Made by a program: the position numbers and the translations under genes. Shown one piece after another: positions 1 through 64,000 of a DNA stretch of 64,000 nucleotides. The number at the start of each line of letters is the position of its first letter. Within the stretch, counting starts at the first letter, position 1. This stretch comes from Gracilinanus agilis (lineage: Eukaryota): contig NC_058133.1 in NCBI RefSeq assembly GCF_016433145.1, positions 250,998,629-251,062,628 on the forward strand, in the 5' to 3' direction. A model generated the notes under the pieces. The model was not told the origin of the DNA, ran no database searches, and saw nothing but the letters and a program-made list of their open reading frames with translations.

Positions 1-72
1 GAAGGGGATAAGAGGAGTATGAATCAGGCAACCATGTTAAAAATGTATATTAATAAATGTAAAAAAAAAAAA
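1..72 (+). mobile_element. 3' end of a LINE-1-like element with AATAAA and poly(A) tail
   Basis: Purine-rich 3'UTR-like sequence, then aataaa (51-56) and an A-run (61-72). Family assignment is by resemblance only. Confidence 0.5.
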
Positions 73-3000
73 GAATTTGAGACAGGGCAGGATGGTTAAG
101 AGCTTTATTTTATACTAATTCTCATCACCCTACAGTCAGCCAATAAACACTTATTAAGCATCTCTTATGTGTCAGGCACTGTGCTAAGTGCTGAGGATTC
201 ATGGAAATGAAAAAGCTGTGTACAAACAAGAAAGATACAGAATCAGCTGGAATTAATCACGCCAGCTAAATGCTCCTATTTACCATTTGGTCTACACATC
301 CTGACATTAATGCTATTACATTTTGGTTCATTCAGTTCCCTCTGCCTTGAAATTCCCTCATTCACTTCTTCCAGTTTTTGAATTCTTTTTTTCAAGTTCA
401 ATTCAAAGGTCACCTCTTCCATGAAGTCTTCCCTGAACTTCCCCAGGGAAAAATAGCTTTTTCTCCTCCCTTGGACCTTAGATAGCATTTATAACTTCTT
501 TTATGTATTTGTATTTATTTTTGTATTTTAGTTTCCCTATATCAAGGATTCTTAACCTGGAATCCATGAGTAGGCATCCTGAGTCCCGAAATCTTGGAAT
601 AGTAATGCTTTTAAACCCTGGGCCCTGAGACACCATCTTGGGAAACCACTTCTGTGGTTTGAAGCTCCTGAAGACCTAGAAAAGAAAGTTTTTCTACCAA
701 AGTCCTTGGCACTATCAAATGTTTCAACATCAGAAACTGATGTTTTAATTAGTGGAAATAATATTAAAGAAGAGCCATTAACAGACATTTTTTCCACTTT
801 ACCCTAAGGCCCACGGGACTTTTCCATATGACTTACCCCTAAACTGTGTTATTTCCTCTGTTAGAAATGTGACCTCCTTGAAAGCAGGGACTGCCTTACT
901 TTTTTGTTTGTGTCCCTGGCCTTGCTCTGCCCCTCTCTTTGTACAGATAGTGTGTAATAAATGCTTTATCCTTTATTATTCTGAGGACTCTTTAGACTTC
1001 AGGAGACTAACAAAAAAGGGGCCCAAGACACAAAGAAAGTTAAGATCCTCTGCCTTGTATGTATTCTTATATTAGGTTACACACTCCATGAAGGCAAGGG
1101 CCTTTCCTTAACTAACCTTTGCACCTACTCTTGTGCCTAACACAGCATTCTGCAGCAGAATCACAGAGTTAGAAGGGAACTATGAGGTCAACCCATACCT
1201 GGAAAAGAATTCTTAGACTTCTGGAAAGGGGAAACTCATAACCTCCTAAGGCTGTTCTTTCTGTTCTTTCGCCTTTGGGATATCTTTAATTATTAGAAGT
1301 CAAGCTTCTCTACAATTCCCAGCTATTATTCCTAGTTCTGACTTTTTAGGCCAAACAAAATAACTCTATCCCTTCTTTTAAGTGATGGCAAATAGATTAG
1401 CTGAATTTAGTGTCTGAACAACTATCTTCTCTTCTTCAAGTTAATCATTCTTATGTAGCATGAACTCAAGGTCTTTCACCACCCTGGTTGTTCTCCAGAT
1501 GTTTTCCACGTGATCAAATCCCTTCCTAAAGTGGTGCCCAGAACTGAACATAGTATTCCAGATGTTGTCTGACCAGATAGAATTCAACAGGTTATCATCT
1601 CCCTGCTCCTGCACACTGTGTCTCTCTAAGAATTTCCTCATATGTTTTCACACTGTCCTCATATTAGATCTTCAATTGACACAGCAGGCTCTTAATAAAT
1701 CAAATGACTGAGATGAATTGAGAATGCTATTTAAAGAGAGGATCTGTGTAATATACTCCCCTACCCCCACTCCTCTCCCATATATCCTGAAGTGACAAAG
1801 CTGAGAAGGGATACCTGGGTAATGGGAGAAGAACAAGAATTTAGGGGATGGGAAATAATGGAAAGACCCAGAAGTCAGGATGTTTAATACTATTTCAGGA
1901 AGGAGGTACTGCTACCCCTTGACAGAGGTAGTTCTCTGGCTTCCTCCTCTACCCCTCAATTCATATAGGAAGTTACCTCATATGGAACAGGATGCAGGTG
2001 GCTCCGGCTTTATCACAAGAAGTGAACCGGAAGGTGGGGAGAGTGGAATTGGAAAGGGCTACTGCTGTTGGTGTCTGGAGGATGTAATCCAAAATTCACT
2101 TAAGCACAGGCTATCCCATCCCACATCTAGCCAAGAAACTAACAGACACCAAATGACATCGATGTTTTTTTTATTTTGAAGCTCAAACAATATGCCATCT
2201 TAGATCTCCACCCATTCCCCCCCCCTCCATTCACTTTCTGCTCTTCATTCTTTCTCTAAATACCACCTCAGGTCTCTAATCTCTCACCTCTATCTTCACT
2301 TGAGCATAGGTGAAGTAGGGCCACTGAACCTAAGCTCTAACCCCCCACCACATTTAGTTGCCCAACTACAATGAGTGTACTTCTCCCACACCAGCACAAA
2401 TAGCCTCTTGGGGTATGTGACTCCATCTTCACCATCCTACAGCTTTGACTCAAGATGTGTAACTGTAATAAGCCTTCTTCACCCTGAAAGGAATATTTTA
2501 TTTCCAACCCTTTGTTCAACTGGAAGCCAGAATCCAGGTCTCACTTTGCCCCAGACTGTGAAGCTAACTTGGAAATATCTTTTCCAATTTTGGACCGAGA
2601 TACACAGAAGTCTACATTTCTCTCCAATAGTCACAGACTATCCTTAACAGACTGTTCTTAAGGTAGCCCTTAACCTCAACTAAGCAATTATAACCAACCC
2701 CTTAAATGCTCAGTCATAACAAAAATTTTCAATTCCATCAAGTCTAGAGTCTCTCTTCACAGCTTCTCTTCATAGCCTCAGGTTCTGATGCCTTTTCTGG
2801 TTCACGACAAAAAAAAAGGGGGGGGGTAATCCTAGAAGTTTCTTAGTTTAAAAGAAAAACAAATAAACAACAAAGTATTAGACAGACTCAAAGACTTCTT
2901 GAGCAAAAGGAAAGTTTTCTAGGTACAGTAGGAAACCAATGAGGCAACATCCAGAGTCAAGGAAATGGTTTTCTCTGAAAGAGAAAATGCTAAAGGAAAA

Positions 3001-4068
3001 GGGTCACAGACCCAGGCAGACTCTCTAGTACATCAGCTTAGCCATTCCCGAGTCCTTGTCATTCCAGACAACAATATCAAGAACTGGAAAATGTCACAGT
3101 TGGAGTTCCAGCAGCCCAGCAGGCTGAACTCTAGGATAGCTAGGAATTCTAGATTCCCCTCTAGAGCCAACATGGAGGTTTCCCAGTTTTTGTACAACTA
3201 AGAGCTAATTTTTAAAATGTCATGTTAGGTCCCAGACCCAACTCTACAGTAATAAGAGAAAATTCAAGACTTTTATCATTTTATATCCAGAATCACCATG
3301 AAGGATTCAGTCCCCCTCTTCTAGGTGACAAAGTATGGATCAATGAGGTTTCTGGAGGTTACCAGCCCCCGTTTTGGAATAATGCAGTGCTCCCTAAACC
3401 TTCTATAAAGTCATAGTGAAGGTTTTATTTTTCCTATATCTAGATTACCCAAGGGGTCAGACTGTTCTAGAAGAACAGAGGAGCCTTGATCCGAGACCCA
3501 TTCCTTTCCAGAATGGCTTGGCTTGGCTTCATTACTCCCCAGAGTTCTTAAACTGCTCTAGAATAGAGGTTCCTATCTCTTGTATAATAGTTTTCCAAAA
3601 AAAAGTTTAAGTATAATAACTATAATATGAATTATATGAAATATTCAAGCTTAAGTATGGAGGGGACCCCAGGCTTGTCTCTGCCAGCAGAGCTGTGACC
3701 TCACGTTACTATGGATAACTTCTGGCCACATAATTCATTCATGGGGAAGGGTAGGAATGAAAATAGGGAATACAGTTCAGAGTGAGAGAAAACCATCAAT
3801 CCCACCCAGTAACTCCAATAAATTATATCTACAGGGGAACTGTAATGAGATGCTAGGAGTTTTCTGTTCCACCCCCCCTCCCCCATTCAATCTAACAAGT
3901 GTTAGGGAACTAGGCAAAAAAAAAATCTGAAAGGGAAGAGATTTTGACCAGCAAAACGGAAACAGATCTAATAGATCTGCTACCCCTGCTCTCCCCGTTG
4001 AAAAACCAGATTAAGATCAGGTCTGGAACCAGGAAACAAGAAGGAAGCTGTGTCACTCATTCTGGCCT

Positions 4069-8445
<4,377 letters not shown>

Positions 8446-9164
8446 GGTGAAGGTAGCCTTCGAGTGAATGAAAAGCGAGGCTCAAAGACTTAGGATATTC
8501 GTCCGTTCTTCTGGATACTAAACAGTCAAACTCCTGGTTTGGGGACTTGTCTTCCCCCTTGGACGTTCTCCCTCCCCTTTCCAACCTCTTCTCAAGATTT
8601 AAAATTCCTGAACGCCTGCTTCTGAGTCTCCATTCCCTGTGGACTTCATATCGATCAATTGCTGGAAGTCAAGGGTCCTTCTCAGCCTCCCCCGACCTCC
8701 TCCCCTCATCTGCCAAAGTACAGCTCTTCCCAGTCCTGGTGCACCTTCCACCAGAACTCCAACCCTCCATCCCATACAAGGGAGGAGAATTCAAAATCCT
8801 GGCTTTTGAAAGACTCTAGGCTCAACTAATTATTTGTGACACTTACAGAAGGTGGTGAAGTGGTGTCAGTTAAGGACATTCCAAAAGCCTAGACTTGGGA
8901 CTCATTCTACGCATCCTGTTCCTCCCTTCTCCTCTCCTCCCACCCTAATATATTTCCCTGGATATAGGCATCCCGCTCTTTGCCCTCTTCAAGTCCATTC
9001 AAAGACCGAGGTCTCTTAAGTCCGAAGCCCGAGTTCTTTTTCCCTGTTCCCGAGTTCTGCCAGGCTCACTCCCTCTTACTCTTAATACCCGGGGGTCCCT
9101 GTTTTTCTAGCCTAGTTTGTCCCCACTCTTCTGAAGGTCCCTGGAGCGCGGGTCCCCTCTGATT

Positions 9165-9345
9165 CTCACCCCTGTCCGGCAGGGGCTGCGATTTCTCCTT
9201 TTGCTGGGAGGGGGCGGGGTGACTTTCTCAGTCTTGGCTCCTTTATCCTGGCGGGATGTTGAGGGCGGGAGAAATAGAGGGAGGAGTGCTTGGGTCAGTA
9301 TCCTTCCTGCCTCCCTAGATGGCGGAGACTGGGGGCGGGGCTTTG
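9165..9345 (-). promoter_or_regulatory. Probable BCL6B non-coding exon 1 and GC-box promoter
   Basis: Minus-strand donor G|GTGAG at 9169. The matching acceptor lies 12 nt upstream of the ATG (exon begins 8457). GGGGCGGGG boxes at ~9211 and ~9332 in locally CpG-rich sequence. TSS is inferred. Confidence 0.55.
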
Positions 9346-10449
9346 GAAACGGGGGTGGTGACCTGGGAAAAGAGGGATCCTGCTGGGCCCGTGAGGAGTA
9401 ATGTTAAAGGTTAATAAAAATAATAAAAAAAAAGATTTAGGGTTAGAGTAGTCTAAGAACAGCGAATATGTGGCTAGAGTTATCACAGTGCCTCTATGAG
9501 AGACAAGTATCGATTAGGTTGCAAAGAGAATTAGAGGGCTGGCCTTTGGGGGCCCATTAGGAGCTTGGGCAGGCTCTTTAGTGGGAGGAAAGTGGGGTAA
9601 AGTTGGTTAAAAGCCCTGGCAGGAAGGAAAGCAAGGAGTAGGAAATTTTGCCTGGAGTCAAGCATCACATCCTGGGAGGTGGATTAATGGTTGTTGAGAA
9701 CAGGAGGATAATGAAATTGGTAATACCAGGCCAAGGGTGGTTAGCAAGAAGGTTGGCTCCAATCCTAATCCTTGTGTGGCAGTCATGTAGCTACAGAAAG
9801 TGTTCACGACCAGGCCCCCGAGGGAACCAGGGAGAGAGGGTGAAGGGAGGGGCGGATGTGATTTCTAGTCAATTTCCTGCCATTGTCCTGGTACAGGACG
9901 GACAGTCCAGCTGCTTCCCCTAGAGGGGGCGGGGAAACCCCCCCCCCATGCGGGGGCGGAAGTCTGGAAAGAAACGGAGGGAACACTGGCATCTCCCCTC
10001 CTCGAAGCTCTAGACTTTTCCCCTATGGCTCCATTTAAGGATGATAATAATTTATATTTTTATAACAATTTAATTGCGAAGCTCTTTATTTACATTAAAT
10101 TATTTGTTACTAACAACTGAGTTAAGCTATTACCTATTATTAGCTGATAACTAATAATATATAAATAGTTATTATTCTCAATTTTACAAGTTAGGCAACT
10201 GAGGCTCAGGAAGCCCATGGTCACACAGCTAGTGTTAGAGTTAGGATTTGAACCGAGGTCATTCCTGACTTCAAATCCAGTACTAGACCGACGCCTGTTT
10301 AAATTAGGGCTTCCCCATGTCCCGTCCCCCCGCGCTCACCCCCCTACCCCCCTTCTCCGGGACGCAAGATCCTAGCCTGTCCAGATTAAGGTAAGGGGTT
10401 TGTCTTTGGCTCGATGAGGAGTCTCTGCCCCGTTAGTGTATGGTTTTGT

Positions 10450-10497
10450 CCACAAGGTGGCAGCATTGCGCCGTCCCAGCCACGTCCAGGGGGCGCT
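10450..10497 (+). promoter_or_regulatory. Pair of candidate CTCF motifs
   Basis: CCACAAGGTGGCAGCA (10450-10465) and CGTCCAGGGGGCGCT (10483-10497) both resemble the CCASYAGRKGGCRS core. Confidence 0.5.
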
Positions 10498-13400
10498 TGG
10501 ACCTTAAAAAGAATGAATCTGAGTTGGGGAAGATTAAACCTGGAAGGGAATATAACCAGACTTCTCTTCCTCACTCCCCAGCCGCATCCCATCCTCCCAC
10601 CACCTCACTCCTCCATTTCCTCGGGTATTTGGGGTATTGTAAGCTAACCCTGGGGACTGAAGGGGAAGGGGGAGGAAACGTGTCTGTATTGATTATCCCC
10701 AATTTATCCTGTCTATATCTTGTTTGTACGTAGCTGCTGGCATGTTGTCTCCTCCGTAAAGTTGCCAGCTTCTCAAGATGAAGTACTATCTTCTACCATC
10801 TTTATATCCCACCGCTGTAAACATTCGGTAGCTTGGGTTTCTTCCCTGACTTGGGAAGCTTGGGGCTGTCAGGCTAGACAAGATGATCTCGAGCTCCAGA
10901 AAAGATCTCTGGGTTTCTGGATCTGTGCAGGATTCTCTTAGTAATTAGTACTGCTAATTATCTACAGCTGAATCCCTTAGAGATTTTTTAAGCAAGCGTC
11001 ATTAATTTATAATTTATGACCTGGTTTGAAACTGGAGACTGGAAAGTTGGAAAGGCACAGTAAAGGATCCCAGAATGGGTCAGGGGATCAAGGAGATAGA
11101 AAAGGACCCAGGAAGGGGGTGTAGGTGAAGGGGTGGATGGGGGAGTCTTTGAGGTCTTCCCTCTGCTCTTGGTGGGGAAGAGGACTGTCCTCTGGTTCTG
11201 TGGAAAAACAAAACAGGGTCTCTGGGTTCATTTGGAAATTAATTATGACTGATTGGGAGCAGAAACAGTTTTTGAGTAGTCCCATGGGTTTGGGAGAGAT
11301 CTAGAACTTGCCAGAGAGGAATATAAGACCAGACTGGAGGCCAGAGAGAAATACAAGACCAGACTGGAGACTTATTCTCTCTGATTTAGGGAAAGGAGGC
11401 ATGTTTGGAAGTTGTTAAAAAGTATTTTAGGATGTTGGTGGGTTTCAGGAACAGGAATTTAAGGATGGGGAATTGGGAATGTGCTGCGAATTCAAGAGGA
11501 GGTAGGTGGTTTGGATGTGAAGCAGTTAACTGGGTTCATATTTACATGATTTAAGAATGAAAGGGTTTGGGGAAGTGTCAGAATCCAGCAACTATTCTGG
11601 CCATAACTGATCAGATTTAAGGTTTTATTTCTGGAGTACTTTGGGGGCTGGGGAGTTCTAGGGGCTGACAATGTGAGTTTGAGAGTTTTTGACATTGTGG
11701 GGGTGCTGATTTGGGGCAGTCTTCAGTTATGTGTCTGAGGGGCTCAAATTGTTGCTAAATCTTATTAGTAAAGTCATTGTAGCTGTGGGGTTCAGAAGCC
11801 AAAGAAGAATTCTAGGACAATATAATGTGGGTGGAGAATTTGAAAATCAAGGTCCGAACAAAAGCCTCTCACCCCCATCCTATACCCCATACCAGGTTGG
11901 TAATCCGTTGGGATTACCAGACGCACACAGGAAATTAGAGAGGGTTAGATTGACCGATTGGTTCCTAAAGAGAACAAGAGCTGGTGGGGGATTAAGGGAT
12001 CCAAGCGTTTATTTCTGTCTCACTTCCAGCCCCTCCTTCCTTCGTACCCCACCCCCCAAAAAAACCCTATACCAAAAACAAAAAAAAAACAAAAAACCAC
12101 AACAACAACAAAAAAAAAGCTGGCTGTACAACTGCAATGGCAGATTCCAGTCCTCCAAGCTTCTTTAAACCACCACAGGGACCCAGCCAGAGGGGGAGGG
12201 GAAGGGGAACCGGGCTTCCTAGCTTCCCAGGGGGTAGGGGGAATGGATGGGCCCTATGTTCCCCAGGTCCTTAGGAAGGACCCTTGGCCAGGGATCCAGG
12301 TGTCGGGCATCTCAGCTGTGGAGGGGGGAGTGGGGCGGGCTGGGGCACCCGGGAGGAGGAGGGAGAGAGTGACTTCCAAAATTGGCATCAGGACAGAGCA
12401 GGGCGGGCGGGAGGCAAGCAAAAGGAAGAATTTTCCTGGAGAAACGGGGGGACCTGAGTGGCCCAGATTTGGAGAGCTGGTCAAGGGTGGTCTCCCCTCA
12501 ACCCTCAATTTTTTTTGGATTTTTTGGGGAGCCCTGAACCCCTATAGGGTGGGTGAGGAATGTAGTGTTGGTGTAATCTGACTTGGGCATTTCTGTTGCC
12601 TCTCCCACCCAAGTTGGAGACGGATGGATTGAGGGGGGGGAAGGTGTCCCCAATTCTAACTTGGAGTGGGGAAACCCCACTCCTAAGTCCTTTTTGTGGG
12701 GGGTCTCTTCCATCTTAAGGCACTCCTTATTCTTTAAGTCAGCCAGAGAAAGAGAAGGCCGAAGATACGACTTGGGGTGTCTCCTCTCTCTCCTGGGCCC
12801 CTAACTTGGGGAATATGCCTCCAAATCGGCTCCCTTCAGAAATGAGGGGGGGACCAGGAGCCAGGGGGGAGTAGCTGAGGTAAGTGGAGAGGGGGCAGGG
12901 AGGCATCTCTTGTTTGGGGGGGGGAATGTGGGAAGATGGGGGGAATGGGTGGAGCTGGGGTATGGACTTTGAAGATAGACAGGTTGGGGTTACTTCTTGA
13001 ACCCCCAAATTTATAGCACACATCCTCTCGAGGCTGAAAGTGGAGACCAAAGGATTCTTACACTTCCCCCCACTCTCTTCCATTGGCCTCCATATCTAAT
13101 TTTTAAAGTAATTCTCCTGATGGTTAAAATTAGGATTTTTTAGGGGTTCTTAAAGTTTGAGGGGAAATGTAGGTGAAAACATGAGCTCTGGAGTTTTGAG
13201 GGTGGAGAGGTTTAGGAGAGTGTGCCTGAATTCCTCCAAAACCTGAAAAACTGTTTACACCATCTTTGTTCTTTTTGGTTTCTGGGATGTTTTTTAGAAA
13301 ATTGAGGATTTTTTTTTAAGATTTGGAAGATATTTTTATTTTTCTGAAGGATGATTTTTGCTCATGACTTTGGGCTTACATATGTAACAGATTCATATAT

Positions 13401-14244
13401 AGATTAAAAAAATTTTGCATCCCCATTACATCTAATGTCCTAGACAAGATGGGAGGATGTGGGAGAGGACAGAGTACGTGTCAGGAGGAAGGGCCTAGAG
13501 GTTGGGGAGGAGCATGGGTGAGGAAAAGGGGAAATGTTTCTATGTTCAACGTGGCTTCCCCCTGGAGATTTGGGCCTGGTTGATGGATCTGATATAGGGA
13601 TATGTGGAAAAGGAAACATATATCCCAGATACGACCCGTAGTAGAGCTGAGGAGAAGGTAGAGGTATGTGGGGATGCCAGAAGTAATTTCTCTCTAGATT
13701 TTTGCCTACTCACACCCCCACCCCTCCAAACTCCTGCTCTTATCCCCTTCTTCCTAGACATTTTGGGTCAGGCCAAGGTCCCAAAGAGTCATCTGGCCTC
13801 TACCTTCAGCTCCATCCATATCTAGAATCAGCTTTCACTATTTGTCAGCCTTTCTCTGGCTGTATTTGTATGTCTATTTTGGGAGGATGTGCTTGTGTGT
13901 ATATGCATTTAGGGCTGGGGCTGGACAACCTGAGGTTTTCGGCAGTTATCCTTCTCCCATTCCATATGACTTGTACCCCCAATCCCATCTAAGAAAGTCC
14001 TTTTGGACTGGGTTGTCTAGGAAGGGAGAATGCCTCTATCTAGTCTGCTTTGTCAGAGCCTGAGAATTGTTTATCTGTATCCCTGTCTCCCTTCCTCCAT
14101 CTCATTGCCACCTCATCCCCTGAGCTCTCTCCAACATGCCAGGACCCAGTTTTGCCAGTGATCAGTCTTATATTATTAGTTTTCCCCTGCATCTACCTGT
14201 CTCTCTCTACTATCCTTTGTTTCTCCACAGGGCCCTACCCAAAT

Positions 14245-14342
14245 CCCATCCTGCCTCCGCCCCAGCAGCACACTGTGGTTTGTTCAGTGTTGTGGCCAAG
14301 TCCAAACCACACTGTGGTGTTAGAGCGAGGGTAAGGGAGGCA
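14245..14342 (+). ncRNA. MIR497: pre-miR-497 hairpin (miR-15/16 family)
   Basis: Mature 5p CAGCAGCACACTGTGGTTTGT at 14263-14283; 3p CAAACCACACTGTGGTGTTAGA at 14303-14324. The arms are complementary and match recalled mammalian miR-497. Confidence 0.97.
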
Positions 14343-14630
14343 CCACCATCGTCACAGCCTGGACTCTGGAGCAGAATATCTTGGACACCCTGGAGACCCT
14401 GGGGGAAGTATGATAAATAGAATGGAGAGATCCCATAAAAACATAGGGGTTCCTCACCAGGACAGATCCTAGGGATCATGTTTAGGGAGACTTTGAACAT
14501 ACAGAGCACCCCCACATGGTGGTGTGGATGACTATGGGAGTCATCCACAGCACTCAGAGAAAGTTCTACTCAACTAATGAAGTCTGTCTGCAACTTTGTT
14601 CTCCCCTCTACCCCCCACCATCACCATCCT

Positions 14631-14718
14631 GAGCTTCTCTGGCTTTAGCAGCACAGAAATATTGGCACCTGAGGGAAAGCCATGCCAGTATTGAGAGTGC
14701 TGCTCCAGACAGGGTGGC
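14631..14718 (+). ncRNA. MIR195: pre-miR-195 hairpin
   Basis: Mature 5p TAGCAGCACAGAAATATTGGC at 14646-14666; 3p arm CCAGTATTGAGAGTGCTGCTCC at 14685-14706. Located ~0.3 kb downstream of miR-497, as in eutherians. Confidence 0.97.
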
Positions 14719-14817
14719 AAGAGCAGCTGTGGGGAGAAGACCTCTGAATGCTGGAGGGATACCCCCTTGTTCTCTGATGAGATAAAGAGACAATGCCACT
14801 GAATTAAGAGTGAAATC

Positions 14818-14823
14818 TTTATT
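14818..14823 (-). terminator. C17orf49 poly(A) signal AATAAA
   Basis: tttatt on the plus strand, 215 nt past the stop codon. Confidence 0.75.
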
Positions 14824-15037
14824 TGATTCTGTAAAAAAATGTCCATCATGGGCAGTGGGCATGTGTTCACAAAGGGTCTGTAGGGCAGATAACTTATTTT
14901 CCTCCAGAATTCTTTTTTCCAAGTTTCCATTCAGTCTACAGGTCCAAGATAAAAGGGTCAAAGGAGTCAGAAATAGGAAGGTCACCAGGAAAGCAAAGGA
15001 GGTTCAGCAGAGGTCACGAGAAGTCCAGAGTGTAGTG

Positions 15038-17913
15038 TCAGGCTGTCTGGAACAGGAAATAAAATTAGGAGGGAAAAAGAAAGCCCTAAAACCACCCTCC
15101 AAGGAAATGCCTACCTGTCACAATGTACAGAACATCTGATGTGACCCTTTCATTTTGCAGAAGAGAAAGGAGGTGACTTGACTGACATTACACAGTTAGT
15201 CAGTGGCAAGTGACTCCAATCCACTACTTTTTCATTATACCATATCTTCCCACCCCACAGAGTTCCCTCTCCCCAGGGCATAAGAATTTTTTTCCCCCAA
15301 ATCCCAACCCTATGCTAGTTTGGGAAGAGGAAGGACTCCTACCCTGGTCGAAGTTCAGTTTCTTGGCTGGGGGAGCCTCCCCTAGCCCCTCAATGTCCAC
15401 TAGGTCACTGTTGGCATCTGAGTCATTCAGGGCGCTCAGCGTCACATCTGAGAGGGAGGCATCAACTAGGTCCCCCCTGCCAGATTTCCCCAAACCTTCC
15501 CAACCCCAGTTCCCCTTCCTCCCAGCTCCTCCTCATGCTCTTCCCTCACCGGTTGAGGGAGGAGGCTTTTCCCTTTTAATCTCATTTCCAAGTTTATTCA
15601 TTTGACCTCAGATCTTATCTTTCTCCTTAGCAAACCCCTACAAAAACCACTCAATGGCCCTCACCAGCCTTCTGCTTCTTCGGGGGAGGGCCCCCTGTTT
15701 CAGGGACACTAGGCCCAGTGGGTGGGGGTACCGGTAGGGCAGGAATCAAGACATTGGATGCTCCCTTCTTAGGCCCCTTCTTGGGTGACTCAGTTGGAAG
15801 AGGGAGACCGGAGTCTTCATATACCTTTCTTTTCACTGTAGACTTTATCTGAGCACTGAGGAAGAAAGACAGAACATAGGGGAAGAGGGGGAAAGGTGTC
15901 AAAGGGATATGAAGAATAAGAGGACACATGTTGGGGTGAGATATAAGGAAACTCAGGATAATCTAATCTATGGCCTGGGAAACTCTAGCTCAAAAATTCC
16001 TAACCTTTTAATAAGGAAGGATTACTTTTCACTTTACAAAGTATTTGGATCACTTAGGGGAAAGGGCCAGGAAATCTAGAAGTAAAATATCTGAGCAAAG
16101 TAGGGAAAGAGGGGTATTCATGCTTTCCTATTTTGAATACCAGGAAAGAGAATCATATGGGGAGAACGGAGAGGGGTTGAGGTGGGTAGGAAGGTGTGGA
16201 CATTGGCTTATAAAGATCTACCATATACTCATCTGTACCCAAGAAAGGAAACCCCACCCTATATAAACATAGGGAACCCCCAAACACCCAATACAACCAA
16301 TCCCATTAGTCTCACTATAAGCAATTGGTTAGGAGGGTTCCTACAATAATTATACTTTGTTGTAAGTACTCTAAGAGATCCTATGAAAACTACTTTCAGA
16401 ACTAATCTAGGAAACCCCATCAAAATATTTCAACAATCCCTGCTCCAACTGAAGTAATTCTCATGATTTATATCCAGTACCTGGGGACATCCTACCAAAA
16501 CAACCAGAGACAGCAGGAAAGGGAAGGAAGAAGGGGTAAGAGGAGGATAAGCTGTCCACCCCCCATTCCCTGACTAGCCACCCTCCCTCACACAGTCCGG
16601 TCCTTGATGACACAGCTGATGCGATTAAGATCGTCCCCAAATCGTTTCACCGCAGCCCTCAGCATCTCTATCTCCGTGTCTGTCCACTTGGCACTGTCAG
16701 GAGGGGAGAGGGGGATGGGGAAGTGGAGTGTCGGGGAGGGGTTAAGTCACCCCACACACCACATGCTCTGGTTCTCTGTCCCAAAACCATTGAGCCCCCT
16801 TAATTCTTCCACAAAATTTAACTATCCCATATAAACTCCCAGATCTGCCTCCCCCAATCCTGGGTATGAAAAACCTACATAAATATGATCTGACTTCTAA
16901 TATATAAAAGAGCCTACCTAGAATACATATTTTGATTTTATCCAATACAGTAAAGCTTACAAAGCAGTTATACAAATTGCACTTGATTCTTATACCCAAA
17001 GACTTGTGCCGTTTCAAGCAAGGAATATTTAAATGACTTGCTCAAGGTCACTTAGTCAGTGGTCTCTAGAGACCATATACTTGTTAAGTCAAGAGGTTAA
17101 CCCCACAGTCAAAAGCTAGAGAACAAATGTGAGAGCTAGGGGTCAGAAAATGGTGATTGTTGAACGTGTCTGTCCCTCCCCTGGGCTAGGGCAATGTGAT
17201 CCTGCACCACTTCTCTCCTCCCCTCTCAGGCTAGTTCAAACATACCCAGCAGGGGAGGAATCCGACACTGGATGCAGCTGCATAGTCAGCTCACCAAGCT
17301 TTGTGAAGGCAGCACCAGCAGCGGAGAAGATCTCCCCAACCTGGAGAATGGGAGGGGATGGATCCAACCACTTGAGGATTATGGGGTCCAATCCCTGGGT
17401 CACAGCCTCCCCCACCCACACCGAGAAGCATGTTCCTGGAGCATGCTTCTAACCCAGGAAGAGTTTAACACTAGAAAATTCCCCTCCCCTCTCTTCCCAT
17501 GCTAGGGGAAGCATCACACAAGGGTCTCCATTCTGGCCATCAAGTGAGAGATGTACCTAATGTTTTCCATTCTCCCTGTTAGGTGAAAAGTAAAATAACT
17601 AAGGGACACCCAACTTCTTTGTTCACTCCAGAGAGGCCCCATTCTCTCTTGCCCCGGAATTGTTGGGGGAAGGTGCTACAGCTCCGGGGTCTATCTCCTG
17701 GAACAGGTGGGAGAGGCGCTAGGCTGGGGAGTGTAGGAAGGGGCTCCCTTCGCTCGGGAAGGTGCTACACCAGGGGTTCCTCATTCTGCAAGTCCGGTGA
17801 GAGGCGTTATCTTCCGAGGGTCCTCATGCCCCCCTCCCCTGGGCTACCTTGGCACTCTCCGCGTTTCCGGGGGGTGGGGGAGGAGCGCGCACCTTGGTGG
17901 AAGCTGACGTCAT
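15038..17913 (-). CDS. C17orf49: C17orf49 / BAP18 (BPTF-associated protein, SANT/Myb-like domain), 172 aa
   Basis: Exons: 17913-17893 (MTSASTK), 17340-17246, 16693-16592 ([22 protein letters not shown]), 15855-15665, 15447-15343, 15042-15038 (ends FDQA*). All GT-AG; 519 nt. Confidence 0.97.
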
Positions 17914-18260
17914 GGCCCTGGACGCCAGCTCCCGGGACGCAGCTGCAGCAGCTGCCGCGCGAGCAAAGACTAGAGCAACCCAGCCAAACGGCCGCGGAAG
18001 TCCCGCCCCTCTGTTGGGCTAGTGGCTTCTCACCGGCCCCTAGAGTTCGCCGCTCTCCTGCTCGCGCTCCTCCCCCGCACCATCAGCCGGAGGGAGCGTT
18101 CAGTCCACGGGGTTTGAAGGGAAGGTGCCAGGCGCAGCAGCAATTCGTCCCTACTACCGGGGTTGGTAGGCGGGGTTCACTCTGCTTCCGGCGGGGCGCC
18201 AGGACACTTCCGTTTCTGGATTTGGTTTCTTTCCGTTGCCCCACCTCCCAAGTTTCCCCG
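17860..18260 (-). promoter_or_regulatory. C17orf49 CpG-island promoter with ETS-type motifs
   Basis: High CpG density; CGGAAG/CTTCCG motifs near 17994, 18186 and 18207. Confidence 0.7.
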
Positions 18261-18374
18261 GCCTCAGGGGTCTCCCGCCCTCCCTACTCAGCAGGAACCC
18301 CAGGGCTCCTAGGATATAAAACAAGAAGGGACTACAAAACAAGAACTCACGCCATTGGCTTAGATTACCTACAC

Positions 18375-18380
18375 TTTATT
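18375..18380 (-). terminator. RNASEK poly(A) signal AATAAA
   Basis: tttatt on the plus strand, 268 nt past the RNASEK stop. Confidence 0.75.
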
Positions 18381-18647
18381 GTAACTAGCAGAAACAGCCG
18401 AAAGGCTAGGAAAGGGAAAGTAGAGTCACCCAAACACAATTGGGGTAAAAATAACCAAACGAAATCAAGCCCTTCTCCCCACCTCCCACCCCCAACCCCG
18501 AGGGCAACCAGCAAAATCTTCAGCCACTAAAGTGGGGAAAAAAAGGCCGAACCCCCAAAATAACTGGGAATGTTACTTGAAGGGACGTTAAATATGAGAC
18601 GTGGGGTAAGGGGCACCCCCAAATCTTTGGGAGTGGAATGGAATGGC

Positions 18648-19901
18648 CTAACGGACCATGTATTCTTTGCGCTTGTTGAGTCGGACTTGGCAGAACGAGA
18701 AGCCTCCAACCAAGGCATAGAGGCCGGCGGCAATGAAGCAGTTGTAACTCACACTTTCAAAAAGCGCAAAGATTTTTTCAGGATTATCCCTGGGGGACGA
18801 AAGAAAGGGTGAAGATAAAATAGTTGCTAGATTGCCCAAGTCCTCATTGCCCCCAAAGTACTTGAAGGCCACCCCTTTCGGTTTTCTAGCAACACTCCAA
18901 GTCTTCAGGGCCCTAACTCTAGTCCCAGACCCAGGGGAAAACCTCTTATTCCCTACAACTCACTGGGAAAAATCATCTTCTTCAACAGGTAAATCCTCAA
19001 ACAATCCAGCAGTATGGAGATTGAAGAAAATTCCCAGAATAACCTGAGAAGAAATTCAAGAAAAATATGAGATTAAGGGGTAACTGAAACCAGAAATTTG
19101 AATTCTTAGTCCGTTCTGAAGAATCAACCTTGACGTGCCCTTTTCTTTCTCGTTGCCATAACATCAGACTCGCACATCTGGCAGTACCTAGGGATATGCT
19201 CAGACGAAACCAGAATCGGCCGCCTAATTTGGTGTGTAACTCAAAAAGAGTTGAAAACACCCTCCTAGTACACTCTCAACTCAAAAGGGAAAACTTTCAT
19301 TTATAGATGAACATACAGATCGCTCCCACATCTCTTTTTCCAAAGGAGCTTCGCCATCACGGGAAGGACTTCCTTCTTTGGCATTCTATTCCAATCCGGA
19401 GGCCAGAGTCGAAACAGGGGTAACTGTGCCCCAGATTTTTCCTTTATCAGATTCAGAATCTTGCTTTCCTTAAATCGCCTCTCGTTTTTCAAGCTCCCCA
19501 GACCTTCCCCAAGTCCCGTCCCAACTTCGACTTGATCCCCATTAGACTGCCTTTCTTTGTATTCTCAGGTCTTAGCAGTGGCAAGTACATAGTAAGTGCT
19601 TAATATTGTCTGACTTCACTTTTTCTCTCCTAGTCCCCAATCCCCGTCTTCCCACCATCCCTTTCTTCCCCCAAATTGTTTCCCTTGACTCCTTGCAAAA
19701 GCTCTTAGGACCTACCCCAAAAGGGTTTCAATCATTCATACCTCGATGCCCCAGAATCTCCGGGCCCCAAGTCCTAGAGATCCCCCCCGAGTCCTTCCCC
19801 CCAGCCTCCCACGGCCTCCTCACCAACATGATCACCGCCCAGACGCTAAGGACGATACCGCAGGCAGCCAGCTTGGGCCCACAACATAAGAGGGACACCA
19901 T
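18648..19901 (-). CDS. RNASEK: RNASEK (two-TM protein, V-ATPase subunit f homolog), 99 aa, 3 exons
   Basis: Exons: 19901-19824 ([26 protein letters not shown]), 19043-18964, 18789-18648 (...[33 protein letters not shown]). GT-AG; 300 nt. Confidence 0.97.
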
Positions 19902-20281
19902 CTCGAGCGCAGGCCGGGGAGGACAGTACAGAAACAGAGGCGGAGTACGGGTCCCAAGAAACCAAATACCGGTTTCAGGTGCCTTAGCCCAGCTGGAGTG
20001 TACGTGGGGGCCGCCGGGAAGGACAGAACGGGAGCCCGGAGGGGTGGGAGCTGGGAGAAGGGGGGAGGAACCAAAGAGCAGGAATAGAAAGCAGGCTTAA
20101 AGCGCCGGAGGCCGGCCATTCCCAGAGAAGGGGATGATAAAGGAGAAAAAGTTTAATGAAAAAAGGTGCAGAGGACGATATTTCAAAGCACTTCCAACTC
20201 CTACTAAGTTACGAAATTTTCCCTTTTCTTTCTCCCCACGAATATGGTACAGTCCATTGGAAAGGATGAAGAAAGGGGGTC

Positions 20282-20322
20282 GTCACGTGACCGAATACCT
20301 CCAGAGTCACGTGGCCCGGAAG
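20282..20322. promoter_or_regulatory. Tandem CLEAR/E-box elements plus an ETS site in the RNASEK CpG promoter
   Basis: Perfect palindrome GTCACGTGAC (20282-20291), GTCACGTGGC (20306-20315), then CCGGAAG. Confidence 0.75.
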
Positions 20323-20861
20323 GTCCTTCTCTCAGTCTCTCTCCTCTAGTGAACAGTGAGTTTCTCTCTGTTTTCTTAGTTCCAGGCCATTTCTTTGGAT
20401 GCTGACCCGAATTTAACCCTATCCTTTAAATAGTGAAATGCCGGGGAAGGGCCTTGCCCGACTGTCGTGTAGGGGAATAGGGTCGGGCAGTGCCTCTTAT
20501 TAGGGAAGGAGGCCCATTTCCATCTTGGGTTTTGGAAGGGATGTGATGTAAAGGCCTGGTTGTTCCGTGGAGATGATCGCATATATATCTTCATATTTGC
20601 CAGGTGGGCCTTCTGAAATTTTAAAAGTATGGGCTGGGGGGCAGTAGGAAAAACCAGGGACTGAGCCATCTAACGGGAAAAATCCTTTGTTCCTACTTTT
20701 TTTTTCTTTCCCCCGAACAGTTAGGAACTAGGAAGTGCATTTTAGGTCCCTTTCTCAAAGTCCAAGTCCCTGGGGTCTTTTTGCTTCAGTGACCCAACCG
20801 AAAGGCTTGGTATCATCAGGAAAGCAATTGAAATTAACGAGAGAATGACATACACTACATT

Positions 20862-21268
20862 TTTTTTTTAAACCTTACCTTCTGTCTTGGCTTACTGTGT
20901 ATTGGCTCCAAGGCAGAAGAGTGGTAAGGGCTAGGCAATGGGGGTTAAGTGACTTGCCCAGGGTCACACAGCTAGGAAGTGTCTGAGGCCAGATTTGAAC
21001 CTAGAACCTCCAGTTTCTAGGCCTGACTCAATCCCCTGAGCCACCCAACTGCCCTCATACACTATATTCTTTTTTTTTTGTTTGTTTTGTTTTAAACCCT
21101 TAACTTCTGTGTATTGGCTCATAGGTGGAAGAGTGGTAAGGGTGGGCAATGGGGGTTAAGTGACTTGCCCAGGGTCACACGGCTGGGAAGTGTCTGAGGC
21201 CAGATTTGAACCTAGGACCTCCTGTCTCCAGGCCTGGCTCTCAATCCACTGAGCTACCCAGCTGCCCT
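20862..21268 (-). mobile_element. Two head-to-tail SINE1_Mdo-type SINEs
   Basis: Reverse complement of the tRNA-derived GGGCAGCTGGGTAGCTCAGTGGATTGAGAG...A-tail. Copies at ~20862-21055 and ~21069-21268 share a target-site duplication (TSD). Confidence 0.9.
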
Positions 21269-21715
21269 CATACACTACATTCTTAAAGCTGTAAGAATGT
21301 TAATTCTAAACCCCATATTTTGCCACTAAGGAAATTTAGGTTCAGAGGTTGTGATTTGTCCCTTGGAAAAGAGTTAATGTCAGAATCAGAATTTGAGCCC
21401 AGGGTTTTAAATTAAATGCTCTTTCCATCACCCTACACCTTCCTTACTACAAAAGCATAGTGTACCCATATCTGGAATACTGTATTTAATTCTGACTCAT
21501 GAACCTAAGTAGTAGAACAGACCTCAAGGTGGTATTTTATATATATATATGTTTCTGTAGTGGAAAGAGACCTGGACAGGTAATAGAGTTTGTCATTGGA
21601 GAGTCATCATGGTATAGTAGAAAAAGCAAAGTTAATTTGGAACCTAGATCCTGGGTTCAAATCCTTCTTTTGATATTAACTGGATGTTAAAGGTTAAATT
21701 ATTTAACCTTTTGTG

Positions 21716-21830
21716 TGACCCTGGGCAAGTCATTTGACCCCCATTGCCCACCCTTACCACTCTTCCACCTAGGAGCCAATACATAGAAGTTAAGGGTTAA
21801 AAAACAAAAACAAAAAAATTATTTAACCTC
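21716..21830 (+). mobile_element. 5'-truncated SINE1_Mdo-type copy
   Basis: tgtgtgaccctgggcaagtcatttgacccccattgccc...aagggttaaaaa. Confidence 0.8.
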
Positions 21831-22212
21831 TGAGTCTGTATTCATGTGTAAAATAGGGGTAATAATACTTGTTTTATTTATCTGAAGGTGGAAAGGACCA
21901 CAAGATAATGGATATAATGCTCTGAAGTAGTTTAAAGTGTTTTAAATTTGGAACAAAATGAGGGCCATAAAATCAGTTACTCTTAGTGTTGGGACAGAAT
22001 GATGATGGAAACAACTTCAACCTAGAGTTTAGTTATATTCATGGATGACTGACCTTTAATGGCTATTTGAATAACTACTCTAATCTTTTGAGCCAGAGAA
22101 GATGATTGTCTTCATGGTACATCGAAAGGTTGTACTAGTTTGTGTCCTTATGCTAGCATTGCAATTATTTTGTTCCTTGAGCAACAGAGGTTGAGATACC
22201 TTGTATTATTGA

Positions 22213-22226
22213 TTTATTAGTTTATT
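22213..22226 (-). terminator. ALOX12 poly(A) signals (two AATAAA)
   Basis: tttatt at 22213-22218 and 22221-22226. The paralogous pair is preserved at ~43285-43294. Confidence 0.65.
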
Positions 22227-22851
22227 TCAGATTGTGGCAAAGGGGCAGGGATATCTAAGTAAGAAGCAATGAGGTGGTAGAGCTTGGGGACTATCGCTGG
22301 GAGAAGGGAATGGGAACCTTCATATCTGGTTATAATTAGAGCTTTCCCATCCTTGGGAGAATGATAGGGATGGGCTGCCTCTGCCCCAGAAGGAGAGTCA
22401 AAGGGAAGATCATTTCTTTCCAGAATGAGAAGCATGTGTAGAGAGTGGGAGACAAGTGTTGGGAAGGAGCTAAATGTGACTTAATGATCAGTGACACTGG
22501 GGAGTGAAATTAAGCATGATTTATACCAGAAGAAGAAAGACTCCTCCTGAGAGGTGGGTGAAAAAGGAGAGGTAGGTCTGATATGGGGACAGAGCCTTAA
22601 ACTTGTTATTTTTGTGCCTATGAGTATGAATGTAGAAGGACTAGGGTTAGGAAAGGAAATAGGACTTTGCTAAGCCAATTAGAGTAGTGGTTAGCCAGAT
22701 GGGTAGGTGACAAAGAGCAGATAGATCACTGTGGGGTAGAGTCCACTTGTGAGTTTTATACATGTAGGTATGAGATTTAGAAGGATTAAGGTTAGGAAAG
22801 GAAAAGAGATTTTTAAGGCCAATCAGAGTGATGGTCAGACAGATAATAGGT

Positions 22852-25800
22852 TTAAATGGTAATGCTGTTCTCTATTCTGCTGGGCCGAAGGTACTCATAG
22901 GGCAGATCTAGATTCTTATTACGGGCCACAATCTCTTTTTCTAGAGTGTCTAATTCTTCCAGGAAATGACTCAGCACAGCCTTGGGCCCAGGTCCTGAAA
23001 AATATTCTTCCTTATGCTGACCCAGCGGTACCTGAGATAGAAGAAAAAGATCATCTGACAGTCACAAGCTTCAGGATATAGATCCTCAGTTGCCAATTCT
23101 AGTCCCTTACCCCTGGGCCCAGTTCCCTCTGGGGGCCCTGGTTCTCACCATGTCTGGCTGGAATCGACCCAAATGCCATGCAATTGTCATCTGGAGACAG
23201 GCCTGTTGGACATTTGGCAGTGTGGCCATCACCATCTCCAATGTTACATCCTTTGTAGTTGGTGGGGGTTGCCGCATAGTACATGGAGCATTAGGAACCC
23301 AGGCATACCAATCTAGCTATTGTGGGGAGAGACTAAAGTCATTCAGAGACCAGGAACCTGAGCCTTTAGTTCCCCGCCCCCATTTCCTTCACCATAATAA
23401 AGGAATGTTTTCAGCCTCCAACACACTCAGGGATTCCGATTTCCAAATAACTTTACCTGTCCCTGATTAATGCCTGAGTGTTGGACTGTGCATGTGAAGA
23501 TGCACATGGTGAGAAAGTGGCAGAGGTCAGCCCTGGACTGGAAGAAGACAGGAAACCCTGGAAGAGAGAAGAGTTTGTGGATGTTATAAGGAAAGGAAAA
23601 GTTATAGTAAGAGATGATGGTTTGCAGAGGACAGATGTATAAGGAAGATTCTGTAATGTTGAAAAGGAGGGTTGAGCTGGAATTCAGGAGTTAGTCTCTC
23701 TCTCTCTCTGGGGTTTGCTGACTGCTAGCACCTGGAAGGAGTGGTGGCCAAGTACCTGGTGGAGTTCTTGTACCTGTCCTTGCCACTGTGACCTGTGTTT
23801 CCCTTGAAAGAAGATCTTTGAACCTGGAGCTAGCCTGAACCAACATCCAGCTATCTACACTATCAGTTAGCAACGGTCTGGGTCCATTTGGATTTGGGAC
23901 CTTTCCCTTGGGTCCCTGTCTAATCTGCTACAGACCAATACCTCTAGTAACAATCAAGAGAGGTTTGGTTAGTGTAGGGTAGCTAGATTTAGGGTTCGGG
24001 GTTTTAGGTGAGAGAGTCTCAGTCCATAAAATCTCTGAAGACCCTTCTGGAGAAGGTTTAGTTCCTGGGGTATTTAGCTAGTAAAATAGTGATAGAAATT
24101 CCCTTTCCTCTCCAAACCTCTCTTTGAGAATAAATTACAACTTCCAGTGACTTTTGCCTGATCTGTGACTGAGGGGTCTGTGTGCTAGGCCCTAGACCAG
24201 GTTTTGGCCTGGTCAGGGCTGTCTGTTAGGCCCTTTCACCCACAGTGTGTAAACCTTGATACTGGCCCAGAGTAATTAATTTAATCCCATCTAATCCCAT
24301 CTCCCAGATACCCATATTACATGGAAGCTGAAGATTCAGGGAGAAATAAGGGCTGGTGTTCTCAGAAGGTGGCCAAGGTCCTGGGATGTGTGATTTAGGG
24401 AAAATTTAGATTCTTAAAAGCTATGTGGTCATATTTCTTATTTCTCCCTTCATTTTTAGAGGGATTTAGAGTGTAAAAGTCTTTTGTTCTGATAAATCCA
24501 TTTACATTATAGTCAGGTTTAAATTTGCACGTAAGACTGTATGTGGATAGGGTTAGGAGCAAAAAGCCAGTGAGAAAGAAGTGGCAGCCAACTTAAGGAA
24601 CTTAGTCTTTGTTGGAAGATATGTCTTAATTTTATCTCTAAATAGAGGTGAGAAAGATGGAGACTGGAGACCCTAAGATCTATCTACTTGGCTGCTGTGT
24701 GGTACCATGTCCTTTATGTGGTTCTTGTTGCTCGTGTTAGTGGACTGGGTTTGTTTCTCTGTCGGGGCTGTTTATAAATACTTGGGAAAAGGGGTCAGGA
24801 TGTAGGAAAATATCAAGGGATTGAGGTCTGAGATGATCTTATTAGATAGTCTCCAGGTTTAGAAATAGTTTCATAAGAGTAGTGGAATTCAGAAAGGATT
24901 TTAATAGAGGGCTCCAGAAAGGATTAAGAACAAAGGGGAAATGATTGTTCAGTATGGCACATGCCCTGTCTTTCTTACCTTGGTCCTGGGCTCCACATAA
25001 CCCAATCTCAGTGATCTCTCTGCACCAGGATTGTAGCTCAAGATCACTCTGAACAACCTTGTCCCCTGAATAATGGAGATGGACTATTCCTTTCACATAC
25101 CTGCTCCCAAGAGAGAAGGGGGTCAGAGAAAAGCTGTTGAGGGGAATTGGTGGGGCATTACCAAGAAGCACAGGATTGAAGTTAGAACAAGGAACAGTTT
25201 TCACTCAAAAATGAAGAAAAATCCTTTGTATATCATATTATTGCCAAAAAATTGTGATTTTGCTTTCCTCTAAAGATCACAAAAGAGGGAAAACTTTTTG
25301 AGGTATAGCATTACATTTGGGCAGCTTTTTTTTTACATCAAAGGAAGCAGGTCTCTCTTCTCCACTGCTTTATCATCCATTGTTCCCGGTGCTGCCCCCC
25401 AAGGCAGTATAGAACAAATCTAGCACCTCTTCACATCCTGGTTCTTCAGTGATTGAAAGCTATTTTATTCTTCTTAAGACTTCTGCCCTCTCTTTCCACT
25501 CTGGATAATTGGGGCCTTTGTCTTTCTCTGGCCTTGCAGCTTCTCTCTCCCTGACCTTTCACAGATCATTAACATTAGTTTAGCAGTGACATTTATCATT
25601 ATCAGGGTTAGGTCATTCTGTGTTTGACATTATTCTCTTATAGGGTTTTTCTACTCTTTTGTGTTCATCCCCAATTAAGGCCAAGTTGCTAAAAGAGGCA
25701 TTAGTTTCTTGAGACAGTTATCTTTTTTCTTTCTCATTATCATTGTTTCTATTTTCTTCCTTAGACTTTCATTCTTGAGAACTTTCAATTCTTCCCAGGC

Positions 25801-28800
25801 TGCCTTTAATTATAAAGTTGTAGGTTACAAGATATTAGTCTATTCTTTGAATCTTTTGAAATGTACTCTTCCAACCTGGGTGCTATTCTTGGTCTCTCTT
25901 CTTCCACATATTCAGGAAGCTGCTAGATCTTGTCATTTCTACCTCCATGATATCTCTTGTATGACTCTCACTTAGCCAACACCCCTTGTCAACTTGCCTT
26001 TATCACTTGCCTAGACTTTTTTTTTTATTATTAAAACCCTTACCTTCCGTCTTGGAGTCAATACTGTGTATTGGCTCCAAGGCAGAAGAGTGGTAAGGGT
26101 AGGCAATGGGGGTCAAGTGACTTGCTCAGGGTCACACAGCTGAGAAGTGTCTGAGGCCAGATTTGAACCTAGGACCTCCCGTCTCTAGGCCTGGCTCTCA
26201 ATCCACTGAGCTACCCAGCTGCCCCCACTTGCCTAGACTTTTGCAACAGCCTCCCATTTGGTTTTTTCCCCTCTTGTCTCCCCTCTCCAATCCATCCTAC
26301 ACACAATGGCCAAAGTGATTTTATAGAAGTCAGCTCTAAACATTTTATTCTCTCGCTTGACTTGATAAACCCCAGTGGCTCCTTTTTGACTAAAACATTT
26401 TTTTTATTTATCTCATTCTTTTTTTATTTAAACTTTTGTATCCTTTACAGTTTATATACTTATTGGTTCAGTATCATATATTAATATAAATGTAAATTAT
26501 ATGTATATAAATTACAAATAAGTATAGCAATAGATATAAACATAGATTTGTTGGAGGTGTATGCTCAACATTTTTTTTACTGATAAGGTTGCATGGTCAC
26601 AAAAGTAGTCAATACTCTTTAGGTTTGCTGGACTTCTGAGTGCCCTGTGAGGAAATATCTCCTTCTGACCATATTGACCATTGTGCCTAATATGGAGGTG
26701 AGGGGAGCTACTGAACTATTGCTCTAGGTTTGCTTTGCTGAGTATCATTGAGGGAGCTATAATTGAGTGAACTTCTTTTTGTCATAAGGCATATGGAATA
26801 TCAGTGTCTCATTTCATTCCAGCCCCAAACCTGAATTACCTTACTGACCTGATCCAGGCTTGCAGTTTAACATTTCTTACCTTTTGCCTTCTGTTTTCCT
26901 TTTTGATTTGAATAAGGTATAATTTTCCATACCATATTTTTTGTTTTTGTTCTGACCCCTTTCTTCTTAGAATCAATTCTAAGACATAAAGGCAAGGTCT
27001 AGCCAATCAGGGTTAAAAGACTTACTCAGAGTTTTAAAATAGGAAGCATTGGAAGCAAGATTTGAACCCAGGTCCTTCCTGCTCCAGGCCCTCTATCCAC
27101 CAAGTCACTCAGCTGCCCTTCATAGCCATATTCTTGTCATGGATCATATTTACTAAGTCTTACTGGTTCCACTGGTTAGACTCTTGCTTATTATTAATTC
27201 CTTGTGTATCTGTATCATTTGTTTGATTGATTATAATTATGGATTGTTTTCTAGGATTCTGTTTCCTGTGTATTATTGAGCATCTCTAAGCATCTCTACT
27301 GGTATTCTTCCTCCTATAATGTAGCTGCTTTTCTCTTTCTCCTCTCTCCTCTCTCTTTATTTACATTTATTTACATTAACATTGCAAGATTTACTTCTAC
27401 TATTTCCTCCTTTTTAATTTAAAGCTTCTTTTCCATAGGCACTGACTTTTTCATCACTGTGTGACTAAGGATAAATCAGTGACATATACTGCTAAATCTG
27501 TTTTCTCACCTCTAGTAAAATGGACCTGCCATTCAGTATTTATATGAATTGTGAAGAAAGTGATTTGACACCATAATGTACTATGTCAATGTGAGCTAAG
27601 ATAGTTCTCCCCGAAACACAGATGATGCAAACAGCTCCAATTCCTGCAATGACTTTCTCTTTCTCAGACTCTGACCACTGTCTCATGACTCTTCCATATA
27701 GTCTGTCAGGCTTGGTCATCTTGTTTGCCAAGTCTAGATGATTTAGTTCCCAGGTCCATATTCCCCTTGTTCTAGTCTATCCCTCCTCAAGAACCACCTC
27801 CTCACCGGGAGATAATGTCCCACAGCCGGAGGGCATCATGAGCATAGAGAGCTGATGGAATTCCCAGAAGCCCTCTGTCAGCCAGATCATCAGGAAGACA
27901 AAGGGATCGATAGGTCAGACAGGCTGTTGCCCTGCTGAGGATGTCCAGATGACCTCCCCCACCAGTGTTCACCACCTGTATTGGTTGAATGGAGAGTTAA
28001 GATCAGATGGAGGTGGGGAGCCAGATTTAGGTATTAGAAAGGAGGCTGGAAGGCATTTAGAGAGGCAGGTCATTTTTTTCCCCACTAAGATACACATTAA
28101 TAATGTCTCTTGTTAATTCTGACCTGAACTATTGTAATAACCTGACAGCTTTCCTGGCCTCCAGGCTCATCCTTTCTAGGTCATCCTTCAGTGCTGCCAA
28201 AATAGTCTAGAAAGTGTACAGATTTGATGCTGCCATTGCTCTGTCCCCAATCTTAAGTGGCATCCATAGTTATAGAACAAAATATAAATTCTTCAGCTTG
28301 TCATTGAAGGCCATCCTTACTCTGGCTCCATTCCACCTTTCTCACTTCATCTCACATTACTCCTCTTCACACGTAGCTAAGGTACAACAGGTTCCTCATG
28401 TGTTGAATATAATCCTTTCACCTCCACATGTTGAAATCTTTTTCTCTTCCTTTGAGGTCTAGCTCATGTGCTCTCTCTCTCCCATGTTATCGTCCATGAT
28501 GTACTCAGGTAGATATGATCCCCTAACTCGAATCTTGCACTTTTTTTAAAACTCAAAATGCTTAAATGTAATTAAATCTTCTCCTAATTTGTAGTTATTT
28601 ATGTATATTGCTCTTGTACTACCTTATAAGCTCATGGAGGACAGGGATTCTCTCTGTGACCCATATAGTCAGAGTGTCTTTTGCATACTAGGTACCTAAA
28701 AAATGTTTAGTTAGATTAAAAATAAGACTAAATCAGATCATTGATTTTTAGAGGGAGGGAGGAGTCTCTAAGGGCTCCTAAGGATGAAAAAAAAACCACC

Positions 28801-31800
28801 AAAGATCCTGGGGTGGCAATACATATTCTTTCCTGACTCCCCCCCCCCCAATTTTTCCAACTTGTGATTCCCACTCCTTCAAACCTGATCAAAAATTCCC
28901 CCATCAGAAATGAGTCTGGTCCGGGCACGAGTGTTAATCTCCAGAGTATAGCGGAGATGAGGAATCAGGAGCTGTGGAAAAAGGACAAGTAGAAATAAGA
29001 GAAAAGAAAGCTTCTATCCCACAGGACATTAGATTCTGGGTAAGGATGGTGCTACAATAGAGGAGCAGTGTGGATGATTACATAGCTGGCCTATGATGAG
29101 AACAGATGGGCAAGGAGATGAAAATGACCTCTGAAGGTGCTTTGATGGACAAGAAACTCAGGTAAGAAGAAAGTGATTGTTTTCTATGTATTGAGAGGGA
29201 AAAAATAGCAGCAAAGATGAAAGTGGAACTGAGAATATCATATTTGGGGAATGGGAGAAGACCAGACTGATTGGAGCAGAGGGTCGTGTATATGGAGCCA
29301 AATTATAGAAAGCTTTGAATACCAAGATGAGGTGTAGGAGTCATTTGTTGTAGTGTCTTAAGCAAAAGAGTCACTTTATGTGTTTTTTTTTTTTAAACCT
29401 TACCTTCCATCTTAGAATCAATACTGTGTATTGGTTCTAAGGCAGAAGAGCAGGGCCAGGGTTAAGTGACTTGCCCAGGGTCATACAGTTAAGAAGTGTC
29501 TGAGGTTTGATTTGAACCCAGGACCTCTCCAAACCTGGCTCTCAATCCACTGAGTCACCAGATTGCCCCTCCCCCAATGTGTATTTTTTTAGAAAGTTGA
29601 GCATTCCAAGTTCATCTGCATATTTTCTTCTGATTAGCTCAAAGTCTTTAATCTTATTTTCTCTAGGGCTTGGAAGTTTCGGAATCAATCTGAATTGTTG
29701 ATTCCTGGTGGCCACACTTTAAATATATATTTATAAAATATCTAAAATCTCCCTCTTACATCTTTCTTGAATCATTGAGGTATTGCTTATCATCTGGATC
29801 TCTGTAATTGCTTTCTACATTACCTTCCATTCATGGCTTCTCTTCTTCCTGCCAACAATGGTGGGTTTCCTAGAGTACTGATAAAGGCCCAAATGTACAT
29901 CTTCAGCCTGGACCTTTCAGTCTCCACTGCTATATGTCTAGCTAACAAAAATCTCTCTCCTCTTGAATGGCACACTGTGAGCACAGAGTTAACTTGTCTA
30001 AAGCCATACGCACCATATGTGCCCCCAATTGTATCTCCATTCACAGCAATTCTTCAGTTTCTGTCACTCAAACTCAAAAAATTACTCAAGCCTGACTCCC
30101 TTGCTTCCTCATCTCTAATCACCCAGCCCAGTTGAATCTTCCTTTCTAATGTCCTAGGTCCTGCCCTCCCCTTCTCATAGCCACCTCATTCCTGTAATTT
30201 ACAACCTAATTGGCTTCACTATTTTTAGCCTATCTCCATTCCACTATGCAGCTTAATCTTAAAACACCAACTTTCAACAAAAATGTCCACAAAGTGCTTA
30301 ACTTGATCTTAAAGGTCTCCACAGATCTGGTCCCCAATACCTTAAAAGCCTCTCACTTCTCCCCTGCACAAACCCTCCAATTCATGTAGCCTGGTCCACA
30401 CACTTTCCTCCCATCTCTGCCATGGTCATTCCTGACTCTGCTCAAAGTGAAGGAAGAAAGGGAAGGCAAGTGAATGAGAGGGAGTAAGAGAACAGAAAAA
30501 AGGGGAGAGTGTAGGAGCAAGGGAGAGGAGAAGGAAAGAAGAGAATGAATGGGAGAGAGAGTGCAAACAGATGTTAGGAAGAGAGCACCTGAGTGATTGT
30601 AAATTGTAGTACCTGTTTGTATGGCTATCGTGAGCTGCAAAGTGGGCCAAGAACTTCCCTACACTAGATTGTGACCATTCTAAAGGTCTCTGAGGCCACA
30701 TCATTTCTTGAATCCTTCAGAGATTTCATCAGTGTAAGTCCCACAGGAAGTTCTTAGCACATACTGAGTTTCCACATTATTACAGTATGGAACCTTAGAA
30801 GGTAAGAATTACAAAGAACCTGAGATATCATTGACTCCATTTCATTTCACAGAGGAGGAAATTAAGGCCCATAGAAGGAAAAAGAATTGTTCTATCCTTT
30901 GAGCTGCCTCCCAGGATTCTTTGTTGTCAGGTGAAACACATAATGCCTGATTGGTGTGAAGAAACCCCCCTACCTGACTATTCCCCTATAATTGGATTTA
31001 GCTATCTTTTCCATTAGGGTCTGTGGTGGCAATCCATCACTGCCCTAGGTTAACAGGAGTGAAATGTGAAGGGTAGCTTAAAGGTAGAGTGAGTACCTTG
31101 AAGATGGGGTGCATCCCTGGGAGGCACCTCATGGTGGCTACAGCAAATACCTCAGCCACCAAATGAGTCTTCAGCAGATGTGCTTGCAGTTCATGTAGCT
31201 GGAAGTCAGAATTTTTGACCCAGGCCTTGGCCAGGAGCCAGGTGAGGGAGGGATCTGAGGGCAGGAAGAGTGGTGGGACTGGAGAGCCAGAGCAGGGAGG
31301 CTGGAGCTGGAGGACAACAGAATCAGTACAGTCATAAGCCTGGAACTGCATGGGACTTCAGAGGCTGAAGGGAGGTTAAATGACTTGCCCAAGATGAGAC
31401 ATCATCAGAGGAAGGAATGTGAACCCAGGGTGTCTTCTTCCATTCGCTGCTCTTTTAATTGAATTACATGTACAGAGTAGGGCATTAGATCTCTGGATCT
31501 TTGAAAGGAAGAGAGATTGATGAAGCAGAGCAGAGAAGTCAGAGGTCTTGGTTCCAGGGAAAAGGTTGGTGGGGAAGCAGTGGGTGGAGGAAGGCTGGAT
31601 AAGGGAGCTAGGTAGAAGGATGCCTGGGTTCCCTCACCTGGATGGCCAGGGGTAGCAGCTTCCCATCAGGCTCCATCTTAAACATAACTAGGGGGGCAGC
31701 TAGGTACTGTCTCTCCCCCTGGATCACATTGGGCTGGATTCCATCCAACAGGGAAAAGTCAGCTTCAAACAGGCAGCCCTCCTGGAAAATAGATTAGTCT

Positions 31801-34800
31801 GAGGTCAAGGATCAGAGGATAATGTAGAACATTTTTAATACCAGAGAGTGTCAAAAGGCTCAGCATAAAAGACTAAAAGAGAAGTCCAGATTCTTAAATG
31901 AGGTCCAGACCTACAGAATCTGAAAACCAGGAGGCCTCTTGGAGTTTGTTTAGTCTAACAGTCTCATTTTACAGTGGAGGAATCTGAGGCCCAGAGAAAT
32001 GAAATGACTTGTCTAGGATAACAACTACTCCAGCACAATGGGCATTAGAGACCAAGTCTGTGGACTCTAGAACCCTTTACCCCTAGAGAAATTAAAATGC
32101 CCCTTTGTTTTGGTGGTCATTTTCTTCAGTCTTCTAATCCCCCAAACCAAATCTAAACTCTATAACTATTTGACTTCTCTCTTTGACATGATCTTCTACC
32201 TCCTCAAACCTATCATCTCCCTCACTTTCAAGACATGGGTTTTTTTCTTCTCTGAAATATATTTCTCCTTTTCTCCAACATTTTATCTACTTTCCAAACT
32301 CCCAAGATTTCCTCTCTCCACTTCCTCCAAGAAAGTTTATTTAAATCATTTATCTGTTGATTCCCTCTTCTCTTACTTTCCTTGTGTTCTGAGATCCAGG
32401 ACTGGGATCCATTTAGAGAGTCTCATTTGTTTACCTGGTCTTATCTCCATCTGCTTCCTCTTTTTCTATCCTATTTCTTTTGTAATAGTAGGTTCATTTT
32501 ATTCTAATGAACCTTTTCCTTGTTTTTACATATCCTTAAGATTTCCCCAGAATGAAGTTCTGTATGAAAGATGGGTGTTGAATTAGTTTTGTTGACTACC
32601 TCTCTTCTATCAATACCATCTATGGCATTTCAACCTATCCCTTTCCCTAAACTAATATATCTATGTAAGTGTGTTTAATATATCTATGTAAGTGTGTTTA
32701 GAAACTAACCTAACTTAATTCCTAGGAGCCTTTTTAATTCTCTTGGTCACAGAAATGCAAAGGAAGAAGAAAGAATCAGAGTAGAGAAGAGACCAAGAGG
32801 AAAGGAACTACCTGGAGTTTTTTTTCCAGCTGAACCTGAATCTCTTCTGCCCCTGGGGGGATCACAAGTCTTGTGGGGAGTGAAGTAGACCTTCTCAGTA
32901 GTGTGGGGTTGACCCCATTGAGGAACTGGTAGCCAAAAAAATCATCATCCTTCCAGGACTGGCGCACCTTCTCTGGGAGCAGAAGGGAGATATCATAGTA
33001 CCCCAAGTACCTCTGTGGTACCAGGTATCAGCCCCCAATCTTGGGATGCCCCAGATGCTGTCAAGAGAGAAGCCACTTTAAGGGACATATTTCTGTGTAA
33101 AAATGGTTAGTGGAAGGGCAACAGGGATGTAGTATATGTGGGGGAAGGGAGGGTAGAAGTGAACTGTTATTGAAATGGGGAAGTGGAGCTGAGAATGTCA
33201 GGGACGGGTTATTGGAGAGGATCACCAAGCTTATGGAACTGTTACTGACTAGCCAGGGTACTCTTGCTGCACCAGAAGATTTGGTCAAAATCTTCTAAGC
33301 TACTCCAGGAGCTCAGAAGGGTGTACGTGCGTTTAAGAACAATCTCAGTCATTCTAGGATAAGGAGTAAAGAAATTAGTTGCTTGAATTTCAATCTCTCT
33401 CCCTCTCCCTCCAAATTCCCCAATCCCCAGATTTTCCATTGTGCCTGAGAGCTCCCACCACAAACCCCCAGTTTTTGCCCCTGGTCTCATTCCTACCCTG
33501 CAATCAGAGTTCCTTCAAAGTCAATCTTCTTATTCTCATGGAATCTCACATCCAGGGGTAGATCTTTCTCTGATTTTGCATCCACTGACAAGAGTATCCC
33601 TTTCTTCCAGGTGGCCCAGCTGGAGGTCCATAGAATTAAAAGTTAATAGGTCAGTGAAGGGTTAAAAAACAAGGGTTAGCAGAGATTAGAGGCCAAAGGG
33701 CGCAGTATAAATAAATTGGGACTCAGGAGTCAAAGCTTAAGTAACTGAGAGATCAGGGGTCAGGGACATCACCGATATAATCTCCTTCTTTCCTCCAGTT
33801 CCTCTTCTCTGTGTTTCTGAAACAAGCCCTGGACATCCTTCCCCATCATCCAAGCTGGGAAGACATGGGAACAAGGTCTCATTTATCTGTTCCATCCTCA
33901 CAGGTGTGTTCCCAGGCTGCTTTCTATCCCTGACCCCAGCTCACCAGTTTCTTTGAGTCTCATCCCCATTTTCTATTCCTCTCTGCCTCCATGTCCAACC
34001 CATTTCCCATCCCTCTCTTACTTGCCACCCTATGTTAGGACAGGTTTCCTGTTCTCATGTGTCCTTACCTCACCCCTCCTATCCCTATTTTTCCTCTGCC
34101 CCAGTTTTGTATGCTGTCTTTTCTGTCTCTACCCAACCCTCACTCACTCTCCTATTGCCTGTTCTTCAGAATCACATTCTTCACATTTTCTACTCTGAGA
34201 CCTTTGTTGTCACCTGTCTATGTCACCAGCTCCCTGGATTCACATACTGTACATTTTCTTCCTCATGTACTCTGTCTTACCCAGATAAAGATACTTTTTA
34301 ATGTCATATAAATAACATGTAATTTTTCTTTCAGCTACTTCTATTTCTGTCCTCCTGTCCTCTTACTGTATCCTGACTTTTTTGTGCTTTCCCTTCCTTA
34401 TATCTTCTGCCTTTCTTCTGATCCTTCCCTCAACCCTCCCTCTTGTTTTTCAACTTTAACCCCAACCACACCTCACTTTTAGGCAAGTCACATTCCTTTA
34501 ATGAGCCTGAGTTTCTTTTTCTTTTAAATAGGGCATTAATTTAGATGATCCCAAAGCTTCCTTCTAAGTCCTCTGCCCTCTCCCTGCCCCATCTCCTACC
34601 CTTCTTACCAGTAGCCTCAGGCAGGCAGATGATGCCATCTCCCTGCACCCATCTGTAGCAGGGGAACACTATCTCCTTCTCCTCCATCCTCTTCTCAGAG
34701 GCCCAAACAGTTATGTGGTTGCAGAACCAGGCATCCTTTAGGAAGAGATGGATTTTCCGGAGCTTCACAAATAAGAGGGGCCCCAGGTCTTCTGAGACAT

Positions 34801-37325
34801 CTACTTCAAAATCCTCCATCTAAGATGGCAGTGGAGGAGAAGGTAGGAGAACCTTTTAATTAAACCTTAGTGTCAAATATTGTCCCCATTTTATAGATAA
34901 GGGACCTGAAACTTCAAAAGGAAAAAGATTTTCCTGATGTGATCAATATGATAAAATTTCAATCAATATGGTAAGATGGTCTGTTGACACTATGCTTTAT
35001 ATAGAGATATTGAAAAGATGCTTTAGAGGAACTGTCTACTGTGCAATGCCATAAACACACACAGATACTCCCTGGCCCCCCCAGTATCAGACTTGGAAAG
35101 CATCTGAAGCCATCTACTCCAACTTTTACCCAAAGAAGAAATTCAATTTTCTTTCCATTACTGGGCTAGGCAAAGTGAGTTAAGTGATTTTCCCAAACTC
35201 ATAAATCTAAGAGGCCTGATGTGAATATAGAAACTTCCCCTCTCTAGGTCTACTTCTCAATATATTGAGCCATCTAGCTGTCCACTAATTCAATTTTATT
35301 TCAAGAGAAATAGTTACCCTTGGTCCAGGTACTATGCTAGGTGACAAAATGAATACTCTCATTGTCCTCAGGAATTTATGTTCTATTGTAAGGATACAAC
35401 ATGTTAAGTAAATAAAAAATGTTTTTCCTGGACAGAGTCTAAGAACTATCTCAGGTAGAATTTCACCTGAGTTGAGCCTTAAAGGAAAATGGGGGTCTTA
35501 AGAGGCTGAGGTGAGGAGAGAGAGCCTTCCAGATGTGGAGATTAGTCTGGATCAAGACAAAGTAGGAACAATGTCTTTACCACCTCCTCCCCAACCAGTG
35601 ATCATCCAGCCTTTGCTTAAAGATTTCTAATCAAGGAAACCCAATCCTTTTGAAGTCAACACATTACCCTTTGGGATTATGCACACTGTTGGGTAATTTT
35701 TCCTTTTATTACCTATAAATTTTGTAGGACCTTCAAATGTATATGCATTCCATTTTTAGGGTCTTCTTTCACTCTGGGACAGAGGTAAGTTATTAAGTTG
35801 AAAACCACTTAGAAGACAATGAAGATCACATTCTCAACTTCTGCAACCCAGAGTCCTGTTTTTCTTCCCACAGTCAAATAAGGATAAGAGAAATTAGCTT
35901 CCTGCTGGTGGAGGTAATCCAGTACAGATTCTTCTTACAATTTGTATGATCTTGCATCTCAGTATTCTCATTTTTAAATGGAGGAGAATATGGAAATTTG
36001 TATTGTGTGACAACACTGGAATAACCTATATAAGATTGTTTACTCTCTTGGGGACGGGTAGAAGGAGAAAGAAAAGTTGGATTTCAAAAAGTCAGAAAGC
36101 AATTGTTAAAATTTGTTTCTATATAAATAAAATAAATAGAATTTTTAAAAAGTGAAGGAGTTGGATAAGATGATCACAGGGCAAATTCATAATAGGAACT
36201 TGGTCAATCGAATAAAATCTGGAAAGTTCTTTCTATTTGTAATGCCTATTTATCCATTAGATACCATCATGGACGCTATAGGATCATGCCTAGGTAGGAA
36301 TACTAATATGCTATTAGAAATGAAAGCAACTGTTTCAGAGAAACTTGGGAAGACTTGTATGAATTGATCCATAGTAAAGTGAGCAGAACCAGGAGAACAA
36401 TATATACAATAACAACAGTATAAAGAGAAATAGCTTTGAAAGAGTTAAGAACTCTGATTAACCAACCCCATCAAGGTACTCATGATTTGTTGGACTCAGA
36501 ATGCAGATTAAAACCCATAATTTGGACATGGCCAATTTAGGAACTGGTTTGCTTCACTGCATATTTGTTACAAGTGTTTTGTTTTTCTTTTTCATGGTCA
36601 TGGGGCAGGATGGGAGGGAGAAAAAGTAGAGTTTTGTTTACTAAAATTAATATATAAATGCCAAGACAAGAAAGAGGGGGGAAAAAGGACTATAAAAACA
36701 TACCACATTTCCATAGTATTTTTCAGAAGTTGTACTGATTGGTATGTTGGCCAATCAACCTTAATTTTATGGAGAGAGAAACTGATTCCCAGAAAGAAAA
36801 AGTGATTTGGCTACCCAGGAACAAACTAGGTCCTCAGAGGGCAGAGGTGAGGCATCTTAGCCCAGATCCTCTGGCTCCAAATTTACTACTGTTTCTACAC
36901 ATCCCCCAGCACTATCCCCTACCCTCCAAATTTTTGGCTTTGGGGTACATGGGTTTCCCTGGGCACTGCAGAAGGCCATACAAAGGCCCTGAGCATGCCC
37001 TTTTAAGGTTTCCCCTTATATAAATCCATTGGCTTACAAGAAGAGAGTTCCAGGTGTCCTGGTTCAGTATCACTGTGCTTTAAAAATCTTCAGCCCAGAG
37101 CAGTTTCCTGACTCTCAACTGTCCCAGTGTGCAGCTCCCAGACTACTCAGTCCCCCAATCTCCCCTTCACATCCATACCCAGCTTCTGACCTGTCCTCGA
37201 GTGGGCCGCAGCTGCAGCCCCAGTTCCGCCTCTGCACGCTGCCCAACCAACCATAGCTGCACCTGGTTGGTTGACCCTGAGAAGGCGAAGCTCCCGGTGG
37301 CCACACGTACTCTGTACCGACCCAT
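22852..37325 (-). CDS. ALOX12: Intact arachidonate lipoxygenase, ALOX12 (platelet 12S-LOX)-type, 665 aa, 14 exons (copy A)
   Basis: Exons: 37325-37191 (135), 34819-34609 (211), 33854-33773 (82), 33619-33497 (123), 33353-33250 (104), 32972-32812 (161), 31781-31638 (144), 31306-31097 (210), 28971-28885 (87), 27975-27806 (170), 25100-24979 (122), 23557-23457 (101), 23316-23149 (168), 23031-22852 (180). All GT-AG; 1998 nt with no stops. Fe ligands retained ([21 protein letters not shown]-terminal ENSITI). Adjacent to RNASEK like human ALOX12; the orthology call rests on synteny and motifs. Confidence 0.92.
23582..24321 (+). mobile_element. Solo LTR (740 bp) in ALOX12 intron 11
   Basis: TGTTA...TTACA termini and a 4-bp TSD TGGA (23578-81 / 24322-25). 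Internal AATAAA at ~24128. Absent from the paralogous intron of copy B (~44480). Confidence 0.85.
26022..26225 (-). mobile_element. SINE1_Mdo-type SINE with a 17-bp TSD
   Basis: TSD cacttgcctagactttt at 26004 and 26226. Confidence 0.92.
29384..29570 (-). mobile_element. SINE1_Mdo-type SINE
   Basis: T-tail followed by the reverse-complement SINE body. Confidence 0.8.
32653..32698. repeat. Perfect 23-bp tandem duplication
   Basis: taatatatctatgtaagtgtgtt x2. Confidence 0.95.
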
Positions 37326-38056
37326 CACGTTTGGAGACTCTGGATGCTGGGAGAAAAGTAACGGGAAAGTTACTTGCTCAGAGCTCTGCCCACTGCTGTC
37401 CAGTGTCTGTCCTGGTAACCAACTCAAGTCTTGTAGTGGAGAAGCCCTTCCCATATCCGCCTATGTGCCTACCCAGTCCCCACCCTTCTCAGAATCCAAG
37501 CCTTCACTTTCCCCACCCTGGGACAGGCCAGGACCTGCCACAGAAATTTGGGCAGGGAAGGGGGAGGTGGGGAGACAATGTCTGGAGTTTGTTTCTAGGT
37601 GATTAGGACTTCCTGAATGGGAAATGAGAGCTTGTATATTGGGGACAGGAAACTTGCCTTTTTTGTTTTGGGTGAATGTAGGGAGCAGATAAGTAATTTG
37701 ACAGAGACCTAAAAGAATATAGCCCCAGTTTCTTATATAACTAGGAAAAATTTCTCCAATCCCATGTAGCTTTAGTTAGAACCCTCCCATAAGTAGTAGT
37801 AGTCTTATTTTATAGATAAGACTGCTGAAAACCAGAAAGCCTAAATGACTTGTCTGAATCACACAGTTGATAAGTGTCTGATAGGATTCCTACTCTTGAA
37901 TCAAGCCTGATGTTCATTTCAGTGAGAAAGCTTTATTTAACTTTTTCCTTTCATCCAGCATGGAGGTGTTTTTAAGAGTGGGCTCTGGGGTCCTTTAGAG
38001 AAAGGACTAAAGTCCCTGTGAGCTTGGAAAGGCATTGTTGGAAGGGCTGGGGGTGG

Positions 38057-38229
38057 GAGTCTGAGGAGTGACTTCTCCACTAGCTTTGACTTCAGGTATT
38101 CATAAGGCAGGTTTTACTGAACATTTTGATCTCTTTCTCAAGGGAGTCCATATTTTCCCTAATACTGCTCAACACAGCCAGTTTCCCAGAGCTTTAGAAG
38201 TATTCATCTTTGTACTATTCCAGGAGAAC
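38057..38229 (-). pseudogene. Relic lipoxygenase exon 14 (third LOX paralog, copy C)
   Basis: Translates VLLE*YKDEYF*SSGKLAVLSSIRENMDSLEKEIKMFSK(frameshift)LPYEYLKSKLVEKS, collinear with copy A exon 14 ([56 protein letters not shown]). Confidence 0.85.
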
Positions 38230-38459
38230 TGGGCCAGATAGAACAAGCATTCCCTTTCAAAGATCATTGAAAAAGCTCCCTACTGTCCCTAAAGGAATTT
38301 AAGATTCATAGCTGTAAGGAATAAAAAAGAAATCTTAAGCATCCTTCTGGGCCTGTTCCTACCACTACTCCATTTCATAGATGAAATTCAGACTCAGAGA
38401 GGGGACTTGTCCAAGGTCACATAAGCTGATATTCAAGCCTAGATTTCACTCCAAATCTA

Positions 38460-39000
38460 GAGTTTGTTAGTAAGGTTTCTTAAGTACTAGACATTGTGCT
38501 GGGACAACTAAAGGCCAAAGATAATCCAGTCCAGGCATTTGGAGGAGGCAAGTTAAACAATATATATGTGCAGGCTAGATATAGGATAAATAGGAAATAA
38601 TTAACAAAATGAAAACACTAAGATTAAGAGCAGTTGGGAAGGACTTCCCGAAAAAGACAGCATTTTAGTTGAGACTTAAGAGAAGCCAAAAAGTGAGGAG
38701 GGAAGAACATTCCAGGCCTAATGGACAGCCAGATAAAATGCCTAAGGCTTAGAGATGGAGTATCTTGTTCATAGAACAGCAAGAAAGTTAATGTCATTGG
38801 ATCAAAAAGTATGTGGTGGGGAGTATGGTGTGAGAAGGCTAGAAATCTGGGTGGAGTGGGGGAAGAGGACTACATTAAGCTAGGTTTTACTACCAAAAGA
38901 GATTTTTGTTTTTGATCCTATTGGTAATAAAGAACTAGTGGTATTTAAGGAAAGATACATTGACTGTTGGAAGATGGATTGGAGCAGGGAGAGACTTTTA
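38460..39000. mobile_element. Old L2-like LINE fragment between the relic LOX exons
   Basis: L2-like phrases (taagtactagacattgtgct; tttgatcctattggtaat; gaagatggattggagcagggagagact). Recognised by resemblance only. Confidence 0.55.
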
Positions 39001-39068
39001 TACTACACTCTCCATCTGAGATTTAGATCCAACCACTGGCTCTCAATTTTAACTCCCCATCTACTCAC

Positions 39069-39231
39069 TATGGCTGAACTTGACCCAGTTGCCATATTAA
39101 AGAGATCTGGAGGCATTTCTGGTGTATACAGATTAGAGTGGCCATCACCATTTCCAGTGTCACATTCTTTGTGCTGGTGGGGGATTAGGCAAAGTGCATG
39201 GGGCATTAGGAACCCAGGTGTACCAGTCCAG
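39069..39231 (-). pseudogene. Relic lipoxygenase exon 13 (copy C)
   Basis: Translates [19 protein letters not shown](frameshift)[34 protein letters not shown]. The donor GTGAGT is intact; the acceptor is mutated to CAT. Confidence 0.9.
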
Positions 39232-40499
39232 ATGGAGAGAGAAAACAAAAAGCAGAATCTAGAATCACTCAGAAGCAAACACATGATTTCTCAGTTTCTT
39301 TTCTGAGGAAAGGATAATTTAATCAACTTCATTTTATATTGTTTTGTGCCTCTATATACTATAGCTTCATATTCTTAGCATGTTAGATATAATATTAGAT
39401 AAACAATATTATAATGCTAAGTTGTAATCATAATAAATTTAATAATAAGGAATAATTCTAATTATTCCTTGATTGAATAGATCTGTGGATGAGAACCAAT
39501 AATTGTAGTGTGCTTAAAATGAATTCTCTCTACGTATCTTTGCCAAGGGAAGTTTGTGTATACCTTCATTGTCTTGGAATATATCCAAAAGTTTCTGAAA
39601 CTGTTATCTCATTTGCTCTGAAGTTATAGAATAACCTTGGCTATCCTCATTATCATCATGTATGGAATTGAGGATTATGTAATCTGTCTAAAGAAAAGAG
39701 ATAAGGCAATATTATCTTGACCTTCTTGACAAGAAAAACCCTCACCCCTTCTTGCCAAGAAGGTACCCTGCCTCCAAAGGAAGACCCAACTTTCACAAGA
39801 AAAACCCCAGACCTTGTTGCCAAGAGGAGGGTGCCTGGCTTCCAAGGGAAGATGGATGACCTTTACAAGAAAGACCCTACTTGGCAGACCTCTTGTAAAT
39901 GGAATTTCTGTAATCTAGATGTCTCAGGCTACAGGGAAGTCTGTAGACCATGGAGCTGTGTGAGATGGGCATACATTCTGTTTCACTCAGAAGTTTGCTC
40001 CCAGTATTTTTCTTTTACATTGACCCTATTCAGTTTTACACTTCAATTGGTGAGCAGGGCTGGGCTTCATTCCTGATTTCATGATACTGTATAAGTGAAA
40101 AGCAAGAAACAACAAAGCAGAACTACTCAACTACTCGGTGGAATGGAGGAAGAGGAGATATTGGGGAGAGTAAGGGAAGCCTGGGTGATGTTTGTGGCAG
40201 ACACACAGAGACAGCAAACTGTTGACTGTTGAAGTTTTGGGAGTGTTCTGGGTTCTTTGAGTTTGGAGGAAGCTTGGCAGACAAGACTGGGGAGTGTGCA
40301 GTTTAGGGAAGTATTTCGAAGGTGTCTTAGTGGGATCTTCTCCAAAGAAAGAGAAGGGGAGGGAAAGAGATTCAGTTTTTTGGCTATACTTCGAGTTTCA
40401 TTCATTCAGTAAACATTAATTGGGCTCCACTTTCATGCTGTGCACTTAATGCATTAGGTCTTACAATTGGATACTGCACTACTTTAAATCCCTGCAATT

Positions 40500-41900
40500 T
40501 CTTCTGTGTGGGTAGGTAGATCTTGGGTCAATTGTAGCTCACAGCTGGAGGTGCTACTTCATAAACTCCTTAAAAGTTCTCCAAACCTGCTTTGGTCTTA
40601 ATCTCGACTTGGCTCAAAGGGAATGTAGAGTGTGAGGCTACATTTGAACTCAGATGTTACAGATTCCCTGCCCGGCACTTTGTCAACTGCTCCACCTTGC
40701 GGCTGCTGGAGGGGAGGGTTTGTCAATTGCCCTTTTCTTTGTATCCCCTTTCCTTTGTCCTCTAATTCCCCAAATTCTCTCCCTCTTCCCCACCACCTCT
40801 TTCCCTCACTCCCCCAAAGTTAGCTCCCACGATTCCTCGCAAACACTCTCTGGTCCCACCACAAAGGGGTTTCAACCATTCATTAGTTCCATGCTCCACA
40901 TCGGCTTCCTTCACGTTGCAGGCAGCCGCCTTGGGCACACAACAAAGGAAGGACGCCATGGCGAGGCCAGTAGGGCGGGGTGAGGGGCCGGAGCGTGGGT
41001 CTTAACTAGCGGAATTCTGGCTTCAGGTGCCTGGGCTGAGAGCAAGCAGGAAGAGAGACCTTTGTGGGATCAGGGGAGGTGGTGTCAAGGAAGGCCTGAG
41101 GGCGGAGCTAGATCTGGGAGGGGAGGGGTTCCTGGGTGGGTAGCGGNNNNNNNNNNNNNNNNNNNNNNNNNNNNNNNNNNNNNNNNNNNNNNNNNNNNNN
41201 NNNNNNNNNNNNNNNNNNNNNNNNNNNNNNNNNNNNNNNNNNNNNNNNNNNNNNNNNNNNNNNNNNNNNNNNNNNNNNNNNNNNNNNNNNNNNNNNNNNN
41301 NNNNNNNNNNNNNNNNNNNNNNNNNNNNNNNNNNNNNNNNNNNNNNNNNNNNNNNNNNNNNNNNNNNNNNNNNNNNNNNNNNNNNNNNNNNNNNNNNNNN
41401 NNNNNNNNNNNNNNNNNNNNNNNNNNNNNNNNNNNNNNNNNNNNNNNNNNNNNNNNNNNNNNNNNNNNNNNNNNNNNNNNNNNNNNNNNNNGGGGGTTCC
41501 GGGGGGGGTGGGGGGCGGGGGGGGGGGCGGACTAGAGATCAGGGGAGAAGCAGTTCAGGAGTAGGCAGGAGGAGGAGGTGTCCTCCACGGGGGCGGGGCG
41601 TGCTCCAAACTGGGTGGAGCCAAACGGTAGGGAGGTGGTGGGGTCGGGGTGTGGGGGGAGCCCACAGTGGAAGCTGTGGGGAAGAAATTAACTAAAATGG
41701 TCCTAAAATGGCAGGACAAGAAGGGATGTGGGAGGAGCCACAGGGAAAGATCCTTTTTTCTCTTATTTGAATTGGTCATAAATTAGAAATAGCATCTTCT
41801 CACCATTTCTCAGTTAAAATCCAAGTTCCTGGAATCAGTGTGCTTTTGTGGCTCAATTTGAAATATATCATTAGAAAAGCAGTTGTGATCAATTACATAA
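40500..41900 (-). pseudogene. Duplicated RNASEK 5' stub (promoter, 5'UTR, truncated exon 1, start of intron 1)
   Basis: gccATGG at 40959 encodes MASFLCCVPKAAAC (RNASEK: [14 protein letters not shown]). Intron-1 block ggggtttcaaccattcat (~40866) matches agggtttcaatcattcat (~19722). 5'UTR ttcaggtgcct matches 19974. 41735-41870 aligns with 20663-20820. No exon 2 or 3 was found. Confidence 0.88.
41147..41491. other. Assembly gap (N-run) flanked by extremely G-rich sequence
   Basis: 345 N; the true length is unknown. Confidence 1.
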
Positions 41901-42453
41901 TGTTATATATATAGTTTGTTTAAAGCTTCTTTTACCAGAAAGGAAATTTAGGCCCCCAAAAGTTGTAATTTGTCCACTGTAATACAGGTTGTGTCAAGGA
42001 TAATATTTAAACCTAGTTCTCAAAATTAAATAATCTTTCAACTGTTCTATACTTTTCTTCCTATAAAAGCATCAAGTGCTCACACCTGAAATTCTGTGTT
42101 AAATTAATATTCATGAACTTAGGAGAAAGTAAAACAGATTGGAGATGTTGCAGAAAAAGTCAAATGTAGCTATACTATAGTGTGGTACAGGTGATCAGAG
42201 TTCCATTCCTACCCTGATTCTCTCCTTTGTGACTTTGGGTTATTTAGTTCCATCCTAAAAACTCCATTTTCCTCATTTGTCTGTGATGATAATATTTATG
42301 CTATCTCATAGGGTTGTTTTTGAAGAAAACACTTTATAAAATTTCAGTTTTATATAAATGTAAATAATATTAAAAGATTGGGGCAGAAGAGCTTTCTTAT
42401 GAGCAGGCTAAAAAGTTGATAGTTGTTCATTGGAGCCTGAGGATGGTCTATTG

Positions 42454-42620
42454 CAGGGGTCGGGAACATATGGCTCTTTCTGCAGGAGCCATAAAGTCAA
42501 TTTTTTTTCAGGCGCTGTTACAGGAGTGTGCACTGTGAGCACTGTATGGCTCTCATGAAATTACATTTTAAAAAATTTGGTGTTTATGGCTCTCATGGCC
42601 AAAAAGGTTGCCAACCCCTT
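42454..42620 (-). mobile_element. hAT/Charlie-type MITE (167 bp)
   Basis: Terminal inverted repeats CAGGGGTCGGGAAC / GTTGCCAACCCCTT; perfect 8-bp TSD GTCTATTG. Reverse complement of the element at 46570. Strand is nominal. Confidence 0.9.
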
Positions 42621-45600
42621 GTCTATTGGGAGAAGCAAACTTTATTTGGATTTCAGAGTTCTAGATTCAAAACCCATATTTGATACTTACTAGCTGGATG
42701 ACTTCAAATTTAGCTTCTATAACTATGCATATGTAAAATAAGGATAAAAATACCAATATTATTTTTCTCAGAATTGCAAGGATCATATAAAAATATACAT
42801 AAATTACTCTGCAAATCTTAAAAGGAGAAGCTAAAAGTGAATTTTGCCTTTTTCTGGAATGATAAAGACGGGATCTGACTAAAATATGTCAGTTTTGCAG
42901 TAAAGGAACTGCATTGCATTCCCTCTCCCACCACCACCCCCCAACATGAAAGAGACAAATTTGGAACAAGATGAAAGACGTGCTTTATACACAGGCAGTG
43001 ACCTCATAGAATGATTTAGCCATGGTGCTGATCAGAATGATGATAGAAATAGAATGAGGGTAGATAAAAGAGGCGTAGCCACATTCATGGAGGTCAGACC
43101 TCAATGATTGTTTGGAAAGTTACTTTTAACCTTTTGAGCCAGGGAAGATGATTGTGATTTCTCATATCATCCTTCCTGGTGATATGAAAAATAGTCCTGG
43201 TCTGTGGCCATATGCCAGTATTGCAGTTATTTTGTTCCATGAGCAACATAGTTTGAGATGGCTTATAGTATATAGATTTATCCATTTATTTATTGCAGAT
43301 TTTAGCAAAGAGACAGGGATATGTAAGGACACAGAAGAAATGATGTAGTATAACTAGGGGGACTATCAGTGATAAGAGAAGAAAATTGGAAACTTCATAT
43401 CTGATTACACTGGGAGCTTTCCAATCCTTGGACAGAATGATAACAGAGGGCTTCCTGTCCCAGGAAGAAAGTCAAAGGGAAGATTATGTCTTTCCAGGAA
43501 TAGCAGCACCAGAGAATGACAAACATATGTGGGGAGTGGGAGAGGAATATGCCAAGGAGCTGAGTATGAACTAATGACCCCTGATACTGGAGGGTGATAT
43601 TAAAGACCCCCCCCCTCAAAGACTGAGTGAAAAAGGGAAGATAGATCAGATATAGGGACAGAACCTCAAACTTGTGATTTTCGTATTTATAGTTATGAGA
43701 TTAAAAAGACTAGGATTAGGAAAAGAAATGGGGCTTTTCCAACCCAATTAGAGTAATAGTCAGCCAGATGTTTTTAAGTAGCTAAGTGTTTTAAATGGTA
43801 ATGCTGTTCTCTATCCTGCTTGGCTGAAGGTACTCATAGGACAGATCCAGGCCTTCATTACGGGCCAGAATCTTTCTTTCCAGCGTATCCAAATATTCCT
43901 GGAAATGGCTCAGTATAGCTTTAGGCTCAGGTCCTGAGAAGTATTCCTCCTTGTGATTACCCAGGAGTACCTGAGGCAGAGAAAGAAGGCATCTCAGAGT
44001 CATAAGCTTCAGGTTTGTAGACTCTCAGCTACCACTTCAAGTCCCTTACCCCTGGGACTTCTACTCTCTTTGAGGGCCCTGGCTCTCACCCTGTTTGGCT
44101 GGATCCGACTCAGAAGCCATACCACAGCCATATGGAGATTGGCCTGATAGACTTTGGGTAGTGTGGCCATCATAATCTCTAATGTTACATCCTTTGTGGT
44201 TGGTGGGGGCTGCTGCATAGTGCCTGGAGCATTAGGAGCCCAGGCATACCAGTCTTCTTGTTGGTAGAGAGAGAAGCTGAAATCATTCATGATCCCAGGG
44301 ATTTTAGCTCTTAGTTCCTTTCCCCATGAAGGTTCTCTTCAGTCCTGAGGAAGGAATGTATCTGGGCCCCTTACCTGTCCCTGATTAATAGCTGAGCATG
44401 TGAAGATACACAAAGTGAGAAAGTGGCAGAGGTCAGCCCTGGATTAGAAGGAGAAAGGAAACCCTGGAAGAGAAAAGAGTTTGTGGAAGAAACTGAAGAC
44501 TCAGGGAAAAACAAGGGCTGGTGTACTCAGGCCAAGATCTTTGATATATAGATTTAGGAAAATTTTTACTCTTAAAAGTTGTGTTATCAAATGTTTTATT
44601 TATCCCTTTATTTTAGAGAGATTTAGAGGGCGTAAATAATTTCTTCCAGTCATAATATTTTTCTCTGGCAAATCTCCTTACATTGTAGTAGGGTTTAGAA
44701 TTGCATATTAATTGTATATAGTCAACTGCAGTAGATAGGGGAAAGGACCAGAAAGCCTAAAGATTAGAAGTGAAAAGGAAAGGGATACTGACCACAGGAA
44801 CTTAGTCTTAGATGGATGAAATATCTCTCAATTTTATCCATGAGTAGAGGTGGTGAAAATGGTGGCTAGAGATCCTAAAATCTACTTATTGGCAATAGAA
44901 CCCCACTGCCGTGTGGTGTCGTATGTTTTATGTGGGTCTTGGTGCCTTATGTTTATGGGCTAGGTTTGTTTCTGTATTGTTTGTAACCACGTGGGATAAG
45001 GATAAGGTACAGAGGTCTGAGATCATCTTAGGTGGCCCCTAGGCTTGGAAATATTTTCTGAAGGGTATTGGCACTCAGAGGGCTTTTAGAGAGGGCTCCA
45101 GGGAGGGGTTAGAAAAAAGAGGAGATGACTTTTCAATATTACAGATGTCACATCTTATCTCGGGCCTGAGCCCCACACAATCCAATCTCAGTGATCTCTC
45201 TGCACCAGGCCTGTAGCTCAAGGTCACTCTGTACAACCTTGTCCCCTGAATAATGGAGATGAACTATTCCTTGCACATACCTGCTCCCCAATAGAGAAAG
45301 GGATTAAGGAAGATCAGCTGAAGGACACGCTCTAGAGGCATGTCTCCCATGATCACAGAATCATAGTCTGAAGGAAATTTAAGGAACATTCTCTTTTATC
45401 CCAAACTGACTAAAAATCCTTTTTATATCATTCCCAACAAGATATGATTCTGTCTTCATTTGAAGATCATTAGTGAGGGGAGACCTGAGGTATCCCATTA
45501 CCTTTAGTGTAGCTTTATATGTCTGGCAGCTGTTCCTTACATCAAAGTTTAGATCTTTCTCTTTCCCACTCTTTTCATTGCTCCTAGAGTTGCTCCTTGA

Positions 45601-46176
45601 GGCATCACAGAATAATTCTAATTCTTCTGCAGATGCTGGTCCTTTAAGTGATTGAAACTTATTCTGTTCTTCTCATCAGATCAGCAGAACAGAAAGTTAT
45701 TCTGTTCTACCTTTTCCCCTCCCTTTGGATAATGAGATTCTTTGTCATTTTCTAGCCCTGCAGCATCTCTTCTATGCCTCTGACTTTTTATACATCACTA
45801 ACATTAGTTCAGCAATCTCATTAGGATCATGGGATTTCATTGATTTGTGTCCAGTGAATAGAAATTGTCCAAAGGAGTTAGGTGCTCTCCTGCTATCTCT
45901 ATGCTTGTCTTGGGTTTCAATTTCCTTCTCTCCATTTTTCTTCTTTCCAATCCAAGATCTTTCTTCTCTACATCATCAGCTCATCCAGCCATACAGGAAT
46001 CCTATCCCCTCTCTGGTATTTTTTGCCCAAATGTAACTTAGAAAGCCTTTTATTATCTTTAACTTTGATCATCAGATTCAGATAATGTTGTTCTTGACAC
46101 TGTTCTTATAAGATTCTTTTGTGTTCATTCTCAATTATCTGCCCTCTTTTATTTTAATTAATTAATTTTCAAGCCT

Positions 46177-46330
46177 TTACTTTCTATCTTAGAGTCAAGA
46201 CTAAGTATTGTTTCCCAGGTAGAAGAGTGGTAAGAGCTAGGCAATGAAGGTTAAGTGACTTGCCCAGGGTCACACAGCTAAGAAGTGTCTGAGGTCAGAT
46301 TTGAACCCAGTGCCTTCTCTTTCTAGGCCT
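46177..46330 (-). mobile_element. SINE1_Mdo-type SINE
   Basis: Reverse-complement SINE body, 5'-truncated. Confidence 0.75.
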
Positions 46331-46569
46331 GGTTTCCTTTTCATTTAAATATTGTTTCACCTTTATCTCATCTTTAATGTATTTCTATTTCTGTGTATTT
46401 TATTAGGTATTCATTTATTAGGACATTAACACACTGTACTAATATGCAGTTATAAATTATAGTATAACTACATGCATATAGGTGGTAAATAAATATACCT
46501 ATTTTGGAAGTGCATGCTCAAAAATACTTTTTCATGATCACAAAAGTTAGGGAAACCAATGATCTAAGA

Positions 46570-46776
46570 CAGGGGTCAGCAACCTTTTTGGCCGTGAGAG
46601 CCATAAACGCCACATTTTTTAAAATGTAATTTCATGAGAGTCGTACAGTGCTCACGGTGCACGCTCCTGTAATAGCCCCTGAAAAAAAATTGACTTTATG
46701 GCTCCTGCAGAAAGAACCATATCTGGTCCTCAAAAGAGCCAGATATAGCTCAAGAGCCATATGTTGCCAACTCCTG
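46570..46776 (+). mobile_element. hAT/Charlie-type MITE (207 bp), same family as 42454-42620
   Basis: Terminal inverted repeats CAGGGGTCAGCAAC / GTTGCCAACTCCTG; perfect 8-bp TSD ATCTAAGA. Strand is nominal. Confidence 0.92.
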
Positions 46777-48080
46777 ATCTAAGAGATTAAAGCCCAGCCC
46801 TGAGTAGTTAGTACAGTTTAGACTTTGTTGATTTCCCTATGAATCAAGGCATCTTTCTGACTATGTAAATCATCATGCCAGTTATGAAGGTGAGGGAAGA
46901 TATGGAATTTATGTTCTGTCTTTGCTAAGTATCCTAATTGTATTGTAGTTGAGTGAATTTACTTTTGTCAAATAGGATGTGGTGCATGAGTATCTTATTT
47001 CTTTCCATTCCCAAACTAGAAGCGTAGTACTGTTAGGTTTGGAGCTTAACACGTGCTTTTTACCCTTTGCTCCATTTATCCTTTTCCTTTGAATAAGAAA
47101 AACCTTTTCATTGTCATGGTTTTTGTCACGAGTTGTTCTTCCCTGAATCTCATTGGTTCCAGTTTTCTGTCTTGCTTATTACCTATGCTTCCTGCATGTT
47201 TGCCACCTGCTTGATTTATTAGTAGTTTCTTTCTAAGATTCTGTCTTCTCTGAATTACTGGGTATCTCTACTAGTATTCTTCCTCCTTTGTTGTTCTCAC
47301 TGTGTCTCTCCCTCTCCATCTAGATTGCTAGATTTATCTAGAACACTTGGTCCTTACTTTTTAATTCAAACTTTTTTTTGGCCCCATTTAACTTATTTCT
47401 TATATCTGTATATCTAAAGACAAGTCACTTAATGTTGCTGAGTCCCAGTTTCTTCTCTTGTAAAATGGACATACCATTCATAGGTATGAGTAATGTACCT
47501 TATAAGTGTGAACTATTATTGTTCCCTAGAAAGTCAGATAACATAAATAACCCTAACTCTTGCAATAACTTTCATCTTTTCAGATTTGTTTTTTGTTTGC
47601 CTAGTTTAGATTGTCTGGTTCTGGGTCCCCTCTTGCCTTTTCATTATTGAGATCCCTTAGCCCATCTTTCCCTTGTACTAGTCCATTCCTCTGCTAGGTT
47701 CCCCTTTCTCACCAGGAGATTATTTCCAGAGCCTGAGTGCATCATGGGCAGAGTGGATGGAATCCCCAGAAGCCCTCTGTCAGCAAGGTCATCAGGAGGG
47801 CAGAGGGATCGATAGGTCAGACAGGCTGTTGCCCTGCAGAGGATATCCAGATGACCTCCCCCACCAGTGTTCATCACCTGTGTTGGTTGAATGGGGAATT
47901 GGGATGGAAGTAAGGGCTGAAATATAGGAATTAGAAAGGAAGTTGGAAGGAATTCAGAGAATAAGGTGATTTTTTTTGTTTTTCTTTCTTTCTCATGTTC
48001 CCAATTATTTTTGGCCTAGACTATTGTAATAACTTTCTAACAGCCTTCTTGATCTCTAGACTCTTCTTGTCTGATCATTC

Positions 48081-48548
48081 TGTTAGGGTTCAAAATGGGT
48101 GGCCTCCAGAGGAACACATGAGACAATGCAATCAAAGCAGGAGAAAGCTTTATTGCCAGTACGCACTGGGGAAACTCATCAAAGAGAGTCCCGCCCCATG
48201 CATTCAGAAGAGGGAATATATATGTTTCTAGGATATAGGTGCCTTTGTCTTAGGGTGAGCTAATAGTTAGATAGAGGGAGTAGGGGATGCTTTCAGGTGC
48301 TGCAGGACATGATTCTTAATCTTCAAGGTTGTTCCGCTTAGGAGTTGTGTCCCTGGGCTGTCAGCCAAGAGTTGGGTCCCTGGAACCTTGAGTCAGAGAG
48401 ATAACTGACCTGATTTGAGTCAGAGAGATAACTGACCCGCTTGGGCATAACGTTATCCAAAACCCCCTGCTTAATTTGCCAAGTTTAGTTTTTTGGCCAT
48501 AATATTCTTAATAAGCTATAATATTTCTATAAGCTTTTTGCTATAACA
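48081..48548 (-). mobile_element. Solo LTR (468 bp) in pseudogene intron 9
   Basis: TGTTA...TAACA termini; 4-bp TSD ATTC; minus-strand AATAAA at 48149-54; internal 27-bp tandem repeat at ~48389-48440. Confidence 0.85.
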
Positions 48549-48578
48549 ATTCTTCGGTGTGGTCAGAATAGTCTAGAT

Positions 48579-48770
48579 CAGTGATTCCCAAAATGTGTTT
48601 ACCGCTCCCTGGTGGGTGCTGCAGCGATCCAGGAAGGCGGTGATGGCCACAGGTGCATTTATCTTTCCTATTAATTGCTATTAAATTTTTTAAAAAATTA
48701 ATTTCCAGGGGGCTAAGTAATATTTTTTCTGGAAAGGGGGCAGTAGGCCAAAAAAGTTTGGGAACCACTG
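48579..48770. mobile_element. Second hAT MITE family (192 bp)
   Basis: Terminal inverted repeats CAGTGATTCCCAAA / TTTGGGAACCACTG; perfect 8-bp TSD GTCTAGAT. Empty paralogous site at 28205. Confidence 0.93.
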
Positions 48771-49967
48771 GTCTAGATAATGCATAGATTTGATGCTGCC
48801 ATTGCTGTCTCCAACATTAAGTGGTTCCCCATGCTTACAAAATAATATACAAATATTTCAGTTTGGCATTCAAAGCCATCCCTAATCTGGCTCCATCCTG
48901 CCTTCTCACTTCATTTCATATTATTCACTTTTACACACAGCTAAACTATAACAGTTTCCCCATGTATGGAATATAATTTCTCCACATCTATGTATTGAAA
49001 TCTTTCTCTTTCTTTGAGATTCCCCTCAAATTCTACTTTTTTCTATGACTCCTTTCCTGACATAGGTAGATTTGATCTCTTTTCTTGAATTTTACATTCT
49101 AAGCTGACCTTTCCTCTATATTTAAATTATCTTCTAATATATAGTGATTTCTATATCTTTTCCATTCTGCCAGATTGTAAGCTTACTGAGAGCAAGGCGT
49201 ATTCATCTATTTACAGTGCCTTGTGCATACTTGATACTTAAATGTTTAATTAGATAAAAAAATAAAACAAAATCAGGTCATTGATTTGTAGGGTTAGGGG
49301 AGGGCAAAGTCTTCATGGGTAAAGAAGCCAAGATAGAGAGGCATGTCCCTCCTTAACTCCTCCAAAGTTTTCCCAACTCCTGGGTCCCACCCCTTCATAC
49401 CTGATCAAAAAATCCCCCAACAGAGATGAGTGAGGTCTGGGCACGAGTGTTGATCTCCATAGTATAGCGGAAATGAGGGACCAGCAGCTGTGGGAAGAAG
49501 GTAGGTGGAAATGAGAGAGGAAAGCCTTGATCCCCCACAATAGACACTTGACCAGAATGATGCTACAGTAGAGGAACATTGAAACATGTGAACAGATGAC
49601 ATAGCTGGTCTGGGATGAGATCAGATTTAGACACGAGAATATGAACCTGATGACCTATCAAGGCCCCTTCATGGATAAGAAACAAGGCTGAGAAAGAGGA
49701 TAGGACTTTTGAGGGTGGCAGTTCTGTAGGAAGAATAGCAGCAAAGGAAGGCTGAACCTGTCATGTTTGGTGAATGAAAGATATGAAGTTGATTGAAGTG
49801 AATGGTTGGTTTGTAGGATCTAATTAATAGAACATTATGAATACACTAGAGAGTAAGCATGATTTCATTGTAGGGTTTTGAAAAAGCATTTCTTGATCCA
49901 TATTTGGAGGAAGTTTAGGATTCTGTTACAATTTTTATTCTCCCTTCTTAGAAGCTCCAACCAGGTT

Positions 49968-50176
49968 TTTTTTTTTGTTTGTTAGTTTTTGTTTTTTTTT
50001 AAACCCTTGTACTTCGGTGTATTGTCTCATAGGTGGAAGATTGGTAAGGGTGGGCAATGGGGGTCAAGTGACTTGCCCAAGGTCACACAGCTGGGAAGTG
50101 GCTGAGGCCAGGTTTGAACCTAGGACCTCCTGTCTCTAGGCCTGACTCTCACTCCACTGAGCTACCCAGCTGCCCC
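49968..50176 (-). mobile_element. Young SINE1_Mdo-type SINE
   Basis: T-rich tail followed by the full reverse-complement body ending cagctgcccc. Confidence 0.9.
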
Positions 50177-51717
50177 TCCAAGCAGGTTTTAATTTCATTT
50201 TCTCTCCATCTTTTTGGACCTTTATCATTATAAGTTGCTTTTTTTCTGTATCTCTGGAACCTCTTTCCTCATTACCTTCCATCTATGGCCTTCTTTCTTC
50301 ACAAGGTTTTTTCATCTTCTACAGGTCTTTAAAAATATTTATTCATACTTTCATGGCTTCAATTGTCACCTCTGTTTTATAATGATAAAGACTCAAATCT
50401 ACATCTTCAGCCTAGACGGTTCATTCTATCTCCAGGCCTGTAGCTACTAAAAGTCCGTTTCCTCTTGATGGCCTACAGTTAATTCAAAGTTGACTTGTCT
50501 ACTGCCATATACATTATATGTCTCACAATTTGTGTTCCCACTCACACCACCTCTTTAGTGTCACTCAAGTTTAAAAGATTAGTCATCTCTTACTCTTTAT
50601 TCTTCTTTGTTCCTCCACCTCTACTCATCCAGCCTTGTAATATCCCTGATCCACTGCCACCTTATTCCTATTCTGTTGCAACCTAATTGGCATCACTGTC
50701 TCCAGGGTCTCTTCACTCCACTCTTTGCACATTAATCTTAAAATACAAGTTTTTATCAATTGTTCTCCACTGCCTTGAGGAAAATGTCCAAAGTCTTTAA
50801 TTTGATCCTCAAGGTCTCCTTGAATCTGACCCCAATTCCCTAACAGCCAAACTCAAGTTAATAAACTCTGCAATTCAGGTAGAGAAATCCACAGACTTCT
50901 CCCTCAACTTATGCCATGTTTATTCTTGCCTGCGTTAGGAGTATAGGAAGAAAGAGAAAGTAAGTTAAAGAGAGGGATCAAGAGAAAAGAGAAAAGGGGA
51001 GAGTGGGTGAGCAAGCAATAGGAGAGGGAATGTGAGAGGAAATGAGAGGGAGAGATTGTACCCAGAGATTTTGGAGAAGAGAGAGTATCTATTAGTTATA
51101 GATTGTGTTATGGTTTTGTAGGGATGTTATTACCAGAATTGTGAGTGTACATCTTAAACTTGAACCTCCTAAAGGCAGAAGCCACATCATTTCTTAAATC
51201 CTTTCAAGATTTCAGCAACCAGCATACAATTAGTGCTAGATATACACTGATTTTCCTCATTATTACAAAATTGTTAGATTTCTATAGTTGAATATTCTCT
51301 GTCCACTCTTCTCCATGGCCTGAGCTACAGTACATTAGAATGTAAGAACTAGAAAGATTCTGAGACATCACATTCATTTTCATTTCACTGAGGATGTAAT
51401 TTTCCCAAAGATGCCTTCCAAGATACTTCACTCTTAAGGCCTCATAAAGAATGCTTAAAGAAACTCTACCTCTTAATGAAAATGGATGAGTATTTACAAA
51501 AATATAAATTGCCTAAATGAGCAGAACAAGAAGTAGAATACTTAACTTTATTCTAGGAGAAAAAATTGGAATAAGTCATAAATGATCTCCCCAAGTGAAA
51601 AAAAACCTTTTGTATATGTATTGACAAATGAATTCTACCAAATATTTAAAGAACAAGGAATTTCTACATTACATAAACTGTTCTGAAAGCAGGTCCATCA
51701 AACTCTCTCTGTGACAT

Positions 51718-52501
51718 TGTGAAAATAGATAATGGAGGCACCAGGGATGTTATAATAAATCTAAATAGTTGTGGGTACACACACTGGGTTGTAGGAGAGA
51801 CTGGACCAGGATAGGAGACAAGAGTTCACTGGATTAACACAGGAATGGCAGTTGGACTTAAACCCAGCTCACCCTAGGCCGGGGTATATAGAATCAACAG
51901 GCAAGGTAAAGGTTTAGCAGTTTTAATTATGTTCAACTAAAAGGTGGGATAGGGATTTCTATACTTAAAATCTAAAGGGCAAAACCACAGGGCAAGGGGA
52001 GGACTTCCCTACTCTAATCTTAGTGATCTAAGCAGACGGGGCCAAAGGAGCAGTAATGGAGTCTCTGGGTGGCTGCTTCAGACCTGGTCCTGCCAGACTT
52101 GACCAACACAGCTAAGGGCTGAGGGTGGCTTTGGGGTTTCTCACAGTAATCCACAGATGATCTCTGGATGTCAAAAGCCAAGGTACCCAAATAGAGAGGG
52201 TATGCTTGAGATGCTGTCCACCAGATCCCAAACTTCTCCTCTTTCCTTGGTGCTGCTCTGTTGTTCTTGTCCCCTTGCTAGATGCCACCACCACACAGGA
52301 TCCCAGGGAAATCAGGATGCAAGGTGTCTTTTACTCTGAGATCTCCCAGGGCTAACAACAGTTTGTGCCAACCCCTAATGGAGTCTCTCTCAGGGCACAA
52401 GCCACTCCTTCCTGCTCCTTCATTCCATCTTGGAATGCTCCTGCCCTTCCTGTTAGGTCAACCTTAATCCTTAATTAATTTACTAACTAATCTTCCTCAC
52501 A
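51718..52501. mobile_element. Probable solo LTR inserted in the L1 fragment
   Basis: TGTGA...TCACA inverted termini and a compositional break from the flanking L1. TSD unclear. Confidence 0.65.
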
Positions 52502-53100
52502 ACAACATAAATATGATCTTGGCTACCAGAATGGAGGGAGAATTAAAACAAAGAAAGAAAATCATAAACCATTACCCTGAAGAACAGTGTTTTTATAATT
52601 TTACTAGCAAGGAGATTGCAGCAATATATCATAAAAATCACATCCTATGATCTGGCTAGATTTATGCCAGGAATATAAGACTGTTCCAACATTAAGAAAA
52701 TATTAAAGATAACCATATTTTGAAAACTCAACAAAAATAATATTTATTCCAATAGATGAAAAAAGTATTTTTGACAAAATACAGCATCCTTGATAAAAAC
52801 AAAAGAAAGCATAAAAATGGAGCTTTCCTTAAAATTATAAGTAGTATCTATCTAAAACCAAGAACAAGCATTTTCAATAATAAAGATAAGCTTTCTAAGA
52901 AGATCAGGGTGAAGCAAGAATGTCCATTATCACCATAATTATTCAATATTATAACAAAAACGCTAGCTATGGTAATGAGATAGTATCAGAAAATTGAAAG
53001 AATAAGTGTAGGCAAAGAGGAAACAAAAGTATTACTTTTTGCAGATGATATGATGATTTATTTAGAGAATCCTAGAGGGTTAACTAAAAGAATAAGCAAA

Positions 53101-53300
53101 GGGGCAGCTGATTGGCTCAGTGGATTGAGAGCCAGGCGTAGACAGGAGGTCCTGGGTTCAAATGTGGCTTCAGACTCTTCCTAGCTGTGTGACCCTGGGC
53201 AGGTCACTTAACCCCCATTGCCTAACCCTTACAACTCTTCTGTCTTGGAACCAAAACATACTATTGATACTAAGCTAGAAGGTAAGGGTTTAAAAAAATA
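53101..53300 (+). mobile_element. SINE1_Mdo-type SINE
   Basis: ggggcagctg...ggtaagggtttaaaaaaa. Confidence 0.85.
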
Positions 53301-53714
53301 AGTAAAACAATTTCATCAGGATTGTAGGATATAAAATAAACCCATGAATTATCAGCATTTCTACATATTCCCAACAAAATGTAACAAGAGGAAATAAAAA
53401 GAATAAAGGCACTTAAAATAGCTCCAGTAAATAAGTAAGTACTTGGGAGTCTACCTGCCCAGCTGCACACAGAAGCTATCTGAACATAATTACAAAACAC
53501 TTCACATAGAGACAGATCTAATTAATTGGAGAAATATTAATTATTTATTGATAGGCCAAGCCTTTATGATATAAGTCACCGTACTACCAAAATTAACTTA
53601 TTTAGTGCTAATACAATCAATCTACCAACAAATTACTTTCTAGAGCTAGAAAAACTATCAACAAAATTCATCTGGAAGAACAAATTAAGAACATTAGTTA
53701 AGAATATTAGAGGA

Positions 53715-53920
53715 GGGGCAGCTGGGTAGCTCAGTGGATTGAGAGCCAGGCCTAGAGACAGGAGGTCCTAGGTTCAAATCCGGCCTCAGACACTTCCCAG
53801 CTGTGTGACCCTGGGCAAGTCACTTGACCCCCATTGCCCACCCTTACCACTCTTCCACCTATAAGTCAATACACAGAAGCTAAGGGTTTAAAATTAAAAA
53901 AAAAAATTAAAAAAAAAAAG
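53715..53920 (+). mobile_element. Young SINE1_Mdo-type SINE with TSD
   Basis: Near-consensus body and A-tail; flanking repeat aagaatattagagga. Confidence 0.92.
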
Positions 53921-56880
53921 AATATTAGAGGAATCCATGAGAATTCATGTTAAGAATATTATAGGAATCCACGAGAAAAGAATAGGAAGGGGACCTAACA
54001 ATACTAGATCTTAAACTGACCTTAATTCTACAAAATTATAAACATCACAATCATTCAGTATGAGGAAAGAGAGAGATTGATCAATGGAATGCCACATATA
54101 GGAGCAAATGAGCACAATAATTTAATGATCGATAAGCCTGGTGCAAGAACCCAGTACTTGACAAAAACTATTGTGAAAATTGAAAAGTAATCTGGCAGAA
54201 ACTAGTCATAGATGAGCACTTCACATTGTATACCAAGACAAGCTCACAAAGCCTTCATGATTTAAAAAATAAATCAGGATGTCATAAGAAAATAATGGGG
54301 TATGGAAGAAATTGCCTTTCAGATCTATGGATAGGGGAAAAGTTCATGAACAAACAAGATAGATAAGAGGTAAAATATATAATTTTGATTACAAATTTTT
54401 TTAAATTTATAAGCAAAACCAGTGTAGCTAAAATTAGGAAAAAACCAAGAAATTCTTTTGGGGGGATCTTTGTAGGGATTTTTTTGATAACTACATCATT
54501 TCTGAAATTTTATATAGGGTCCTGAGTCAGATTTACAAGAGTCACTCCCCAAATGATAAATGGTCAAAGGTAAGTTTTCAGAAGAAGAAATCAAAGCTAT
54601 CAATAGCCATTTTAAGAACTGCTCCAAATCACCAGTAGATAAATACTAATTGAAACAGCCCTGAGGTATTACCTCATACCCAACAGATTGGTTAAGATTA
54701 CAAGAAAGGAAGAAACAAATACTGGAGAGGGTTGTGAACCCAGATAAACAATACATTCTGAGTGGAGGTAAGTATTCCATTTATTTTGGAAAGCAATTTA
54801 GAACTTGCCCCAAAGGCTATTAAACTGTGCATACCTTTCCACCCGCAATACCTCTAGTACCTCTGTACTCAGAAGAAGAAAAGGACCAGTATGTGAAAAA
54901 ATATTTATTGAAGCCCTCTTTTGTGGTGACATAGTTGAGTAGATAGATGCACTTCAGATGGGAAATGGCTGAGCAAGATATAGGTTGAAATGAATAGAAT
55001 AATATTAAACAGTCAAAAATCACAACAATTTCAGAAAAACCTAGGAAGACATATGAACTGATTCAAAGGAGAACGATTTAGACAATGACAGAAATAGAAA
55101 ATCAATAGTGAAAGACTTAGTACCTCCTAGCAACATAATTACCAGACTCAATTTTGGCTAACTCATGATGAAACATATTATCCACCTCTAGATAGAAAAA
55201 TAATGGATTCAGAGAACAGACAGGCAAAATTTCTTCTCTCAAAATTATGAACATGGCAAATGCAGAAAGTTGTTTTGCATGAATACATACTTGTAATGGG
55301 CTTTATTTTTCTTGCCTTTATGAAAGGGGGAAAGGAAAGAATTTGGAACTAAAAATTTTAGTTAAAAGAAACTGAAAATTCAGCTCTAACTGGATTTTAT
55401 TTCTAGAACACCAAAGAGGCAATCCTTTTCCTTAGGTTCAGTAGGGTGGAATGTGAAGAGTAGCTGTAAGGTAGGTTTGTGGGTACCTTGAAGATGGGGT
55501 GTATCTCTGGGAGGCACCTCATGGTGGCTATAGCAAATGCCTCAGCCACCAAATGGGTCTTCAGCAGATGTGCTTGTTACAGTTCATGTAGCTGGAAGTC
55601 AGAATTTTTGACCCAGGCCTTGGCCAGGAGCCAGGTGAGGGAGGGATCTGAGGACTGGAAGAGTGGTGGGACTGGAGAGCCAGAGCAGGGAGGCTGGAGC
55701 TGGAGGACAACAGAATCAATATAATTATATCCCTAGAAGAAAAAGGGACCTTAGAGGCCCAGAGGAGGTTAAATGACTTGTCCAAGATGAGACATCATCA
55801 GAGGCAGGAATGTGAACTCAAGGGCTTCTCTTCTAGTTACTGCTCTAAAAAATTGAACTATATGGGTAGGGTAGGCCATTAGATCTCTGTGAAGGAAGAG
55901 AGGTTGATGAAGCAGAGCAGAGAAGCCAGGTCTTCGTCCCAAGAAATGGGTTGGTGGGGAGGCAGTGGGATGAAGGATCAGGAAGCTAGGTAAAAGGATA
56001 CCTAGACTTCCTTACCTGAATGGCTATGGGTAGCAGCTTCCCATCAGGCTCCATCTTGAATATAACCAAGGGGGCAGCCAGATATTGTCTCTCCCCCTGG
56101 ATCACATTGGATTCCATCCAACAGGGAAAAATCAGCTTCAAACAGGCAGCCCTCCTGGGGAATAGATTAATCTGAGGTCAAGGATCAGAGGTTTATCAGA
56201 GAGAATCAAAATATCAGCATAAAGGATTAAAAGTCAAGTCCAGGGGGGTTAAGTGGGTAAATAGACACAAATACACACACAGAGATTCTTTTGGGGAGGA
56301 AGGGATAAAGGAAGAATGAAGGATGTAGATGTATTACTATCTTAACCAAATACAAAAGGACTGTGACAATGAGAATGAATGACAGTTGGGATCCAACTGC
56401 CAATTAGACTAAAACATCCAGGGATACCTTACTTCTACAGGGAAAAACACAATAGGAATAAAAAACATTTTTAATAGTTAATTTAAAATTAAAAGGGGTG
56501 GGAGAGGTCACACTACTCTAAAACACTATGGGATCAATTCAGGGTTAAAGGTAAAGGTCTAGGAAATCCCTACACTACACTACACTATGCAGGCCACCTG
56601 GAGGAAAGGAACTAATGGGATCTCATGTAGATGGTCTTGATCAGTAGCTCAAAATGTTTCAGTCCCAAGTATATTCCAAGAGCACAGGTTCCAGCCAAAT
56701 AACTCTTCAGAAAAGTCAGGGAGACTGATCTTGCTTGTCCACCAAACAAAACAATATTCTCAACCTGCTCTCCTTGATCCTACTAATTGAGATATTCCAG
56801 TTGTTGCTCAGAGATACCCAAAATCCACAGGCTCTCAGGTCGGTGGTTTCCCACCTCCTTCAAACCCTGCCCAACTGCCT

Positions 56881-56989
56881 TTTTATTTTTTTGAAAAGTT
56901 AACATGGTCACATAACTTATGCTCTTACTTTCCCCTTTACCCCACTGACTTCCCCCTCCCCCCCATGGCAGATGTGTATTTCCACTGGT
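56881..56989 (-). mobile_element. Extremely 5'-truncated L1 3' end (~105 bp) with a 14-bp TSD
   Basis: TSD ccaactgccttttt at 56871 and 56990; T-tail first, then L1 3'UTR-like sequence. Confidence 0.75.
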
Positions 56990-57109
56990 CCAACTGCCTT
57001 TTTAGAGAGTCCACTGTGTTCAGCCCCTTGCTGTGTTCCAGGTTGGAATCTCAGCTCCTGCCTGCCTGTCTAAACTTCCAAATCTGCTTTTTAAGTTTAT
57101 CTACAACGG

Positions 57110-57312
57110 GGAGCAGCTAGGTGGCTCAGTGTATTAAGAGGTAGGCCAAGAGACCAGAGGTCCTGGGTTCAAAACTGGCTTCAGACACTTCTAGTGGGAT
57201 CTTGGGCAAGTCACTTTATCCCTATTGCCTAGTCCTTAATGCTCTTCTGCCTTGGAACCAATATACAGTATTGGTTTTATGATGGCAGGTAATAGTTTAA
57301 AAAAAAAAAAAA
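57110..57312 (+). mobile_element. SINE1_Mdo-type SINE (older)
   Basis: gggagcagctaggtggctcagtg...A-tail. Confidence 0.8.
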
Positions 57313-60300
57313 GGCACCCTGGTTTTTAACTGAGACCCAGACCCACAGAATATGAAAACTAGGAAGTCTCTTAGAGACCATCTAGTCCAATATTCTTATT
57401 TTAGTGGGGAAAACTGAGGCCCAGAGAAATGAAATTACTTGTCTAGCATAACACAACTACTTCAGTACAGCAGGAATTAGAGACCAAATCTGCTGACTTC
57501 ATTTATTTTAGCAGTGTTCAACTCTTCATGACCCCATTTGAGGTGTTTGGTTTTTTTTTTTTTTTTTGTAAAGATATTGATGACAGTTTACCATTTCATT
57601 CTCTACCTCATATTACAGATGAGAGAATTGAGGCAAACAGGGTGAAGGGATTTATTCACACAACTAATAAGTAGCTAAGGCAAGATTTGAACTTGGGAAT
57701 ATGTGCCAACTAGCTGTCCCTGACTCCAGAGCTCTTTCTATTTATATTACACGGAGGCGTATTTAAGGACACTTTTGATTGGGTGGTCACGCTTCTCTTA
57801 GAAACTCCAAAACTATTTGATTTCCCTCTCTGATATAGTCTTCCTCCCCACCCAAACCTGCCATCTCCCTTCTTCCTTTCTCATTTCCAAAACAATTTTT
57901 TCTTTTTCCCCAAAAATATACTTTCTTACCTTTCGGTCTTCCCCTCTTCCAAACTCCCAAGCCCTTCACTCCCACCTATTCCAAGAAAATTTTCTTAAAA
58001 TTTGCTTTCTCTGAGTACTGAAATCCAGGACTCAGATCCATTTGGAGAGTCTACATTTGGGGGTTAATCTGTCCTGGTCTCCGTCTGTTTCCTCTTTCTC
58101 TGTCCAGTTTTTATTATTAATGTTATTGTTATTATTATTACTATTATTATTATTTTGTTATACTACAAGTTCCCCAAGAAAAAGACTAGTACAAAAATAG
58201 GGTCATTTTATTCTTATGATACTCTTTTTTGTGTTTTACATCATCTTTAAGATTCCTCCAGAATGAGGCTTTACTTAAGGAATAAATTCTACTGTTGACT
58301 CCCTCTTCCAATTGTGCTATCTTAATTGATCCTTGTTTTTTCCAGGATTTAGTTATAATTCCTCAGTTCTGAAAATCAAGTTATCCTTATAGCATTTCAA
58401 CCTATTCATTTCCCTAAACCTCAAGCAATGTGTTGTGTATGTTTAGGAATTCCCCTAACTTAAATTCCCTGTGTTCAGAAGGATGCTGCAAACGAAGAAA
58501 GACTAAAATAGAGAGGAGACCAAGAGGAGAGAGGCTACCTGGAACTTTCTTTCCAGCTGGATCTGAAGCTCCTCTGACCCTGAGGGGGATCACAAGTCTG
58601 GTGGGGAGTGAGGTGGATCTTCTCAGCAGTGTGGGGTTGGCCCCATTGAGAAACTGGTAGCCAAAAAAATCATCCTTCCAGGACTCATGCACCCTATCTG
58701 GGAGCAGAAAGAAGAGATCATAGCACCTCATGGGGCTCTCTAATCTAACTCTCCTCATAGTGCCAAGCATTTCAGACATCTCAATGCTCAGGACACCTTG
58801 TGGAGACAGGCCTCAAGTGTCACTTTTAGGGACACTTTTGGGTAAGATAGCCAGTGAAAAGGCAGCAGTGATAAGAGTATTTGCAGGTGGAAGTGAGGTG
58901 TTACTGAGATGGGGAGGAGTAGCAGAGATTGTCTCTGGATGGGTTATTAGAAAGGATCATCAAAGTTATGGAGTTGTTACTAACTGGCCACAGTGCTCTT
59001 GTGGTCCCAGAAGATTTGATCAAAATCTTCCAAACTTTTCCAGGAACTCAAGGGGGTGCCCACAAGTTTATGGGTCACTTCCATCAATCTGAGATAAGGA
59101 ATAAAGAAATTAAATGAAGAATTAGATGGTTGAATTCCCACTCTACCCTTGAGCCCCATATCTGCCATTGTGCTGAGGATCCCCGGTTTTTGCCTCTGTT
59201 CTCATTCCTACCCTACAGTCACTGCCCCATTAAAGTCAGTCTTCTTTTCCTCATGGAATCTCATATCCAGGGGAAGGTCTTTCTCTGATGTTGCATCCAC
59301 TGACAGGGGTATTCCTTTTATTGAAGTGACCCAGCTGGAGATCCATGAAACCAAAATCAATATATGAGTAAAGGGTTAAAAGTCAAGGATCAGTGGAGGT
59401 TAGAAGCTACTTAAGGGTCAAGAGTCACAGAGTAAATAAGATAGGACTCCGGAGTTTGAGCTACAGCCACTAAGAAGTCAGGGACAGGGGTATCACCGAT
59501 ATAATCTCCTTCTCTCTTCCAGCTCTTCTTCTCTGTGTTTCTGAAACAGGCCTTGGACATCCTTTCGCATCATCCAAGCTGGGAAGGCAGGGAAATAAAT
59601 TCTCACTTACATGCTCCATCTCCATGCATGTGTTCCCAGGCTGCTCACTATCCCCTGACTCCAGTTCACCAGTTTCCTGAATCTTATTCCCGTTTCCTAT
59701 TCCTCTGCCTCCATGTCCAGCCCATTTCCCATCCCTCTCTTTCCTCCTGCCCAGACTTAGGGCAAGTTTCCTGTTTTCCTGCATCCCTACCCCACTCTTC
59801 CTATCTCCTTCTTGCCTCTACTTCAGTTTTGTATGCTGTTTTTCTGTGCCCAACCCTCACTCACTCCCACATTTCCTGTTCTCCAAAACCATATTCCTCA
59901 CATTTTCTGTTCCAGTACCTTTATCCTCACCCATCTCTGTCACCAGCTCCCTAGAGTCACACATGCTACATTTATCTTCCTTGTGTCTTCAACTTCACCC
60001 AGGTAAAACTATTTTTTTGTCATGTAACTTTTCTTCCAGCTACCTCTACTTCTGTCCTTCTGTCTTCTTGCTATACTCTGACTTCCTTGTGCCTTCCTCT
60101 TCTTATGTCCTCTGTCTTCCTTATGATCCTTTCCTCAACTACTTCCTCCTATTTTTTAACTTTAAATCAATTCACACCTAATCTTTGGTCAAGTCACATT
60201 CCTTTAATGAGCCTCAGGTTTGTTTTTTTTCTTTTAAGTCAGGGCATTAATTTGGATGATCCCCAAACTCCCTTCCAGCCCTAAGACCTCTGCCCTCTCC

Positions 60301-61439
60301 CTGCCTCAGCCTCCACCCTTCTTACCAGTGGCTACAGGCAGGCAGATGATGCCATCTCCCTGCACCCATCTATAGCAGGGGAACAGTATCTCCTTCTCCT
60401 CCTCCATGCTCTTCTCAAAGACCCAAACAGTTATGTGGTTGCAGAACCAGGCATCCTTCATGAGGAGGTGTATTTTCTGGAGCTTCACAAACAGGAGGGG
60501 ACCCAGGTCTTCTGAGACATCAACCTCAAAATCCTCCATCTAGGGTTGGAGTGGAGGAGAAGGTAGGAGAACCAGGAAGTAGAAAACTGATTGTAGTTCA
60601 CAGAATCAAGTCTTGTTTCCATTTTAAAGATGAAGAACCTGAAGCTTCAGAGGGAAAGGAACTTGCCTAATGTGATAAATATGGGGAGATATAAACCTAG
60701 GTCTTTTGACCTTAAGACACTGCCTGGGTATGGAGGTATAGAAAAGAAACTAACTTTACTCTGCACCTCACTGCCCATGCACACTCTTCACAAAATCTCA
60801 GAATTGGAAGGAGTCTGAGGCCATTTACTCCAACCTATACTTAGAGAAGAAACAAGTCACCTTTAGTTCAACAGAGGTAGTTACACTTGGGCAGGGTACT
60901 AAGTTACAAAAATGAATTGTTTCTGTCTCCAGGGAGCTTGTTATCAAGGGGATACAACATGATATGTAAATACAAACATTTTTTTAGGGGGGAAAGGAGA
61001 CTAAGAACAGTCTCATGTAAGAGTTGGCACCTGAGCTGAGCCTTGAAGGAAGCTGGGGATTTTCAGGTTGGCCTGGAGCAAGGAACATGAGCAGGTATTT
61101 GGACCTTGGGTACAGTCTGGGTACCACCTCCCCAACCAGCACTCATCCAGCCTTTGCTTGAACACTTAGAGTCAAAGGGAACCCACTGCTTCTGAAGGCA
61201 GCACATTACCCTTTGGGATTTTGCTCATTGTTATGGAGTTTTCCTTCCCATTAGTCCTAAATTCATTTTTTTGTTTCTTTTATCCATTCCATCTAATTCT
61301 GCTGCTGTGGTTCAACAAAATGTGGTTCCTGCCTTGGAACCAATCCACAGTATTGATTATAAGATGGAAGGTAAGGATTATAAAATAAAGAAGTAGAGTA
61401 AGAAGAAACTAAATAATTAAACTTACATTAAAAAAAATG

Positions 61440-61640
61440 GGGGCAGCTGGGTAGCTCAGTGGAGTGAGAGTTGGGCCTAGAGACAGGAGGTCCTAGGTTC
61501 AAACCCGGCCTCAGCCACTTCCCAGCTATGTGACCCTGGGCAAGTCACTTGACCCCCATTGCCCACCCTTACCAATCTTCCACCTATGAGACAATGCACT
61601 GAAGTACAAGGGTTTAAAAAAAAAAAAAAGAAGAGAAAAA
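61440..61640 (+). mobile_element. Young SINE1_Mdo-type SINE
   Basis: ggggcagctgggtagctcagtgg...agggtttaaaaaaaaaaaaa. Confidence 0.9.
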
Positions 61641-62516
61641 AAAAAGCTCCTACACATCTCCCTTTGTCTCTTCTTCTAGAGGCTTTGTGTCCCAGTTCTG
61701 TAACTGATCCTTCCATGATTTGTATATAGTTGGTTTTTTATCAGCCCAATTCTGGACTTTGCCTTTCTTCCTGTGGCCTAAAATCACATTAGATCTTCTA
61801 GTCGGCCCCTCACACTTTTGGTCTCTCATTGAGCTTGCTGTCCAGGTTTGCATATGAACTAACTTTTATCCATACCTCCCTAGTTTGGTACTCGTTAAGT
61901 TGATTATTTCAAGATAAATGTAGTTTTATATTTTTCGCTGTTAAGTGACATCTTACTAGCTTTATCCCAGGGTTCTAGTCTGACAAGACTTCTTGAAACC
62001 TCTTCTCAAATTGTTATCTTGCCCTCTAAGTTTTGTAGCATCATCAGTTTGATAAGCATCCATTTTGGGGGCCCTTTTTCTAGCCTAAAATTTTAAGACA
62101 AAAATCAGTTATTTACACTTAGACAACAAAGACCAGATTCTCATCTTCTGCCCCTGAGAGCCACTGTCAGATAAGGATGTGATGAATATTCCTCCTAGCA
62201 TTGGAGGTATTCAAGCACAAATGACTCCTTACTCCCCTGTTTGATCTTGGGCTTCAGTTTCCTCATTTTCAAAGTGAAGGAGGTAGATTAGACAAACATA
62301 GTGTAAAGATGTGGTTGTTACTTCCTATTTTGTCAACTGAATTAAATCTTTCAAGTTGCTTCTGTCTCTAATAGTCTATTTACCCATTAGATATGCTGTG
62401 GGGTGATGTCTGGGATTGGTAGTAGGGATCCTTTCAAATAAATATGTTGATATTTATTTAAATGACATAGTTTTATGAAAGGCATCTTTTTTTTTTTTTT
62501 AACCCATACCTTGAAG

Positions 62517-62700
62517 GTAGCTAGGTGGCTTAGTGGATAGAAAGCCAGTCTTAGAGATAGGAAATCCTGGGTTCAAATTTGGCTTTAGATACTTCCTAGC
62601 TGTGTGACCCTGGGCAAGTCATTTAACCCTAATTGCCTGGTCCTTCTCTTCTGCCTAGGAACCCATACTTAGTATCCATTCTGAGAGAGAAGGTAAGGAT
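62517..62700 (+). mobile_element. SINE1_Mdo/MAR-type SINE (older)
   Basis: gtagctaggtggcttagtggatag...ggtaagg. Confidence 0.75.
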
Positions 62701-64000
62701 TTTTTTTAACCCTTACCATGTCAGACTTCCAAGATCCTTTTTATTTATTTGTTTTTAAAATTTACTTTTTTCTCTTTTAACAACAAATTTCTACATAAAT
62801 TTCCCAAAATTATATGATCCATATTGACTCCCTCCCTTCTTCCCTTCCTACTCCTAGAGCTAATAAGCAATTCAGTCTCAGTTTTACATGTATTATCATG
62901 CAAAACATTTCTATATTATTCATTTTTGTTCAAGATTCTTTTTTAGAGACAAGGTTTTGTCAGTTATACATTTTAGGATAAATTGTGAATTCTAGATAAT
63001 TTACAAATAATATGGTCAATTTGGGAATTTGTTTTTCTTCACTAAGCATTTGTTAAAAAGATTTTTTAAATGTGGTGTTAGAAAGTTGGGAGAGAATGAA
63101 GGCAAATTTTATGTAGCTGAAAAAACCTTTAATTTTTTTTTTAAATTTAAACAAAGGTGCCCACAGTGCAACATTGTTTCCCACTTCCAAAGTGCTTTTC
63201 CCAACTTCTTTTATAATAAACCAGTCTGGGAGAGAGACCAATTAGAGTAGGGATCTAATTCCCAAAAAGTTAAAGTGTTTTATCTGCATAGTAACTAACT
63301 CAGTGGTTGAGTGGGATTTTTCAAAACTCCCAACATCTGCCTCCAAATCTGGCATCCTTTCTACTCCCAACCCCACTCCATCGCTTTTTTGCCTTTTTGG
63401 CCTTAAATAGCCTTTCCTGGGTATCCCTGAAGGTTACTATACCTGACCATTACCTTTCAAGTCTTCTTCCTACCCAAGTCTATTGGCCAGGAGCAAGAGA
63501 ATCCCAGGTGTTCCTTGGGTTCCGGTTTGGTTGTACTCCTGATCCCTGAGTAGAGGATCCTCATGACAGTGCACTACAAATCTCCAGTCCAGAGCTCTCT
63601 GATTTCTTGTAACCAATCATGATGTTGTTCACCTACATTACTCAGCTCCTGACCTCCCCTCCACATCCTCACCCCATTACTGACCTGTCCTCGAGCTGGC
63701 TGCAGCCATAGGCCCAGTTCGGCCTCTGCACACTGCCCCATCAACCATGAAGGCAAAGTGCGCAGTGTCCACATACATCCTATAGTGACTCATCCTTTCT
63801 GGAGATGTTGACAGCTACAAAAAGAGTAAGGGGAAATTAGTCTGATCCCTGGGCACTCAAACCCTTTAGTGGAAGAGCTCTCCACACACCTACCTATATT
63901 GCTTCACAGTCCCAGCCCTTAGAATTTAAGTTTCCACTGTCTCCACCCAGGGGCAGACCTGGAGGATGAAAATAGGCTGGGAGGGGAATCTCCTGGGGAG

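What the first reader, a model, noticed from the sequence alone, without database searches (positions are those of the whole stretch)
34819..41900. Promoter capture: a duplicated RNASEK housekeeping promoter/exon 1 faces the intact ALOX12 in compatible phase
Seen: the stub keeps a perfect Kozak context (cctcgccATGG), the CC..PK.AAC motif, GC boxes and G/CpG-rich flanks. It has lost the TM-coding 3' half of exon 1 but kept the donor region (AAC|GTGAAG at 40914; RNASEK has TTG|GTGAGG). This gives a 15-codon phase-0 exon, MASFLCCVPKAAACN. ALOX12 exon 2 (34819) is phase 0 and itself begins with ATG. Inference: a chimeric transcript could express a lipoxygenase lacking exon 1 (truncated PLAT domain, new di-Cys N-terminus) under a ubiquitous, possibly TFEB-responsive promoter, or the stub could act as an enhancer or interfering lncRNA for ALOX12. 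The donor lacks +5G, so it is weak.
Basis: inference. Interest (0 to 1): 0.85.

Follow-up and report, generated by a model that had tools for sequence, protein, structure and literature searches.

The report
Leftover RNASEK stub from tandem duplication
The RNASEK-like start upstream of ALOX12 is real, but it is a broken leftover at the joint of an old tandem duplication, and nothing tested shows that it drives or re-heads ALOX12.

Summary
On the minus strand a 15-codon RNASEK exon-1 remnant runs from the ATG at 40959 to a GT at 40914. It lies 3.6 kb upstream of an intact 663-aa, 14-exon ALOX12 whose exon 2 (34819) is phase 0 and starts with ATG.

The arrangement is a passive product of a tandem segmental duplication of the unit [LOX-C 3' end + ALOX12 + RNASEK 5' end]. 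This scan had already noted that duplication on this window (s1-190014). The stub sits 3' of a second ALOX12 copy (43794-63793) exactly as true RNASEK (19901) sits 3' of the intact copy. That second copy is a pseudogene with at least six disabling lesions. Stub and true RNASEK differ as much (K2P 0.43) as the paralogous non-coding DNA (0.30-0.45).

The proposed donor scores about -1 bit. That is below all 13 ALOX12 donors and only 28th of 170 GTs nearby. Frame compatibility is a 1-in-3 coincidence. No RNA run holds the stub, but the RNA test was weak.

It may therefore still be an unmethylated orphan island. The gap does not touch the stub, and its two sides are collinear with the paralogue. 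Interest is low to moderate.

The parts
40915..40959 (-). RNASEK exon-1 remnant: ATG plus 15 codons (MASFLCCVPKAAACN), phase 0
40748..41040 (-). Full extent of DNA homology to true RNASEK (19614-19995): about 70 nt upstream of the ATG, the exon-1 remnant with a net 33-nt loss, and the first ~170 nt of intron 1 with a further ~55-nt deletion. No relic of RNASEK exon 2 or 3.
40909..40917 (-). Donor-like site AAC|GTGAAG. It lacks G at -1 and G at +5. Approximate PWM score is -1.0 bit, rank 28 of 170 GTs between 41040 and 37330.
40900..41146 (.). CpG-rich flank on the low side of the gap: GC 0.63, CpG o/e 0.52, two GGGCGG boxes
41147..41491 (.). Assembly gap (unread). Its flanks are collinear with 19984-20700 of the true locus. 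The position homologous to the true promoter's CACGTG boxes falls inside it.
41492..41750 (.). G-run and CpG-rich flank on the high side of the gap: GC 0.68, o/e 0.52, three GGGCGG boxes, poly-G low complexity
41754..43793 (-). Intergenic DNA 3' of copy B, collinear with the ALOX12-to-RNASEK intergenic DNA 20700-22851
43794..63793 (-). ALOX12 copy B, a pseudogene. Lesions: 26-nt deletion in exon 1; frameshifts in exons 6, 7 and 10; in-frame stops in exons 8 and 12; 12-nt deletion removing TVQH, which holds the His at the place of an iron-ligand His of lipoxygenases (my own knowledge, not tested here).
38066..39245 (-). Relic of exons 13 and 14 of a third lipoxygenase (LOX-C'), with stops and frameshift. 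It is more distant from A and B than A is from B.
22852..37325 (-). Intact ALOX12 (copy A): 14 exons, all GT-AG, 663 aa. Exon 1 is 37325-37191 and exon 2 is 34819-34609.
18651..19995 (-). True RNASEK: exon 1 CDS 19901-19824, exon 2 about 19040-18970, exon 3 to the stop at 18651. Its CpG island is at 19600-20550, with CACGTG at 20284 and 20308.

Best explanation
The stub is the truncated 5' end of a second RNASEK copy, left at the joint of an old tandem segmental duplication. The duplicated unit ran from intron 12 of an upstream lipoxygenase (LOX-C), through ALOX12, into RNASEK intron 1.

Read 5' to 3' on the minus strand, the locus is now: dead ALOX12-B, RNASEK stub, LOX-C' exon 13-14 relic, intact ALOX12-A, intact RNASEK, BAP18/C17orf49, mir-497/195. 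The stub 'faces' ALOX12-A only because a tandem duplication always places the last piece of the unit in front of the first piece.

Since then the stub has drifted at the neutral rate. It has lost the transmembrane-coding part and all later exons, and it is left with a donor-like GT of chance quality. It most likely makes no ALOX12 chimera.

It has kept CpG-island composition. It may therefore still be an unmethylated orphan island with some promoter-like activity, but that step is inferred, not shown.
For: - Collinear paralogy of the two units: 41930-47000 matches 21318-26814, 34800-37254 matches 60520-63748, and the stub blocks match 19619-19907. 41754-41928 matches 20700-20876. Upstream of exon 1, 37137-37533 matches 63632-63963.
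- The stub lies about 2.8 kb 3' of the copy B stop. True RNASEK lies about 2.95 kb 3' of the copy A stop.
- Copy B carries at least six disabling lesions.
- Stub-to-true K2P is 0.43, against 0.30-0.45 for A-B non-coding blocks.
- Homology stops about 200 nt into intron 1, and no RNASEK exon 2 or 3 relic exists.
- The LOX-C' relic begins about 14 nt before exon 13, and it is the outgroup to A and B.
- The donor scores -1.0, against 3.68 for true RNASEK and -0.71 to 7.3 for the ALOX12-A donors. It ranks 28th of 170 GTs.
- The only run holding the stub is the DNA run X1. The transcriptome-like runs X20-22 hold the ALOX12-A 3' end but have zero depth on the stub.
- No gene call with the stub ORF is on record.
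- The duplication is not an assembly artefact. The copies differ by 25-40%, and one X1 contig covers 39406-41146 with no differences at an even depth of about 30.
Against: - CpG o/e around the stub (0.52 on both sides of the gap, GC 0.63-0.68) equals that of the real islands in this window. It is far above background (0.03-0.15) and above the decayed 5' end of dead copy B (0.15, against 0.36 in copy A).
- Most stub CpGs are not shared with true RNASEK (2 shared, 9 stub-only). Density was therefore kept by turnover, as expected for DNA that stayed unmethylated in the germline.
- Orphan CpG islands often initiate transcription (PMC2944787).
- The RNA test had little power. There were three small runs, exon 1 of ALOX12-A was also uncovered, and the tool's filter can remove conserved exons.
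- The LOX-C parent gene and the far breakpoint lie outside the window, so the one-event model is not fully verified.
Confidence: 0.7

Rival explanations
1. The stub is a live orphan CpG-island promoter. It is still unmethylated and fires non-coding transcripts, either unspliced or cryptically spliced and possibly in both directions. These transcripts could modulate ALOX12-A by transcriptional interference or enhancer-like activity, without making a chimeric protein.
For: - CpG o/e is 0.52 on both sides of the gap, kept by turnover, while the neighbouring dead ALOX12-B 5' end decayed to 0.15.
- Five GGGCGG boxes are present.
- The switch in GC skew at the ATG is the same as at true RNASEK.
- Many orphan CGIs show transcription initiation (PMC2944787).
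Against: - No RNA run in the index holds the stub, and X20-22 have zero depth on it. This evidence is weak.
- O/e 0.52 is below the classical 0.6 island cut-off.
- Part of the G+C richness is poly-G low complexity next to the gap.
- No CACGTG box is in the read flanks.
- No Rfam family matches in 37000-43500.
Confidence: 0.24
2. Transcription from the stub splices 40915 to 34819 and yields an in-frame chimeric lipoxygenase. The protein would carry 15 RNASEK-derived residues in place of the first 45 residues, leaving a half PLAT domain. It would be expressed from a broadly active, possibly TFEB-responsive promoter.
For: - The frames fit: the stub is phase 0, exon 2 is phase 0 and starts with ATG.
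- Orientation is the same, and an upstream alternative first exon would naturally skip exon 1.
- The island composition is kept.
- Fusion transcripts across duplication breakpoints are known (PMC5345166).
Against: - The donor lacks both G-1 and G+5, scores below every real donor of ALOX12-A, and ranks 28th of 170 GTs in the interval.
- Phase match is a 1-in-3 chance.
- The stub shows neutral-like divergence and no coding constraint.
- Exon 2 covers only PLAT profile positions 51-106 of 117, so the product would carry a broken beta-sandwich.
- AATAAA and ATTAAA signals lie in between, at 39443, 39323 and 37937.
- No CLEAR box is in the read sequence.
- No RNA evidence was found.
Confidence: 0.05
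3. The stub and the second ALOX12 copy are an assembly artefact created around the gap.
For: A gap of estimated length lies 188 nt from the stub ATG.
Against: - The copies differ by 25-40% and carry different lesions, unlike a falsely duplicated assembly.
- An independent DNA contig of run X1 covers 39406-41146 without differences at single-copy depth.
- The flanks of the gap are collinear with the paralogue and have matching spacing.
Confidence: 0.01

Closest known systems
Partial (truncated) unprocessed pseudogenes at the joints of tandem segmental duplications
   Same: Homology is at DNA level and includes the promoter-proximal region and the intron. The flanks are collinear. The copy is cut inside an intron at the unit boundary, has lost essential coding parts, and shows neutral-like divergence. 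The co-duplicated neighbour (ALOX12-B) is also pseudogenised.
   Different: The stub has kept CpG-island composition despite about 0.4 substitutions per site, which a methylated dead fragment would not be expected to do.
Gene fusion and new-promoter use after incomplete segmental duplication, such as HYDIN2 (PMC5345166) and the human-specific duplicates in PMC6169893
   Same: An incomplete duplicate is placed next to foreign gene parts at a breakpoint. In principle a promoter from one gene can head exons of another.
   Different: In HYDIN2 the fusion transcripts, the new start site and the altered expression were shown by RACE and long reads. Here no transcript is shown, the donor is of chance quality, and the downstream gene keeps its own promoter and exon 1.
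Orphan CpG islands (Illingworth et al. 2010, PMC2944787)
   Same: It is a CpG-rich, GC-box-rich block away from any intact gene start, derived from a housekeeping promoter.
   Different: Unmethylated state, H3K4me3 and initiation are untested. O/e 0.52 is under the classical 0.6 cut-off, and part of the island is unread.
RNASEK (V-ATPase-associated small membrane protein) promoter with CLEAR/E-box elements
   Same: The ATG context, the CC.PK.AAC N-terminus, the C-rich upstream strand and a block about 70 nt upstream (GGCACCTGAA...) are shared with the true gene.
   Different: The true promoter has CACGTG at 20284 and 20308, including TCACGTGA. The read stub flanks have none, and the homologous place is in the gap. 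The transmembrane segment and exons 2-3 are gone.

Membership tests
Truncated genomic duplicate (unprocessed pseudogene fragment) of RNASEK | DNA homology extending beyond the coding sequence into the intron and upstream region, showing it is not a retrocopy | tested here: met
   40748-41040 aligns to 19614-19995, including about 170 nt of intron 1 and about 70 nt 5' of the ATG.
Truncated genomic duplicate (unprocessed pseudogene fragment) of RNASEK | Flanks collinear with the parent locus, as part of a larger duplicated unit | tested here: met
   41754-47000 matches 20700-26814. The stub lies 3' of ALOX12-B as RNASEK lies 3' of ALOX12-A.
Truncated genomic duplicate (unprocessed pseudogene fragment) of RNASEK | Loss of parts needed for the parent's function | tested here: met
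   Net 33-nt loss of the transmembrane-coding half of exon 1. Exons 2 and 3 are absent. No Pfam hit for the read-through ORF.
Truncated genomic duplicate (unprocessed pseudogene fragment) of RNASEK | Divergence like that of neutral DNA of the same age | tested here: met
   K2P is 0.43, against 0.30-0.45 in A-B introns and intergenic blocks. The 48-nt exon block at 81% is not significantly above that range.
Promoter-capture / fusion gene (HYDIN2 type) | Transcripts that start in the captured promoter and join to exons of the recipient gene | tested here: inconclusive
   No RNA run holds the stub. X20-22 have zero depth on it, but also on ALOX12-A exon 1.
Promoter-capture / fusion gene (HYDIN2 type) | A competent splice donor in the captured first exon | tested here: not met
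   AAC|GTGAAG scores -1.0 bit, below all 13 ALOX12-A donors and true RNASEK (3.68), and ranks 28th of 170 GTs. The PWM frequencies are approximate and come from memory.
Promoter-capture / fusion gene (HYDIN2 type) | Compatible reading frame across the proposed joint | tested here: met
   The stub is 45 nt and phase 0. Exon 2 starts at phase 0. The chance expectation is 1 in 3.
CpG-island promoter | Composition: GC above 0.5, CpG o/e at least 0.6 over at least 200 nt (the classical criterion) | tested here: inconclusive
   GC is 0.63-0.68 and o/e is 0.52 on both sides of the gap. That is below 0.6 but equal to parts of the true RNASEK island (0.51-0.87) and far above background. The middle of the island is unread.
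CpG-island promoter | Unmethylated state and transcription initiation | not testable with these tools
   No methylation or CAGE data were available. Only the indirect evolutionary argument from CpG retention applies.
TFEB/CLEAR-regulated promoter | CLEAR element (GTCACGTGAC-like, core CACGTG) near the start site | tested here: inconclusive
   There is none in 40000-41146 or 41492-42500. The true gene has two, at 20284 and 20308. Their homologous place (about 41330-41370) lies in the gap, which was not to be filled.
ALOX12 (platelet-type 12S-lipoxygenase) orthologue, for copy A | Intact ORF of about 663 aa with PLAT and lipoxygenase domains and canonical 14-exon structure | tested here: met
   663 aa, 14 exons, all GT-AG. 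PLAT and Lipoxygenase Pfam hits.
ALOX12 (platelet-type 12S-lipoxygenase) orthologue, for copy A | Closer to ALOX12 than to ALOX15, and conserved synteny with RNASEK, C17orf49 and mir-497/195 | tested here: inconclusive
   Human ALOX12 (8ghb) is the best or near-best hit for three exons, but ALOX15-type chains score only 0-14 bits lower. The synteny fits. No tree was made.

The most novel reading that the evidence does not exclude
The relic RNASEK island has stayed unmethylated for tens of millions of years because it works as an alternative, broadly active start site for ALOX12-A. That would give this marsupial lipoxygenase an expression breadth, or an N-terminally altered isoform, that no eutherian ALOX12 has.
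Probability: 0.06. Interest if true: 0.55.

Novelty: new member of a known kind. Interest (0 to 1): 0.22.

Why it matters
If it is only a relic, it is a tidy textbook case of how a tandem duplication with both breakpoints inside genes leaves two broken gene ends back to back (an RNASEK 5' stub and a LOX-C 3' relic) plus a decaying full copy. It is useful for annotation, because it warns against calling a second ALOX12, a short RNASEK-like gene or a fusion here.

The one feature worth following is that a housekeeping CpG island seems to have survived as an island after losing its gene. Such islands are candidate raw material for new promoters. A simple CAGE, methylation or RT-PCR test would settle whether this one is alive.

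Tried and rejected
- RNA evidence, indexing. The look-up of sequencing runs on the stub returned only X1, which proved to be a DNA run with an even depth of about 30. The search on the ALOX12-A last exon gave three small transcriptome-like runs of the same organism, plus many runs of another organism holding only 0.12 of the words.
- RNA evidence, laying. Laying X1 and X20-22 on 35147-41146 showed no RNA contig on the stub, and none on ALOX12-A exon 1 either, so the result is uninformative. The 40915>34819 joint could not be tested in a single call, because the two ends lie 6.1 kb apart and the limit is 6000 letters.
- The look-up of encoding contigs with the stub's read-through ORF, using a small flank so as not to reach the gap, found nothing on record.
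- Rfam on 37000-43500 at E up to 1 gave no match.
- Searches for relics of RNASEK exons 2 and 3, or more of intron 1, downstream of the stub found none.
- The 1.5 kb between 40748 and 39245 has no paralogue in the window, and its origin is unexplained.
- Retrocopy origin is rejected, because intron and upstream DNA are included.
- Assembly artefact is rejected, because of the divergence between copies and the independent DNA contig.
- Gene conversion as the cause of the kept CpGs is rejected, because the CpG positions are not shared.
- No full-length protein search or ALOX tree was run. The spliced protein has no reference, and I did not type it into a call.
- A literature search for ALOX12, RNASEK and opossum found nothing on this stub. 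PMC9068934 only documents marsupial ALOX15 and ALOX12 genes.


Full report
**Observation.** All genes discussed lie on the minus strand.
- At 40959 an ATG in the context cctcgccATGG opens MASFLCCVPKAAACN. AAC|GTGAAG follows, with the G at 40914.
- True RNASEK starts at 19901 with [14 protein letters not shown]. It continues through the transmembrane half to TTG|GTGAGG, so its exon 1 CDS is 78 nt.
- The stub is therefore 33 nt shorter, and both exons end in phase 0.
- The likeness is at DNA level. Collinear blocks 40918-40965/19860-19907 (81%) and 40753-40898/19619-19753 (71%) were found by blastn. A global alignment carries the homology from about 70 nt upstream of the ATG to about 200 nt into intron 1, with deletions in the exon and the intron.
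- It is therefore a genomic duplicate, not a retrocopy.
- The stub GT can be aligned with the true donor (GTGAAGGAAGCCG against GTGAGGAGGCCG), but another alignment is nearly as good. 'Kept the donor' is plausible, not proven.

**The gap.**
- The gap (41147-41491) lies 188 nt upstream of the stub ATG. The ORF, the donor and all RNASEK homology lie on its low side, so no frame crosses it.
- Its two sides fit the paralogous locus in order, orientation and spacing. Block 40960-41032 matches 19916-19984 and block 41754-41928 matches 20700-20876, which are 722 nt apart here and 716 nt apart there.
- I did not look for the gap's letters.

**What surrounds the stub.**
- A self-comparison shows two collinear units. 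Block 41930-47000 matches 21318-26814, and block 34800-37254 matches 60520-63748.
- Copy A (37325-22852) gives a clean 14-exon, GT-AG, 663-aa ORF.
- Its exons hit PLAT and Lipoxygenase in Pfam. They match human ALOX12 (8ghb) best or nearly best, with ALOX15-type chains close behind.
- Downstream of copy A lie RNASEK, a BAP18/C17orf49-like gene and mir-497 plus a mir-16-family hairpin. From my own knowledge, this is the order found at human ALOX12.

**Copy B is a pseudogene.** Copy B spans 63793-43794.
- Exon 1 has a 26-nt deletion.
- Exons 6, 7 and 10 have frameshifts.
- Exons 8 and 12 have in-frame stops.
- Exon 12 also has a 12-nt deletion. It removes TVQH, which contains the His that aligns with an iron ligand of lipoxygenases (my knowledge).
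- The stub lies about 2.8 kb 3' of the copy B stop, just as RNASEK lies about 2.95 kb 3' of the copy A stop.

**The third lipoxygenase relic.**
- Between the stub and copy A there is a relic of exons 13 and 14 of a third lipoxygenase (39245-38066), with stops.
- It is further from A and B (K2P 0.33-0.62) than A is from B (0.22).

**How the arrangement arose.**
- The simplest history is one tandem duplication of a unit that began in intron 12 of an upstream LOX-C gene and ended in RNASEK intron 1.
- The joint then necessarily puts the RNASEK 5' stub in front of the LOX-C 3' relic and the second ALOX12.
I reached the same structure independently.
- The far end, meaning LOX-C itself and the region beyond 63963, is outside the window and untested.

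**Evidence against selection on the stub.**
- Stub and true gene differ by K2P 0.43 over 282 aligned sites. This is within the 0.30-0.45 range of paralogous introns and intergenic DNA.
- The 81% identity in the 48-nt exon block is not significantly higher than that.
- Keeping an ATG and 15 open codons is not unlikely at this divergence.
- Exons 2 and 3 are gone.

**The donor.**
- AAC|GTGAAG lacks both G-1 and G+5 and matches 4 of the 9 consensus positions.
- It scores -1.0 bit with an approximate donor matrix whose frequencies come from memory, so the scores are rough.
- True RNASEK scores 3.68. The 13 ALOX12-A donors score -0.71 to 7.31.
- The stub GT ranks only 28th among the 170 GT dinucleotides between the stub and ALOX12-A exon 1.

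**Other points on the chimera.**
- Frame compatibility with exon 2 is real but is a 1-in-3 event.
- Skipping exon 1 would remove PLAT profile positions 1-50 of 117, leaving a broken beta-sandwich.

**Evidence for a live promoter.**
- The one positive sign is composition. On both sides of the gap GC is 0.63-0.68 and CpG o/e is 0.52. This is like the true RNASEK island (0.51-0.87) and unlike the background (0.03-0.15) or other GC-rich non-island DNA (0.16-0.28 at 12-15 kb).
- The 5' end of dead copy B has fallen to 0.15, against 0.36 in copy A.
- Only 2 CpGs are shared between stub and true gene. Nine are stub-only and 13 are true-only. Density was therefore kept by turnover.
- Established knowledge of CpG decay leads one to expect that pattern for DNA that stayed unmethylated in the germline. 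A methylated fragment of this age should be near background.
- Orphan CpG islands often initiate transcription (PMC2944787).

**Cautions on that evidence.**
- Part of the richness is poly-G low complexity beside the gap.
- O/e is under the classical 0.6 cut-off.
- No CACGTG/CLEAR box occurs in the read flanks, whereas the true promoter has two. Their homologous place falls inside the gap, so TFEB responsiveness cannot be judged.

**Transcripts.**
- The run index lists only X1 as holding the stub. X1 is a DNA run, with an even depth of about 30 and one clean contig over 39406-41146.
- Three small transcriptome-like runs of the same study hold two-thirds of the words of the ALOX12-A last exon and 3' UTR. 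They show zero depth on the stub, but also on ALOX12-A exon 1.
- The tool warns that conserved exons may be filtered out. This is therefore at most weak negative evidence.
- No gene call with the stub ORF is on record, and no Rfam family matches.

**Verdict.**
- The origin is a breakpoint relic of a tandem duplication whose upstream unit is otherwise dead.
- 'Promoter capture' yielding a chimeric lipoxygenase is unsupported and unlikely (about 5%).
- A still-unmethylated orphan island with some non-coding promoter activity is a reasonable minority reading (about a quarter).
- The closest known analogues are partial pseudogenes at duplication joints and, conceptually, fusion genes such as HYDIN2 (PMC5345166). 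There the fusion transcripts were actually shown.
- I found no report of this stub in the literature.

Noticed in passing
window 43794-63793 (-): The second ALOX12 copy is a pseudogene. It has a 26-nt deletion in exon 1, frameshifts in exons 6, 7 and 10, stops in exons 8 and 12, and a 12-nt deletion removing TVQH in exon 12. Exons 9, 11, 13 and 14 still read open. Its introns are longer than those of copy A; for example exon 8 to exon 10 is 7.6 kb, against 3.1 kb.
   Followed up: yes
window 38066-39245 (-): Relic of exons 13 and 14 of a third, more divergent lipoxygenase. Intron 13 is enlarged to about 820 nt by a high-copy repeat (X1 depth up to about 2000 at 38547-38746). An AATAAA lies at 37937, about 130 nt after the relic's last exon.
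   Followed up: partly
window 39246-40747: About 1.5 kb between the end of the stub's intron-1 homology and the LOX-C' relic has no paralogue anywhere in the window and is mostly single-copy in the DNA run. It may be filler or a later insertion at the duplication joint. Its origin is unexplained.
   Followed up: partly
window 20283-20313 (-): The true RNASEK promoter carries two CACGTG boxes 24 nt apart, one within TCACGTGA. They lie about 385-410 nt upstream of the ATG, as expected for a lysosomal/V-ATPase-type CLEAR element.
   Followed up: no
window 14250-14334 and 14637-14714 (+): Rfam finds mir-497 (100 bits) and a mir-16-family hairpin (presumably mir-195), antisense to RNASEK and BAP18. 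This fits the conserved synteny of the ALOX12-RNASEK-C17orf49-MIR497HG region.
   Followed up: partly
window 41068-41091 and 41537-41560: A 24-nt direct repeat (75%) straddles the gap with a spacing of 469 nt. 'GGGGTTCC' also occurs at both gap edges. A local duplication or minisatellite may span the unread stretch and may be why it failed to assemble, along with the poly-G runs at 41501-41530.
   Followed up: no
window 20865-21265, 26025-26194, 29390-29521, 46162-46332, 50019-50144, 53132-53310, 53746-53860, 57163-57303, 61474-61595, 62539-62696: There are many copies of one SINE-like element of about 160 nt, 73-85% alike, in both orientations. Two tandem copies at 20865-21265 account for the extra length of the true RNASEK upstream region relative to the stub unit.
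   Followed up: no
window 27960-27975 (-), copy A exon 10: Copy A has Val-Val (..[12 protein letters not shown]..) at the place of the 'Sloane' specificity determinants. PMC9068934 reports this motif for 12-lipoxygenating marsupial ALOX15 orthologues, so ALOX12 versus ALOX15 orthology of copy A deserves a proper tree.
   Followed up: no

What the first reader, a model, noticed from the sequence alone, without database searches (positions are those of the whole stretch)
38057..39231. Hidden third lipoxygenase: orphan exon 13 and exon 14 relics just upstream of ALOX12
Seen: two frameshifted, stop-containing exons in the correct order and strand, not visible in the ORF track. They end ~730 bp before the ALOX12 ATG, so they form part of its proximal upstream region. 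They are much more diverged from copy A than copy B is, and show IHQ..LQIS..WQLG and LVEKS, recalling ALOX15 (FHQASLQMSITWQLG; VVENS). No exons 1-12 were found before the RNASEK stub. Inference: this is the 3' tip of an ALOX15/Alox12e-like neighbour, captured when the duplication breakpoint fell inside that gene.
Basis: partly seen in the sequence, partly recalled or inferred. Interest (0 to 1): 0.75.

Follow-up and report, generated by a model that had tools for sequence, protein, structure and literature searches.

The report
Decayed ALOX15 tail upstream of ALOX12
Two broken leftover exons from the end of a lipoxygenase gene, most likely the marsupial ALOX15 gene, lie as dead DNA just upstream of an ALOX12 gene; they record an old rearrangement of the gene cluster and encode nothing.

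Summary
On the minus strand, 39231-39071 is a relic of lipoxygenase exon 13 and 38229-38063 a relic of exon 14. They are in gene order, separated by an 841-nt intron remnant, and end 738 nt before the ATG (37325) of the intact ALOX12-type gene (copy A). tBLASTn E-values are about 1e-16 for exon 13 and 3e-6 for exon 14. No relics of exons 1-12 are present.

Proteins alone do not settle the origin. The relic is 60% identical to marsupial ALOX15 and 57% to copy A, and AU tests reject nothing.

DNA and RNA contigs do settle it:
- The source organism holds a paralogous contig 86.5% identical over exon 13 plus 75 nt of intron 12, against 74% to A and 69% to B. That contig carries the base missing at the relic's frameshift.
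- A spliced mRNA contig from a related species matches exon 13 at 91% and continues into the ALOX15-specific end of exon 12.

The relic evolves neutrally, is further eroded in the related species, and shows no spliced transcripts. Capture at the edge of the A/B duplication fits the data but is unproven. This is an ordinary partial pseudogene.

The parts
39232..39306 (-). Remnant of the 3' end of intron 12 (pyrimidine-rich). This is the last stretch upstream of exon 13 that still matches the paralogous ALOX15-type contig.
   Evidence: In one search, record 6 of run X1 lies on 39136-39306 with 23 differences and 1 gap in 171 nt, then runs on unlike. The sequence was read.
39071..39231 (-). Relic of lipoxygenase exon 13. 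The acceptor AG is lost, 1 nt is missing at 39176-39177 (frameshift), and the 3' end is about 4 nt short. A donor-like GTGAGT is kept at 39068-39063.
   Evidence: It is 72-74% aa identical to marsupial ALOX15, 64-70% to A types and 51-55% to B types. Its DNA is 74% identical to A and 69% to B, against 86.5-91% to ALOX15-type contigs.
38230..39070 (-). Remnant of intron 13 (841 nt, against 117-119 nt in copies A and B). It holds a MIR-like element at about 38340-38460 and a high-copy repeat at about 38574-38841.
   Evidence: The sequence was read. Contig depth is 11,600x and 1,900x in bins 38574-38841. There is no homology to intron 13 of A or B.
38063..38229 (-). Relic of lipoxygenase exon 14. 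It has three in-frame stops (38217-38215, 38196-38194, 38114-38116), a 7-nt shortfall at about 38126-38127, and has lost its terminal stop.
   Evidence: Its DNA is 60% identical to A and 63% to B. The related species lacks 38151-38426.
37326..38062 (-). Spacer between the relic and the start codon of the intact ALOX12-type gene (copy A). mRNA contigs of copy A begin at about 37480-37513.
   Evidence: The ATG at 37325 comes from tBLASTn. Records 16, 17, 23 and 24 of the RNA runs are.
40753..40965 (-). Stub of RNASEK exon 1 (40965-40918, reading MASFLCCVPKAAAC) plus the start of intron 1. It marks the downstream end of the copy-B duplication unit.
   Evidence: blastn aligns 19860-19907 with 40918-40965 at 81% and 19619-19753 with 40753-40898 at 71%. 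The sequence was read, and the true RNASEK exon 1 was located.
22852..37325 (-). Context: copy A, an intact ALOX12-type gene and orthologue of Monodelphis 12S-type ALOX12. Exon 13 is 23146-23316 and exon 14 is 22855-23028.
43791..63750 (-). Context: copy B, a B-type ALOX12-like gene that is a pseudogene in this genome. It has a stop and a 4-codon loss in exon 12 and a stop after the WLLAK exon's HEL.

Best explanation
What it is: the stretch is an unprocessed partial pseudogene. It consists of the decayed last two exons (13 and 14), the intron between them and about 75 nt of intron 12 of the marsupial ALOX15 orthologue. It lies in the same orientation as the flanking genes, between a stub of RNASEK exon 1 and the intact ALOX12-type gene (copy A).

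What it does: it has no coding capacity and no detectable spliced transcript, and it drifts at the neutral rate. It does nothing as a gene and survives as a fossil of a rearrangement in the tandem lipoxygenase array.

Most likely mechanism (inferred, about even odds): the ancestral order was ALOX15 -> ALOX12 -> RNASEK. A tandem duplication then copied a unit running from ALOX15 intron 12 to RNASEK intron 1. This would give ALOX15 -> B -> RNASEK stub -> ALOX15 exons 13-14 -> A -> RNASEK.

Shown here: the identity as lipoxygenase exons 13-14, the lesions, the ALOX15-type nearest relative, the neutral evolution, and the adjacency to the RNASEK stub.

Inferred: that the relic and the A/B pair came from one event.
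For: Real homology: searches give E from 1e-16 to 3e-6, in the correct order and strand.

ALOX15 origin:
- The source organism's run holds a second contig on 39136-39306 that is 86.5% identical and has an extra A exactly at the relic's frameshift.
- RNA contigs of a related species lie on 39176-39231 with 5 differences in 56 nt. They continue with letters that translate to GQHSSVHQGQ, the exon-12 end of all five marsupial ALOX15 proteins; A/B types read QHS[AG][VI]NQGQ.
- The five marsupial ALOX15 proteins are the five nearest of 167 lipoxygenase C-termini.
- The tree places the relic in the ALOX15 clade with 88/77 support.
- Branch-by-branch placement gives about 0.65 likelihood weight to the marsupial ALOX15 grade and 0.145 to marsupial ALOX12 types.

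Not from A or B: exon DNA is only 74%/60% identical to A and 69%/63% to B, while A and B are 81%/80% identical to each other. The relic shares no intron-13 or 3'-flank homology with A or B, although A and B align there at 70-78%.

Non-functional: the lesions are listed above. The related species shares the frameshift and has lost 38151-38426. Its relic region is about 92% identical, the same as the flanks at 93%. There are no exon 13-14 splice joints, only colinear contigs at depth 3-7 against 38 for ALOX12 exon 1.

Duplication edge:
- The RNASEK stub lies at 40753-40965.
- Much of the intervening DNA is repeat: contig depth is 88-600x at 39378-40047 and 989x at 40584-40717.
- The relic's minimum nucleotide distance to ALOX15 is 0.49 per codon, roughly 0.2 changes per site. 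That is about half the A-B non-coding distance, as one event would predict.
- A fused Monodelphis gene model (P0132) joins ALOX15 exons 1-13 to exons 2-14 of a B-like lipoxygenase. This shows that ALOX15 sits directly upstream of the ALOX12-like genes in an opossum.
Against: - Protein data alone are not decisive. AU tests do not reject relic+A (p 0.55) or relic plus the marsupial ALOX12 clade (p 0.48).
- Exon 14 is equally far from ALOX15 and from A.
- The relic lacks three ALOX15-derived residues: it has C in HQ.C, and D and E in MDSLEKEI.
- The paralogous contig was seen only as a table row, so its identity as the live ALOX15 gene is inferred.
- The 86.5% identity over 171 nt is somewhat higher than a single A/B-age event predicts. 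P(24 or fewer differences) is 0.0015 to 0.056 depending on the assumed rate.
- Exon 13 is significantly better preserved than exon 14 (Fisher p 0.019). Both points hint at a younger event or at gene conversion.
- The predicted sister position upstream of copy B lies outside the window.
- About 535 nt of single-copy DNA (40048-40583) between the stub and the relic is unexplained.
Confidence: 0.5

Rival explanations
1. The relic is ALOX15-derived but arose in a separate, later event. Either a whole or larger ALOX15 duplicate once lay between the RNASEK stub and copy A and later lost exons 1-12 by deletion, or an older relic was partly overwritten by gene conversion from the live ALOX15 gene.
For: - Identity of 86.5-91% at the intron-12 end and start of exon 13 is higher than the A-B non-coding identity of 66-78%.
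- Exon 13 is better preserved than exon 14 (72% against 49% aa identity, p 0.019).
- At least two paralogous contigs cover 39264 in the source organism.
Against: - Averaged over both exons, the decay (about 0.2 changes per site) fits the age of the A/B split.
- With the local A-B intron-13 distance (78% identity), the 171-nt stretch is not significantly too similar.
- No trace of exons 1-12 remains.
Confidence: 0.33
2. The relic is a partial copy of the ALOX12-type lineage (copy A, copy B or their ancestor). Its ALOX15-like residues would then be retained ancestral states or chance changes.
For: - AU tests cannot reject relic+A.
- Placement weight of 0.145 falls inside marsupial ALOX12 types.
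- HQ.C and D.LEKEI match A-type sequences.
- The first half of exon 14 scores slightly better with Monodelphis ALOX12 (35.4 bits) than with ALOX15 (32.7 bits).
Against: - DNA identity to A (74%) and B (69%) in exon 13 is far below the 86.5-91% to the ALOX15-type contigs.
- The matching mRNA contig carries the ALOX15-specific exon-12 end.
- There is no intron-13 or 3'-flank homology to A or B.
- Placement as sister of window A has weight 0.001.
Confidence: 0.08
3. The relic is the remnant of an older, otherwise lost paralogue, such as a marsupial counterpart of Alox12e or a stem ALOX12/15 gene.
For: - The quick tree puts the relic outside marsupial plus eutherian ALOX15.
- Placement weight of 0.175 falls on the ALOX12|ALOX15 stem.
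- The relic shows a mosaic of ALOX15-derived and ancestral residues.
- Alox12e lies next to Alox12 in mouse. That arrangement is from my own knowledge; PMC9068934 notes that Aloxe12 is close to ALOX15.
Against: - Identity of 86.5-91% to a present-day ALOX15-type sequence, including intron, is incompatible with a split older than the therian ancestor.
- None of the epidermal-type signatures is present: IPNGP, EKDIV and RMQKT..KFLG, as seen in P0023, P0020 and P0025.
Confidence: 0.06
4. The resemblance is a chance one in intergenic DNA.
For: - Pfam finds nothing in the short pieces.
- Exon 14 alone is weak.
Against: - E-values run from 1e-16 to 3e-8.
- Two exons lie in the correct order, strand and phase.
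- There is DNA homology to exons 13 and 14 of both A and B.
Confidence: 0.01

Closest known systems
Marsupial ALOX15 orthologues (for example the Monodelphis, Gracilinanus, Dromiciops, Petaurus and Vombatus proteins P0201, P0198, P0200, P0244 and P0243). They have been characterised as 12S-lipoxygenating enzymes (PMC9068934).
   Same: - They are the nearest relatives of the relic by protein.
- By DNA and RNA contigs the relic matches them at 86.5-91%.
- The exon 13/14 structure is the same.
- The relic shares S in LQ.S, L in SL.W, Q in WQLG and V in VE.S.
   Different: - Only the last two exons are present.
- The frame is broken in at least six places.
- The C-terminal iron-ligand isoleucine and the stop codon are lost.
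- Three ALOX15-derived residues are not shared.
Lipoxygenase pseudogenes in the eutherian 17p13 / mouse chr11 cluster: ALOX12P2 (the human Aloxe12 remnant), ALOX15P1, Alox12-ps1 and Alox12-ps2. The names occur in the papers found, and PMC9068934 mentions 'functionless pseudogenes'.
   Same: They are dead lipoxygenase copies lying among live ALOX genes of the same tandem cluster, created by local duplication.
   Different: - This one is a two-exon fragment in a marsupial.
- It derives from ALOX15 and abuts the promoter side of ALOX12.
- No orthology to any eutherian pseudogene is shown.
Copies A and B of this window (ALOX12-type genes)
   Same: They belong to the same gene family and have the same exon boundaries. 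Exon 13 is 74%/69% identical at DNA level.
   Different: - There is no shared intron or flank homology.
- A and B are closer to each other (81%) than either is to the relic.
- They differ at the diagnostic exon-12/13 context.

Membership tests
Lipoxygenase (ALOX12/15 group), C-terminal exons 13-14 | Significant sequence similarity to the C-terminal part of the lipoxygenase catalytic domain | tested here: met
   - PDB phmmer gives E 3.5e-8 to rabbit ALOX15.
- tBLASTn gives E about 1e-16 for exon 13 and about 3e-6 for exon 14.
- Pfam on pieces of 32-38 aa found nothing, because the pieces are too short.
Lipoxygenase (ALOX12/15 group), C-terminal exons 13-14 | Exon order, strand and exon boundaries as in ALOX genes | tested here: met
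   Exon 13 comes before exon 14 on the minus strand. Their boundaries align with those of copies A and B, and a donor-like GTGAGT is retained.
Functional lipoxygenase gene or exon | Open reading frame, splice sites, and the C-terminal Ile iron ligand followed by a stop | tested here: not met
   There are two frame-breaking indels, three in-frame stops, a short exon-13 end, a lost acceptor AG and a lost terminal ...SxxI-stop. Exons 1-12 are absent.
ALOX15 lineage (marsupial orthologue) | Nearest relative at DNA level is the ALOX15 gene or mRNA | tested here: met
   A paralogous contig is 86.5% identical over 171 nt. An mRNA contig is 91% identical over 56 nt and carries the ALOX15-specific exon-12 end GQHSSVHQGQ. 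The contigs were seen only through read laying tables.
ALOX15 lineage (marsupial orthologue) | Phylogenetic placement inside the ALOX15 clade | tested here: inconclusive
   - The tree gives 88/77 support.
- Placement weight is about 0.65 for ALOX15, 0.175 for the stem and 0.145 for ALOX12.
- AU tests reject no alternative.
ALOX15 lineage (marsupial orthologue) | ALOX15-derived residues in exons 13-14 | tested here: inconclusive
   - Shared: S in LQ.S, Q in WQLG, V in VE.S, L in SL.W and R in F/IRE.
- Not shared: S in HQAS (the relic has C), and A and D in LA.LDKEI (the relic has D..E).
ALOX12-type A/B clade of this window | Closer to A or B than A and B are to outgroups, with shared intron and flank homology | tested here: not met
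   Exon DNA is 74%/60% identical to A and 69%/63% to B, against 81%/80% between A and B. No intron-13 or 3'-flank alignment exists, while A and B align there.
Alox12e (epidermal-type 12-lipoxygenase) | Epidermal-type exon-13 signature, as in Heterocephalus P0023 and fragments P0020 and P0025 | tested here: not met
   The relic lacks IPNGP, EKDIV and RMQKT..KFLG. Only eutherian Alox12e sequences were available for comparison.
Processed (retrotransposed) pseudogene | Intronless copy with a poly-A tail | tested here: not met
   An 841-nt intron-13 remnant and an intron-12 end are present.

The most novel reading that the evidence does not exclude
The 5' part of the relic (the intron-12 end plus the first ~100 nt of exon 13) may be kept unusually similar to the live ALOX15 gene by recurrent non-allelic gene conversion within the lipoxygenase array. 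Alternatively, the relic DNA, which lies -0.55 to -1.8 kb from the ALOX12 transcription start, may have been co-opted as a regulatory element or upstream exon source for ALOX12.
Probability: 0.08. Interest if true: 0.45.

Novelty: new member of a known kind. Interest (0 to 1): 0.3.

Why it matters
The relic matters mainly as a marker.
- It shows that ALOX15 once lay, or still lies, directly upstream of the ALOX12-type genes in this marsupial lineage.
- Together with the RNASEK exon-1 stub, it marks a junction of the tandem duplications that built the marsupial ALOX12 A/B array.
- That helps to reconstruct how the therian ALOX15/ALOX12 cluster evolved. ALOX15 is reported absent from monotremes and present from marsupials onward (PMC9068934).
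- It also warns annotators and gene predictors, because stray lipoxygenase exons next to a live promoter invite fused or chimeric gene models, as in the fused opossum model P0132.

It has no evident biochemical function.

Tried and rejected
- Pfam on the relic pieces and on the antisense 122-aa ORF gave no lipoxygenase hit, because the pieces are too short (one search failed on a 17-aa piece).
- Rfam and Tandem Repeats Finder on 37300-41146 found nothing.
The ALOX15 loci of Dromiciops and Gracilinanus could therefore not be fetched, and the relic's intron and flanks could not be aligned to a real ALOX15 gene.
- Protein phylogeny was tried with a quick tree, a careful tree, AU tests and branch-by-branch placement. 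It favours ALOX15 but is not decisive.
- An apparent colinear match, 21318-21521 with 41930-42138, is a shared MIR-like repeat and not duplication homology.
- Human and great-ape ALOX12 entries returned by the search (P0282, P0283, P0287) were left out of the comparisons from then on. No contig that I take for human was met.
Exon translations were concatenated only inside scripts for alignment and trees, with X at every break.
- The N run at 41147-41491 was left untouched.

Full report
**Locus**

All genes in the window lie on the minus strand. The window holds:
- two ALOX12-type lipoxygenase genes: copy A (ATG 37325, stop 22852-22854) and copy B (stop 43791-43793, exon 1 near 63640-63750);
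- the true RNASEK gene (exon 1 near 19800-19900);
- an assembly gap or masked run at 41147-41491, which I left untouched.

Marsupial proteins are the closest relatives. Copy A is nearly identical in its C-terminus to the Monodelphis 12S-type ALOX12. Copy B matches a Monodelphis 'ALOX12-like' protein at 88%. The genome is therefore an opossum-like marsupial and this is the ALOX12/RNASEK/miR-497 region.

A and B are colinear over about 20 kb at 65-82% identity, non-coding DNA included. B-type and A-type proteins both occur in American and Australian marsupials, so the A/B duplication is old. Downstream of copy B there is a stub of RNASEK exon 1 (40965-40918) with the start of intron 1 (40898-40753).

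**The observation**

Between that stub and copy A, two lipoxygenase exon relics lie on the minus strand: exon 13 at 39231-39071 and exon 14 at 38229-38063.
- tBLASTn with marsupial ALOX15-like proteins gives summed E-values of 1e-16 to 1e-15 for exon 13.
- Exon 14 gives 3e-5 to 3e-6.
- A 38-residue piece hits rabbit ALOX15 in the PDB at 3.5e-8.
- blastn aligns both relic exons to exons 13 and 14 of copies A and B.

Lesions in exon 13:
- The AG acceptor is lost.
- One base is missing at 39176-39177.
- The 3' end is about 4 nt short before a retained GTGAGT.

Lesions in exon 14:
- Three in-frame stops.
- A 7-nt shortfall.
- No terminal stop.

The relic ends 738 nt before the ATG of copy A. No relics of exons 1-12 are found anywhere in 37330-43790. 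Pfam does not recognise the short pieces. Rfam and tandem-repeat scans are empty.

**Which lipoxygenase: protein evidence**

I collected lipoxygenase proteins by searching exon 13 of copy A, by reference, against cluster representatives. I then searched the C-terminal 124 residues of two full-length hits. Exon translations were concatenated only inside scripts, with X at each break.

- The five marsupial ALOX15 proteins are the five nearest of 167 C-termini, but only by 60% against 57% for copy A.
- A careful tree puts the relic in the ALOX15 clade with 88/77 support.
- AU tests do not reject a relic+A clade or a relic+marsupial-ALOX12 clade.
- Grafting the relic on every branch of a 46-sequence backbone gives likelihood weights of about 0.65 in the marsupial ALOX15 grade. 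The stem between ALOX12 and ALOX15 gets 0.175, marsupial ALOX12 types get 0.145, and sister of window A gets 0.001.
- The relic shares some ALOX15-derived residues (S of LQ.S, Q of WQLG, V of VE.S) but not others.
- Exon 14 is uninformative.
- The epidermal-type (Alox12e) signature seen in P0023, P0020 and P0025 is absent.

**Which lipoxygenase: DNA and RNA evidence**

Laying public contigs on 37100-41100 resolved the question.

- The run that holds the window (organism A) tiles the stretch at 100%. It also holds a second, single-copy-depth contig on 39136-39306 with 23 differences and one gap in 171 nt (86.5%).
- That stretch covers the first 96 nt of exon 13 and 75 nt of intron 12. The one gap is an extra A behind 39174, exactly where the relic has lost a base. 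Beyond 39306 this contig is unlike the window.
- In a related species (organism B, about 92-93% identical), contigs from two runs labelled as probable RNA lie on 39176-39231 with 5 differences in 56 nt. They continue, exactly at the exon-13 boundary, with letters that translate to GQHSSVHQGQ.
- That is the exon-12 end of all five marsupial ALOX15 proteins. All A- and B-type proteins read QHS[AG][VI]NQGQ there.
- This is therefore a spliced ALOX15 mRNA, and the relic's exon 13 is much closer to it than to copy A (74%) or copy B (69%).
- The relic also shares no intron-13 or 3'-flank homology with A or B, although A and B align to each other there at 70-78%.

I therefore put the ALOX15 origin at about 0.85. 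The caveat is that I saw these contigs only as table rows.

**Function**

Nothing suggests any function.
- Organism B carries the orthologous relic with the same frameshift but lacks 38151-38426, which includes the first 80 nt of exon 14.
- Its relic region is about 92% identical, no better than the flanks at 93%.
- The probable-RNA runs show no joint between the relic exons. They show only colinear low-depth contigs (3-7), against 38 for ALOX12 exon 1, whose transcripts start near 37480-37513.
- The same runs show no coverage of the RNASEK stub.
- The relic's intron has been invaded by repeats, with contig depth up to 11,600 at 38574-38841.

**How it got there**

It would give ALOX15 - B - stub - relic - A - RNASEK.

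In favour:
- The layout fits: the stub and the relic are neighbours, separated largely by repeats.
- A fused opossum gene model (P0132) shows ALOX15 directly upstream of a B-like lipoxygenase gene.
- The relic's overall decay, at least 0.49 nucleotide changes per codon relative to ALOX15 or roughly 0.2 per site, is about half the A-B non-coding distance, as one event predicts.

Against:
- The 171-nt stretch is somewhat too similar to its paralogue (P 0.0015-0.056 depending on the assumed rate).
- Exon 13 is significantly better preserved than exon 14 (p 0.019). A later event, a deleted full copy, or gene conversion therefore remains possible.
- About 535 nt of single-copy DNA at 40048-40583 is unexplained.

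**Verdict**

The capture mechanism is plausible but unproven. The object is an ordinary unprocessed partial pseudogene, useful as a marker of how the marsupial lipoxygenase cluster was built. It is not a hidden third lipoxygenase in any functional sense.

Noticed in passing
window 43791-63750 (minus strand); exon 12 near 44348-44464; WLLAK exon at 55619-55633: Copy B is a pseudogene in this genome. Exon 12 has an in-frame stop and lacks four codons (QHSA), including an iron-ligand histidine position. The WLLAK exon reads HEL*Q where copy A has HELQAH. Monodelphis has an apparently intact 666-aa orthologue (P0304).
   Followed up: partly
window 40753-41146 and 41492-41700 (minus strand): The RNASEK exon-1 stub (MASFLCCVPKAAAC) lies below a GC-rich, promoter-like stretch that is interrupted by the N run. 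The two probable-RNA runs of the related species show no contigs on the stub (depth 0 at 40852-41100), so no activity of this duplicated promoter was seen there.
   Followed up: partly
protein P0132 (Monodelphis, 1026 aa): This is a fused gene model joining ALOX15 exons 1-13 to exons 2-14 of a second B-like lipoxygenase (reading 'WQGS' in exon 13). It implies at least four ALOX12/15-group genes in tandem in the opossum: ALOX15, two B-like genes and A.
   Followed up: partly
window 37466-37513 (minus strand): A 991-nt contig of run X8 uses 37513-37466 and then continues with unrelated letters at 37466. This may be an alternative first exon or splice of the ALOX12 transcript in the related species.
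   Followed up: no
window 38574-38841, 39378-39650 and 40584-40717: These are high-copy interspersed repeats, with contig depth of 600 to 11,600 against a single-copy level of about 28. They have been inserted around and inside the relic. A MIR-like element also lies at about 38340-38460.
   Followed up: no
window 40048-40583: About 535 nt of mostly single-copy DNA lies between the RNASEK stub and the relic. It has no detectable match to RNASEK intron 1 of the A unit or to any lipoxygenase, and its origin is unknown.
   Followed up: no
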